The notes below the pieces were generated by a model that saw only the letters and a list, made by a program, of their open reading frames with translations, did no database searches and was not told the origin of the DNA. Of a DNA stretch of 64,000 nucleotides, positions 1 through 64,000 are shown one piece after another. The DNA comes from Eledone cirrhosa (taxonomy: Eukaryota). Each line of letters starts with the position of its first letter. The first letter of the stretch is position 1. The DNA lies in assembly GCA_964016885.1 (NCBI GenBank), contig OZ024761.1:14756001-14820000 (forward strand). The letters are read 5' to 3'. A program made the position numbers and the translations under genes.

Positions 1-1762
1 CTCACTACCAGTAACTCCACTACTACCACCACCATCACAACCACCACAACCACACTCACTACCAGTAACTCCACTACCACCACCACCATCACAACCACCA
101 CAACCACACTCACTACCAGTAACTTCACTACCACCACCACCATCACAACCACCACAACCACACTCACTACCAGTAACTCCACTACTACCACCACCATCAC
201 AACCACCACAACCACACTTACTACCAGTAACTCCACTACTACCACCACCATCACAACCACCACAACCACACTCACTACCAGTAACTCCACTACTACCACC
301 ACCATCACAACCACCACAACCACACTCACTACCAGTAACTTCACTACTACCACCACCATCACAACCACCACAACCACACTTACTACCAGTAACTCCACTA
401 CTACCACCACCATCACAACCACCACAACCACACTCACTACCAGTAACTCCACTACTACCACCACCATCACAACCACCACAACCACACTCACTACCAGTAA
501 CTTCACTACTACCACCACCATCACAACCACCACAACCACACTCACTACCAGTAACTCCACTACTACCACCACCATCACAACCACCACAACCACACTCACT
601 ACCAGTAACTCCACTACTACCACCACCATCACAACCACCACAACCACACTCACTACCAGTAACTCCACTACTACCACCACCATCACAACCACCACAACCA
701 CACTCACTACCAGTAACTCCACTACTACCACCACCATCACAACCACCACAACCACACTCACTACCAGTAACTTCACTACTACCACCACCATCACAACCAC
801 CACAACCACACTTACTACCAGTAACTTCACTACTACCACCACCATCACAACCACCACAACCACACTTACTACCAGTAACTTCACTACTACCACCACCATC
901 ACAACCACCACAACCACACTCACTACCAGTAACTCCACTACTACCACCACCATCACAACCACCACAACCACACTCACTACCAGTAACTCCACTACTACCA
1001 CCACCATCACAACCACCACAACCACACTTACTACCAGTAACTTCACTACTACCACCACCATCACAACCACCACAACCACACTTACTACCAGTAACTTCAC
1101 TACTACCACCACCATCACAACCACCACAACCACACTCACTACCAGTAACTCCACTACTACCACCACCATCACAACCACCACAACCACACTTACTACCAGT
1201 AACTCCACTACTACCACCACCATCACAACCACACTCACTACCAGTAACTCCACTACTACCACCACCATCACAACCACCACAACCACACTCACTACCAGTA
1301 ACTCCACTACTACCACCACCATCACAACCACCACAACCACACTCACTACCAGTAACTCCACTACTACCACCACCATCACAACCACCACAACCACACTCAC
1401 TACCAGTAACTCCACTACTACCACCACCATCACAACCATCACAACCACACTCACTACCAGTAACTCCACTACTACCACCACCATCACAACCACCACAACC
1501 ACACTTACTACCAGTAACTCCACTACTACCACCACCATCACAACCACCACAACCACACTTACTACCAGTAACTCCACTACTACCACCACCATCACAACCA
1601 CCACAACCACACTCACTACCAGTAACCCCACTACTACCACAACCACCACAACCACACTCACTACCAGTAACTCCACTACTACCACCACCATCACAACCAC
1701 CACAACCACACTCACTACCAGTAACTCCACTACTACCACCACCATCACAACCACCACAACCA
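1..1762. repeat. 54-bp CA-rich minisatellite array (about 33 units), running off the window start
   Basis: Unit ctcactaccagtaactccactactaccaccaccatcacaaccaccacaaccaca recurs at 1, 55, 109, 163..., with C/T variants and two 9-bp deletions. Confidence 0.97.
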
Positions 1763-1855
1763 CTAACAACAACAACAACACCATACTATATAGTTATGTA
1801 CCGTAATACATGTAGTGTCTTAACCTAGGCTTAACTTAAACTCTTATTGTCGTGG

Positions 1856-3543
<1,688 letters not shown>

Positions 3544-3669
3544 TCTTCTAAGTTCGTTCGTTTTTTCCTTCTCTTCTACTCTATCCCATCAGACGTAATG
3601 ATGCACCGGCCAAAGGAATTGATGAGACAGATATCAAACGATATGGAATGATACGTTAAGATATATCAT

Positions 3670-4672
3670 AGTTGTTGGTGGTGGTGGTGGTGGTGGTGGT
3701 GGTGGTGGTGGTGGTGGTGGTGGTGGTGGTGGTGGTGTTGGTGGTGGTGTTGGTGGTGGTGGTGGTGGTGGTGTTGTTGTGTTGTTGGTGGTGGTGGTGG
3801 TGGTGGTGGTGGTGGTGGTGGTGGTGGTGGTGGTGGTGGTGGTGTTGGTGGTGGTGTTGGTGGTGGTGGTGGTGGTGGTGTTGTTGTTGTTGGTGGGTGG
3901 TGGTGGTGGTGGTGGTGGTGGTGGTGGTGGTGGTGGTGGTGGGTGTTGGTGTGGTGGTGGTGTTGGTGGTGGTGTTGGTGGTGGTGGTGGTGGTGGTGTT
4001 GTTGTTGGTGGTGGTGGTGGTGGTGGTGGTGGTGTTGGTGGTGGTGGTGGTGGTGTGGTGGTGGTGTTATTGTTGGTGGTGTTGTTGGTGTTGGTGTTGT
4101 GGTGTTGCTGTTGGTGGTGGTGGTGGTGGTGTTGTTGTTGTTGTTGGTGGTGCTGTTGGTGGTGGTGGTGGTGGCGTTGCTGTTGGTGGTGGTGTTGTTG
4201 TTGTTGTTGGTGGTGTTGCTGTTGGTGGTGGTGGTGGTGTTGTTGTTGTGGTGGTGGTGTGCTGTTGGTGGTGGTGGTGGTGTTGCTGTTGGTGGTGGTG
4301 GTGTTGTTGTTGTTGTTGTTGTTGTTGATGTTGGTGGTGGTGTTGTTGTTGTTGTTGTTGGTGGTGGTGTTGGTGGTGGTGGTGGGGGGTGGTGGTTGTG
4401 GTGGTGGTGGTGTTGTTGGTGGTGTCCATGTTGATGGTGGTGGTGGTGGTGTTGTGGTGTTCATGTTGATGGTGTTGTTGTTGGTGGTGGTGGTGGTGGT
4501 GGTGGTGGTGTTGGTGGTGGTGTTCATGTTGGTGGTAGTGGTGATGTTAGTGTTGTTGGTGTTGGTGTTGTCGTTGTTGTTGTTGGTGTTGGTGTTGTTG
4601 TTGTTGTTGGTGGTGGTGATAGTGGTGGTGGTGGTGTTGATGTTGTTGGTATTGTTGGTGATGGTGGTGTTG
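3670..4672. repeat. (GGT)n/(GTT)n degenerate trinucleotide repeat
   Basis: Directly visible. Confidence 0.97.
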
Positions 4673-4780
4673 TATGGTTATCATTGGGGAGATTTGATAT
4701 ATATACATATACGTGTATATATATATATATATATATACATAATATATATATGTATGCATATATATATATTATATATATAT

Positions 4781-5248
4781 GGGTGACTTTGGACATCCTG
4801 CAGGACTAAAAACAAAACCTGTCAAAGGCAAAGGACCTCTTAAGAGTCAATGGCCATCCAAAATCACCGGGAGAGATGATCCCTTAGCCTTTGTCAAGGC
4901 AGAATTCTAGGAGAAGGAAAACTCTGATATAACACCTGCAACCCTGATGGTATCCAATGATGTTGACTTGTTCTTCTTTTTGGTAAATATCATCTTGGTT
5001 AAGAGAGTGGGACTGGCTTTGTGCAGTGCCTTTGCTCACTATAAAAGCTTCATGGCACAGGCATTGCTTTATATCTGGAGATCTCTCTGCACTTGTCGTC
5101 ACATGCTACCAAGGGCCCAGCACTCTGTGTCAATAATTGTCACAAGTATAGTGTTTGTACTAAAAGTCACTCGTTCAGCGCATCGGTAGGGGTTCTCCTA
5201 CATGGATATAAAGTAGTGGCCGTACTCGAAAACGAGTGGCAGCCACCA
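4781..5248 (+). mobile_element. Short non-autonomous retroelement, probably RTE-derived (5' UTR-like head plus 3' tail), inserted in (TA)n
   Basis: Second copy at 29232-29655. The motif ctaggagaaggaaaactctgatata resembles RTE 5' UTRs as recalled. The element ends ...ctcgaaaacgagtggcagccacca followed by (TA)n. Confidence 0.6.
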
Positions 5249-5273
5249 TATATATATATATATATATATACAA

Positions 5274-5304
<31 letters not shown>

Positions 5305-5372
5305 TAATATATATATATACACACACATATATATATATATATATACACACATATATATATATACACACACAA

Positions 5373-5553
<181 letters not shown>

Positions 5554-5672
5554 ATAAGAGATATTTAGTTTGTTGGAAATCCAACAAATATAGATGTTTA
5601 CAACTGATTCAAAGCACTCGACAGATTTCTGATATTAAATAAATGGAAACTATATTTATAAAACCATATTTA

Positions 5673-5730
5673 TTCTATTATATATATTTCAAGGGTACCA
5701 AAAATTTTGGTACGCTATCATCAGATAAAA
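5673..5730 (-). ncRNA. Minimal type I hammerhead ribozyme (family A)
   Basis: Minus strand reads ttttat CTGATGA tagc gtaccaaaa-t-ttttggtac cctt GAAA TATATA TA atagaa. Stem II pairs and stem I ttttat/atagaa pairs. Confidence 0.75.
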
Positions 5731-5806
5731 TCTCTTTCCAGGGATAACTTGAACCGTTAAGGTGTATCATCCTTGGTCATGTCAAATATTTATAAAACAT
5801 TTTGTA

Positions 5807-5865
5807 TTTTATCTGATGATAGCGTACCAATATTTTGGGGACCCTTGAAATATATATAATAGAAT
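5807..5865 (+). ncRNA. Minimal type I hammerhead ribozyme (family A, inverted partner)
   Basis: CTGATGA at 5813-5819, GAAA at 5847-5850, palindromic TATATA stem III. Stem II carries mismatches. Confidence 0.65.
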
Positions 5866-5909
5866 AAATATGGTTTTATAAATATAGTTTCCATTTATTT
5901 AATATCAAT

Positions 5910-5965
<56 letters not shown>

Positions 5966-6112
5966 GATTCTTTTCTTTGTTTTTGTGCCTCTCCTTTGTT
6001 CTGTCCTACGCCATCTTGGAGAGGCACAAAAAACAAAGAAAAGAACCCCAGTCACTGAAGAGGTCACAGAATGTGTGACGAAAGAACTTTGACAATATAT
6101 AAACAACCATCT

Positions 6113-6164
<52 letters not shown>

Positions 6165-6210
6165 AACTATAATTTTGCTTCCTGTGTTTTGTTTTGTTTC
6201 ATTTATTAAC

Positions 6211-6258
<48 letters not shown>

Positions 6259-6492
6259 CATCTGTCTATAAATATGTGTGTTTGTACATATGTTTGTATG
6301 TGTTCGTATATGTATATATATATATATGTCTGTGTGTGTGTGTGGAAGAGAGAGAGTGAGAGGGAGAGAGAGAGAGTACGAAGAGACTGTTCTACATTTC
6401 CATTCTCCAGTTTAAATAATATATATATATACATATATATATATGAGTGTGTGTGTGTGTGTGTGTGTGTGTACAAATATGTATATATATTA

Positions 6493-6534
<42 letters not shown>

Positions 6535-6628
6535 CCCCCCCCCCCCACACACACACACTCCTTAGAGCGTGAAACTAATAAATCTTTGTTTGTACTGCCT
6601 CTCTGTTTTTGTTCCCGTTCCAGCTTTC

Positions 6629-6681
<53 letters not shown>

Positions 6682-6703
6682 TATATGTATATATTCATAT
6701 GTA

Positions 6704-6755
<52 letters not shown>

Positions 6756-6800
6756 GTATATATTCATATGTATGTGTGTGTATATATATATATATTCATA

Positions 6801-6871
<71 letters not shown>

Positions 6872-7009
6872 TACATGTATATATTCATATGTGTGTGTGT
6901 ATATATATACATAGAGAGAGAGAGATCATCGAACGATCTAACATTTCTGTCAATATGTCAGCCTGGACTGTTAGTTTATTTTATCTCCCTTAAATGAAGA
7001 TCGAAAGAT

Positions 7010-7110
7010 TTGGCCCCGACGGCGGGATTTGAACTCAGGGCGCAGAGAGTTCGCTCCACAATTACCACAAGGCATTTTATCTGATCTAACGACCCTGCCA
7101 TTTTGCCGCC
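7010..7110 (-). mobile_element. 5' fragment of tRNA-derived SINE family 1
   Basis: ggcgggatttgaactcag (reverse-complement B box) matches the other copies. Confidence 0.7.
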
Positions 7111-7225
7111 TATTTGAATTGTTTACGTGATTTCTGAAGTACGCCATTACAATGGCCGTCTAAATATTGCCGTACTGACAGAGAGAAATTACATTCGCTG
7201 AAGAGGTTTAATATGATCAAATTAC

Positions 7226-7267
7226 ATTCGCTGAAGAGGTTTAATATGTCCAAAACATGTCCAGAAT
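7226..7267 (+). ncRNA. Degenerate hammerhead motif with a 33-bp tandem duplication of its 5' half
   Basis: attcg CTGAAGA ggtttaatatgtcc AAAAC AT GTC cagaat. The core G12 is mutated. Duplicated segments start at 7186 and 7219. Confidence 0.45.
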
Positions 7268-7321
7268 TGTTGCCCGTGCCTGCTAAAAGTGTGTGTGTGT
7301 GATAATTCTCTGTGTGTATGT

Positions 7322-8382
7322 TTTGTGATCAGTGTGATAATTATGTGTGTGTGTGTTAACTGTATGTGTGTGTGTGTTAACTGTATGTGTGTGTGTGTTA
7401 ACTGTATGTGTGTGTGTTAATTGTATGTGTGAGTGTGTGTGTGTGTTAACTGTATGTGTGTGTGTGTTAACTGTATGTGTGTGTGTGTGTTAACTGTATG
7501 TGTGTATGTGTATGTGTGTGTCAACTGTATGTGTGTGTGTGTTAACTGTATGTGTGAGTGTGTGTGTGTGTTAACTATATGTGTGTGTGTGTTAACTGTA
7601 TGTGTGTGTGTGTGTTAACTGTATGTGTGTGTGTGTGTTAACTGTATGGGTGTATGTGTATGTGTGTGTCAACTGTATGTGTGTGTGTGTGTGTGTTAAC
7701 TGTATGTGTGTGTATGTGTGTGTTAACTGTGTGTGTGTGTGTGTTAACTGTATGTGTGTGTGTGTGTGTGTATGTGTGTGTCAACTGTATGTGTGAGTGT
7801 GTGTGTGTGTTAACTGTATGTGTGTGTGTGTTAACTGTATGTGTGTGTGTGTGTTAACTGTATGTGTGTATGTGTATGTGTGTGTCAACTGTATGTGTGT
7901 GTGTGTGTGTGTGTTAACTGTATGTGTGAGTGTGTGTGTGTGTTAACTGTATGTGTGTGTGTGTTAACTGTATGTGTGTGTGTGTTAACTGTATGTGTGT
8001 GTGTGTTAACTGTATGTGTGTGTATGTGTGTGTCAACTGTATGTGTGTGTGTGTGTTAACTGTATGTGTGAGTGTGTGTGTGTGTTAACTGTGTGTGTGT
8101 GTGTGTTAACTGTATGTGCGTGTGTGTGTTAAATGTATGTGTGTGTGTGTGTTAACTGTATGTGTGTATGTGTATGTGTGTGTCAACTGTATGTGTGTGT
8201 GTGTGTGTGTGTTCACTGTATGTGTGAGTGTGTGTGTGTGTTAACTGTATGTGTGTGTGTGTTAACTGTATGTGTGTGTGTGTGTTAACTGTATGTGTGT
8301 ATGTGTATGTGTGTGTGTGTGTGTGTGTTAACTGTATGTGTGTGTGTGTATGTGTGTGTTAACTGTGTGTGTGTGTGTGTGT
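7322..8382. repeat. Minisatellite of (TG)n punctuated by TTAACTGTA
   Basis: Dozens of recurrences of gttaactgtatgtgtg. Confidence 0.95.
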
Positions 8383-8487
8383 ACGTATGTGATGTTAGAC
8401 TATTAACATGCCATCAGGACTCCACAGTTGTATTGGTGATTGTTTGATGAGGTGAGAATCACAGATACTAACGAAGGTAATCAGTAG

Positions 8488-10032
8488 TGAGAGAGGGGGG
8501 ATACAGTGGGGAGAGGGAAGAGAGAGAGAGGAGGGATACAGTGGGGAGAGGGAAGAGAGAGAAAGTGGGATACAGTGGGCAGAGGGAAGAGAGAGAGAGG
8601 GGATACAGTGGGGAGAGGGAAGAGAGAGAGAGGGGATACAGTGGGGAGATGGAAGAGAGAGAGGGGGGAATACAGTGGGGATAGGGAAGAGAGAGAGAGG
8701 GGGGATACAGTGGGGAGAGGGAAGAGAGAGAGAGGGGGGATACAGTGGGGAGAGGAAAGAGAGAGAGAGTGAGATATACAGCGAGGAGAGGGAAGAGAGA
8801 GAGAGGGGGGATACAGTGGGGAGAGGGAAGTGAGAGAGAGTGAGATATACAGTGAGGAGAGGGAAGAGAGAGAGAGGGGGATACAGTGGGGAGAGGGAAG
8901 AGAGAGAGAGTGAGATATACAGTGGGGAGAGGGAAGAGAGAGAGAGTGAGATATACAGTGAGGAGAGGGAAGAGAGAGAGAGAGTGAGATATACAGTGGG
9001 GAGAGGGAAGTGAGAGAGAGTGAGATATACAGTGAGGAGAGGGAAGAGAGAGAGAGGGGGGATACAGTGGGCAGAGGGAAGAGAGAGAGAGGGGATACAG
9101 TGAGGAGAGGGAAGAGAGAGAGAGGGGATACAGTGGGGAGATGGAAGAGAGAGAGGGGGCAATACAGTGGGGATAGGGAAGAGAGAGAGAGGGGGGATAC
9201 AGTGGGGAGAGGGAAGAGAGAGAGAGGGGGGATACAGTGGGGAGAGGGAAGAGAGAGAGAGTGAGATATACAGCGAGGAGAGGGAAGAGAGAGAGAGGGG
9301 GGATACAGTGGGGAGAGGGAAGTGAGAGAGAGTGAGATATACAGTGAGGAGAGGGAAGAGAGAGAGAGGGGGATACAGTGGGGAGAGGGAAGAGAGAGAG
9401 AGTGAGATATACAGTGGGGAGAGGGAAGAGAGAGAGAGTGAGATATACAGTGAGGAGAGGGAAGAGAGAGAGAGGGGGGATACAGTGGGGAGAGGGAAGA
9501 GAGAGAGAGTGAGATATACAGTGGGGAGAGGGAAGAGAGAGAGAGAGTGAGATATACAGTGGGGAGAGGGAAGAGAGAGAGAGTGAGATATACAGTGAGG
9601 AGAGGGAAGAGAGAGAGAGAGTGAGATATACAGTGGGGAGAGGGAAGAGAGAGAGAGTGAGATATACAGTGAGGAGAGGGAAGAGAGAGAGAGGGGGGAT
9701 AACAGTGGGGAGAGGGAAGAGAGTGAGAGTGAGATATACAGTGGGAAGAGGGAAGAGAGAGAGAGTGAGATATACAGTGGGAAGAGGGAAGAGAGAGAGT
9801 GAGATATACAGTGAGGAGAGGGAAGAGAGAGAGAGGGGGGATACAGTGGGGAGAGGGGAAGAGAGAGAGAGTGAGATATACAGTGGGGAGAGGGAAGAGA
9901 GAGAGTGAGATATACAATGAGGAGAGGGAAGAGAGAGAGTAAGATATACAGTGGGGAGAGGGAAGAGAGAGAGAGTAAGATATACAGTGGGGAGAGGGAA
10001 GAGAGAGAGAGTGAGATATACAGTGAGGAGAG

Positions 10033-10082
<50 letters not shown>

Positions 10083-10175
10083 TACAGTGGGGAGAGGGAA
10101 GAGAGAAAGAGTGAGATATACAGTGGGGAGAGGGAAGAGAGAGTGAGAGAGATATACAGTTGGGAGAGGGAAGCG
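8488..10175. repeat. Purine-rich about 31-bp minisatellite (gatacagtggggagagggaagagagagag)
   Basis: Directly visible. It explains the 620-666 aa S/L/P ORFs on the minus strand. Confidence 0.96.
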
Positions 10176-10934
10176 AGAGTGAAAGAGAGAGTAGACATAT
10201 AGAAAAGAGAGATGGAGAGAGGGGGGTAGATTGATGGGGGTAGAGAGGGAGAGACAAGGAAAAGAGAGAGAGAGAGAAAAAGAGAAAGAGAGAAAGGAGA
10301 ATAGAGAGAGATGGAGAGAGAGAGAGTAGACATATAGCAACGAGAGATGGAGAGACAAGAAGAGAGAGAGAGAGGATAGAGAGAGAGAGAGACAAGGAGA
10401 GAGGAGGTGCCTTTATGTCTGTGTGTGTGTATGTGTGTTTTTATCTTAATTGCGTGTGTTTTATGTGTATGTGCTGTGTGTTCATGTATTTCTATGTCTG
10501 TGTGTGTATGTATGTTTGTTTATGTGTGTGTGTATGTGTATGTGTTTATTTGTGTGTGTATGTATGTTTTATGTCTTCTTGTGTATATGCGTATGTGTGT
10601 CTGTGTTTATTTCTGTGTGTCTGGTGTATGTGTGTGTATAATTTTATTCTTTTTACTTCTTTCAGTCATTGCACCTCTACGTGTGTCCAGTTTAGGAATG
10701 CTGTGTTTATGAATTTAGCATTCTATCTTTAACCACTTCCACATACCGGTATTAACCACTTCCACATACCGGTAATCAATATAAACTATAGGGTTTTTCT
10801 TATGCAGGCACAAATTTCCCAGTTTGCGTGATTGCTCATACAACCGGTAATTCTGGGATATGTGACACACCAATCCTAGACTCCAAAGGTAAATGCGTTC
10901 AAGGTTATTGGTGTCGTTAATATTAACAAAATGA

Positions 10935-11570
10935 TTAGTTGCAGAAAGAAGCACAGGCTCCAGAATACCGTTTATGTAAGTTTGGGAGCTGATTTTTGTC
11001 CTTTCTTCCATAAAAATGAGAAGAGAACTCCAAGATGATGAAACACCCACACCCCTCCCAGATTATAACAGAATCTGGTTTCATTGTATGGAATACAGAT
11101 TTGGGGTCAACACTGATTTCTGATGTACTTTTTCCAATGACTCGATCATTTCTTCTGGTGTATGTCTGCTCAACAATGAAAATCTTTTCATCTGACCAGA
11201 CAATTTCCCCCGCCATGCCACATTTCTTTTATTTAAGCAAATTCTTGCTTATCTCTAGCCTTTTTTTGTTTTTGTCTTTTCAAAAAGGGTTTGTCTCTTC
11301 TGAAGGGTGAAAGAAGATATTCCCAAGTCATCATTGATAACCCGTCTCATTGTCCTAGGGCTTATTCGGACCTCTTTTGCCATTTTTCTCATGGACCTTT
11401 TCGGATTTCTTCTTATCCTTTCTCGAAAGGCTTTAATGAAAGAAGGAATCTGTTTAGTTCTGTCTTCCACTTCTGGGTCTATCAGGCAAATCTCCTTGCT
11501 CTTTAAGACGTTTCATAACTTTCCAAACAGTAGATTTAGCAGCAGAAAGTTACTTTACAATATTCGAATC
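10935..11570 (-). mobile_element. Decayed Tc1/mariner transposase fragment (maT/DD37D-like)
   Basis: Frameshifted pieces: RERIRRNPKRSMRKMAKEVRISPRTMRRVINDDLG (HTH), IVWSDEKIFIVEQ..RNDRV (first catalytic Asp), KPDSVIIWEG, YINGILEPVL. Confidence 0.88.
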
Positions 11571-11646
11571 TGACTATATATGTATGAATGTATGTATATA
11601 GTAATAATAAATGTGAAGACTAAAATCCGAAGAGGGTTCAATGAGG

Positions 11647-11681
<35 letters not shown>

Positions 11682-11820
11682 TAGTTTTGGTTATTTGTCG
11701 GAGATTCCTTCATAGAAGCCTCATTCGTATAGCCTGGTCTATTCGATTTTTTATATAGTTAATTATGCTAATTGGGAGAGGAAATAGTATGTATTTTATC
11801 TTGTGATTCTATAGACATGT

Positions 11821-11876
<56 letters not shown>

Positions 11877-11890
11877 GTAGAGCAAATATT

Positions 11891-12017
11891 TATTATAAGA
11901 CCAGATTAAAGTTTAAGCAAAGAATCGCTGCTTTCACCCTTAACGGAATGTTCAGATGATCCCGTTAAGGGTGAAAGCAGGGATTCTTTGCTTAAACTTT
12001 AATCTGTTCTTATAATA
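11891..12017. mobile_element. Fold-back remnant (56-bp arms) containing a degenerate hammerhead
   Basis: Arms 11891-11946 and 11962-12017. Core reads cAGATGA t ccc-gttaa-ggg t GAAA at 11953-11976. Confidence 0.6.
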
Positions 12018-12019
12018 TT

Positions 12020-12052
<33 letters not shown>

Positions 12053-12499
12053 TTATGTCTGTATGTGTCTATGTGTATGTATGTATATATGTTTGTATGT
12101 ATCTGTGTATGTATGTATTATGTATGTATATATGTACGTATGTGCGAATGTATGTACGCATGTGTGTATACATACGTACGTATGTACGTATTTATGTATG
12201 TCAGTCGATCGTTGTCACGTGCTCGGGCATGTTTGATCTCTAGTAACAACGAGGAACATGGGTAGGTAACTAATGACACCAACAGGCAAATAAACAAACC
12301 AATCATCTGTGTGTGTGTGGGGGGGGGGGGGGATCAACAAGGAAAAGAATGCGCGAATACAATGGAATACAAAGAGATGAAATATATTTGTTTAACGCTT
12401 GATATGGTTGGAATAGTGTTTTGACGTTTGATTTATATATATATATATAGAGAGAGAGAGAGAAAGAGAGGGGAGGGGGGGGGGGGGGGGTAGATAGAT

Positions 12500-13031
12500 A
12501 TATTTCTTTATTAGCCACAAGGGCGAACAAGAAAAGGGGACAATACAAAGACATGCCGGGGATTTTACATACAATCGTGTAAAAATATTGAAACAAACAA
12601 ATTTAACAATCGAAATCCCCAATAGGGAGGGGGGGGGGCACAAATGGGTTGTTTAATACCCCGTAGATAGAACAACCCTCAACTTCAGGAGCGTGTTGTG
12701 CAAGTGCTCCTTTCTTCTTTTTGCTCTCTTCTTCAACCTACAGATTTATATACAGAGAAGGCCCAATCACTCGGGCCATTTTTGCTACATTCACCCACCT
12801 TTCAGTAAATTTACTGGGGTGCAGTGCCTCTCTCTCCACTCTGATTCTCCTTCTAAAGTGGTCCCTAAAGAAGGGAATGAGTTGTTGTCTGGAGAGAACG
12901 GCATCTGTCCTCAGTCCTCTCAATCTCGTCCACCATATAACCTCTTTCCCCATAGCCAATATACAGAGGAAAACCGCCTCTCTTTCGTTTTTGAAAGAAG
13001 TTGGCGGTTTGATCCTTACTATGGACTCGGC

Positions 13032-13033
<2 letters not shown>
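12500..13033 (-). mobile_element. 3' end of Tx1/L1-like LINE, copy 1, in a (TATC)n tract
   Basis: C-terminal peptide AMGKEVIWWTRLRG...FFRDHFRRRIRVERE...FTERW. The 3' UTR ends ggctaataaagaaa then (tatc)n. Confidence 0.7.
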
Positions 13034-13062
<29 letters not shown>

Positions 13063-13064
<2 letters not shown>

Positions 13065-13437
13065 TATTTCTTTATTAGCCACAGGGGCACAAAAGAAGGG
13101 GACAAATACAAAGGGGGAAGTTTACATACAATAAAAACGTGTAAAATGTTATCACAGATGGAATTTAAAAGTTAGTCGATTTTCCCCAATAGAGGGAGAC
13201 AGTTTATATGGGTAACACATACCCCCGAAAAAATGTGCAACCCTCATCTCCAGGAGTACGAAGAGCTTGTACTCCTTTCCTCTCCTCCTCCTTTTCCTCA
13301 ACCTACAGGCTGATATAGAGAGAAGGCCCATTCACTCGGGCCATTCTCGCCACTTTCACCCACCTTTCATAAAACTTGCTGGGGTACAGCACCTCTCTCT
13401 CCATCCTGATTCTTCTTCCAAAGTGGTATTTGAAAAA
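13063..13437 (-). mobile_element. 3' end of Tx1/L1-like LINE, copy 2, in a (TATC)n tract
   Basis: Diverged paralogue of 12500-13033 (FFKYHFGRRIRMEREVLYPSKFYERW) with the same tail. Confidence 0.7.
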
Positions 13438-13459
13438 AAATAATAGATAGATAGATAGA

Positions 13460-13842
13460 TATCCACGTTTATGTGGACACCCGTAATTCATATAGTGGTA
13501 AGAGAATTGGATTCACAATCATGAGGTCGGAAAATGAGATCGTAAAAGAGTAAATAAAGGAAAAAGAGAGGTTATATGTCTTAATCCGTATGGTGAGAAA
13601 ATGGGGTCCCACGTGCTGGCCTCCCCACAGCCCCGGCGGACAGAATGGAGAAGGCGTTTCCCCAGAGGATGGTAAGGGAGATGCGCTGGAAGAGCCATTC
13701 CATCTCGCGAGGCTCACACTTTCGGCTGGCCAGCTCAGCGCCTCTGGTGGTGAATAGGGAGGTAGCCCTAGGGCCAAGGACACCAGAAGTCTCCACTGGC
13801 AAGGGTACGACTGTGAACCTGTCGGAGAGCGACCGGTACTTT
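13460..13842 (-). mobile_element. 5'-truncated CRE-like (restriction-like endonuclease) non-LTR element
   Basis: PVETSGVLGPRA...EMEWLFQRISLTILWGNAFSIL, close to the copy at 32607-33220. Confidence 0.8.
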
Positions 13843-13853
13843 AACGTTTGATT

Positions 13854-13901
<48 letters not shown>

Positions 13902-13995
13902 AGGGGCTCATTCTACTGACACGGCTTTAAAAATGAGGCTTGTTTGCATAATCGAATATTATTATTAATATTCGAAAAACTCAGATTACATTTAT

Positions 13996-14064
<69 letters not shown>

Positions 14065-14144
14065 GGTAAACAGAAATAACAACACAATCGGTACAGTATA
14101 TGGAAGGGGTATTAGGTTAACGCTTGATATAGCAAGATGAGGGT

Positions 14145-14178
14145 CATAACGTTTCGGACGCTAGTCCTTCATCAGAAG
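14145..14178 (-). ncRNA. Minimal hammerhead ribozyme (family B)
   Basis: ctt CTGATGA a ggac-tagc-gtcc GAAACGTT atg. Core identical to 41674-41701. Confidence 0.75.
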
Positions 14179-14333
14179 AAAGAATGAGAAATGAGATAGA
14201 TTGAGGGGACGGGCGGGATGGAATTGGAAAAAAATGTCTTTAGATAAAAAAAAAACAGGTCCATTCATGTTGACATCTCTTGCAAAACTGTTGGCGCTGG
14301 CATTTTGTGTATGATTTATTTTCTAGAAAAGTG

Positions 14334-14393
<60 letters not shown>

Positions 14394-14935
14394 CACACAC
14401 ACACACACGCATATATATATATGCGTGTGTGTGTGTGTATATATATACGCACACATATATAAGCGCGTGTATCTATTCACCCCCCCCCCCCCTCCCGCCC
14501 TCTCTCTCTGGAAGGAAGGAAAGAAAGAATGTAACAGGTGTGGAATGGTCTCCGCCATGCTTATATAATGGTCAAGAAACGCCATTATGTCACACACAAC
14601 GGTGTTCCTACGACTCTACCGTGGGGTAGACGTAATCCAACACCCGGTTTAAGGGCGCTAGTTTCAGTGGAAAGCCCAGCTACTTAGACGAGCAAGGAGC
14701 AGGTTGTCCCTTTGATTGGTGAAACTGGAACACACATCGTTGGAAGCGACGTAGGCTCATTCCATTTGATCCTGGGGTGTCTTTAGTAGAGTCCATTCTT
14801 TAGCGAAAGTTCGGGGCCAGATGTTCAGTTTGAGGAAACCTCCCACTCCTTCCTGCCTTCCTACCTCACACCTCTCCCCACTACTCCTTCCTTACCTCGT
14901 CTTCCCTATCTCACACATCTCCCTTCCTCTGGTTA

Positions 14936-15432
14936 TGGAACCCCTACAAAGGACCATGGGTACAGCTCCTCTCTGACATGTCTTGGACCCCCTGAAAAGG
15001 GCCTTAGGTACTGCTCCTCTCTCTCACTTGTCTTCGACCCCCCTAAAAGGGGCTACAGGTTTCCTCTTCTCTCTCACATGTCTTGGGCCTCCTGAAAAGG
15101 GCCATGGGTTCTGCTCTTTTCTGTGATATATCTTGGAGCCCCTGAAAAGGGCCACAGATACTGCTCCTCTCCCTGACATATCTTGGTCCCCTGAAAAGGG
15201 CCACAGGTACTGCTCCTCTCCCTGACATATCTTGGTCCCCTGAAAAGGGTCACGAGTACTGCTCCTCTCTGACATATCTTAGTCTTGGTCCCCTGAAAAG
15301 GTTCAGGGACACTGCTGCTCCCTCTGACATATTATGGAACCCTTGAAAAGGGCCATCGGTACTGCTCCTCCCTCCTAACCATATGTCATGGACCTCCTGA
15401 TAATGGCCATGGACCCTTGCCCCTCCTCTCTC
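14936..15432. repeat. About 50-bp GC-balanced minisatellite (about 10 diverged units)
   Basis: ccctgaaaagggcc...gtactgctcctctc...gacatatcttgg recurs about every 50 bp. Confidence 0.92.
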
Positions 15433-15787
15433 CACTAAACAGTTAAGGGGTGGGTTGCAGGGAAAGGGTTACCTAATTATAAAAAAGGGCTCGGCTAAGG
15501 GAGATAACTCGATTGGACTAATGTCAAGTAGGGGTAATGTTGGGTGTGTGTGACTGTGTTTGTGAGTGTATATATGTATGTTTGCATGTTTATCTGTGTG
15601 TGTGTATGCGTATGTTTGAATGTATGTGTAGTTACATGGAAAATGGTGGCTGCTATCTTTGTGAAACAAGCTTTTAGTCACGGGAACTGGAAACTCGTTT
15701 TTGGTGTAATCAAACAGGGAGGGAGGGGGAGAGGGGGGAAAGAGGGAGAGGGAGAGGGGGAGAGAGAGAGGGAGAGAGGGGGAGAGT

Positions 15788-15842
<55 letters not shown>

Positions 15843-15844
15843 AG

Positions 15845-16546
15845 AGACGTACAGAGATAGACAGACAGTCACAGATACATACACAGACAGAGAGACAGAC
15901 TCACACAGACTGATAGATACAGACATACACACACAGACACACTCAGTGACAGACAGATACATACATACACACAGACAGACACACACACAAACACACAGAC
16001 AGACACACACACAGACACACAGACAGTCAGACAGAAACAGAGACAGACAAACACAAGGACAGACAGATACACAGACAGACAAATAGACAGACAGACAGAC
16101 AGACAGGCCGACAGATACACTCACTGACTTACAGACAGACAGAGACACAGACAGACAGACAGACAGACAGACAGAGACACAGACAGACAGACAGACAGAC
16201 AGAGACACAGACAGACAGACAGACAACTACACAGACAGATACACAGACAGACATACACAGACAGATACACAGACAGACATACACAGACAGATACACAGAC
16301 AGACATACACAGACAGATACACAGACAGACAGACAGATACACAAGAGACAGACAGACAGACACACACACAGACAGATACACAGACAGACAGACATACAGA
16401 CATACAGACATACAGACATATAGACAGACAGACAGATACACAAGAGACAGACAGACAGACACACACACAGACAGATACACAGACAGACAGACATACAGAC
16501 ATACAGACATATAGACAGACAGACAGATACACAAGGGACAGACAAG
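15845..16546. repeat. (GACA)n-derived satellite
   Basis: Directly visible. Confidence 0.95.
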
Positions 16547-16778
16547 CAGCCGAGCAATGAGGAGAAGAAGGTGTGGCTGGATGTAAGACTTAGAAGTGTG
16601 TCTATAGATGTAAGTCCTTATGTAGGTAGGGGGCGATGGGGTGGAGGAGACGGGGGGGGGGGGGCACCTTCCCAACCCCCTCCTCGAAACCTTTGGGTGA
16701 CACGTGCACAGCATCATGTACTCCCAGCAGGCTCCTTATTCTCTCTCTCTCTCTCTCTCTCTCTGTCTTTCAATCTCT

Positions 16779-16837
<59 letters not shown>

Positions 16838-16843
16838 GTCTTT

Positions 16844-16897
<54 letters not shown>

Positions 16898-17036
16898 GTG
16901 TCTTTCTCTCTCTCTGTCAATATCTACCTACTTATCTCTCTCTCTCTCCGTGTCTCTGTCTTTCAGTCTCTCTCTCTCTTTCTCTCTCTCTCTATCTCTC
17001 TCTATGCCTCTCCTCCCTCTGTCTTTCTGTCACTCT

Positions 17037-17110
<74 letters not shown>

Positions 17111-17317
17111 GCCAAACAACAATATTTTGTCTCAGAAGTCACCAAAGTTCTTCCCACCCAGGGAGTGGTATTTGCGTCAATGTGTCTCTGTGTGTGTGTG
17201 TATGTGTGTATGAGTAAGTGTCTGTATGAGTGTGTGTGTCTGTGTATGTATCTGCGTGTGTGTGTGTGTCTGTATGAGTGTGTATGTATGTATCTGTGTG
17301 TGTGTGTGTCTGTAGGC

Positions 17318-17351
<34 letters not shown>

Positions 17352-17462
17352 ATGTATGTATGTGTAATTATGTATGTGACTGTATCCGATTATTTTCAGC
17401 TTGATGTGTGTATGTATATGATTATATGATCTATTACGCACGTTTGTGTGTATAATGTGTAG

Positions 17463-17494
<32 letters not shown>

Positions 17495-17638
17495 TATATG
17501 TGTGTGTGTGTCTGTGTGTGTCTGTGTGTGTGTGTGTGTATCATCATCATCATCGTTTAACGTCCATCTTCCACACTAGCATAGGTTAGACGGGAATTGT
17601 CCCACTTGAGGGTGACCGTCTCTCGCTCGTATAGGACA

Positions 17639-17696
<58 letters not shown>

Positions 17697-17897
17697 TTAA
17701 GGATACTATTTATGGTTATGTATATACTAAAACTTTTTATAGTTATATATATTTTAAACCCTAAACAGTGAAGGTCAGTAATTAATTACTACCTTATTAC
17801 CAGTAAGATAAATAGCTCTATGTAATAACATCAGTTGTTCTACAGAGCAGTTATATAGAATTCACAAGAATCAAAGCTATGTTCAAAGCATTTATTG

Positions 17898-17942
17898 ACT
17901 TACAATTGTTTCATCCAAACCTAGGCTTGAAGTCTTCGGAGC
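17898..17942 (-). ncRNA. Hammerhead motif with one core substitution
   Basis: gct CCGAAGA c ttcaagc-ctag-gtttgga t GAAAC AATT GTA agt. 7-bp stem II, palindromic stem III, GUA triplet. Confidence 0.6.
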
Positions 17943-18375
17943 ATTTTTCAATGTTTGTACACATAATTGACCTCCTTTCCAACGCAAGAGAAATACAGAT
18001 ACATATGTATATATTGATGTACAGTGGAGTGACATATATTATATTATATTATTTCTGTATAGCAATTCAAATTCAAAATCAAAATCAAAATTAAAATTAA
18101 AACAAAATTAAAACAAAATTAAAATACATTCGGCAGTTAACATAGATAATGCAAGAGGATAGTTTGTTAGTCAGATGTAGTAGTTATTGTATGTGTTAGT
18201 TACACGTGGGGCATGCACGTGTGTCTCATTTATATATGATTATTGTGTGGCAGGGTGTTACATGTAATAGAAGCACTTTAAGCGGGTAAGTAAGAGTATT
18301 ATGGAGGTTGTAGTGGTAAGGTATTTTTTGTATATAATAAATTCTATATATATATATATATATATACTGTATATA

Positions 18376-18517
18376 TAGGAAAAGAGTCAGGTCACCGACG
18401 GCTGAGCTCCGGCTGTTACGACGGCTAGTTCTGAACTCTTTTCCTGTTACCCATTCTACTACCCCAGGTATCGAGTACTCTGGTGGGCTATGGTCTAGCT
18501 GGTTTTTACCACACCCT
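18376..18517. mobile_element. Family J short element (gacggctgagctc motif) with internal inversion, in (TA)n
   Basis: Related copies at about 21400-21548, 31848-32062, 41464-41655, 42725-43480, 54695-54902, 60170-60240 and 62200-62760. Confidence 0.7.
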
Positions 18518-18518
18518 A

Positions 18519-18688
<170 letters not shown>

Positions 18689-18874
18689 ATAATAATAATA
18701 ATAATAAAATAATAATAGTAATAATAATAAATTTGAAGACTAAAATCCAAAGAGGGCTCGATAAGGATAAATATATATCAAATATATAAGAACCGTAGAG
18801 CATTACTTTAATAAATATATATATATATATATATATATATGGAGAGAGAGAGAGAGAGCGAGAGAGAGAGAGGG

Positions 18875-18905
<31 letters not shown>

Positions 18906-18909
18906 GAGA

Positions 18910-19237
18910 AGTTCTATTTAAATTGTTGGGATACAACAAGAAAATATTTTTATAACTGATATAAAGCACTCAACAAATTATTGGAGTAAAAATACGATAT
19001 ATTAAGAAATGGAAACTATATTTATAAAACCATATTTATTTCATTATAACCCCACTATCCGGGAGCTTCCAACAGAAATGGTCGCATTCTTTAAGGGTAT
19101 GTCAATATTTATTTATAAAACTGCTCTACATTATATTTTATCTGATGAAAGCACACCATAATTTAACTTGGTGTCCTTGAAATATGTATGAAATAAATAT
19201 GGTTTTATAAATATAGTTTCCATTTCTTAATATATCG

Positions 19238-19240
<3 letters not shown>
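18910..19240. mobile_element. Family A remnant with about 52-bp inverted arms and a plus-strand hammerhead (19136-19195)
   Basis: Arms at about 18992-19044 and 19188-19240. CTGATGA at 19142-19148, stem II acacca/tggtgt, GAAA at 19179-19182. Confidence 0.7.
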
Positions 19241-19316
<76 letters not shown>

Positions 19317-19814
19317 GCTAACTCGGTTGAAGTTCTATTTAAATATTGATTTCTAGCTTCAACCTCTTCACCACACCGCCATCACTACCACTAACACCAC
19401 CACCTCTACCACCATCACCACCAGCACCACCACTACCACCATCAACACCACCACTAACACCTCTACCACCACCAACATCACCGCCACCATTCCCACCACC
19501 ACCTACATCACCACCAACATCACCGCCACCACCACCACCATGAACACCACTACCATTCCCACCACCACCAACATCACCGCCACCACCATGAACACCACTA
19601 CCATTCCCACCACCACCAACATCACCGCCACCACCACCACCATGAACACCACTACCATTCCCACCACCACCTACATCAACACCACTACCATCACCACCAC
19701 CACTACCATCACCACTACCATCACCACCACCACCACTACCACTACCAAACCACCATGGAGCAATCTATAACTTCAATTTTCTAATTAAGATATTACTATC
19801 TAACTCATTAACTA

Positions 19815-20015
19815 AGGCTGGTACTCCGTCGGTTACAACGACGAATAATCTAGCTGATACAGCCTGCTCTTGAAATTAAAGTGAATGTGTTTGAACATCC
19901 CACAGGCAGGCGCATTCTTAACGTAATTCTCAGGGAGATTCAGCGTTACACAGAATGTAACAAAGCTGCCCCCTTCCACTGAGTAGACTGGAGTAACGTG
20001 AAATAAAGTGTGTTG
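19815..20015 (+). mobile_element. Dispersed SINE-like repeat (cttaacgtaattctcagggagattcagcg family)
   Basis: Same motif three times in tandem at about 24580-24900, and reversed at about 27000-27075. Confidence 0.65.
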
Positions 20016-20069
20016 ACCATATCTCCATATTTTACGAGGGATCAAATTTGGATGAGTTTGAAGATATCG

Positions 20070-20480
20070 TTGTCCTCCGGTATTCGTGGGGGATTACCGC
20101 GAATATTGGACGTGGTTAAAATATAACGTAAAATATAATGGTTTCTTATATAGTCACAAGGCCAGCAATTTTGGAGGCCAGGGAAAGTCAATTAAATCGA
20201 CACCCAGTGCATGACTGGTACTTTATTTTATCGACCCCGGAAGGATGAAAGGCAAAGTTATCCTCGGCGGGATTTGAACTCAGATCATAAAGGGCCGTAA
20301 CTCTATGCTGCAAATATATATATTGCCACGAAGAAAGCTATTTAAAAAATCGCGGAAGATATTTACGATTCCGCAAATATGCGGTGGTTTCCACGAACAA
20401 TTATTAGTTAGGTTCTAAGGAAAATACCGCGAATAACCGGAACCGCGAATGCTGGGGTCGTGAATTCCGGGGGTACACTG
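20070..20480. mobile_element. Tigger/pogo-type MITE interrupted by a SINE (about 20150-20312)
   Basis: Repeated ccgcgaata/tattcgtgg subterminal motifs. Right end gggggtacactg followed by TA. Left end degraded. Confidence 0.5.
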
Positions 20481-20519
20481 TATATGTGTGTGTGTGTGTG
20501 TGTGTGCGTGTGTGTGTTG

Positions 20520-20893
20520 ATGTCCATGGTTTAACATGCGAAATCTGTAACAGATTCTGCTTCAGCAAGTCTAGTAAAAAAAAGGTCATCTTCGCAGTAA
20601 TGAATGGTAGAGCTCCTGCCGATTACAAAATCGCCATGGCCGGAAATACGACATACATATGCAGACCCTGTGGCAAAGATTGCAGGTGTGCTGGCGGCCT
20701 AATAAGGCAGATTAAAGAGCATAATGACCCTTAAGGAGCCAATAATGTTATATCGAGAGCATTGCACACCTGCCAACTTTGTGTAAAACACTGATACTTC
20801 CAGGCCTAAAAAGTCATATCAGTTTGCAGCACCCTCATGTCTTTGTGTGGGTGCTGTTTGATAGCCATACCCGATCACGGGGTGACTTCCAAC
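20520..20893 (+). mobile_element. 3' end of RTE-like LINE with repeated C2H2-like motifs
   Basis: LTCEICNRFCFS, YICRPCGKDCRCAGGLIRQIKEH and TCQLCVK..GLKSH, then a hairpin tail and (TA)n. Confidence 0.6.
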
Positions 20894-20920
20894 ATATATA
20901 TATATATATGTACATATATA

Positions 20921-21030
20921 TCTAGGGCGGGTAAAATTCCTGAGATCCATTGACGAGATCTCTCCAGCGGTCTCTGTCCTTCATCCTCGCCGCCATATCC
21001 TGCGTCTCCAAGAAAGGAAGGAGGCAGAGG
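20921..21030 (-). mobile_element. LINE C-terminal fragment (DRxxWR motif)
   Basis: Minus strand translates to ETQDMAARMKDRDRWRDLV, typical of RTE-type ORF ends. Confidence 0.5.
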
Positions 21031-21075
21031 AGTTGATGCAGGAGGTGGGGACTGTGTCGATGAGTGTGGGGCTGA

Positions 21076-21145
<70 letters not shown>

Positions 21146-21340
21146 TTTAGTACACCATAGACGAAGCTCTAGTATACGGCCAAGCTAGCGTGTATGCTTA
21201 TTCGGTTTGTAGCTTTAGCACTCATATGAGGTAAGACCCCAGAGTATAACATTATGTTCAGACAGCTTAGCAAATTAGATATTGCAGTCGGCAGTCCGAC
21301 CGCATCACTAGAGCAACGAAAATACAGGACCCAGGTAAAG

Positions 21341-21405
<65 letters not shown>

Positions 21406-21576
21406 ACTCAGGACCCCGACGGCTGAGCTCCGGCCGTTTCGACAGCCATTTCTGAACGACTCTTTTCCTATTACCCACTCTACTACCCATAGTATCGAGT
21501 ACTCTGGTGCGTTATGGTCCACCTGGTTTCTTACCACACTTGCTTCGTTATATATATATATATATATATATATATC

Positions 21577-21607
<31 letters not shown>

Positions 21608-21665
21608 GCATGTGTGTATAAATCTGGGCTTTTCGAATGTTAACAATAATATTCGATTCGTTTGC

Positions 21666-21719
<54 letters not shown>

Positions 21720-22131
21720 AGTATAGAAATTGTTGTAGCGAGAAGCCAACAGTATTCCATAATATATAAGTGACTATAGCGTCAAAATGGGAAAATAGTT
21801 AACATAAGATATGGGAAAAATAATTCAAACTCAATTCAAAAGGAATCAGGATATAGATTTATCCAACAGAATTTAGAGAAATCCATTGAAAAATCAATAG
21901 AGCCTTAACTCATGATAAAACAAAGTCTAAAGTACTCATCCTTCAATTTGGGACAACTTCAAATGCTCTGTATAGTCTTGAAAAGACTATTTCACGAAAA
22001 CTTTCAGTGGGGATGGTCACGGTTGGATTTCGTTCATCAGCAGAGCTCAACATGGTAACCAAGGTCTCACTGATTAATATGCCAAAAAGGGAATTTAAAA
22101 GCAGGCTAGTTTAACATCATGCGTGATTATG

Positions 22132-22163
<32 letters not shown>

Positions 22164-22319
22164 ATGTGTGTGTGTGGTGTGGGTGTGGGTGTGAGTGTTT
22201 TCCATGCTCTTGATTACGATTAAGCGAATGCAATATTTTATTCCCCACACCCATTCCAAAATAAAATGTATGATTTTATTCTGATTGATATTATTATTTA
22301 TTATCGATATGAAATTAAT

Positions 22320-22775
22320 TGGAAGGTGTGAGGGAAATATAAGTATGTTGATGGTTGCGCCAACCCTTACCTATGGTCAAGAATCTTGGATATTGACCAA
22401 AAGGATAAGATTGCAAATATAAGCGACTGAAATAAGGTTTTTCCAAAGTGTCTTTGGAATAACTGTTTCTACTTTTGGCACAAGGCCAGCAATTATCCCA
22501 GTGCATTACTGGTACTTTATTTTATCGACCCCGTAAGGATGAAAGGCAAAGTTAACCTCGGCGGGATTTGAACTCAGAACGTAAAGGGCCATAACTCTAT
22601 GCTGTAAAGCATGGTGTCTGACGCTCTACCGATACTGCCAATTCACCGCCCTTGTGTCTTTGGAATAACGTTACTCGATCTGGTGCCTAGCTCGGAGATC
22701 AGAGAGTAGCTCCAGGGAGACCCACTTCTCCGAATTGAGAGAACGAAGCTCCAGTATTATGGACATGTGATTGGA
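22320..22775 (+). mobile_element. RTE-clade LINE fragment split by a SINE
   Basis: With the SINE removed: VAPTLTYGQESWILTKRIRLQI*ATEIRFFQSVFGITLLDLVPSSEIRE*LQGDPLLRIERTKLQYYGHVI. Confidence 0.85.
22464..22653 (-). mobile_element. Full tRNA-derived SINE (family 1) with 16-bp target-site duplication
   Basis: TSD gtgtctttggaataac at 22448-22463 and 22654-22669. A/B boxes present, with central gcctttcatccttacggggtcgataaaataaagtaccag (Meta-domain-like). Confidence 0.93.
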
Positions 22776-23069
22776 ATAGCTAAGATAAGAATCGAGAGAT
22801 GGGGAGGGCGAAAGAGATGGAGGCGATGACGGTGGGAGTTCGGCTCTTCTGTGTTCGAACACATTGCACCCGTCATGTGGGTCATATGCATGACATACAT
22901 ATATACCTACCTACATAATAGTTGATGTTTAAAAAAAACACAACTCTAAAGTATTCACAAAGGCGTCTACGTTTAGTGAATCGGTAAAAAATAATAATAA
23001 TAATTATTATAAGGAACGGATTGTTTTATTTCTGAACAAAAAAGAAAAGGAAAGGAAACGGGAGGCAGT

Positions 23070-23222
23070 AAATAAATTAAAAAGTAAATAAATTAAGAAG
23101 TAAATAAATCAAAAGGTAAATAAATCAAAAGGTAAATAAATCAAAAGATAAATAAATCAAAAGGTAAATAAATCAAAAGGTAAATAAATCAAAAAGTAAA
23201 TAAATCAAAAAGTAAATAAATT
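23070..23222. repeat. 16-bp AT-rich tandem repeat (aaataaatcaaaaggt)
   Basis: About 9 units, directly visible. Confidence 0.9.
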
Positions 23223-23394
23223 CTATCAACATAATCGTAATCAACAGCTTGGAAAATGTATTTCTGCAAAATTTTATTTAAAAAAATATGTATTATTAGG
23301 AAAATTATGAAGAAACGAAATTGGGAGAGGAGGGAGGGGGAGTAGGAGGGGGAGGGAGGAGTGGGTAATGGCAGGAAACTGTTGTTATGACTAT

Positions 23395-24372
23395 GTGAGT
23401 GTGTGTGTGTATGGTGAGAGGGGGCTAAGTGTGTGTGTCTATGGTGAGAGGAGAGGTGAGTGTGTGCGTATGGTGAGAGGAGAGAGGTGTGTGTCTATGT
23501 ATGGTGAGAAGGTCTAAGTGTGTGTGTGTGTGTGTGTGGTGAGAGGGAGCTAAGAGTGTGTGTGTATGTATGGTGAGAAGGGGCTAAGTGTGTGTGTGTC
23601 TATGGTGAGAAGGGGCTAAGTGTGCGTGTCTATGGTGAGAGGAGAGGTAAGAGTGTGTGTCTATAGTGAGAGGAGAGAGGTGTGTGTCTATGTATGGTGA
23701 GAAGGTCTAAGTGTGTGTGTGTGTGTGTGTGTGTGGTGAGAGGGAGCTAAGAGTGTGTGTGTCTATGGTGAGAGGAGAGGTGTGTGTGGTTGTATGGTGA
23801 GAAGGAGCTAAGAGTGTGTGTGTATGGTGAGAGAGGGGCTACGTGTGCGTATGTATGGTGAGAGGGGGGGTGTATGTATGGTGAGAGAGGGGCTAAGTGT
23901 GTGTGTATGGTGAACAAGAGGAGAGGTGTGTGTGTGTGCTTGTGTGTAAGGTGAACAAGAGAAGAGGTGTATGTGTATGTGTGTGTGTGTATGAAAGGTG
24001 AACAAGAGGAGAGGTGTGTGTGCGTGTGTGTGTGTAAGGTGAACAAGAGAAGAGATGTATGTGTATGTGTGTGTGAAAGGTGAACAAGAGGAGAGGTGTC
24101 TGTGTGTGTGAAAGGTGAACAAGAGAAGAGGTGTATGTGTATGCGTGTGTGCGTGTGTGTGTGTAAGGTGAACAAGAGAAGAGGTGTATGTGTGTGAGTA
24201 TAAGGTGAACAAGAGAAGAGGTGTATGTGTATGTGTGTGTGTGTGTGTATAAGGTGAACAAGAGAAGAGGTGTATGTGTATGTGTGTGTATGAAAGGTGA
24301 ACAAGAGAAGAGGTGTATGTGTGTGTGTGTATGAAAGGTGAACAAGAGGAAAGGTATATGTGTGTGTAAAGT
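23395..24372. repeat. (TG)-based minisatellite with motif turnover along the array
   Basis: atggtgagaggag/gctaag units give way at about 23910 to aaggtgaacaagagaagagg units. Confidence 0.92.
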
Positions 24373-24497
24373 GACTAAAAGTGCATGTGTGTGTGTATAA
24401 TGGGAAAGAATGCGACTATGTGTATGTGTAAGGTGAGCAATCGAGGTGAATGTGTGTTTAAGACGAAATGGAGAGAGAGAGGGAGGGTGAGAGAGGG

Positions 24498-24540
<43 letters not shown>

Positions 24541-24978
24541 TGAAAGAGAGCAGAGTGAGAGGGATAGGGAGAGTGTGTATTTCACAGACGTGTATACATT
24601 ACGTAACGAAATCTCAGGGAGATTCAAGAGAGAGTTCGTGACAAGGCTGACCCTTACAATTTCAGGTATAGTACATATTGTAACAGTTTAATTGGTTGAG
24701 TATTCTACACAGACACGTGTACCCTAAACGCAATTCTCAGGGAGATTCAACATAAAACAGCACATGTCAAGGGTTTCCCTCTGAATTACAGGTACAGCCA
24801 ATTTTGTAGTATAGTGTAATTGGTTGAGTATTCTGCACAGACACGTGTACCCTATACGTAATTCTCAGAGAGATCCAACATGACACAGCGCGTTACATGA
24901 CTGACAGTAAAATTGTACCCTTGCCCAGGCTTATGTGAGTAATAATTTATATAAATGGTTTAAAGGGTTCCTACTTAA

Positions 24979-25345
24979 CCCATTAGCATGTAAACCGGCC
25001 GTACCCGGCCAGAATTCTCTCACCTCTTTCTGTTCAAACCAGCTGTAACCGGCAGCTCATACTGATGTTAAGGTGCTGTTCTCAAAATAGATAATATCAA
25101 AATCTCATAGATTCGATATTATGAGAGATAATTATGTGAGGTAAGGCCTTTACCGTGAAAATACAATAGTATATACAGAGTAATGTAAATGTTATATGAG
25201 ATAATTATGTGAGGTAAGGCCTTTACCATGAAAATACAATAGTAAATATAGAGTAATGTAAATGTTATATGAGATGATTATGTCAGGTAAAGCCTTTACC
25301 ATGAAAATACAATAGTATATATAGAGTAATGTAAATGTTAAAGGG
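24979..25345. mobile_element. piggyBac-type MITE with an internal 73-bp triplication
   Basis: TTAA|CCCATTAGCATGTA...TAAATGTTAAAGGG|TTTA. Homologous (reversed) to 45343-45546 and 51342-51553. Confidence 0.75.
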
Positions 25346-25399
25346 TTTATGATCCAATCATCGTAGTGCTTCTCAGCCATCTTATTGTCGTATGATATA

Positions 25400-26338
25400 T
25401 GCACATTGGTTAGAGAGACAGATTGAGATTGGAGAGCTAGGCTAAGGCACCATTTTCGGCATTAAGGATTGCCTCCAGGCCACCAGGAAAATGTCCGCTG
25501 GAGCAATCCCGAACAACATGCAGTACTGTCTGGTCAGGGTCCCCAAAGTCACATACTGGACTGTCTTTCATTTCCCATCGATGGAGATGATGGTCTGTCT
25601 TGGCATGGTTTGGACAGATCCGATTAAGGGACACCAATTACTTACTAGGAAGGTCAAAGCCGACTGGACAGAAGTCAAAGCCGGCTGGACAGATCCGACC
25701 AAGGAACACCAATTACTTACTAGGAAGGTCAAAACCGACTGGTTTAGATGTAGGGTCCTGGTTGATGTCTTGGTTGGCAAATTTGGACTCATTCCATGAT
25801 CTTCGCCACTCTTCTTTCAGATCAAAGTTATTGTCTTGAAGGGTCTTCATTGGTTTCCAGAATGGTGTGCGTGAATACAAGCACATGTTGGGAAAGTTTT
25901 CTAGGTCTTCGTGGATGGGAAGGTCAAACTTTGACTCAGTAATAAGTGCTGTTTCACGGATCATCTGCTGTGAGAAGGAGCTATATGAGAAAGGGTAGGC
26001 AGCCACTGAGTAGGTGCAGATTTCGGTGTACCAGATACTATTCTCATTGCTGAGTTGAAGATAGTTGTTTCTATTATTGGGACAAGGCCAGCAATTATAC
26101 CAGTACATTACTGGTACTTTATTTTATCGACCCCGTAAGGATGAAAGGCAAAGTTAAACTCGGCAGGATGAAGATTGTGTCAACTTGTTAGGCTTGGCAG
26201 CTCCCTGCTCAAACCGGTGAACAGTACTCTGCAACTGAATATGCAAGTGCTATGCTAAGCACGCAGTTCAGAGCATGTGTGCATCAAACCCACAGCTCTT
26301 TCCTGCCAACTTGCAGATCGTATTAATCCTAGTCTCAA
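25400..26338 (-). mobile_element. Decayed Ingi/Vingi-like LINE 3' portion, interrupted by a SINE
   Basis: TRINTICKLAGKSCG...LAYSVAEYCSPV, PVGFDLP..VSLNRI, HLHRWEMKDSPVCDFGDPDQTVLHVVRDC (CCHC-like knuckle). Internal duplication at 25611/25685. Confidence 0.78.
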
Positions 26339-26650
26339 ATAATTGTTTCTACTTTTGGCACAAGGCCAGTACATTACTGGTACTTTATTTTATCGACCCC
26401 CGTAATTATGAAAGACAAAGTTAACCTCGACGGGATTTGAATTCAGAATGGCAAAGGCCGTAACTCTGTGCTACAAAGCATGGCGTCCGACCCTCTACCG
26501 ATACTGCCAATCAACCAATGATAAAAGACTGATCATACAATTAAAGAAGTTTCTTTTTTCACTCTCTGACGCTTGCTTATCTGACTTTAATAGAAAGTGT
26601 TTCTAGTCCAAATGGTACACGTGTCTGTAGAATGCTCCTCCCATTCACAC

Positions 26651-26685
<35 letters not shown>

Positions 26686-27165
26686 CTCTCTCTCTCTCTC
26701 ACACTCACACATACTCTCTCTCACACACTCACACATACGCTCACACACGCACTCACATACACTCACTCACACACACACTCACACACACACTCACATACTC
26801 ACACTCACTCACACACACACAGTCTCTCTCACACTCACACATACTCTCTCTCACACACACATACGCTCACACACTCACACACACACACTCACATACACAC
26901 ACTCACACTCACACATTCACACACTCACACACTCACTCACACACACCCACTCACTCACATACACTCACACACACACACTCACTCACTCACACACACTCGT
27001 TAATTTCATGAGTCGGCTGTCCCATTGATCGATCCGCTGGAACACTCATCGATGAAACCGACGGAAGACCAGTTCCGTTTGCAAACCGGAAGGAATATAA
27101 AAGGCCAGACTATACCGGAAGTAATCTCTCTCCCTCTCTCTCAATATCCCCCACTGTCATGGCTA

Positions 27166-27648
27166 GATGATGGTGGTGGTGGTGATGGTGGTGATGGTGA
27201 GGGTGTTGGTGGTGGTGATGATGATGGTGGTGGTGGTGGTGTTGGTGATTATGGTGATGATGGTGGTGGTGATGATGGTGGTGATGGTGAGGGTGGTGGT
27301 GGTGGTGGTGGTGATGATGGTGGTGATGATGGTGGTGAGGGTGGTGATGGTGATGGTGATGATGATGGTGATGGTGTTGGTGATGATGGTGATGGTGATA
27401 GTGATGATGATGATGGTGGTGGTGTTGGTGATGATGGTGATGGTGATGGTGGTGGTAGTGGTGATGATGGTGATGATGATGGTGGTGGTGGTAGTGGTGA
27501 TGATGGTGATGATGATGGTGGTGGTGGTAGTGGTGATGATGGTGATGATGATGATGGTGGTGGTAGTGGTGATGATGGTGATGATGATGGTGGTGGTGGT
27601 AGTGGTGATGATGGTGATGATGATGATGGTGGTGGTGGTGGTGATGAT
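27166..27648. repeat. (GGT/GAT)n trinucleotide repeat
   Basis: Directly visible. It explains the poly-G/D, poly-H and poly-V/M ORFs. Confidence 0.96.
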
Positions 27649-28540
27649 AGAAACAGCAGCAAGCAGGCAACAGTTAATGACCCGTAACGTAAGAGGTGTG
27701 TGGGTGGAGGCGGCGGCGGAGGAGGAAGGAGGTGGAGGGAGTACAATACTATAGTACAAATGGTGGTGGCGGTGGTGGTGGAGACGGGGCTGCAAAGATA
27801 TTATCACGTGACTTATTAAAAAACGTGAACAAGGGTCAAAGATGGTGGGTGGATGAATGGAGGGAGGTTGGTGAGTGGATGAGTGAGGGGGGAGTAGAGG
27901 ATGAGTGAAGTTTGTGTGGATCATTGAGAGGGAGTGGATGAGTGAGGGGCGAGTGGATGAGTGCGGGGGAGTGGATAAGTGTGTGTGTTTGGGGGGGGGT
28001 GCTTGTGGATGTGAGAGTGAGGGGTGGTCGCGAGTGGATGTGAGAGTGAGGGGTGGGGGTGAGAGGATGAGTGTGTGTATGTTGTGGTGGAGGGGGGTTT
28101 GATGAGTGGATGAGTGAGGGGAGGGGGGGTCGAGTGGATGAGTGTGGTGGGATCGCGAGTGGATGAGTGTGTGGTGGTGTGGGGCGATAAATGTGTGTGT
28201 ATGGTTGGGGGGTCGCGAGTGGATGTGTTAGGGGTGGGGTGAGGGTGGGCGGTATTGGTGGGGGGGGGGAGCGTGTGTGGTGGGGTGCTAGTGGATGAGT
28301 GAGGCAAATACTTTTATGCCATCAGAACACACACAAAAACAAGGGGTGGGGGTGGGGGGATTTCAATAGAACTTTTAGGGGGCAACAGGAGGAAGGGGTT
28401 TACAATATAAGAGGGATAGGGGTAGAGAGAGAGCCTCGACGGGGGAGGGAGCAAAGAGCAATCAACAGCTTTCATGTATTTTTACACTTCAATGACGGAA
28501 CAACTGAAAGTCTGTCTGTAGGCAGTACCCACTCTCTCTC

Positions 28541-28587
<47 letters not shown>

Positions 28588-28952
28588 GTCTCTCGCTCAC
28601 TCTCTCTCTCTATCTCTCTCTCTCTCTCTCTGTCTGTCTCTCGCTCACTCTCTCTCTCTATCTCTCTCTCTGTCTGTCTCTCGCTCACTCTCTCTATCTA
28701 TCTATCTATCTATCTATCTGTCTATCTATCTGTCTATCGGTCCCCTCTCTACAACACCCCCCCTTTCTCTCATCACACACGCCGCCACCCCACAGTTATT
28801 CGAAGCCACATTCAAACAAACATTTTAACATACACACACACTTATATATAGACATATTTATACATACATGCATACATATTCATTCATTCATACAAATACA
28901 TACATATGTACACTCATACATACATATATATACATACATACATACATACATA

Positions 28953-29200
28953 ATTATTGGAGCTACGGGTTATACACCAACCCGCTTGGACAAATATATA
29001 ACTGAACTTGGATTTGCGGACAAAGAGCGCAGCTCCCTAATTCATAGTCTACAAATGGCTGCGATAGCTGGCACCTTTAAAATTTGCAAAACATTCTTGC
29101 GATTCAAGGGATGACAATTTCTTTTCTTTTACAACCTTTCCACCAGGAAGGTGGCCGGTCAAAAATATACTCGAAAGTAAGAGAAAGAGATAACATACAT
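28953..29200 (+). mobile_element. 3' end of an R4/NeSL-like restriction-endonuclease non-LTR element in a (TACA)n tract
   Basis: IIIGATGYTPTRLDKYITELG...LQMAAIAGTFKICKTFL matches the C-terminal pattern of RLE-type ORFs. A short 3' UTR follows. Confidence 0.65.
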
Positions 29201-29231
29201 ACGTACATATGTACACTCATACATATATATA

Positions 29232-29655
29232 TGGTGGCTGCCAACTCGTTTTCGAGTACGGCCACTACTTTATATCCATGTAGGAGAACCCCTACCGATG
29301 CGCTGAACGAGTGCGACTTTTTAGTCCAGCCAGCGACTTGAAAACTCTGGTACAAACACTACACTTGTGACAATTATTGACACATAGTGCTGGGCCCATG
29401 GTACCATGTGACGACAAGTGCAGAGAGATCTCCAGATATAAAGCAATGTCTGTGCCGTGAAGCTTTTATAGTGAGCAAAGGCACTTCACAAAGCCATTCC
29501 CACTCTCTTAACCAAGATGATATTTACCAAAAAGAAGAACAAGTCAACATCATTGGATACCATCTTAAGAGTCAATGGCCATCCAAAATCACTGGGAGAG
29601 ATGACCCCTTAGCCTTTGTCAAGGCAGAATTCTAGAAGGAAAACTCTGATATAAC
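29232..29655 (-). mobile_element. Second copy of the 4781-5248 element with an inverted 5' segment
   Basis: 29232-29564 is the reverse complement of 4946-5248, while 29565-29655 matches 4840-4933 in the same orientation. Confidence 0.85.
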
Positions 29656-29676
29656 ATACATACATACATACATACA

Positions 29677-29707
<31 letters not shown>

Positions 29708-29715
29708 GTGTGTGT

Positions 29716-29762
<47 letters not shown>

Positions 29763-29974
29763 TTAGAATAGCCTAAGGGCCGAGAGAACTTAGTCTTGTG
29801 AGAAGAGTTTCTAATGTGCTTTATTTTTGCCCTTGTGGCAACTAAAAGACCATCATCATCATCATCATCATCACCACTACCATCATCACCACTACTACCA
29901 CCACCACCATCATCATCATCGTCGTCATCATCATCACCACCTCCATCACCATCATCATCATCATCATCATTATA

Positions 29975-30826
<852 letters not shown>

Positions 30827-31804
30827 ATCATCATCATCCTCTTCATCATCATAATCCCCCTCATCATCATCATCATCATCAAAAACCTCTTCATCATCAT
30901 CATCATCATTATATTCCCCCCCCCCTCCTTCTCATCATCACGATCGTCATCATCATCATCTTTCACTTAATCATCATCGTCATCTTCATTGGCACTTTTC
31001 GAAGTTTTGTGGTCTGACAAACAGTTAAGAAATAGACCGGAGAGGGTGATTTGAGGGTGATTTGGCTGCTACATCTAGGAAGATTTGTGGCCTGACAAAC
31101 AGTTATGGAATATACCGCGTAGGGTGATTTAAGGGTGAATTAGCTGCTATATCGTGGAAGAGTTGTAGCCAAATTTATGGGTGATTAAAGGGATACTTGG
31201 AATTTATTACAATACAAAATATCCAGTAGTAAAAAAAAAACACACACACCAAAACTACGATATATATAACATAAGGAAACAATAAAAGGGAGGGGGAATA
31301 TGTATTGAAAAAGAGGAAGGAAAAAAAGAGAGAATTAAGCAAAGAAAAAATGGAAGTGAGGTAGATTTGACTGCTATTTCTGGAAAGACTTGAGACCAGT
31401 CAGCTCATCTGTCACTTCTAAAAGATATAATTTTGGTAGTTAAACTAATTTCCTGCGAGTTCGTACGTGATGTTTTCAGAGCTTGGGCTTCTTGTTATGG
31501 TCGTCTGCTGTTTAGCAAACGTCATTGTCGTCTCAGCATTGAAATGGGTCAGAGGTCGTTGTCTTAGTTAACAATGTGGGTCAGAGGTAAAAGGTCACTG
31601 TGGTAGTGAAGAGGGTGAGAGGTCAGCTACTAGAACATTCCTTTGATAGGGACTTGCTAGAAGATGTCTTCCTTTTTGTTTAGACATCATTAGACATCGC
31701 ACAGACACACAGACACATACACACACACACACACGTACACATACACATACCCACCCACACACACACATATATATATATGTCTATATTTATCTCTCTCCCT
31801 CCAC

Positions 31805-31849
<45 letters not shown>

Positions 31850-32099
31850 GGAAAATGTTTGACCCCGACGGCAGAGCTCAATCCGTTTCGACGGCTATTT
31901 CTCTGCCGTCGGGGGTCAAACATTTTCCTATTATCCACTCTACTACCCTAAGTATTGAGTACTCTGGTGCGTTATGGTCCATCTGGTTCCTTACCACACC
32001 TCCTTCGTTATATATGTCGAAACGACCGGAGCTCAGCCGTCGGGGTCCTGACTCTTTTCCTATATATATGTGTGTGGGGGTGGGGGGTAGATAGATAGA

Positions 32100-33222
32100 T
32101 AGAGAGATAGAGAGTTATAGAGAAAGTATGCGTTGCTGAGCCCGAGGAGACCACTAATCGTGAGTACTCGATACATGGGGAGATGTAGAGTGGGTATAGA
32201 AATATGTAAAATCTCGACCGCGGCGCCAAACGGTTTCGGCTTGTGTGCGTTTTGTCTTGTGGAGGGTTGTGGGTTTATACATTTCTCTGTGTCTTCCTAT
32301 GTTTTTCTTTTATGTGTCCAAATATGTCCTTAGTCGATTGATTCTGTGATGAGGTGTACTATTCCATTCATGTTTTCTTTTGAAGTTTGCTCTCCTCTCT
32401 ATTATATGAGTGACCCCTGTCATTGTCTGAGTGTCGTGTGAGTTCTATGTGTGGATAGGATCTTTACTTCAATGTTATCTATTGAGCCTTGCCATCTATA
32501 TTCTAGCTTGCTTTAACAAATAGAAGACATAAACAGACTCATTAACTGCTTACTGAACACAACCACAAGAATATGGTCCGAACGTGGAAGAGCCGAACTC
32601 CCACTGTCATCGCCTCCATCTCTCTCGTCCTCCCCATCTCACCGTATGGTGAGCAAATGGGGTCCCACGTGCTGGCCTCCCCACAGCCCCGGCGGACAGA
32701 ATGGAGAAGGCGTTTCCCCGGAGGACGGCAAGGGAGATGCGCTGGAAGAGCCATTCCAACTCGTGAGGTTCACACCTGCGGCTGGCCAACTCAGCGCCTA
32801 TGGTGGTGAGTAGGGAGGTAGCTCTAGGGCCGAGGACACCAGAAGTCTCCACTGCCAAGGGCACGACCGCGAACCTGTCGGAGAGCGACCGGTACTTGGA
32901 GAGTTTGGGCCTCCTCAGCCTCACGTGCAGCAGAACCTGGATTAGTCGCAGACTGCACCAGGTTGCGGCTGGAGAAAGTGTCGCTGCAAGTGGCATCCCA
33001 GACGAGGGGTTCGCCACCGCGGAACGGGAAGATGGTCATACCGTCTGGCCTTTTGCCATCCCCTCGGTCCAGCCCCACCGGCTCGAGCTGGGAGGGGAAG
33101 CCTGCAGCGTCCAAGCCATGCTTTATAACCTCGTTGAGGGCAGCATGGCGTGGAAGGCGGCCGGCACTGAGGTCACAGGAAAGCGGATGGAAGCCGAAAG
33201 AGTCCACGGTGGATCCACAGCG
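32100..33222 (-). mobile_element. 5'-truncated CRE-like non-LTR retrotransposon: zinc-knuckle remnant, restriction-like endonuclease, 3' UTR
   Basis: HPLSC...RHAALNEVI...LEPVGL...GKRPDGMT...LVWDATC (32824-33207), then after one frameshift KY...PLAVETSG...LFQRISLAVLRGNA (to 32607). The tail ends in (TATC)n. The extent of the 3' UTR is inferred. Confidence 0.85.
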
Positions 33223-33375
33223 ACATTTGTGTGCTTGCTATGTTGGTATAGCACTGATGAGGGTTTGTCCTCTTTAAGTTCTCGCCAGTGTTACTTCAAT
33301 CCCTCTCCTATACTACGGCGATGTTTCTCATATGTATGTCGTTGTCTTATTTCTGCATCATCCCTTTGTACACCT

Positions 33376-33566
33376 TATCCTACAGACAGCGTTCCTAGTT
33401 TTGCAGTAAAGAATTAGCGTGGTAGAAAAGCCAGGAATTGCCATAAAATCCCTGGTCAGTAGAACATACCCTTTAAAGAAAACTCTGCTGTATTGATAGT
33501 AACTGTGTAGTGTGTAAAGTAAGCCCGTAGGTGAACTACAAAACTAGGAATGCAATCTATAGGATA
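33376..33566. mobile_element. MITE-like element with about 30-bp imperfect terminal inverted repeats
   Basis: tatcctacagacagcgttcctagttttgcagt ... actacaaaactaggaatgcaatctataggata. Confidence 0.6.
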
Positions 33567-33571
33567 GGACG

Positions 33572-33690
<119 letters not shown>

Positions 33691-33731
33691 GATATTAAAC
33701 AAATGGAAACTATATTTATAAAACCATATTT

Positions 33732-33794
33732 ATTTCATTATACATATTTCAGGGATACCATATTAAAAATATGGCATGCCTTCTTCAGATAAAA
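33732..33794 (-). ncRNA. Type I hammerhead ribozyme (family A)
   Basis: ttttat CTGAAGA aggca tgccatatt-ttt-aatatggta tccct GAAA TATGTA TA atgaaa. Confidence 0.7.
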
Positions 33795-33884
33795 TACAAT
33801 ATATAAGCAGTTTTATAAATAAATTTGACATACCATAGAATATTGATCAACTTCCATTTAAAAAAGTTGGTTTGGTTTATATAT

Positions 33885-33921
<37 letters not shown>

Positions 33922-34356
33922 GAGATAAATCCACCAATTAATGGTAGGGTCTAAGCCGTATGAAGAACTCAATGTAATCCGTATGTAGAAGATGTCGTGA
34001 AGCAAAGTTTAAAATACAAAATTTCAACGATATAATTCATTGGATACAGAGTCAAAAATACAAATAGTGAAAACAATGAAATTAAACAAAAAACGGTTAA
34101 TTCATAGTAAAACTCATTATTTTACGATCGTTTCTGGGGGGTAGTTCTCCGTATGTCCATTCTATTATTGATCTATGTAAAACATATTCCTAATTATCAT
34201 AGTAAGAAAATATCCATACGTCTTCTCTACCCGCCGTCTTCAGAAAATCAATAATAGAATGGACATTCGGGGAACTACCCTCCAGAAACGATCGTAAAAT
34301 AATGAGTTTTACTATGAATTAACCGTTTTTTGTTTAATCTCATTGTTTTCACTATT

Positions 34357-34361
<5 letters not shown>
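33922..34361. mobile_element. Family C element with 115-bp inverted arms and a long-stem-II hammerhead on the minus strand (34116-34248)
   Basis: Arms 34058-34172 and 34247-34361. Minus strand: ttt CTGAAGA [102 nt; gggtag/ctaccc and cgtatg/catacg pair] GAAAC GATC GTA aaa. Confidence 0.78.
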
Positions 34362-34428
<67 letters not shown>

Positions 34429-34477
34429 TATCCCGGGTTCACAGTAAGTAAGGTACTCAATACATAGCAGAGTATAA

Positions 34478-34620
34478 ATATTTAATTTAGAAATGGCTTC
34501 AACAGGACTATAACTGTTTCATTCGGGAGAAATCATCAGGAAGCCCCGATGATTCTTCCTAATGATTTTTCCCGAATGAAACAGTTCTAGTCATGTAGAA
34601 GCCATTTCTATATTAAATAT
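34478..34620. mobile_element. Fold-back remnant with two opposed degenerate hammerhead motifs
   Basis: Minus: CTGATGA tttctcccgaat GAAACAGTTA (34511-34539). Plus: CTAATGA...GAAACAGTTC (34559-34587). Confidence 0.6.
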
Positions 34621-34625
34621 ATATA

Positions 34626-34662
<37 letters not shown>

Positions 34663-34680
34663 GTACACACACACGCACAC

Positions 34681-34754
<74 letters not shown>

Positions 34755-35012
34755 GGATAAACCCCCACGTCCTGGTATCTCCTTTCTTTGTCAGTTGACG
34801 CACTTAAGAAATTTTCTCATTTTTATTTGTGCAATTCGCCTAAAGGCATAATTTGTCTCTACCTGTTTTATTATGTTGAAATGTGTACTGGAATGAAGGG
34901 TACCAACTTAAATAAACCGAAACTGTAGTGATTTCCAGATGTTGACTGAGGAGATGAGACTGTCCGCTTTTCCATTTTCTTTGTCCCCTGCGCTCCATGT
35001 TTTGAATGTGTA

Positions 35013-35328
<316 letters not shown>

Positions 35329-35657
35329 CATATATATATATACACATATATATATATATACATATATATATGCATGTGTGTATACATATGTATGTATGTG
35401 TACGCATATATATATGCGCGTGGAGAGAGAGAGGGTGGGGGGAAGAGAAAGAGAGAGAGGGGAGGGAAAGAAACGTTACCTGTATATACAAGTTAAGTGT
35501 ACTACTGAACTCAATAAACTTTTCCGTGTCTACCTGAACTATGAAAAGTTCAGCTTCACTTCACACACACACACACACACACACGCATATATATGCATGA
35601 ATGAATGTATGTATGTATGTATGTATGTATGTATGTATGTATGTATGTATGTATGTA

Positions 35658-35692
<35 letters not shown>

Positions 35693-35964
35693 TGATATAT
35701 ATATATATATATATTGATATATTGTATATATATATATATATATATATTGATATATTGTATATGTATATATATATATTTTATGTCATATATATATTATATG
35801 TGTGTGCGTGTGTGTGCGTATATATATATATATACATATATATAATGTGTTAAGTGAATTGTTTTATCTATAAAACACTCCATATAGACCGTGCAAATAA
35901 TGTTTTAATGTTTTGTAGTGTTTAAAGTAGAGAACAAGAAGAGGTTATGAAAATGTCAAGATTG

Positions 35965-35997
<33 letters not shown>

Positions 35998-36688
35998 TGT
36001 AAATACATACAAAGATAGAAAGAGGGATTAGGTGAGAGTGTAGATCAAAGGAAAAGGTATGAGTTAGTGAGTAAGAAAAAGATGGGAGTGCAAGATAGAT
36101 AGATAGAGAGAGTAGAGTTAAAGAAAGGGTTTGAGTTAGTGAGTGAGTGAGTGAACGTGTGTTATTAACTATAAATAGAGAGTAAGAAAAACGAAGAGAG
36201 TGAAACATAGAGAGAGAGTGAGTGAGTGTGAGAGTTGTAGAAAGGGTAAGAGTTAGTGAGTGAGTATTAGTGCTATAGTTGAGGTAAACTAAACTCCTCC
36301 CACATTTACCAGCAATGGCCTCAACCACAAATGTAGATATGATGTCACACGTCACGTGGTTAGATCATCGAAAGGAGAAGTTAGGATATTAGACTCCAAG
36401 CATTCTTCTTTCATTTTTCTTAATTTTTTTAAAGTTTTTTTCATAATTATTTATGTTTTTTTATTAATAATAAATATTTTCCTCATCACTTCCTTTTTAT
36501 GTTGCTAATATATGTATACATATAAGTGCGTGTGTATGTGTATATATATGTGTGTGTGTATATGTATGTATTTATATATATATATATGTATATGCATGTA
36601 TACATATGTATATGTACATATGAATCTATATACATGCATAAAAGTATATGTATATAAATATATGTGTGTGTGTGTATATGTATGCATT

Positions 36689-36721
<33 letters not shown>

Positions 36722-36893
36722 ATGTATGTATATGTACATATGTATCTATATACATGCATAAAAATATATGTATATAAAAATATGTAATCATAATGTATAT
36801 ATATGTATACATAAGTATATATATATATATATATATGTGTATGTGTGTGTGTGTGTGTGTGTGTACATTTGCATATGTATGTATACATATATT

Positions 36894-36924
<31 letters not shown>

Positions 36925-38994
36925 ACATATGTATATGTATGTATATATATATTTATATATATATGTGTGTGTGTATACATATATATATATGCGTGTGTGT
37001 ATACATATATATATATATATGCGTGTGTGTATACATATGTCTATGTATGTATATATAAAACTAAAGACAACTATTTTTTAACTTTTCTTTTATATCTATA
37101 TATATGCATATATATATAGATGTATATGTATATTGATATGTGTGTAAACATATCAAACTCAACACATTTTATTTTTTAATGTGCAAAATTAAAGCAAATA
37201 TTTTTTATTTCATTTAAAAAATATATATAACACTAAAAAAATCTCCCACTATTTATTTATATTTAATAATTTCTTAAAATCTAAATCGAATATTATTTAT
37301 TAAAGGCATTTTTTATAATAATAATGCGTGTGTGTGTATTTTTGTTTCTTATAAACAGAAATTTCATGTTTAATAATAAAATTAGAATATATATTAAAAT
37401 ATAAAAGTTTATTTCTTTATATATGAAATTAGAAGGGTTGGACAAATTATGGACAACTTTATGGTGCCACTGTCTCTCTTTGTTCTGTCTTTATGTATTA
37501 GTCTCTCTTTCTGTCTCTCTCACTCACATTTACTTTATATTCTTACTATTTCTCTCTCTCTCCTCTTCTCTTATACTATTTCACCTTCTCTGCTAAAGCG
37601 TCCTTTATATGTAACTCTTACTCTCTCTCTACGTTCCCTTTATACTCTAAGCTCTTATTCTTTCTTTCTCGCATTCCCTTTACATTGTAACTATTAGTCT
37701 CTCTACTTCCCCTCCGTACATATTAAAACTATTACTCTCTCTTTTCCCATTCATTTTATTCTGTAACTATCAATCTTTCTCTTTTCTTCCCTATATCACT
37801 CATACTCTCTTTATGTTGTAACTATACTCTTCTTCCCTCTATATTCTCTCTATTACCCTTCCTCCCTCTATAGTTGTAGTACTTTCCCCCCTCTCTATTT
37901 CACTCATAGTCCCTTTATATGGTAACCATTGCTACTCTCTATTTCTCTCATACTCCCTTTATATTTTTCCTCTATAACCCCTCCTTTGTATGTCTATTAC
38001 ATTTACTCTCCCCCTCTCTATGTCTCTCCTATTCTCTCTATTCTGTAACCATTATCGTACATTTCTCTGTATCCTCCCTCTTTATTTCATTCACATTCTC
38101 TCTATGCTGTAACTATTACTCTCCCTCTCTGTAATCTATTAGTCTCTTTCTCTCTCTCTCCCTGTATGTGTGCCTACCACCGGTCTTACGGTGCTCCTCC
38201 TTCTCCCACGTCGTTCGATCCTCCTCGTTCTACCCAGACACGACATGTTGCGTTGATAGAAAATGGCTCGTCGGGACGAGCCAGTGTTTCGGTGATGTTT
38301 TATTTATTTTTTTTAAATTAAAATTTTTTATATATATATATACACGCATATACATATATATAAAGAAGAAAAAAACAGAAACGTAAAAGAAAAAGCCCTC
38401 CCCACAACAACAATAACAGCAACAGTAACAAACAAGAGATCAGAAAACAGTGGACTAAATTAACTAACAAATTGGTTTGAGAAGAGGAACTAAAAAAGTG
38501 ATAATAACCGAAGACTATTTTTTAAAAGCCACCACAAAATGTATGTTCCGGGGAAAAAGATAAAATTACCTACATGTCGATTGTATTATTATTATCATTA
38601 GATGAGAGGAGAAGACGTGAAGTTATAAAGATAACGAAGTAGCAAGCAGATCCATCCATCTTATCTGAATATCTGCAAATATAATATATAATATAATATA
38701 ATATAATATATTATATTATATTTCTCTGTAGTGTGTGTCTGTTGTGGTCTCTCACACACTAAAGATTTAAATCTCTCTCTCTCTCTGTGTATATATATCT
38801 ATATATATATAATATATATACATATATATACACATACAAAACATATATATATATATAGTGTAAGGTTACGTGACGTATGTATATTTTATTATAAACAAAA
38901 GGAAGGACACACAGACTTTTACAAGAGAGTGCTTTACTTTTTACACAAAAAGAGACGGACGGATATATATAAACTATATATATAAATACAACAG

Positions 38995-39030
<36 letters not shown>

Positions 39031-40049
39031 GATATATAGACTTTATTGATCGGTTGCTTGGTTTGGTTTGTGTTGGATGGAGCATCAACGCCACCTCATC
39101 ACATCGTAGTCGTCATCATCACAAGCATCATCAACATCATCTTCAACAACAGATAGACAGACAACCAGATGTATCACCCTGTATTTACTGTACTTTAGTT
39201 GGGTTTATTGGAGATCGCTTCTGCTGAGCTAAACTGTTAGCAGAAGCAGCCTAAATAAGGTTAGTATATTTATATATCTGTACACACAATATGTATATAT
39301 ATATGCGTATATATATACGCACACACAAACATATACCGACAAATCAGCAATTATATCTATAATCTCTTTCTCTCTCTCTCTATATATATATACAATATGC
39401 AGATATACATACAAACATATCACTATCATAAATAAAGATATATATATATATGTAATACACACGTTTGCCTTATGCGTACATATATATGTGTGCGTGTGTG
39501 TATGCAATAATATAACTGTAGATCGAATATTTATTGAACAGATTAATAGTATAAGCAGAGAATTATTGCTTTCTTAAATAAAATATTAATCATTTCATAT
39601 ATATTTATATATTACGGTATGTACATATATATAGCCCGTTTTTCCTTTGTCTTGTTCTCTCCCCGGTGTTTGTATATGGGTGTCTATTTCACTCCGATTT
39701 TCCCCCAATCTCTGCCTCTAAAATTATCATCGTTATTATTATTAATTAAAATTAGAAACTGTCCTAATTATTTTAATTAGTCCGGCATCTTTTGATATCA
39801 CTGTGTGTTTGTAAAAAAAAAAAAACTAATAAAAATAAATGAAATTGAGTTATGTCGACAGCGTTGAATTATTTTAAAATAATATATAGTTATGCATTGC
39901 GCGTGTGACTGTATATAAAAAAAACATATGCATTATATATATATATATATACAGGGAAGTGTAGAAAACATTGCATACGGTAAAGATGGCTAGAAAATAT
40001 GTAGATGTGCATATGGATTTATATATATATATACAAATTCAGAAACGAA

Positions 40050-40089
<40 letters not shown>

Positions 40090-40578
40090 ATTATACATAC
40101 ACGCACTTAAATATCTACATATTTTATAGCTAGCTACACATATTTTGTGTGTCGGTTAGAAGCATATGTATATATATATATATATATATTTATAACATGG
40201 CCTCAACCCGTGGGCTGGAACAAGTAAAAGAGTGTATATATATTTATAGATGTGTCTGTAAAAGAGAGAGGTTTTGTCGATGGCAAAGCCGTCGTTGTAT
40301 AATATATCTTCCTCGTATCTTGTGCTTGTTTTCTGTTTGCCCTTTGTAAGGGGGGAAAGGACATTGTACTGTTTGAACTAATTCGTCTTAATTGCTGTTG
40401 AAGGATGGAGGGACAAGGAGAGGGTTCGCTTCTTGATGGGAGCAGCTATGTATGTGGGTTGTTGTGAAGGGTCATTGAAAATAAAAATGGGCGGTGAACT
40501 CCGTTGGATTTACCTAGCTTTGTATTGTTCCGGACAGCTGGTCGCCTTCTTACATACATACATACGTACATACATTTA

Positions 40579-40639
<61 letters not shown>

Positions 40640-41252
40640 GTACAACCAGCCAACCTACATATTTACCTCCCTCTGTTTCATTTACTCTCTCTAATCTCTC
40701 TCTCTCTATATATATATATATTTTTCTTCCTCTATATATATATATTTTTTTCTTCCTCTCACTACATCGCTTTCTCCTTCCTCCCACTGCAGTAATTCTT
40801 TTATTACCTTTCTCTCTCCCATGCCTCTTTCCTACACTCATGTGTTTTTTGTTAGCCCTTCCTCCCTTTCTCTTCGCAATGCTGTCTTTATTAGCCTTGC
40901 CGATTATCGCATTCCTTTTAACACATCTGTATTATATGTGTGTTTAATATATATATATATATGTATATACATACAGTGAAATGTGTTACATATGTTGTAA
41001 CAACGAGTCAGTGAGGATGACTCTACAAGGTTGCTGAACCTGCTAAAAATAGCAAGCGAATCACCTCCTTATCGTCTTTAAATAGGAACTGGGAGGAATC
41101 GGACGAGATAATGATATAGCCTTCGGTGTGTTTAAGATCACGGGGTTGACGTCTGCTCGCTCAAGGACAACGGCCTGGGGCTAAACAACAATTGTGTGTA
41201 TGTGTGTATGCATCTCTATTTCAGCCGTTCTCCCTTACTCTTATATGTATAC

Positions 41253-41301
<49 letters not shown>

Positions 41302-41424
41302 TCATATATGTATAGTGTTATAGGCTCGGTTGTACAAACGGGAAAAGCAAAATTTGGTAAATGCGTAGAGTGATTTTATATTATAAAAATATTTCCATAT
41401 ATGTATATATAGAATTGTTTCCAG

Positions 41425-41465
<41 letters not shown>

Positions 41466-41670
41466 CAGGATTATACTAGTAAGACTAGTTTTAAACTAGT
41501 AAGACTAATATTCAGCTGATTACTCGATACTTGGGTTAGTAGAGTGTAAATATAGTAGAGTCGTGGTGCGACTGCTGAGCTCTTGCCGTTTCAACAGCAA
41601 ATTCCAGACTCTGGAATGTGTGTCAAACCGGCAAGAGCTCAGCAGTCGGGCGCATATATATATATATATA

Positions 41671-41704
41671 TTTCTGATGAAGGACTAGCGTCCGAAACGT
41701 TAGG
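41671..41704 (+). ncRNA. Minimal hammerhead ribozyme (family B)
   Basis: ttt CTGATGA a ggac-tagc-gtcc GAAACGTT agg. Stem III is the palindrome AACGTT. Confidence 0.8.
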
Positions 41705-42724
41705 ACTTTTTTCCTACTATATTAAGCGTAAAATTAATATATGTCTTCATTGTACTGTGTCGTTTGCTTTGTTATTTCTGTTATTTCTGTTTGCCTTTTG
41801 CATGTATATATATAATGTGCATGTGTATTTTATTATATACGTAGTATTTAAAATATTCAAACATTAACCGAATAAGCACTCAATATTGGTGGGTTGAGTG
41901 TAGAAATTTATTTTCTATTTGTAATACTGGCAGTGACTTCGAAGTTCCAACCCGGCCGCTTCAGCTTCATCTTTCCGTGACTCTCCAGATGTGGAAACAG
42001 CTGTCACTCACACACACGCATGCATGTGTAAATGTGTGTATGTATATATATATATATATAACAATATATTTAGAAACACACAGATACATGCGGACACACA
42101 CATATATACATGAATGCATCCGCACCCAACTGTGAGTTAAGGGTGCCAACTTCACCGATGTTGCTCAATAAGTCGGCAGACCTCGCAGGGACTCTATATC
42201 TTTATGATATATTGTTTTTGTTTATGCCACGAAACTACGTAGTCGAGGAATTTAGGAGCAGTTTAGGTATGATACATTTTATTACTAATTGTATCTAAAT
42301 GTTTCTTCTCTCTTCATAATGTATATATATATATATATATATGCACACACAGAAGCTGTTTATTATAATCACATATCAAATGCTCATCTAAATAGCTCAC
42401 AACCAAGGTGAACACAATAAGCAACGTCCATTGTATATACATAAATACACACACACACACACACTATATATATATAGTGTGAAAAAGCATGTTTATGTAT
42501 ATATAATGTCAAGATATATAATGCATAACTATATTATATAATTGTGTGTGTGTGTTTATATATATATATATATATATAAGTTGGCATGAGCAAGGCGAGA
42601 ACTTCCGAGGCAGTTTTTCTACGACCCCATGCCCTTCCTGATAACAAACATATGCTTTCTTTTTATGTATGATTTTTATACCACTTCTATTAGTCAAACC
42701 TGTTAGCTGTGGGACATATATATA

Positions 42725-43480
42725 TGAATAAAGTTAGTCCTTCATCAGTGATCTTCCAACCATCATTGGTATTTCATCACTTTAAAGACCATATACCTCC
42801 GGTTGGTGTGAGCAACGGCTAAAGAAAGTCGTTGGGACACGTAAATAAGGGGAACGAGCGAGAATGTAAACAAACAAAGATGGTAAAGCAACGAAAAGTG
42901 AGGAAGAAAGAGTCAAGTCCCAGATTTCCATGAATATAAGTTCAGTGAAATTGTGAACGAGAGAGAATAAAGACCATCAAACCTAGTCGAAATGTGAGCA
43001 AGGAAAGAATTCTGCACAGGTCAAACGGGAGGAAGAAGGAGTCTAGTCCGTGAATTCGGTGAACATAAGTTCTGTGAAATCGTAGACAAGAGAGAAAAAG
43101 GAACAACCAGCCTGGTCAAGCGTGAGCAAGGAAGGAATTCCGCACAGGTCAAACGGGAGGAAGAAGGAGTCTAGTCCCTGAATTCGGTGAACATAAGTTC
43201 TGTGAAATCGTAGACAAGAGAGAAAAAAGGAACAACCAGCCTGGTCAAGCGTGCGCAAGAAAAGAATTCCGCACAGGTCAAATGGGAGGAAGAAGGAGAG
43301 GTAGTAGCAGAGAGTGAGTGAAGGGTGTTCCAACAGCTAGTCTGGAACTAGCTGTTGGAACAGCAAGAGCTCAGCTTTCGGGGTTCTGGCTCTTTATGAT
43401 TTAACTATACTCTACTACCCGAAGTATCAAGTACCCTGGTGAGTATGGTCTAACCAGTTTCAAACTGAATCCATCCTGAT
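42725..43480 (-). mobile_element. Long copy of family J with an internal tandem duplication of about 128 bp and a short fold-back
   Basis: Collinear in reverse with 62200-62760. Hairpin tgttccaacagctag...ctagctgttggaaca at about 43326-43361. Confidence 0.75.
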
Positions 43481-43599
43481 TTATATAACTTTGCCTTTCA
43501 TCCTTACGGGGTCGATAAAATAAAGTACCAGTAATGCACTGGGTAATTGCTGGCCTTGTGCCAAAAGTAGAAACAATTATATATATATATATATATATG

Positions 43600-44008
43600 T
43601 ACCACAAGATCCAGTCCGAAACAAATGAGGTCGTGTAGGTGTCACGACAAAAAAACACACAGTCCACGCTGTAATGTGGCCGTGTAGGTAACACGGTAAA
43701 AACCTCCCAGTCCACACTGTAAACGGGGTTGGTGTTGGGAAGGGCATCCAGCCGTAGAAAACCCGCCAGACGTGTAGGTGTCATGACAAAAGAACACACA
43801 CTCCACGCTGTACTGTGGCCGTGTAGGTAACACGGTAAAAACCTCCCAGTCCACACTGTAAACGTGGTTGTTGTTGGGAAGGGCATCCAGCCGTAGAAAA
43901 CCCGCCAGACAGTCCTATACGAGCAGGACAACCGATCTTGCCTCAAGTGGGAATACTCCCGTCTAAACCCATGCTAGCATGGAAGATGGACGTTAAACGA
44001 TGGTGATG
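43600..44008 (+). mobile_element. SINE-like family 3 with modular ccacactgtaaa repeats and RTE-type tail
   Basis: ggaagggcatccagccgtagaaaa ... cccatgctagcatggaagatggacgttaaacgatg. Other copies at about 52290-52620, 52665-52950, 52960-53250, 59270-59550 (minus) and 63170-63430. Confidence 0.8.
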
Positions 44009-44172
44009 ATAGTAAATGAGTGAAGAATAACCTGGTCAGCTGTACAATAGGGTTTATTTAAAGTATTAACAATTGTTTCATTAGTCCGGTGTGTCTAAAA
44101 ATTGCAGATTGTTAATACTTTAAATAAACCCTATTGTACAGCTGACTATGTTATTCTTCACTCATTTACTAT
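44009..44172. mobile_element. Fold-back remnant (65-bp arms) retaining the 3' half of a hammerhead
   Basis: Arms 44009-44073 and 44108-44172. Minus-strand GAAACAATTGTTA. Confidence 0.6.
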
Positions 44173-44467
44173 TACTACTCCAAGAACTGCCTACCTAGGA
44201 ACTTTCTTAAACCGGCCACCCGACTAAGGAAACTGTTTGTTGAGTCAAACAACGCCGGACGTTAAAACTATCCTCGACACAGAGTACTCATAACCTCTAG
44301 CTGGATTACTTAAACAATACCTTGTTAAATTATATATATATATAACTTCCAACAGAGAAAGGGGACATTATTAAAAGATGATGGTGTGTGTGCAAAAAGT
44401 AAATGAGAACAATACATTGCAATGTTGATATATATTAATTTAACTCTTGATATAGTAGGAAAAGAGT

Positions 44468-44501
44468 CTTAACGTTTTGGACACTAGTCCTTCATCAGAA
44501 G
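44468..44501 (-). ncRNA. Minimal hammerhead (family B), core G mutated
   Basis: ctt CTGATGA a ggac-tagt-gtcc AAAACGTT aag. Stem I ctt/aag pairs. Confidence 0.6.
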
Positions 44502-44696
44502 TTAGAATGAGAAATAATAGAAAGATATAGATGGCAGCATGGAAAAGCAAACAACGATGGTAATTATTATTATATATAATTGAAAATTAGAGGTTATATC
44601 TTCAGAAAATTTACCTAAAATATGTCGCTGTATTTTAAGCATATATATTCTGTTGTTTAATTAAGTTATGTTGCCAAATGCAATCACTTATTTTAA

Positions 44697-45546
44697 TCCT
44701 TTTGATACCAAACTGCTCTGGATTTCTGATACAAATCTGCTCTTTTTAACCCTTTCATGGCTGCATTTCTAATCAATTATACTCTATTTTAATTAATTAA
44801 TGAAGAATTTCGAGGGATTTACTAAAATTATCAATTATTTCATTACCAAGATAGTAATTTAATGTAAGGTTCTTATATAAATTTATGTTGGAAGATTTGA
44901 ATTGGAATGGAAACCTTTAAAATTAGTGGTTTTATTTCATAGAACCACAGCTGGTTTTTGCCTGGTTGGTAACAAAAGGGTTAAACTATTTATACATATA
45001 TTGAAAAACCTATTTAATGTTAGAAATTTTTAAGTGATGTTCTAAATATTAGCTTACTTATGAAAAACTTAGTTATTTTATAAAATTCCTCCAAATTTTT
45101 TTTTTTTTTTCTTTCTAAATTAATTGAAACACAGGCAGTGTATTTCATTAGAATTATGGTTATGAAAGGGTTAAATTAAAAACTTCCAACATAATTTTAT
45201 ATAAGAACCATATGTTAAGTTCATATCTTAATAATAAAATAATTGATAATTTTAGCAAATCCTTCAAAATTTTTCATAAATCTTTGATACCAATCCACCA
45301 GAAAGCGCTCCTGATTCTATGATACTAAGCTGTTTATTTTAACCCTTTAGCATTTACATTACTCTAAATTTACTATAGTATTTTCACAGATAATTATCTC
45401 ACATAATATCGAATCTATGAGATTTTGATACTATTTATTTTGAGAACATTACTTTAACTTCACTATGAGTGGCCACTTACAACCGGTTTGAACAGAAAGA
45501 GGTGAGAGGATTCTGGCCAGATATGGCCAGTTTAAATGCTAAAGGG
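44697..45546. mobile_element. Nest of TTAA-flanked piggyBac-type MITEs (44750-44980 inside 44697-45170, plus 45343-45546)
   Basis: TTAA|CCCTTT...AAAGGG|TTAA boundaries. The TIR CCCTTTAGCATTTA bounds 45343-45546. Further copies at 51342-51553 and 60952-61182. Confidence 0.8.
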
Positions 45547-47137
45547 TTAGTGTTTATATTTATCTAAAAACACTCCATAATTTTATGTAAGTGTATATAT
45601 TTATCTAAAAATCCTCCCAACATAATTTCATCGAAGTGTATATATATATATATTCAAAACAACGAACAGCGGAGGAAACGTTTCGCACCTTTCCGACAGA
45701 CAACCTTTCCCCACCCCGGAAAAAACCCCAGTTGATGGATGTGAATCCGAAATATATAGGGACAATTAAATCTCTCCCAAGGTAACTCTCTCTCGTGTTG
45801 TTATTTTTATTTTTATCCTTTACGCTCTTTCCTTCATTCCTCTACACGTCTTATACACGCCACGCATCTCAACGTACACCCACTTACATCTCTCTCTCCA
45901 CCACCGGATCTTGTTACCCGGAGATTTACCCATTTGCATTGTCGAGGCTTCCAAACGAAGAAATTTAACTTATTATTCCACAATGTTTCAAGCAAACTTC
46001 AATACTCTCTTATATATATATATATATATATTTATTTATTTATTTAAAAAAAACTCCATAATTTTATGTAAGTGTATATATTTATCTAAAAAACTATAAT
46101 AAAATGGCAAAGTTAATTATATTTCTAAATACCTCTAAATTTTTGGATTATTTTCAAAAGTATTTGAAAATCAGTCAGTGTCTTTCATCAGAAATATGTT
46201 CACAAAAAGGTTAAGAGTACTTGAAATTTTGCACTTAGCTCAAGGTCCCTTCCCTGAGGTTCTGTGTACCCATGGTAGGAAACCTCTGGAACACACACAT
46301 CAACATATTTTGAAAGAATACAATGGTTAAAGTCGATTGGCCTGTATTGAGTGCAGGTCCTGTTATCTTGTCGACAAGCCTTTGTTGAAACAGGAAGAAA
46401 TGTTGATGATGGCTGACAGTAAGCGTCTATGTACATATATGTACATGTTTACTGCTTGTTTACACTGCCTGGTCAATATCTTGGAAGAAAAGAGCTTATA
46501 GGAAGTGTAGATATCTTTATATATTTCTATATATATTTAATATATATACATGTGTGTATGTGTGTGTAGCCTAATGTATTGTACTTTTTAGAATCTATTT
46601 ATTGATATACACCTTATGGATCTATATCATCATCATCATCATGTGTTTACTCTGCTAGTAAGTGGCAGTTGCTCGACCTTCTAGAAACGACAGCCAAATT
46701 TCTCTCAGACTATACACCCTTCTACCATCGTCATCATCATCATTATCATCATTATCATCATCATCATTAACATCGTGTAACATTTGTTTTCCCTGCTAGC
46801 AAGTGTTAGACAAGTTATCAAAGACCAAATCAGTACTTAATTGGGGCCTACTGATCTCTCAGCTGAGATGGGCCTGGACCCATCTTGCTTACATATGTTC
46901 TCACACTCTATAGACTGAGAAACACTATGCAACCCTGGCACCAGAGCTAGGGAGATTGTGAAATCTTTGTCAGATTTTTAATGGCTGGATGCCCTTTCTT
47001 ATCAGCAGCCATGTTAGCAAAGTGTGCCAAGTATGTTTTATCATGTCACCAACACTAGGGATATTGCTGCACCCTTGACTCTCTCTATGCATATATGAGT
47101 ATGTATGTCTGAAAAAAAAATATATATATATATATAT

Positions 47138-47696
47138 ATAAAATATTAAAAAAATAATGAATAAAACAATGAAACAGTTCCTTATATTAAACAAAAAAAG
47201 TTCATTATTTAACGATCGTTTCTAGGACATATATGTGTTAGAATTGGCATGCATATTCAACAGATCTATGTACAAAATTATACAAAATTATACAAACTAT
47301 CAAATATAATATACATACCAACTCATATATATGCCGTCTTCAGAAATAATCATTTCTGAAGACGGCATATATATGTGTTGGTATGTATATTTAATTTTGA
47401 TAGTTTGTATAATTTTGTATAATTTTGTACATAGATCTGTTGAATATGCATGCCAATTCTAACACATATATGTCCTAGAAACGATCGTTAAATAATGAAC
47501 TTTTTTTGTTTAATATAAGGAACTGTTTCATTGTTTTATTCATTATTTTTTTAATATTTTATCTTGACTCTGTATTCCGTTTATCTTTCACCGAAAGTGA
47601 TTTTTCATTGCATCTCTTCTTTCCATGATATCCGGATTACATTGAGTTCTTCATACGGATTGGACACTACCGTAAACTCTTGGTAGATTTATCTAC
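47138..47696. mobile_element. Family C element: 425-bp near-perfect palindrome plus unique terminus
   Basis: Arms 47138-47347 and 47352-47562 with a 4-nt spacer. 47563-47696 is homologous to the reverse complement of 33922-34057. Confidence 0.85.
47349..47496 (+). ncRNA. Type I hammerhead with 115-nt stem II insert (mirror copy on minus strand at about 47203-47350)
   Basis: attt CTGAAGA (47356-47362) cggcatatatatgtgttgg...ctaacacatatatgtccta GAAAC GATC GTT (47478-47489) aaat. Confidence 0.75.
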
Positions 47697-47717
47697 ATAT
47701 ATATATATATATATATA

Positions 47718-47905
47718 TAGTGAACAGCAAAGCGTGGATGAACTGAGAGAGAAATGAGTATAAGAGGAATCAGATGTAATGTGCAGGAGAGAAGACTGCA
47801 CCTGTGTGGAGATGTGATGTGGATGGATGATGATTGCTGGGTGAAGAAGTGCCAAGAAATCCCAGTAGAAGGAAGCCACGGTAAAGGAAGACTTGTGTGG
47901 AAGAG
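47718..47905 (+). mobile_element. RTE LINE C-terminal fragment
   Basis: IRGIRCNVQERRLHLCGDVMWMDDDCWVKKCQEIPVEGSHGKGR, a decayed form of RRLRWYGHVMR..EG.RGRGR. Confidence 0.75.
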
Positions 47906-48470
47906 GTGAGAGCTGAATGCTACCATTACACCAAAGCCTTCGGCACGTTTAAAATCATGGCTCTTTAATATAATGGAATCCTCTCTATTTGGCAAGCATA
48001 AAGTTGTAGGTTCGAATCTCACAGGTGCTAATGTCCATTTTTGTTTTCCGTTAAAGGGGACTTATATGCCCTATTATTTAGACTATTTTCCTATAGTAAA
48101 AAAATTTGATGAAGCTTTTAACTTTTTCATCAATTTAAATCTTTGCTCATCCATTTCCATTGCTAGCAAGAGTTAAATGACTTGTCCCATACTGAGTAAA
48201 TACTCAGGTGGTGCCACTGACATCTCAGACATAGGTGGGGGCTTCATCTCGTTTACATATGTTCTTGCACTCTACTGAGTGTATTCTATTTTGGTAATAG
48301 CACTAGGGAGGTTGTCTTTGACACTGCTCAAGAGTTCTCTTGTGTTTGTGTGTCAGCTTAACTGTGAGCATCTTCACCATATTAAGAAGCCAGTGACATT
48401 TGTTTATTTGTTTATGTCTTACGTAAGCAACACACCCCACAGCATTGCAGAGGATAAAGATGTGTAGTAT

Positions 48471-48524
<54 letters not shown>

Positions 48525-48525
<1 letters not shown>

Positions 48526-48800
48526 GAGGCACGTGGCCTAGTGGTAAGGGTGTTGGACTTACGAGCATAATGTTGTGGGTTCGATTCCTGGGTTGCGTGT
48601 TGTGGTCTTGAGCAAAACACTTCATTTCACTTTGCTCCAGTATACTCAACTGAAAATGAGTACCAGCAATAGCTGGGGGTTTAACCCTGCGATGGACTGG
48701 TGTCCTGTCCAGGTGGAGTCTTGTACTCTCAGTCGCTTCACGCCATGAAACCAGGATAATCATCGGCCAAATGAGCCTTCTGGCTTAAGACAGACTTTAG
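48525..48800 (+). mobile_element. tRNA-derived SINE (family 2) with CORE/V-like central motifs
   Basis: tggcctagtgg A box, ggttcgattcc B box, cttgagcaaaacactt, ccctgcgatggactgg. A related minus-strand copy lies at about 52070-52270. Confidence 0.85.
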
Positions 48801-49131
48801 ATATCATCATCATCGATTAAACTCCATCTTCCACGCTAGCATGGATATATATATATATATATATATGATCATCATCATCACCACTGTTTAACATATATTT
48901 TTACCACGCTTGCGTGGGTCGTCCACGTTATGAGACAAGTCTGGCCACCCAGCCATGCCATACCTTGCTCAAACAGAACTGCATTTTGGTAGGGTTTACA
49001 GCTGGATATTCCTCCTAAAACCAACCAAATTTACTGTGTGGAATTGGGTGATCCCATTATGAGCAGGGTCTGGCCAGTTGGCTGCACTGTACCCTGCTCA
49101 TTGAGGAACCATATTTTGGAATATATATATA

Positions 49132-49710
49132 TCTACTATATAAATTGGAAGTGGTCGGACGTTGTATATATAGGTGTAGTCGGATAAACGTTGAAACGGC
49201 TTGAAATTTACACAGTTATGCAGAATGACCCGAGGAGGCGTTGGGTCGACTTTCAAGCTACAAGCTTCCATGGTTACGGAGAAATACCATTTTGTCTTTA
49301 TTTTACTAGGAAACGGCTAGCCAAAGGGAAGGCCGACTTTCAACGTGACGTCAGTATCGTGAACGCTCGATTACAAGATTTGATGTTTTGCGCGTTCTAA
49401 ACAGACTTCTACTGCATAAACAACACATTCAAATTAATAAAGTATACTTTGCATTTCATTAGTTTATTTAACTACAATAAGCAGTTTAAATGGGTGTCAT
49501 TCCGGTGGTTCGTTTTTCACTTCAAAATCATATTTCTGTTTTCAACCTTATTTGACAGTTAATTTATTATGATTTTGGTTTGTTATTCTTAATATTTTTT
49601 GTTTTTCGTGCTCCCTTTTTGTGATTTTTGTTGGTTTCTTGGTGGAGGAAAGAAGTTGAATTCTTATCAGTGAACCAAATCTCCCGGGTAAAACCGGGTT
49701 AAACAGCTAG
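49132..49710 (+). mobile_element. Non-autonomous Helitron
   Basis: Starts TC(TACTATA), ends CTAG, has a subterminal hairpin cccgggtaaaaccggg about 12 nt from the end, sits between A and T, no TSD. Confidence 0.82.
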
Positions 49711-49712
49711 TA

Positions 49713-49768
<56 letters not shown>

Positions 49769-50718
49769 GAGGCACATGGCTTAGTGGTTAGAGCATTGGC
49801 CTTGCAATCGAAAGGTTGTGAGTTCAATTCTCAGACCGGGTGATGTGTTGTTTCCTTGAGCAAGACGCTTTATTTCACATTGCTCCAGTTTACTCAGCTG
49901 TAGAAGTGAGATAATGATAATGATAATGTTGTTGATTTTGTTGTGTGTAATATTAGTAGTGGTGGGAATTAATTAACTCACCTGACAGGTAGGTAAGACA
50001 TTCTCTCACCATGATGTTATTGGTGTGTAAGAGAGGTAGAAGTGATACCAGAGAGGAGGTGGGGGTGAGTGTGTGGGACAGCTGTAATATTGTGTGTTTT
50101 TGGTAGTTATTTTTTAGGGAGGTGTACGGGCAGGGGGTTATTTTGTTCTGTTTGTCTTTTTTCCATCCTCACCAACAACAACAACAATAACAACAACAGG
50201 CTGCAATACTGTGTAGTTGTTTTTTTTTTATTTGGTGGGGAGGTGTTTTTTTTTTTTTTTTACATCCTGAGAAACAACAACACCAATTACAACAACAACA
50301 ACAGCAATTACAACAACAACAACACCAATAACAACAACAGCAACAGTGGCTGTTTGCTGCGGTGTCTCCTAGCCAAGAATTCAACAATGGAGGGAATGCG
50401 AAGTAGAGAGGTAGTTTACATATAAATAAATGTCAAAAAACTATGACGTAGGATAAGACAACCTTGTTTTCTAGAGGAGTTATCATCATCATCATCACTA
50501 CTGGCTAGACTTGTTTTGTAAGGCTGCCAGTTGATATAGTATCTATCTATCTATCAACTAGATACTTCTTGCTCTGTTTGTCTTTTCCTCTCACCCCCTT
50601 CCCTACTTTCTCTCCCTCTTCCTCTCTCACTCTCTCTCTCTATATATATATATATATAATATATATATAATATATATATATATATATGGTGTGGTATGGT
50701 ATGGTATGGAATTATATA

Positions 50719-51048
50719 TCATCATCATTTTACGTCCGCCGTTCCCTGCTTGCAAGGGTGGGACAGGAACTGATGCTGGCTTGATTTCTACAGCTGGATG
50801 CCCTTCCTAACATCAACCTCATTTACCGTGAGTGCTGGGTGCTTTTTTGCCATGGCACCTCCACGACCACTTTGCAGTGGAATGATAGGGACCCCAGTCC
50901 CTATCATCTCATTTCTACAGCTGAGTAAACTGGAGCAATGTGAAATAAAGTGTCTTGCTCAAGGAAACAACACATCACCCGGTCTGAGAATTGAACTCAC
51001 AACCTTTCGATTGCAAGGCCAATGCTCTAACCACTAAACCATGTGCCT
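50719..51048 (-). mobile_element. Young composite tRNA-SINE (family 4)
   Basis: Near-identical copies at 55504-55827 (+), 58669-59005 (-) and 62777-63122 (+). Partial copies at 49768-49912 and 59845-60060. Confidence 0.92.
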
Positions 51049-53639
51049 TTGACTTGGCTCACATCTGGACAACTCGTCTAACCCATGCTAGTGTGGAAAA
51101 ATGGACGTTAAATGGTGAAGATGACAAAGATAATACATACATATATACACATAAGTTCTCTCTTCACAAGCATGTAGTTTCAGGTTCTGTTCCACTGCAT
51201 TTGCACCACGTCAGCCATGTTTTTTTTTACTATAAACTTCTAAACCTCTAGCTGAATTATTGGACATATGTAAACATACCATGTATGTCATCAACATTAA
51301 TGTTTTAACAGCTGTTTTTCCTTGGCTTGGAGCCTTTTTAACTCTTTAGCCTTTACATTAATTACTCTATATTTACTATTGTACTTTCATGGCAAACACT
51401 TTATCTCACATAATATTGAATCTATGAGATTTTGATATTATTTATTTTGAGAACAATACCTTAATGTGATCATGAGCAGCTGGTTACGGGTGGTTTGAAT
51501 AGAAAGAGGTGAGAGAATTCTGGCTGGATATGGCCAGTTTATATGCTGAGGGGTTAAAGACAGAATTCTACTCCCTGACACATGCCCTTCTCTACTCAAC
51601 TTCCACTGGTTCTCTCTGTATTTCGAAGGTGATGCACAAACAGATTATATGTTTGAAATACATTGGTTGATTTGTGTTAACATTTGTCACTATATATACA
51701 CAAAAATTGGCAGTTGTTTGAGTATTGGACAGAATGCCTTGTGGTATTTATTCCTGTTCTTTGCACTCAAATCCCCCCCAAGGTCAACTTTGCGTTTCAT
51801 GCTTTCAAGGTCAATAAATATAGGCACAAATTCATAACTGGGGTCAATTCTTTCTCTATATCTCTTTCTCAATCACCCACTCATTCTCCCTCTTTCTTTC
51901 TCTCTCAACTTTCCTGGAAGAAATCAGCTGTTTTCAGACATGGAGAAGAATAGGTTCTGCCAGGTTTAAAATACCCAGGACACACTGTATGTCACTACAA
52001 CTCTACCAGGAGTTTCTGGTACATACATCATGCATGCATCTAAAAAGTCTAAAGTCTTTCTTGAGTCCAAGAGTCTCATCATGAAGCGACTGAGAGTACA
52101 AGTCTTCCCACTGGACAGGATTCCAGTCTATCGCAGGGTTACTGCTACTCATTTTCAGCTGAGTATACCAGAGTAACTTGGTATGGGCTCAAGAGCACAA
52201 CACACAACCCAGTCCAGTAATCGAACCCACAACATCATCATAAGTCCAACACCCTTACCACTAGGCCTCGTATATACACACATACAAGCACCCAGCCCAC
52301 ACTATAAAGTGATCGTTTAGGTGTCACGACAAAATGATAAAAAGCACCCTACCCACACACTAAAGTGTTTCTGTAAAGTGTTTGACAAAAAACACTCTGT
52401 CGACACTGTACAGTGGTCGTGTGGGCGTCACGACAAAGAGCACCCAGTACTCACTGTAAATGAGGTTGGCGTTAGGAAGGACATCCAGCTGTAGAAGCCA
52501 AGCCAGAATCATTTCTGTATGAGCAAGACATGATCACCTGATCTAGCATTGCCCACAACAGGACAACTTGTCTAACCCATGCTAGCATGGAAAAATAGAC
52601 ATAAAATGGTGGTGATGATGATGATATATGTATGTATACACAAATATATATATATATATAAAGTTATGTTGGTACCAACATCCAGGCCGAAACAAATGAG
52701 GTTGTGTAGGTGTCACGACAAAAAAACACACATTCCACGCTGTAATGTGGCCGTGTATGTAACACGGTAAAAACCTCCCAGTTCCACACTGTAAATGTGG
52801 TTGGTGTTAGGAAGGGCATCCAGCGGTAGAAAACCCGCCAGACAGTCCTATACGAGCAAGACAACCAATCTTGCCTCAAGTGGGAAAACTCCCGTCCAAA
52901 CCCATGCAAGCGTGGAATATGGACGTTAAACGATGATGATGATGATGATGATGATATTATGTTGGTACCACAAAACATCCAGCCCACGCTGTAAAGTGAT
53001 CGTGTAGGTGTCACGACAAAAAACACCTAGCCCACACTGTAAAGTGGTTGTGTGGAAGTCACAGCAAAAAGCACCGAGTTCACACTGTAAATGTAGTTGG
53101 TGTTAGGAAGGGCATCCGGCCGTAGAAAACCAGCCAGAAACAGTACTATATGAGCGAGACACGGTCAACAGATCCAACTTGCCTCTAAATGGGAGAAACC
53201 CGTCTAACCCATGCTAGCGTGGAAGATGGACGTTAAACGATGATGATGATGCTGATGATGATATATACACACACATTTGTGTGTGTGTGTGAGAGAGAGA
53301 GATTATAATGTTTATTATCTCCTTATAATATATAACCAGCAATTTCACTGTCTGTCTGTCCGACAGTGGAAACACGTGCGCGCGTGCGAATGTTTTTTGT
53401 GCACGCGTGCGAATGTTTTTTGCGCACGCGTAGAGAGAGAGTGAGAGTGAAAGAAAGAGACAGACTACGAGAGGGGGATAGCGGGAGGGAGGGAGAGAGA
53501 GAGAGTGAATAGACGCTAAAACACATGCGCGCGTGCGAATGTTTTTTGCGCACGCGTAGAGAGAGTGAGAGTGAAAGAAAGAGACAGACTACAAGAGGGG
53601 GATAGCGGGAGGGAGAGAGGGGGGAATTGATAAGTGCTA

Positions 53640-53855
53640 CAGAAACATATATACATTTCTGTGTGTGTGTGTAATATATATATACACACACAGAAATATA
53701 TATATATACACACAGAAATATATATACATTTCTGTGTGTGTACTATATATATATATATACACACAGAAATATATATACATTTCTGTGTGTGTAATATATA
53801 TATATATATTTATACACACACAGAAATATATATACATTTCTGTGTGTGTAATATA
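53640..53855. repeat. Minisatellite of palindromic units (cacagaaat-atatatac-atttctgtg)
   Basis: Four to five units, each a hairpin. Confidence 0.85.
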
Positions 53856-53862
53856 TATATAT

Positions 53863-54365
53863 ACTAGCAGAAAACCACCCGGTGGGCGGTTTTCTGCTAG
53901 TCTATATATATAAAACTGAGGATGTCTGTCTGTGTGTGTGTGTGTGAGTTCGAATCCCTAAAACTCGAGAAGCACCCAACCGACTGTTTTCAAACTTTAC
54001 ACATGTAATACTTGTTTCAGGGAGTGTTCTGAGGAAAAAAAAATTCAAATTTTCTATGCCCCAGGGACCACATAAGGCTCTATAATTCTTAGTCTTTCTC
54101 TTTATAGATACATACTTATAACGTCGCACCCTTATAATATCTGTCTGTATGTCTGACTCTGCATTACGTCACTTCCTTGATGTGTGTGTGTGTGTGAGTT
54201 TGAATCCCTAAAACTCAAGAAGTACCCAACCGACTTTTTTCAAACTTTACATGTGTATTACTTATGTTTCAGGGAGTGTTATGCACATAAAAAAATTCAA
54301 CTTTTTTATATATCCTAGGGCCCGTATTAGGTGAAAAACTGCGTTGTTTAACATTTTTAGGGGTT
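53863..54365 (+). mobile_element. Helitron-like composite: paired CTAG ends followed by a TC start and a duplicated body
   Basis: actagcagaaaacc...ggttttctgctag|tctatatatataaaactgagg. Body repeated at about 53930-54070 and 54180-54325. Confidence 0.6.
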
Positions 54366-54771
54366 TATTTAGGCCTGTTTTAAAAGTTGGTTTATGCAAA
54401 TGTGTTTTTTATGAATTTCACACAAAACGCACAGACACACAAGCATTACACAATACATACATATATACACAGACATAAACAAATATACATATAGTTCATT
54501 GAACTTGGGTATCTTGGTAATGGCTTTGCATGCATATATATATATATATATACTCACACACAGAGACACTTGTACACACACAAATATAGACACATGTACA
54601 CACATACAAACATACATATATATATGTGTGTGTATGTGTATATAGATGTATGTGTATATGTGTATGTTTATATATATATATATATATATATATAACGAAG
54701 GAAATGTGGTAAGGAACCAGGTGGACCATAACGCACCAAAGTACTCAATACTTGAGGTAGTAGAGTGGGTA

Positions 54772-54902
54772 ATAGGAACCAGTAAGACCCTGACAGCTGA
54801 GCTCAGGCCGTTTCGACGGCTAATTCTGGACTCAGAACTGAGTCCAGAATTAGCCGTCGAAACGGCCTGAGCTCAGCTGTCGGGGGTCTTACTGGTTCCT
54901 AT
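54772..54902. repeat. About 64-bp-arm palindrome forming the end of a family J copy (54695-54902)
   Basis: ataggaaccagtaagacc...ggactcag AA ctgagtcc...ggtcttactggttcctat. Confidence 0.92.
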
Positions 54903-54996
54903 ATATATATATATATATGTGTGTGTGTATATGTGTATGTTTATATATGTATATATATATATATATGTGTGTATATATGTGTGTGTGTGTGTGTAT

Positions 54997-55067
<71 letters not shown>

Positions 55068-55913
55068 TTGTGTGGTTCCCAGCCACTAATATCATCCATT
55101 GTTCAGTATTCAGTACTAACTAACATTAACTGACCTCTATAATCAATTCTTCTCTCTCCAACCACCTCTCTCTCACTATCTCTCTCCACCTCTCACTCTC
55201 CCCACCTTGCTAAAAATTGCTATTAGTCATAATTAGCACTGCCTTATAAACCAGAATGTGTGTGTGTGTGTGTGCCAGGGCTGGTTGAGAATAGGTACAC
55301 CAGATCCTTGTGTGTTGTAAGTGGTTGCTGAAAGGGTTGGTTTAGAATAGCTACACTCTGTCCTTGTGTGCTGTAAGTTGCAATAAAAACTAAAGTGGTT
55401 AGTGCCAAGAAAGGTATTGTGCTGTAAAACAGTCTCAAAACATCCCGTCTAACCCATGCTAGCATGGAAAAGTAGACATAACGATGATGATGATGATGAT
55501 ATACATATGGCTTAGTGGTTAGAGCATTGGCCTTGCAATCGAAAGGTTGTGAGTTCAATTCTCAGACCGGGTGATGTGTTGTATCCTTGAGCAAGACACT
55601 TTATTTCACATTGCTCCAGTTTACTCAGCTGTAGAAATGAGATGATAGGGACTGGGGTCCCTATCATTCCACTGTAAAGAGGTCGTGGAGGTGCCACGGC
55701 AAAAAAGCACCCAGCACTCACTGTAAATGAGGTTGGTGTGAGGAAGGGCATCCAGCTGTAGAAATCAAGCCAGCATCAGTTCCCGTCCCACCCTTGCAAG
55801 CAGGGAAAAGCGGACGTAAAATGATAAGATATATACATACTTCACCATGGGTTGGATGTTCATGGCCACCGGCATATTACAATGATTGCATAACTGCACC
55901 AATGATTGTGTAA

Positions 55914-55964
55914 GCAACTGATGAAATCACATGAATAACCATGTCACAGAAATATATATAATGC
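55914..55964 (+). ncRNA. Minimal hammerhead motif
   Basis: gcaa CTGATGA aatc acatg-aataac-catgt caca GAAA TATATA TA atgc. Confidence 0.55.
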
Positions 55965-56009
55965 AATAAACAATTATGGTGATTTAACCTCGTCTTAACT
56001 ACCATTATA

Positions 56010-56190
56010 ATTGGCAGTATCGGTAGAGGGTCAGACGCCATGCTTTCCAGCACAGTTACGTCCCTTTACGGTCTGAGTTCAAATCCGGTCGAGGTTAACT
56101 TTGCCTTTCATCCTTACGGGGGTCGATAAAATAAATTAACAGTAATGCACTGGGGTAATTGTTGGTCTTGTGCCAAAAAGTAGAAACAAT
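56010..56190 (+). mobile_element. Family-1 tRNA-derived SINE
   Basis: Same motifs as 22464-22653. Further copies at 57023-57210, 61748-61850 and 63668-63943. Confidence 0.9.
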
Positions 56191-56255
56191 TATTTAATAT
56201 ATATATATGTATATAGTATAAGAATAAAGGAACAAAGAATCAGTGTTGCATCATA

Positions 56256-56347
56256 ACATATTACATATGTTTCACTGTCGATCAGCTCGAGGAGCGATCT
56301 ATTATTGATTGAACCTGACTCTGGAATCGAAAGATCCTCAGATATGC
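56256..56347 (-). ncRNA. Type I hammerhead ribozyme with 61-nt stem II region
   Basis: gcatat CTGAGGA tctttcgat...atcgacagt GAAAC ATAT GTA atatgt. 6-bp stem I, GUA triplet. Confidence 0.8.
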
Positions 56348-56404
56348 CGTAGTATGTAAGCTCGCCTCTGATTTTGTGCGAATATCTCCAGTACTTTGTT
56401 ATAT

Positions 56405-56440
<36 letters not shown>

Positions 56441-56446
<6 letters not shown>

Positions 56447-56997
56447 TGGATGAATACTTCAACAGGTACTATGTACTTGTAGAAATATGCAAGTTGTTTA
56501 TAATATTTGTGGTTCAATGGTACTAATTTCAGATACCAGAACAATATAAAAAGAGCGGAGCAAGCGGTTATCAAACAATTCTCTAAATAAATTAAAAAAA
56601 CGATTTAAATAATCACCTGTTCTATTGCTGTTACCGACGGTTTCACCATTCCAAAAATTGGAAATCCAGAGAATTTCCAATGGAAAGAAATGGATCTTCA
56701 GACAGCTTATTTCCATACTATAAGGTTGCCAGCCTTACAGCAAGTAAATATTTCGCTTCCTGCCCAACGCATGCGGTCAAGCCGTTAAAATGACACACAC
56801 GCAAAATCAGGTCGCAGATAATAGCTGTTTATTATAAACGTGTTGATATTGCCACTAAAATTAGCAGCATTATTCAACGTTTTGTTCTCTACATAAGGAG
56901 AAAAATTATAAAAGTGGATGAATACCTCAACAGGCACTAAGTACTTGTAGAAATATGCAAGGTGTTTATAATAGTTGTGGTTCGATGGTACTAATTT
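56441..56997 (-). mobile_element. Retrozyme-like / pLTR-like partial tandem (468-bp period) containing a hammerhead
   Basis: 89-bp direct repeats at 56441-56529 and 56909-56997 flank the ribozyme. Confidence 0.75.
56627..56706 (-). ncRNA. Intact type I hammerhead ribozyme, best example in the window
   Basis: gctgt CTGAAGA t ccatttc...ttggaaat-tctctgg-atttccaa...ggaatgg t GAAA CC GTC GG TA acagc. 5-bp Watson-Crick stem I, long stem II, 3-bp stem III, GUA site between 56632 and 56631. Confidence 0.88.
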
Positions 56998-57457
56998 ATC
57001 ATCATCATATATATATATATAAGGGTGTGAATTGGCAGTATCGGTAGAGGGTCGGACGCCATGCTTTCCAGCATAGTTACGTCCCTTTACGATCTGAGTT
57101 CAAATCCCGCCGAGGTTGACTTTGCCTTTCATCCTTACGGGATCGATAAAATAAAGTACCAGTAATGCACTGGGTAATTTGCTGGCCTTGTGCCTAACGT
57201 AGAAACAATCATATATATATATATTGATAAAAAAAACAGGAAGTTATATTCTTAGTAAGTAGAGCATTCAGCCCAAAGGATGAGTTTGGTATAGAGTAAG
57301 TGCCACAACAGATGAGCAAACCTTACTCATGGACACGTGTTTGACCAGAGAGATTTTCAATTTATGTAAGGCTGTAACTGCCACCATATACAGGTTGAAA
57401 ATTTGTTCTGTGGAACACCTGTCCTCGAGTATAATTTGCTAATTTATTGTGGACTAA

Positions 57458-57490
<33 letters not shown>

Positions 57491-57843
57491 TCTCTATATA
57501 TATATATAAATGGAACATATGAGTAAGGTTTTGTTATCTGACTTATCTAGCTTCATAACTGTGACAGCCTGTCTAAACTATGCAAGCATGAAAAAGTGGA
57601 CATAATAAAAACAATGATGGTGGTGACGATATATACATTATATATATATATGTATGTATGTATATATATATGTATATAAATATGTATGTATATATAAATA
57701 TGTATGTATATATAAATATATATATGTATACATGAATATATGTATGTATATATAAATATATGTATGTATGTATGTATATATAAATATATGTATGTATATA
57801 TATATAAATATGTATGTTTATATATATATGTATGTATATATAA

Positions 57844-57878
<35 letters not shown>

Positions 57879-57890
57879 AATATGTATGTT

Positions 57891-57921
<31 letters not shown>

Positions 57922-57948
57922 ATATAAATATGTATGTGTATATAAATA

Positions 57949-57979
<31 letters not shown>

Positions 57980-58030
57980 GTAGAAAAGATGAATATAAAA
58001 TGAAAGTGCTTTTAAAAAGGAATTTATTAG

Positions 58031-58150
58031 GTATTGACATATGTTTCTGTAACAGACGGAATACCTATGTATCGCTGCTTGCGTAATCATATAATGTTAG
58101 CAAGTATTCGATAGCAAATGTATAATGAGTTGTCACTTCTTCAGAGATAT
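58031..58150 (-). ncRNA. Hammerhead motif with 90-nt stem II region and weak stem I
   Basis: CTGAAGA a gtgaca...tgttac a GAAAC ATAT GTC. GUC triplet. Confidence 0.6.
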
Positions 58151-58302
58151 TGGATAGATTGGAAAAAATCAGAAAAATTGAAGTATTTATATTAGTTGTA
58201 AGAAAGGAAGAAGAGAGGGGATAGTATATGACAGATGGCAATTCAATTTACTGGTAAACAAGTATATAGAAGGTTTTTAATGAGAATATGTATATATAAA
58301 TG

Positions 58303-58355
<53 letters not shown>

Positions 58356-59717
58356 ATGTATATATAAATATATATGTGTATATATATATGTATATATAAA
58401 TATATATGTATATATGTGTATATATAAATATGTATGTTTATATATATATATGTATGTATAAATATATATGTGTATATATATATATGTATGTATAAATATA
58501 TATGTGTATATATATATGTATGTATATATAAATATATATGTATATATGTGTATATATAAATATGTATGTTTATATATATATATATGTATGTATATATAAA
58601 TATGTATGTTTATATATATATATATGTATGTATATATAAATATATATGTATATATAAATATATATATATCATCATCATCATTTTTATGTCCGCTTTTTCC
58701 CTGCTTGCAAGGGTGGGACGGGAACTGATTCTGGCTTGATTTCTACAGCTGGATGCCCTTCCTAACACCAACCTCATTTACAGTGAGTGATGGGTGCTTT
58801 TTTGCCGTGGCACCTCCACGACCACTTTACAGTGGAATGATAGGGACCCCAGTCCCTATCATTTCATTTCTACAGCTGAGTAAACTGGAGCAATGTGAAA
58901 TAAAGTGTCTTGCTCAAGGAAACAACACATCACCCGGTCTGAGAATTGAACTCACAACCTTTCGATTGCAAGGCTAATGCTCTAACCACTAAGCCATGTG
59001 CCTCCATGTGTATATGTATATAAATATGTATGTATATATATATATAGATACATACATATATAAACATGTTTTAAAGGTATATTCTCCTTTGTAATCATTC
59101 CACTTGTAACTGCTCTACTTATATTCTCGGCCACTAGATATTAACACTTCTAATATTTAGCCCCGTAGGCACAAGTATGGAGCACATATGCACAAGCCAT
59201 TGGCAACTAACTATATGTTTCACTTATCTCATCTTCTCTCTCTCGATACTTAAATATTCTATCATCATCATTATCATCATCATCGTTTAACGTCCATCTT
59301 CCACGCTTGCATGGGTTTGGACGGGAGTTTTCCCACTTGAGGCAAGAGTGGTTGTCTTGCTCGTATAGGACTGTCTGGCGGGTTTTCTACGGCTGGATGC
59401 CCTTCCTAACACCAACCACGTTACAGTGTGGACTGGGAGGTACCGTGTTACCTACCTACACGGCCACATTACTGCGTGGACTGTGTGTTTTTTTGTCGTG
59501 ACACCTACACGACCTCATTTATTTAGGACTGGATGTTGTGGTACCAACATAACTTTACATTGAAAGGGGTGGTGTAGATGGGGTGGGGGTAGTGGGACGG
59601 GGGTGTATTTTTGTTAGAGCTGTCTACTGACTGTAGTAGGTTTCACTTTGTACTTAGGTAAGGCGGGTCTTCTGTATTACTGTGTAGCGCCAAAGATCTC
59701 GGTCCAGTGACATTGTC

Positions 59718-59754
<37 letters not shown>

Positions 59755-60412
59755 GTATATATATCATCATTTTACGTCCGCTTTTCCCTGCTTGATAGAT
59801 ATTGATAAATAGATATATTTGTATGTGTATATATATATATATATATCATTCCACTGCAAAGTGGTCATGGAGGTGCCACGGCAAAAAAGCACCCAGCCCA
59901 CACTGTAAAGTGGTCATGGAGGTGCCACGGCAAAAAAGTACCCAGCACTCACTGTAAATGAGGTTGGTGTTAGGAAGGGCATCCAGCTGTAGAAATCAAG
60001 CCAGAATCAGTTCCCGTCCCACCCTTGCAAGCAGGGAAAAGCGGACGTAAAATGATGATGATGATGATATATATATATACATATATATATTGATAGATAT
60101 ATGTATATATATATCGATATATGTATATCTATATATAATTTTGATACACAAGGTGGGGGGGGGGAACCATATTTCCAGACTCTTTGGAACTAGCACTCGA
60201 AACGGCAAGAGCTCTGCTGTTGGGCCCCAACTCTTTCTAATATATAGATAGATATAAATATGTAGGACTTGTGGGTAAAGTGTGGCTAACTGAACTGTCT
60301 TGCCTCATATTGTGACAACTTATCTAACCCATGCAATCATGGAAAATAAACATAAAAGGATGATGGTGGTGATAGTGAGTATAACTAAGGGGCAGCCATT
60401 AAATCTATATCT

Positions 60413-60598
60413 GGCGGTGGATTGGCAGTATCAGTAGAGGGTCGGACGCCATGCTTTCCAGCATAGTTACGTCCCTTTACGATCTGAGTTCAAATCCCGC
60501 CAAGGTTGACTTTGCCTTTCATCCTTACGGGGTCGATAAAATAAAGTACCAGTAATGCACTGGGTAATTGCTGGCCTTGTGCCTAAAGTAGAAACAAT
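60413..60598 (+). mobile_element. Full family-1 SINE with 16-bp TSD
   Basis: attaaatctatatctg at 60398-60413 and 60597-60612. Confidence 0.93.
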
Positions 60599-62199
60599 TA
60601 AATCTATATCTGCTCTACAACTGAATGTGATCTGCGATCCTTGTGGTCTCACAATGCAACCTGCCTGGTGTTTGGCGATTTATATGATAAACACATTCAG
60701 TCTACTCTGAAAAAGTGTTTGGTGTTGAGAAGAGCATCCAGCCATAGAAAGCTTGCCAAACAAAGGGGTTGGGAGTACTTTTCAGTTGTGTCATAGACAT
60801 GACAACCTCCCTAGTGCTGGTGTAACAATAAAAGGCACTCGGTAGAGCACCAGATGTATGTAAGCAAGATTAGGGTCCCACCACACACCTGGGCCCACTG
60901 AAGCACTTCAATAGAATGCAGGAATGTTACCTACTTCAGCAGTGGCCTTAATCTTTTTGTTACCAACCTGGCCAAAACCAGCTCTGGTTCTATAAAATAA
61001 AGTCACCCATTTTAAAGGTTTCCTATTTAAATTAAAATCTTCCAACATATTTTATATAAGAACCTTACATAAAATTGCTATCTTAGTAATGAAATAATTA
61101 ATTATTTTAATAAATCCTTCGATATTTTTCATTAATTAATGAAAATAGAGTGTATTTCATTAGAAATGCAGTCATGAAAGGGTTAATCTGTTGCCTGGTT
61201 TAACACCACCACCTGGTCCTTCTATGCTTCTGACCAGGTCTTCGTTTTGAGGATATCTCCCTTTAAAATGCCACAGTGGCTAACTTGGGGGAGTGGGTGA
61301 CCCTAATCCGTTGCCCAGTTTAACACCACCATCTGACCATTGAGTGCTTTTAGCTGAGTCCACTCTATTGTGAGTATTCAGACCAGGTCAAGTCTCTGTT
61401 TTAAAGGATACCTTCCTCCTAATCCCTGTTGCCTACTCTGACAGTAGCCTTAATCTGTGACCTGGTTTAACTCCATCACTTGAACAGTTCACTCTGCTGT
61501 AAGCATTTGGATAAGGTTTCCAGTTTTAAGGGATACTGTCCTTTCACCCCCCCACCCCCCCCAAAAAAATTTAAGAGGCTTTAAAAAGGGTCAGTAGCAA
61601 TTCACGCAGCTGTACATACATAAATATTCATATATGGCAGAGGGCTTAGTGGTTAGAGCATTGGATTCACAATTGTGAGGTTGTGAGTTTGAGTCCTGGA
61701 CTGGGTGATGTGTGTTCTTGAGAAGACACGTTATTTCACATTGTTCCTGCCGAGGTTAACTTTGCCTTTCATCCTTACCGGGGTCGATAAAATAAAGTAC
61801 CAGTGGTGCACTGGGGTAATTGCTGGCCTTGTGCCAAAAGTAGAAACAGTTATTTCACATTGCTCCAATTCACTCTTCTGTGGAAATGAGTTGCGACATC
61901 ACTGGGGCCAAACTGTATTGGCCATTGCTTTTCCCTTGGACAGCAACATTGGTGTGGCAAGGGGAGACAGGTATGAATGGGTGATTGCTCGTCTTCCATA
62001 AAATACACCTTGCCCACACTTGTGGCTCAGAGGGGAACTTTCTAGTTGCAAGTCCCATCCATGGTCATTGATGATGGAAGGGGTTCTTTATTCTATTATA
62101 TACATATATACATCATCATCATCATCATCATCATCATTTTACGTCCGCTGCCCAATGCTCTAACCACTAAGCCATGTGCCTCCATATATATATAACATG

Positions 62200-62760
62200 A
62201 TAGAACCAATTTAAAACTAGTTAGACCTGGAGTAGTAGAGTATGGCTATATTATAAAGAGTCGGGACTCGACAGCTGAGCTCTTGCCATTTCAACAGCTA
62301 GTTCCAGACTCACACGCACACACACACATGCTGCTTCCCCTTTCTCTGTATCTCTCATTTTCTTTTTACCCCCTCTGCCAGCCACTCTCTCAGTTAGCCT
62401 CTTCCTCACCCTTTCACTCACTCACTCTCTGCTACTCCCTCTCCCTCACTTCCTCCCGTTTGACCTGTGTGAAATCCTTTTCTCGCTCACATTTCACCCA
62501 GACTGGATAGTCTTTATCTCTCGTCTACGATTTCACAGAACTTAAGTTCATCGATTTCAGTGACTTGACTCCTTCTTCCTCACTTTTCATTGCATTACTA
62601 TCTTTGTTTGTTTACATGTCTGGCTCGTTTCACCCTATTTTACGTGTCCCAACGACTTTCTTTAGCTGTTGCTCGCACCAACCAGAGGTATATGATCTTT
62701 AAAGCGATGAAATACCAATGAAGGCTGGAAGATCACTGATGAGGGATTAATTTTATTTAA
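62200..62760 (+). mobile_element. Long copy of family J (non-coding, (TA)n-flanked)
   Basis: Collinear with the reverse complement of 42725-43480. Confidence 0.75.
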
Positions 62761-64000
62761 ATATATATATATATATGGAGGCACATGGCTTAGTGGTTAG
62801 AACATTGGCCTTGCAATCGAAAGGTTGTGAGTTCAATCCTCAGACCGGGTGATGTGTTGTTTCCTTGAGCAAGACACTTTATTTCACATTGCTCCAGTTT
62901 ACTCAGCTGTAGAAATGAGATGATACGGACTGGGGTCCCTATCATTACACTGCAAAGTGGTCGTGGAGGTGCCACGGCAAAAAAGCACCCAGCACTCACT
63001 GTAAATGAGGTTGGTGTTAGGAAGGGCATCCAGCTGTAGAAATCAAGCCAGAATCAGTTCCCGTCCCACCCTTGCAAGCAGGGAAAAAGTGGACGTAAAA
63101 TGAAATGATGAAATGATGATGACATATATATATATATATATATAGACAATATGCCCCCACACCCCCCACCGCAAGGTGGTCGTGGAGGTGCCACGGCAAA
63201 AAAGCACCCAGCCCACACTGTAAAGTGGACGTGTAGGCGCCACGAAAAAGCACCCAGCACTCACTGTAAATGAGGTTGGTGTTAGGAAGGGCATCCAGCT
63301 GTAGAAATCAAGCCAAATCAGTTCCTGTATGAGCAAGGCATGGTCAGCCGACCAGACACTGCCCACAACAGGACAACCCGTCTAACCCATGCTAGCGTGG
63401 AAGAACGGACGTAAAACGGTGATGATGATGATGATATATATTCTCTTGGTTTGTTTCTTACAAATTTAGGCGACAAGGTGGAGAAATCAATAAATAGTTT
63501 TGATCAACTTTCGATAAGTATCTGTTTCTGCTTGGCTTCCATCATGGTTTATTTAGTGTGTGTATATGTGTCTGAAGGTGAGTGTATCTATATGTATGTG
63601 TCTATATATATATGTCTATATGTCTGGCACATGTTTGTGAAATACTCAGTCAGTCGTGTACACTATAATTGTTTCTACTTTTGGCACAAGGCTAGCAATT
63701 ATCCCAGTACATTACTGGTACAATATAATGGTTTCTTATATAGGCACAAGGTCAGAAATTTGGGGGAGGGGGAAGTCGATTAAATTGACCCTGTGCGTGA
63801 CTGGTACTTTATTTTATCGACCCTGTAAGGATGAAAGGCAAAGTTAACCTCGGCGGGATTTGAACTCAGATCATATTTGAACTCAGTAACTATGCTGCTA
63901 AGCATGGCGTCCAAACCTCTCCCAATATTGCCAATCTACCGCCTTTAGTCGTGTACAATATAATGCAAGATGAACTCTCGCTGTAATTCACACACTGTGC

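Follow-up and report, generated by a model that had tools for sequence, protein, structure and literature searches.

What kind of element is a short, apparently non-coding insertion with a hammerhead motif in a cephalopod genome, and from what template was it copied? [quoted passage not shown] Retrozymes are reported to derive from PLE pLTRs and to be non-autonomous, the active ones being loci with two hammerheads (10.64898/2026.07.22.740005). The initial annotation of the locus had offered a retrozyme and a Penelope pLTR as alternatives. Since retrozymes are reported as PLE derivatives, the two overlap and the choice is largely a false one.

The locus lies in a window of 64,000 nucleotides, the whole stretch of DNA analysed here, whose AT-rich, animal-type sequence is dense in microsatellites and in SINE-like repeats that presumably resemble octopus SINEs, a likeness for which a motif search of the literature gave no match. 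Two SINE-like families, each with many copies in the window, flank it (56009-56196 and 57027-57209 for one, 55504-55842 and 58656-59000 for the other). The insertion has the following parts:

56441..56997, minus strand: complete insertion, amounting to 1.19 repeat units of 468 bp; left edge anywhere from 56439 to 56443
56907..56997, minus strand: direct repeat at the sense 5' end, with 6 differences from the other copy
56439..56529, minus strand: sense 3' direct repeat, whose terminal TATA merges with the (TA)n target
56400..56442, no strand assigned: (TA)n run on the sense 3' side, the likely target site
56998..57021, no strand assigned: (ATC)3 followed by (TA)n on the sense 5' side, where a target-site duplication is not distinguishable

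The left edge is ambiguous because TATA, the first four bases of the repeat, overlaps the (TA)n run. The direct repeats 468 bp apart that had been annotated are indeed present, at 56439-56529 and 56907-56997, each 91 bp long and 85/91 identical (93%). GC content of the unit is 35.5%, and no further copy of the insertion occurs elsewhere in the 64,000-nt window. The TA tract looks like a hot spot for insertions. The insertion has its 5' end where the repeat has its inner edge, inside a local hairpin that is modelled only across the unit junction (56519-56538 and 56997, minus strand); reverse transcription could stop there preferentially.

Within the unit, the hammerhead, designated HHR1, is laid out as follows:

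56627..56706, minus strand: type I hammerhead HHR1, in whose helix I 56706-56702 pairs with 56631-56627
56695..56701, minus strand: catalytic core C3-A9, CUGAAGA, with C3 at 56701
56645..56694, minus strand: helix II, a U10.1·U11.1 mismatch, 7 bp and then an 11-bp hairpin; 10.2-11.2 is C-G here and U-A in relatives
56633..56641, minus strand: helix III, 9-nt near-palindrome (4+1+4), whose formation is predicted in a dimer
56632..56634, minus strand: GUA triplet, predicted cut 56632/56631

Both core strands, CUGAAGA and GAAA, are intact, and HHR1 combines the elements of a type I hammerhead core (CUGANGA, GAAA and NUH, with helices I-III). The perfect core with GUA claimed in the initial annotation therefore stands, with the triplet at 56634-56632, and dinucleotide shuffling of the 559-bp element, repeated 5000 times, never produced a match to the hammerhead descriptor. 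With a palindrome-based descriptor the window yields 2 motifs and 100 local shuffles yield none, and the 90-nt HHR1 region folds with a z of -3.07. Rfam gave no match at all over the window at the gathering score; its 11 matches at E<=10 were at chance level, with the hammerhead family absent. Three matches to a looser descriptor, at 34539, 33788 and 22040, were removed by the palindrome filter; the last of them (22040-21971, minus strand) has helices of 6/6/7 pairs with G-U allowed.

The description of the motif as having three well-formed stems proved overstated: helix II begins with a mismatch, U·U, and a stable helix III is predicted for the dimer alone. Helix I, of 5 bp, is predicted with pair probabilities of 0.82-0.97. 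In a monomer, helix III would consist of an A-U and two C-G pairs closed by a 3-nt loop, with a predicted probability of 0.012 for A15.1-U16.1, and the active HHR1 fold is predicted to cost 3.8 kcal/mol in the monomer, where it is not expected to be stable. The self-duplex of the helix III segment is predicted at -11.3 kcal/mol, and metazoan hammerheads have been described as built in this way, with a palindromic helix III that works as a dimer (PMC4209133). Folding a single unit as a circle gave a z of -4.95 on the hammerhead strand (0/60 shuffles) against -1.47 on the other strand (7/60). As linear tandem RNA would fold much alike, these values support a role at the RNA level and not circularity as such.

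Only one hammerhead lies within the 1.19 units of the insertion, a point that the initial annotation does not make. With a single cut site in the window copy, release of a monomer by its own transcript is impossible, and this copy is a dead end for monomer production. A second motif lies nearby:

56257..56346, minus strand: HHR2, second hammerhead motif, with C3 at 56341, A at H17 (56262), U·U at the base of helix II and a perfect 8-nt palindromic helix III

HHR2 lies 370 nt downstream of HHR1 on the same strand and has the same build, with a predicted cut after 56262. It sits in a separate stretch of ~180 bp (about 56219-56399), across the (TA)n run and ~45 nt from the next TA-rich run. Its active fold costs 17 kcal/mol, misfolding is predicted, and on this modelling HHR2 has likely decayed. 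Most simply, it is the truncated 3' end of another PLE-type element in the same target. A two-hammerhead cassette made of HHR1 and HHR2 was set aside on three grounds: the fold cost of HHR2, the (TA)n between the two, and their unrelated sequences, BLAST of HHR1 against the HHR2 stretch having given no significant match.

That the insertion holds no convincing ORF, as had been proposed, was upheld by Pfam, phmmer and searches for Hydra motif patterns. The longest frames inside the element have 55-78 codons, and an ATG at 56649, in helix II, opens a frame of 14 codons only. Pfam, run on five of the seven frames of the locus, gave a single match at E=0.79. A phmmer search with the 74-aa frame against 1.84 billion proteins returned three matches, all to internally repeated proteins with summed weak stretches, and the 78-aa frame had no match among longer proteins, which is weak evidence. 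The motif patterns of Hydra proteins are absent from the six frames of 56200-57010, and the combination that marks an autonomous Hydra-clade PLE (RWK, DKT, CxCx5C, RT and GIY-YIG) is not found at the locus. Across the window, no Pfam family was detected in the 19 of 58 long frames scanned, and most of the other frames fall by position in simple repeats. A search with a 19-nt motif found five loci in metagenomes, none with an upstream CUGANGA or wider likeness. Two scans of viral contigs gave no match, and prokaryote genomes gave one, within a 303-codon frame, where ~2 are expected by chance.

Public sequencing runs place the insertion in a family. Part of the stretch is contained in 7 of 10 listed public runs (4 studies), none of them recorded as RNA, and the family counts below are drawn from four of the ten (X1, X4, X5 and X8) at 80% likeness. 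Run X1 holds 400 contigs on the stretch (119 at 99% or more, 132 at 95-99, 83 at 90-95 and 66 under 90%), X8 holds 7525 reads, X4 nine contigs and X5 four, so that the element is multi-copy in these runs, as a non-LTR retrozyme should be. One X1 contig has a depth of 2014.6, against 8-91 in the other seven X1 pieces among those listed. We infer that the data suggest on the order of a hundred near-identical copies of the dominant variant, summed contig depth not being the same as copy number.

Two of the runs bear on how the unit ends. X5 record 16, of 486 nt, extends from ~56836 to 56911 and then through 56444-56865, its ends overlapping by 30 nt; judged from these coordinates, it closes an unbranched loop of 456 nt. 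It shares indels with the dominant X1 variant. X4 record 9 joins 56902 to 56444 and continues to 56551. Being unbranched, the loop speaks for a closed unit, and not for an ORF end, in the dominant variant, although such a de Bruijn loop can also come from collapsed dispersed copies of 1.x units and does not by itself prove arrays. Among the 21 pieces (of 416) and 22 loose ends (of 201) that were listed, no record has two hammerheads.

Variation within the family touches the hammerhead in an informative way. A compensatory change, 56693 G>A together with 56646 C>T, converts a C-G pair of helix II to U-A. The first substitution accounts for 4830 of a depth of 8950 in X1 and for 2672 of 3402 reads in X8, the second for 7703 of 11174 and 300 of 455, respectively. 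Both occur together in one class of eight X8 reads, in which helix II is far shorter. Helix II covaries within the family, which points to selection on the fold. Relatives with G10.1 and C11.1 are present among the loose ends listed (22 of 201).

Further records bear on individual copies. In X5, one contig terminates in (TA)n at 56569, which is 63 nt beyond the cut site. X8 behaves as a double-digest library, with reads that start with GCATGC at 56769 and end at AATT sites; being restriction fragments, its starts, its ends and most of its loose ends are uninformative on the ends of the element. X4 record 13 (56616-56997) belongs to a 1256-nt contig that is ~97% like the window copy and extends 885 nt beyond 56997 without a tandem join, and is either the same locus in another individual or another copy with a near-identical 5' end. 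X1 and X8 share an organism code, and the pattern of the depth-2014.6 X1 contig is found in ~80-94 of ~3200-3500 X8 reads, against 1135-1315 for a sister pattern; this difference in the dominant indel variant may reflect recent amplification specific to an individual or a population. X5 record 19 (56653-56702) is a relative with G10.1-C11.1 and GUC, and is flanked upstream by what resembles the family's downstream tail in reverse complement, suggesting either that helix I is very long or that the 5' end is inverted.

How does this family compare with known elements? Like metazoan non-LTR retrozymes, it has a non-coding unit of a few hundred bp (468 bp here) with GC under 50% and no LTR, PBS or PPT apparent, a type I hammerhead, many copies and a self-paired circular fold. 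Its ~460-nt unit lies slightly above the 150-450 bp range of retrozymes (PMC7229834), and the window unit differs from them in its very long helix II and in showing no evident contact between loop 1 and loop 2. A U·U at the base of helix II is likewise found in the axolotl HHR_Amex2, which works better as a dimer (PMC7229834), and 450-bp hammerhead repeats in up to 85 tandem copies in D. willistoni provide a precedent for the unit size (PMC4209133 supplement). Active retrozymes are recognized by at least two consecutive hammerhead-bearing units at a locus (Li et al.), whereas the 1.19 units at this locus contain a single hammerhead; the copy in the window derives from the family and is not itself an active retrozyme. 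The retrozyme reading of the initial annotation thus fits the family, which is multi-copy and ORF-less with a conserved hammerhead and a closed unit of ~456-468 nt, and falters on the copy in the window with its one hammerhead. This is a real hammerhead motif in a repeat family of retrozyme type, probably mobilised by a PLE and Hydra-like.

The hammerhead build and the target site both bear on the identity of such a helper. The 3' hammerheads of Hydra-clade PLEs share with HHR1 a CUGANGAU...UGAAA core, a near-palindromic 4+1+4 helix III and, often, an A at the cut (PMC8557442). Tallying File S2 of that paper (25 Hydra-clade families in 26 rows, one family appearing twice), we found helix II to begin with U·U in 14 of the 25, helix III to be 4+1+4 in 16 and the cut site to carry an A in 11. 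Nearly all Hydra families have (TA)n as their insertion target, and a family from Octopus bimaculoides is listed in the clade (PMC8557442). The window copy has both the Hydra-like build and the (TA)n target, features that are not exclusive to the clade: Naiads likewise target (TA)n, and, by our reading, a U·U seems to occur in the D. willistoni PLE motif (PMC4209133 supplement). Because U·U and (TA)n occur outside Hydra, the clade is the best match to the sequence features of the hammerhead and its target, and is not thereby proven to be the helper.

Differences from the Hydra clade are also plain. In contrast to Hydra-clade PLEs, the window unit is without an RT or GIY-YIG ORF, closes at ~460 nt and has a much longer helix II. 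The hammerhead of Hydra-1_oBim differs from HHR1 in sequence, and six short motifs, five of them from the window, had no match in that supplement (PMC8557442). From the cut to the 3' end there are 191 nt, against ~35-150 nt worked out for 5 of the 25 Hydra families (PMC8557442). HHR1 also resembles the minimal hammerheads of Penelope, Poseidon and Neptune pLTRs in its 5-bp helix I, long helix II and palindromic, dimer-type helix III, and departs from their consensus in having no bulged base after A9, no G10.1-C11.1 and a longer helix III (PMC4209133). Judged on these features, the minimal consensus fits HHR1 less well.

The anatomy, the family, the conserved and covarying hammerhead, the closed-unit join, the (TA)n site and the lack of ORF homology are what we observed. 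On balance we lean towards reading the insertion as a single-hammerhead copy, 1.19 units long, of a multi-copy non-coding family of ~456-468 nt that is likely a non-LTR retrozyme copied by PLE enzymes, probably of the Hydra clade. Head-to-tail master copies elsewhere would be transcribed; two hammerheads, joined by their palindromic helix III, would cleave behind GUA to yield RNA of unit length, to be closed by a host ligase; a PLE endonuclease would nick a (TA)n target, and the PLE reverse transcriptase would start ~190 nt 3' of the cut and go once round the unit and 91 nt further. That initiation can be internal, downstream of the hammerhead, has been shown for an Anolis PLE (PMC11167929). 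Several results weigh against the reading: no autonomous PLE partner was found, the unit and its distance from cut to 3' end exceed the ranges given above, X4 record 13 extends 885 nt beyond 56997, and the repeats carry 6 differences in 91 positions, whereas one pass round a circle gives identical repeats at insertion, so that either age or a linear template must account for them.

The repeat differences lead to the strongest rival, under which the same closed unit and PLE helper are at work but the template is an uncleaved linear head-to-tail transcript, its 1.19 units being the result of 5' truncation. The 1.2-unit shape, taken in the initial annotation as the mark of a circle, does not require one, as such a transcript gives the same. 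The hammerhead would then be retained for another step or would need a PLE protein, and circular RNA would not accumulate. Six differences in 91 could be those of neighbouring units in an array, helix III is weak in the monomer, and 8 of 9 Xenopus dimers remained uncleaved, a single one being cleaved in vitro (10.64898/2026.07.22.740005). In the Anolis PLE the RNA used is unprocessed and the hammerhead is assisted by protein; insertion in vitro did not depend on cleavage, and the RNA-seq data reported there had no reads that end at the cut (PMC11167929). These Anolis results and the repeat differences keep a linear template a strong rival, although we hold it to be clearly the less likely of the two. 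It sits less easily with the conserved core and the covarying helix II of the family, with the strand specificity of the circular fold (though linear tandem RNA is expected to fold almost alike), and with the coral, mussel and axolotl units of this kind, all of which yielded circles (PMC7229834).

A more distant prospect, which we consider improbable, is that the stretch is the 3' end or the partial-tandem pLTR of an autonomous PLE, most of its homologues being joined to an RT-endonuclease ORF. Both the hammerhead build, which is Hydra-like, and the (TA)n target would suit it, as would the summed X1 depth, which peaks near the hammerhead (16000-34600 over 56576-56689, 2300-4000 over 56709-56746) and could mean that this part is common to more families. 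Five opposite-strand joints in X8 (3-10 reads and two starts each) resemble PLE 5' inversions, and only 22 of 201 loose ends were among those listed. Set against this, the sequence upstream of the hammerhead re-enters the 3' part of the unit itself and meets no ORF, the dominant variant closes on itself in X5, and neither Hydra protein motifs in the six frames around the locus nor Pfam or the protein library lend support. A local, DNA-level duplication of 91 bp that made a single-hammerhead element mimic a partial tandem at this one locus, conceivable in an unstable cluster of microsatellites and SINEs, is largely refuted and very improbable, as the join of 56902/56911 to 56444 recurs in ~5-10% diverged variants from two other runs, one with another organism code.

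Returning to the retrozyme reading, elements of this kind are already known from corals, mussels, insects and vertebrates. We found no paper on a cephalopod retrozyme in searches that covered titles and the starts of abstracts, with subscription literature mostly outside their reach and with the supplement of PMC7229834 possibly listing cephalopods; equivalent searches of the literature on octopus repeats and on non-autonomous elements of the Hydra clade likewise found none. A repeat annotation of O. vulgaris describes recently active Penelope families, and its main text has no mention of ribozyme, hammerhead or retrozyme (PMC13282606).

In its fullest form, which we put forward only tentatively, the proposal is of a cephalopod retrozyme family whose dominant variant is still homogeneous, whose hammerheads cleave as dimers to give a circular RNA of ~460 nt, and which is mobilised into (TA)n by a Hydra-clade PLE. 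If true, it would be the first cephalopod retrozyme and the first pairing of a retrozyme with Hydra, as far as the literature searched goes; retrozymes would extend to a further host lineage, with the Hydra clade indicated as helper. Circular RNA has been proposed as the template of PLE partial tandems (PMC4209133) and found no support in vitro for the Anolis element (PMC11167929). With its short closed unit, dimer-type hammerhead and many dispersed copies, the family is a handy test of circle against linear template, and it would, if the proposal holds, allow a direct test of whether the partial tandems of PLEs are copied from circles.
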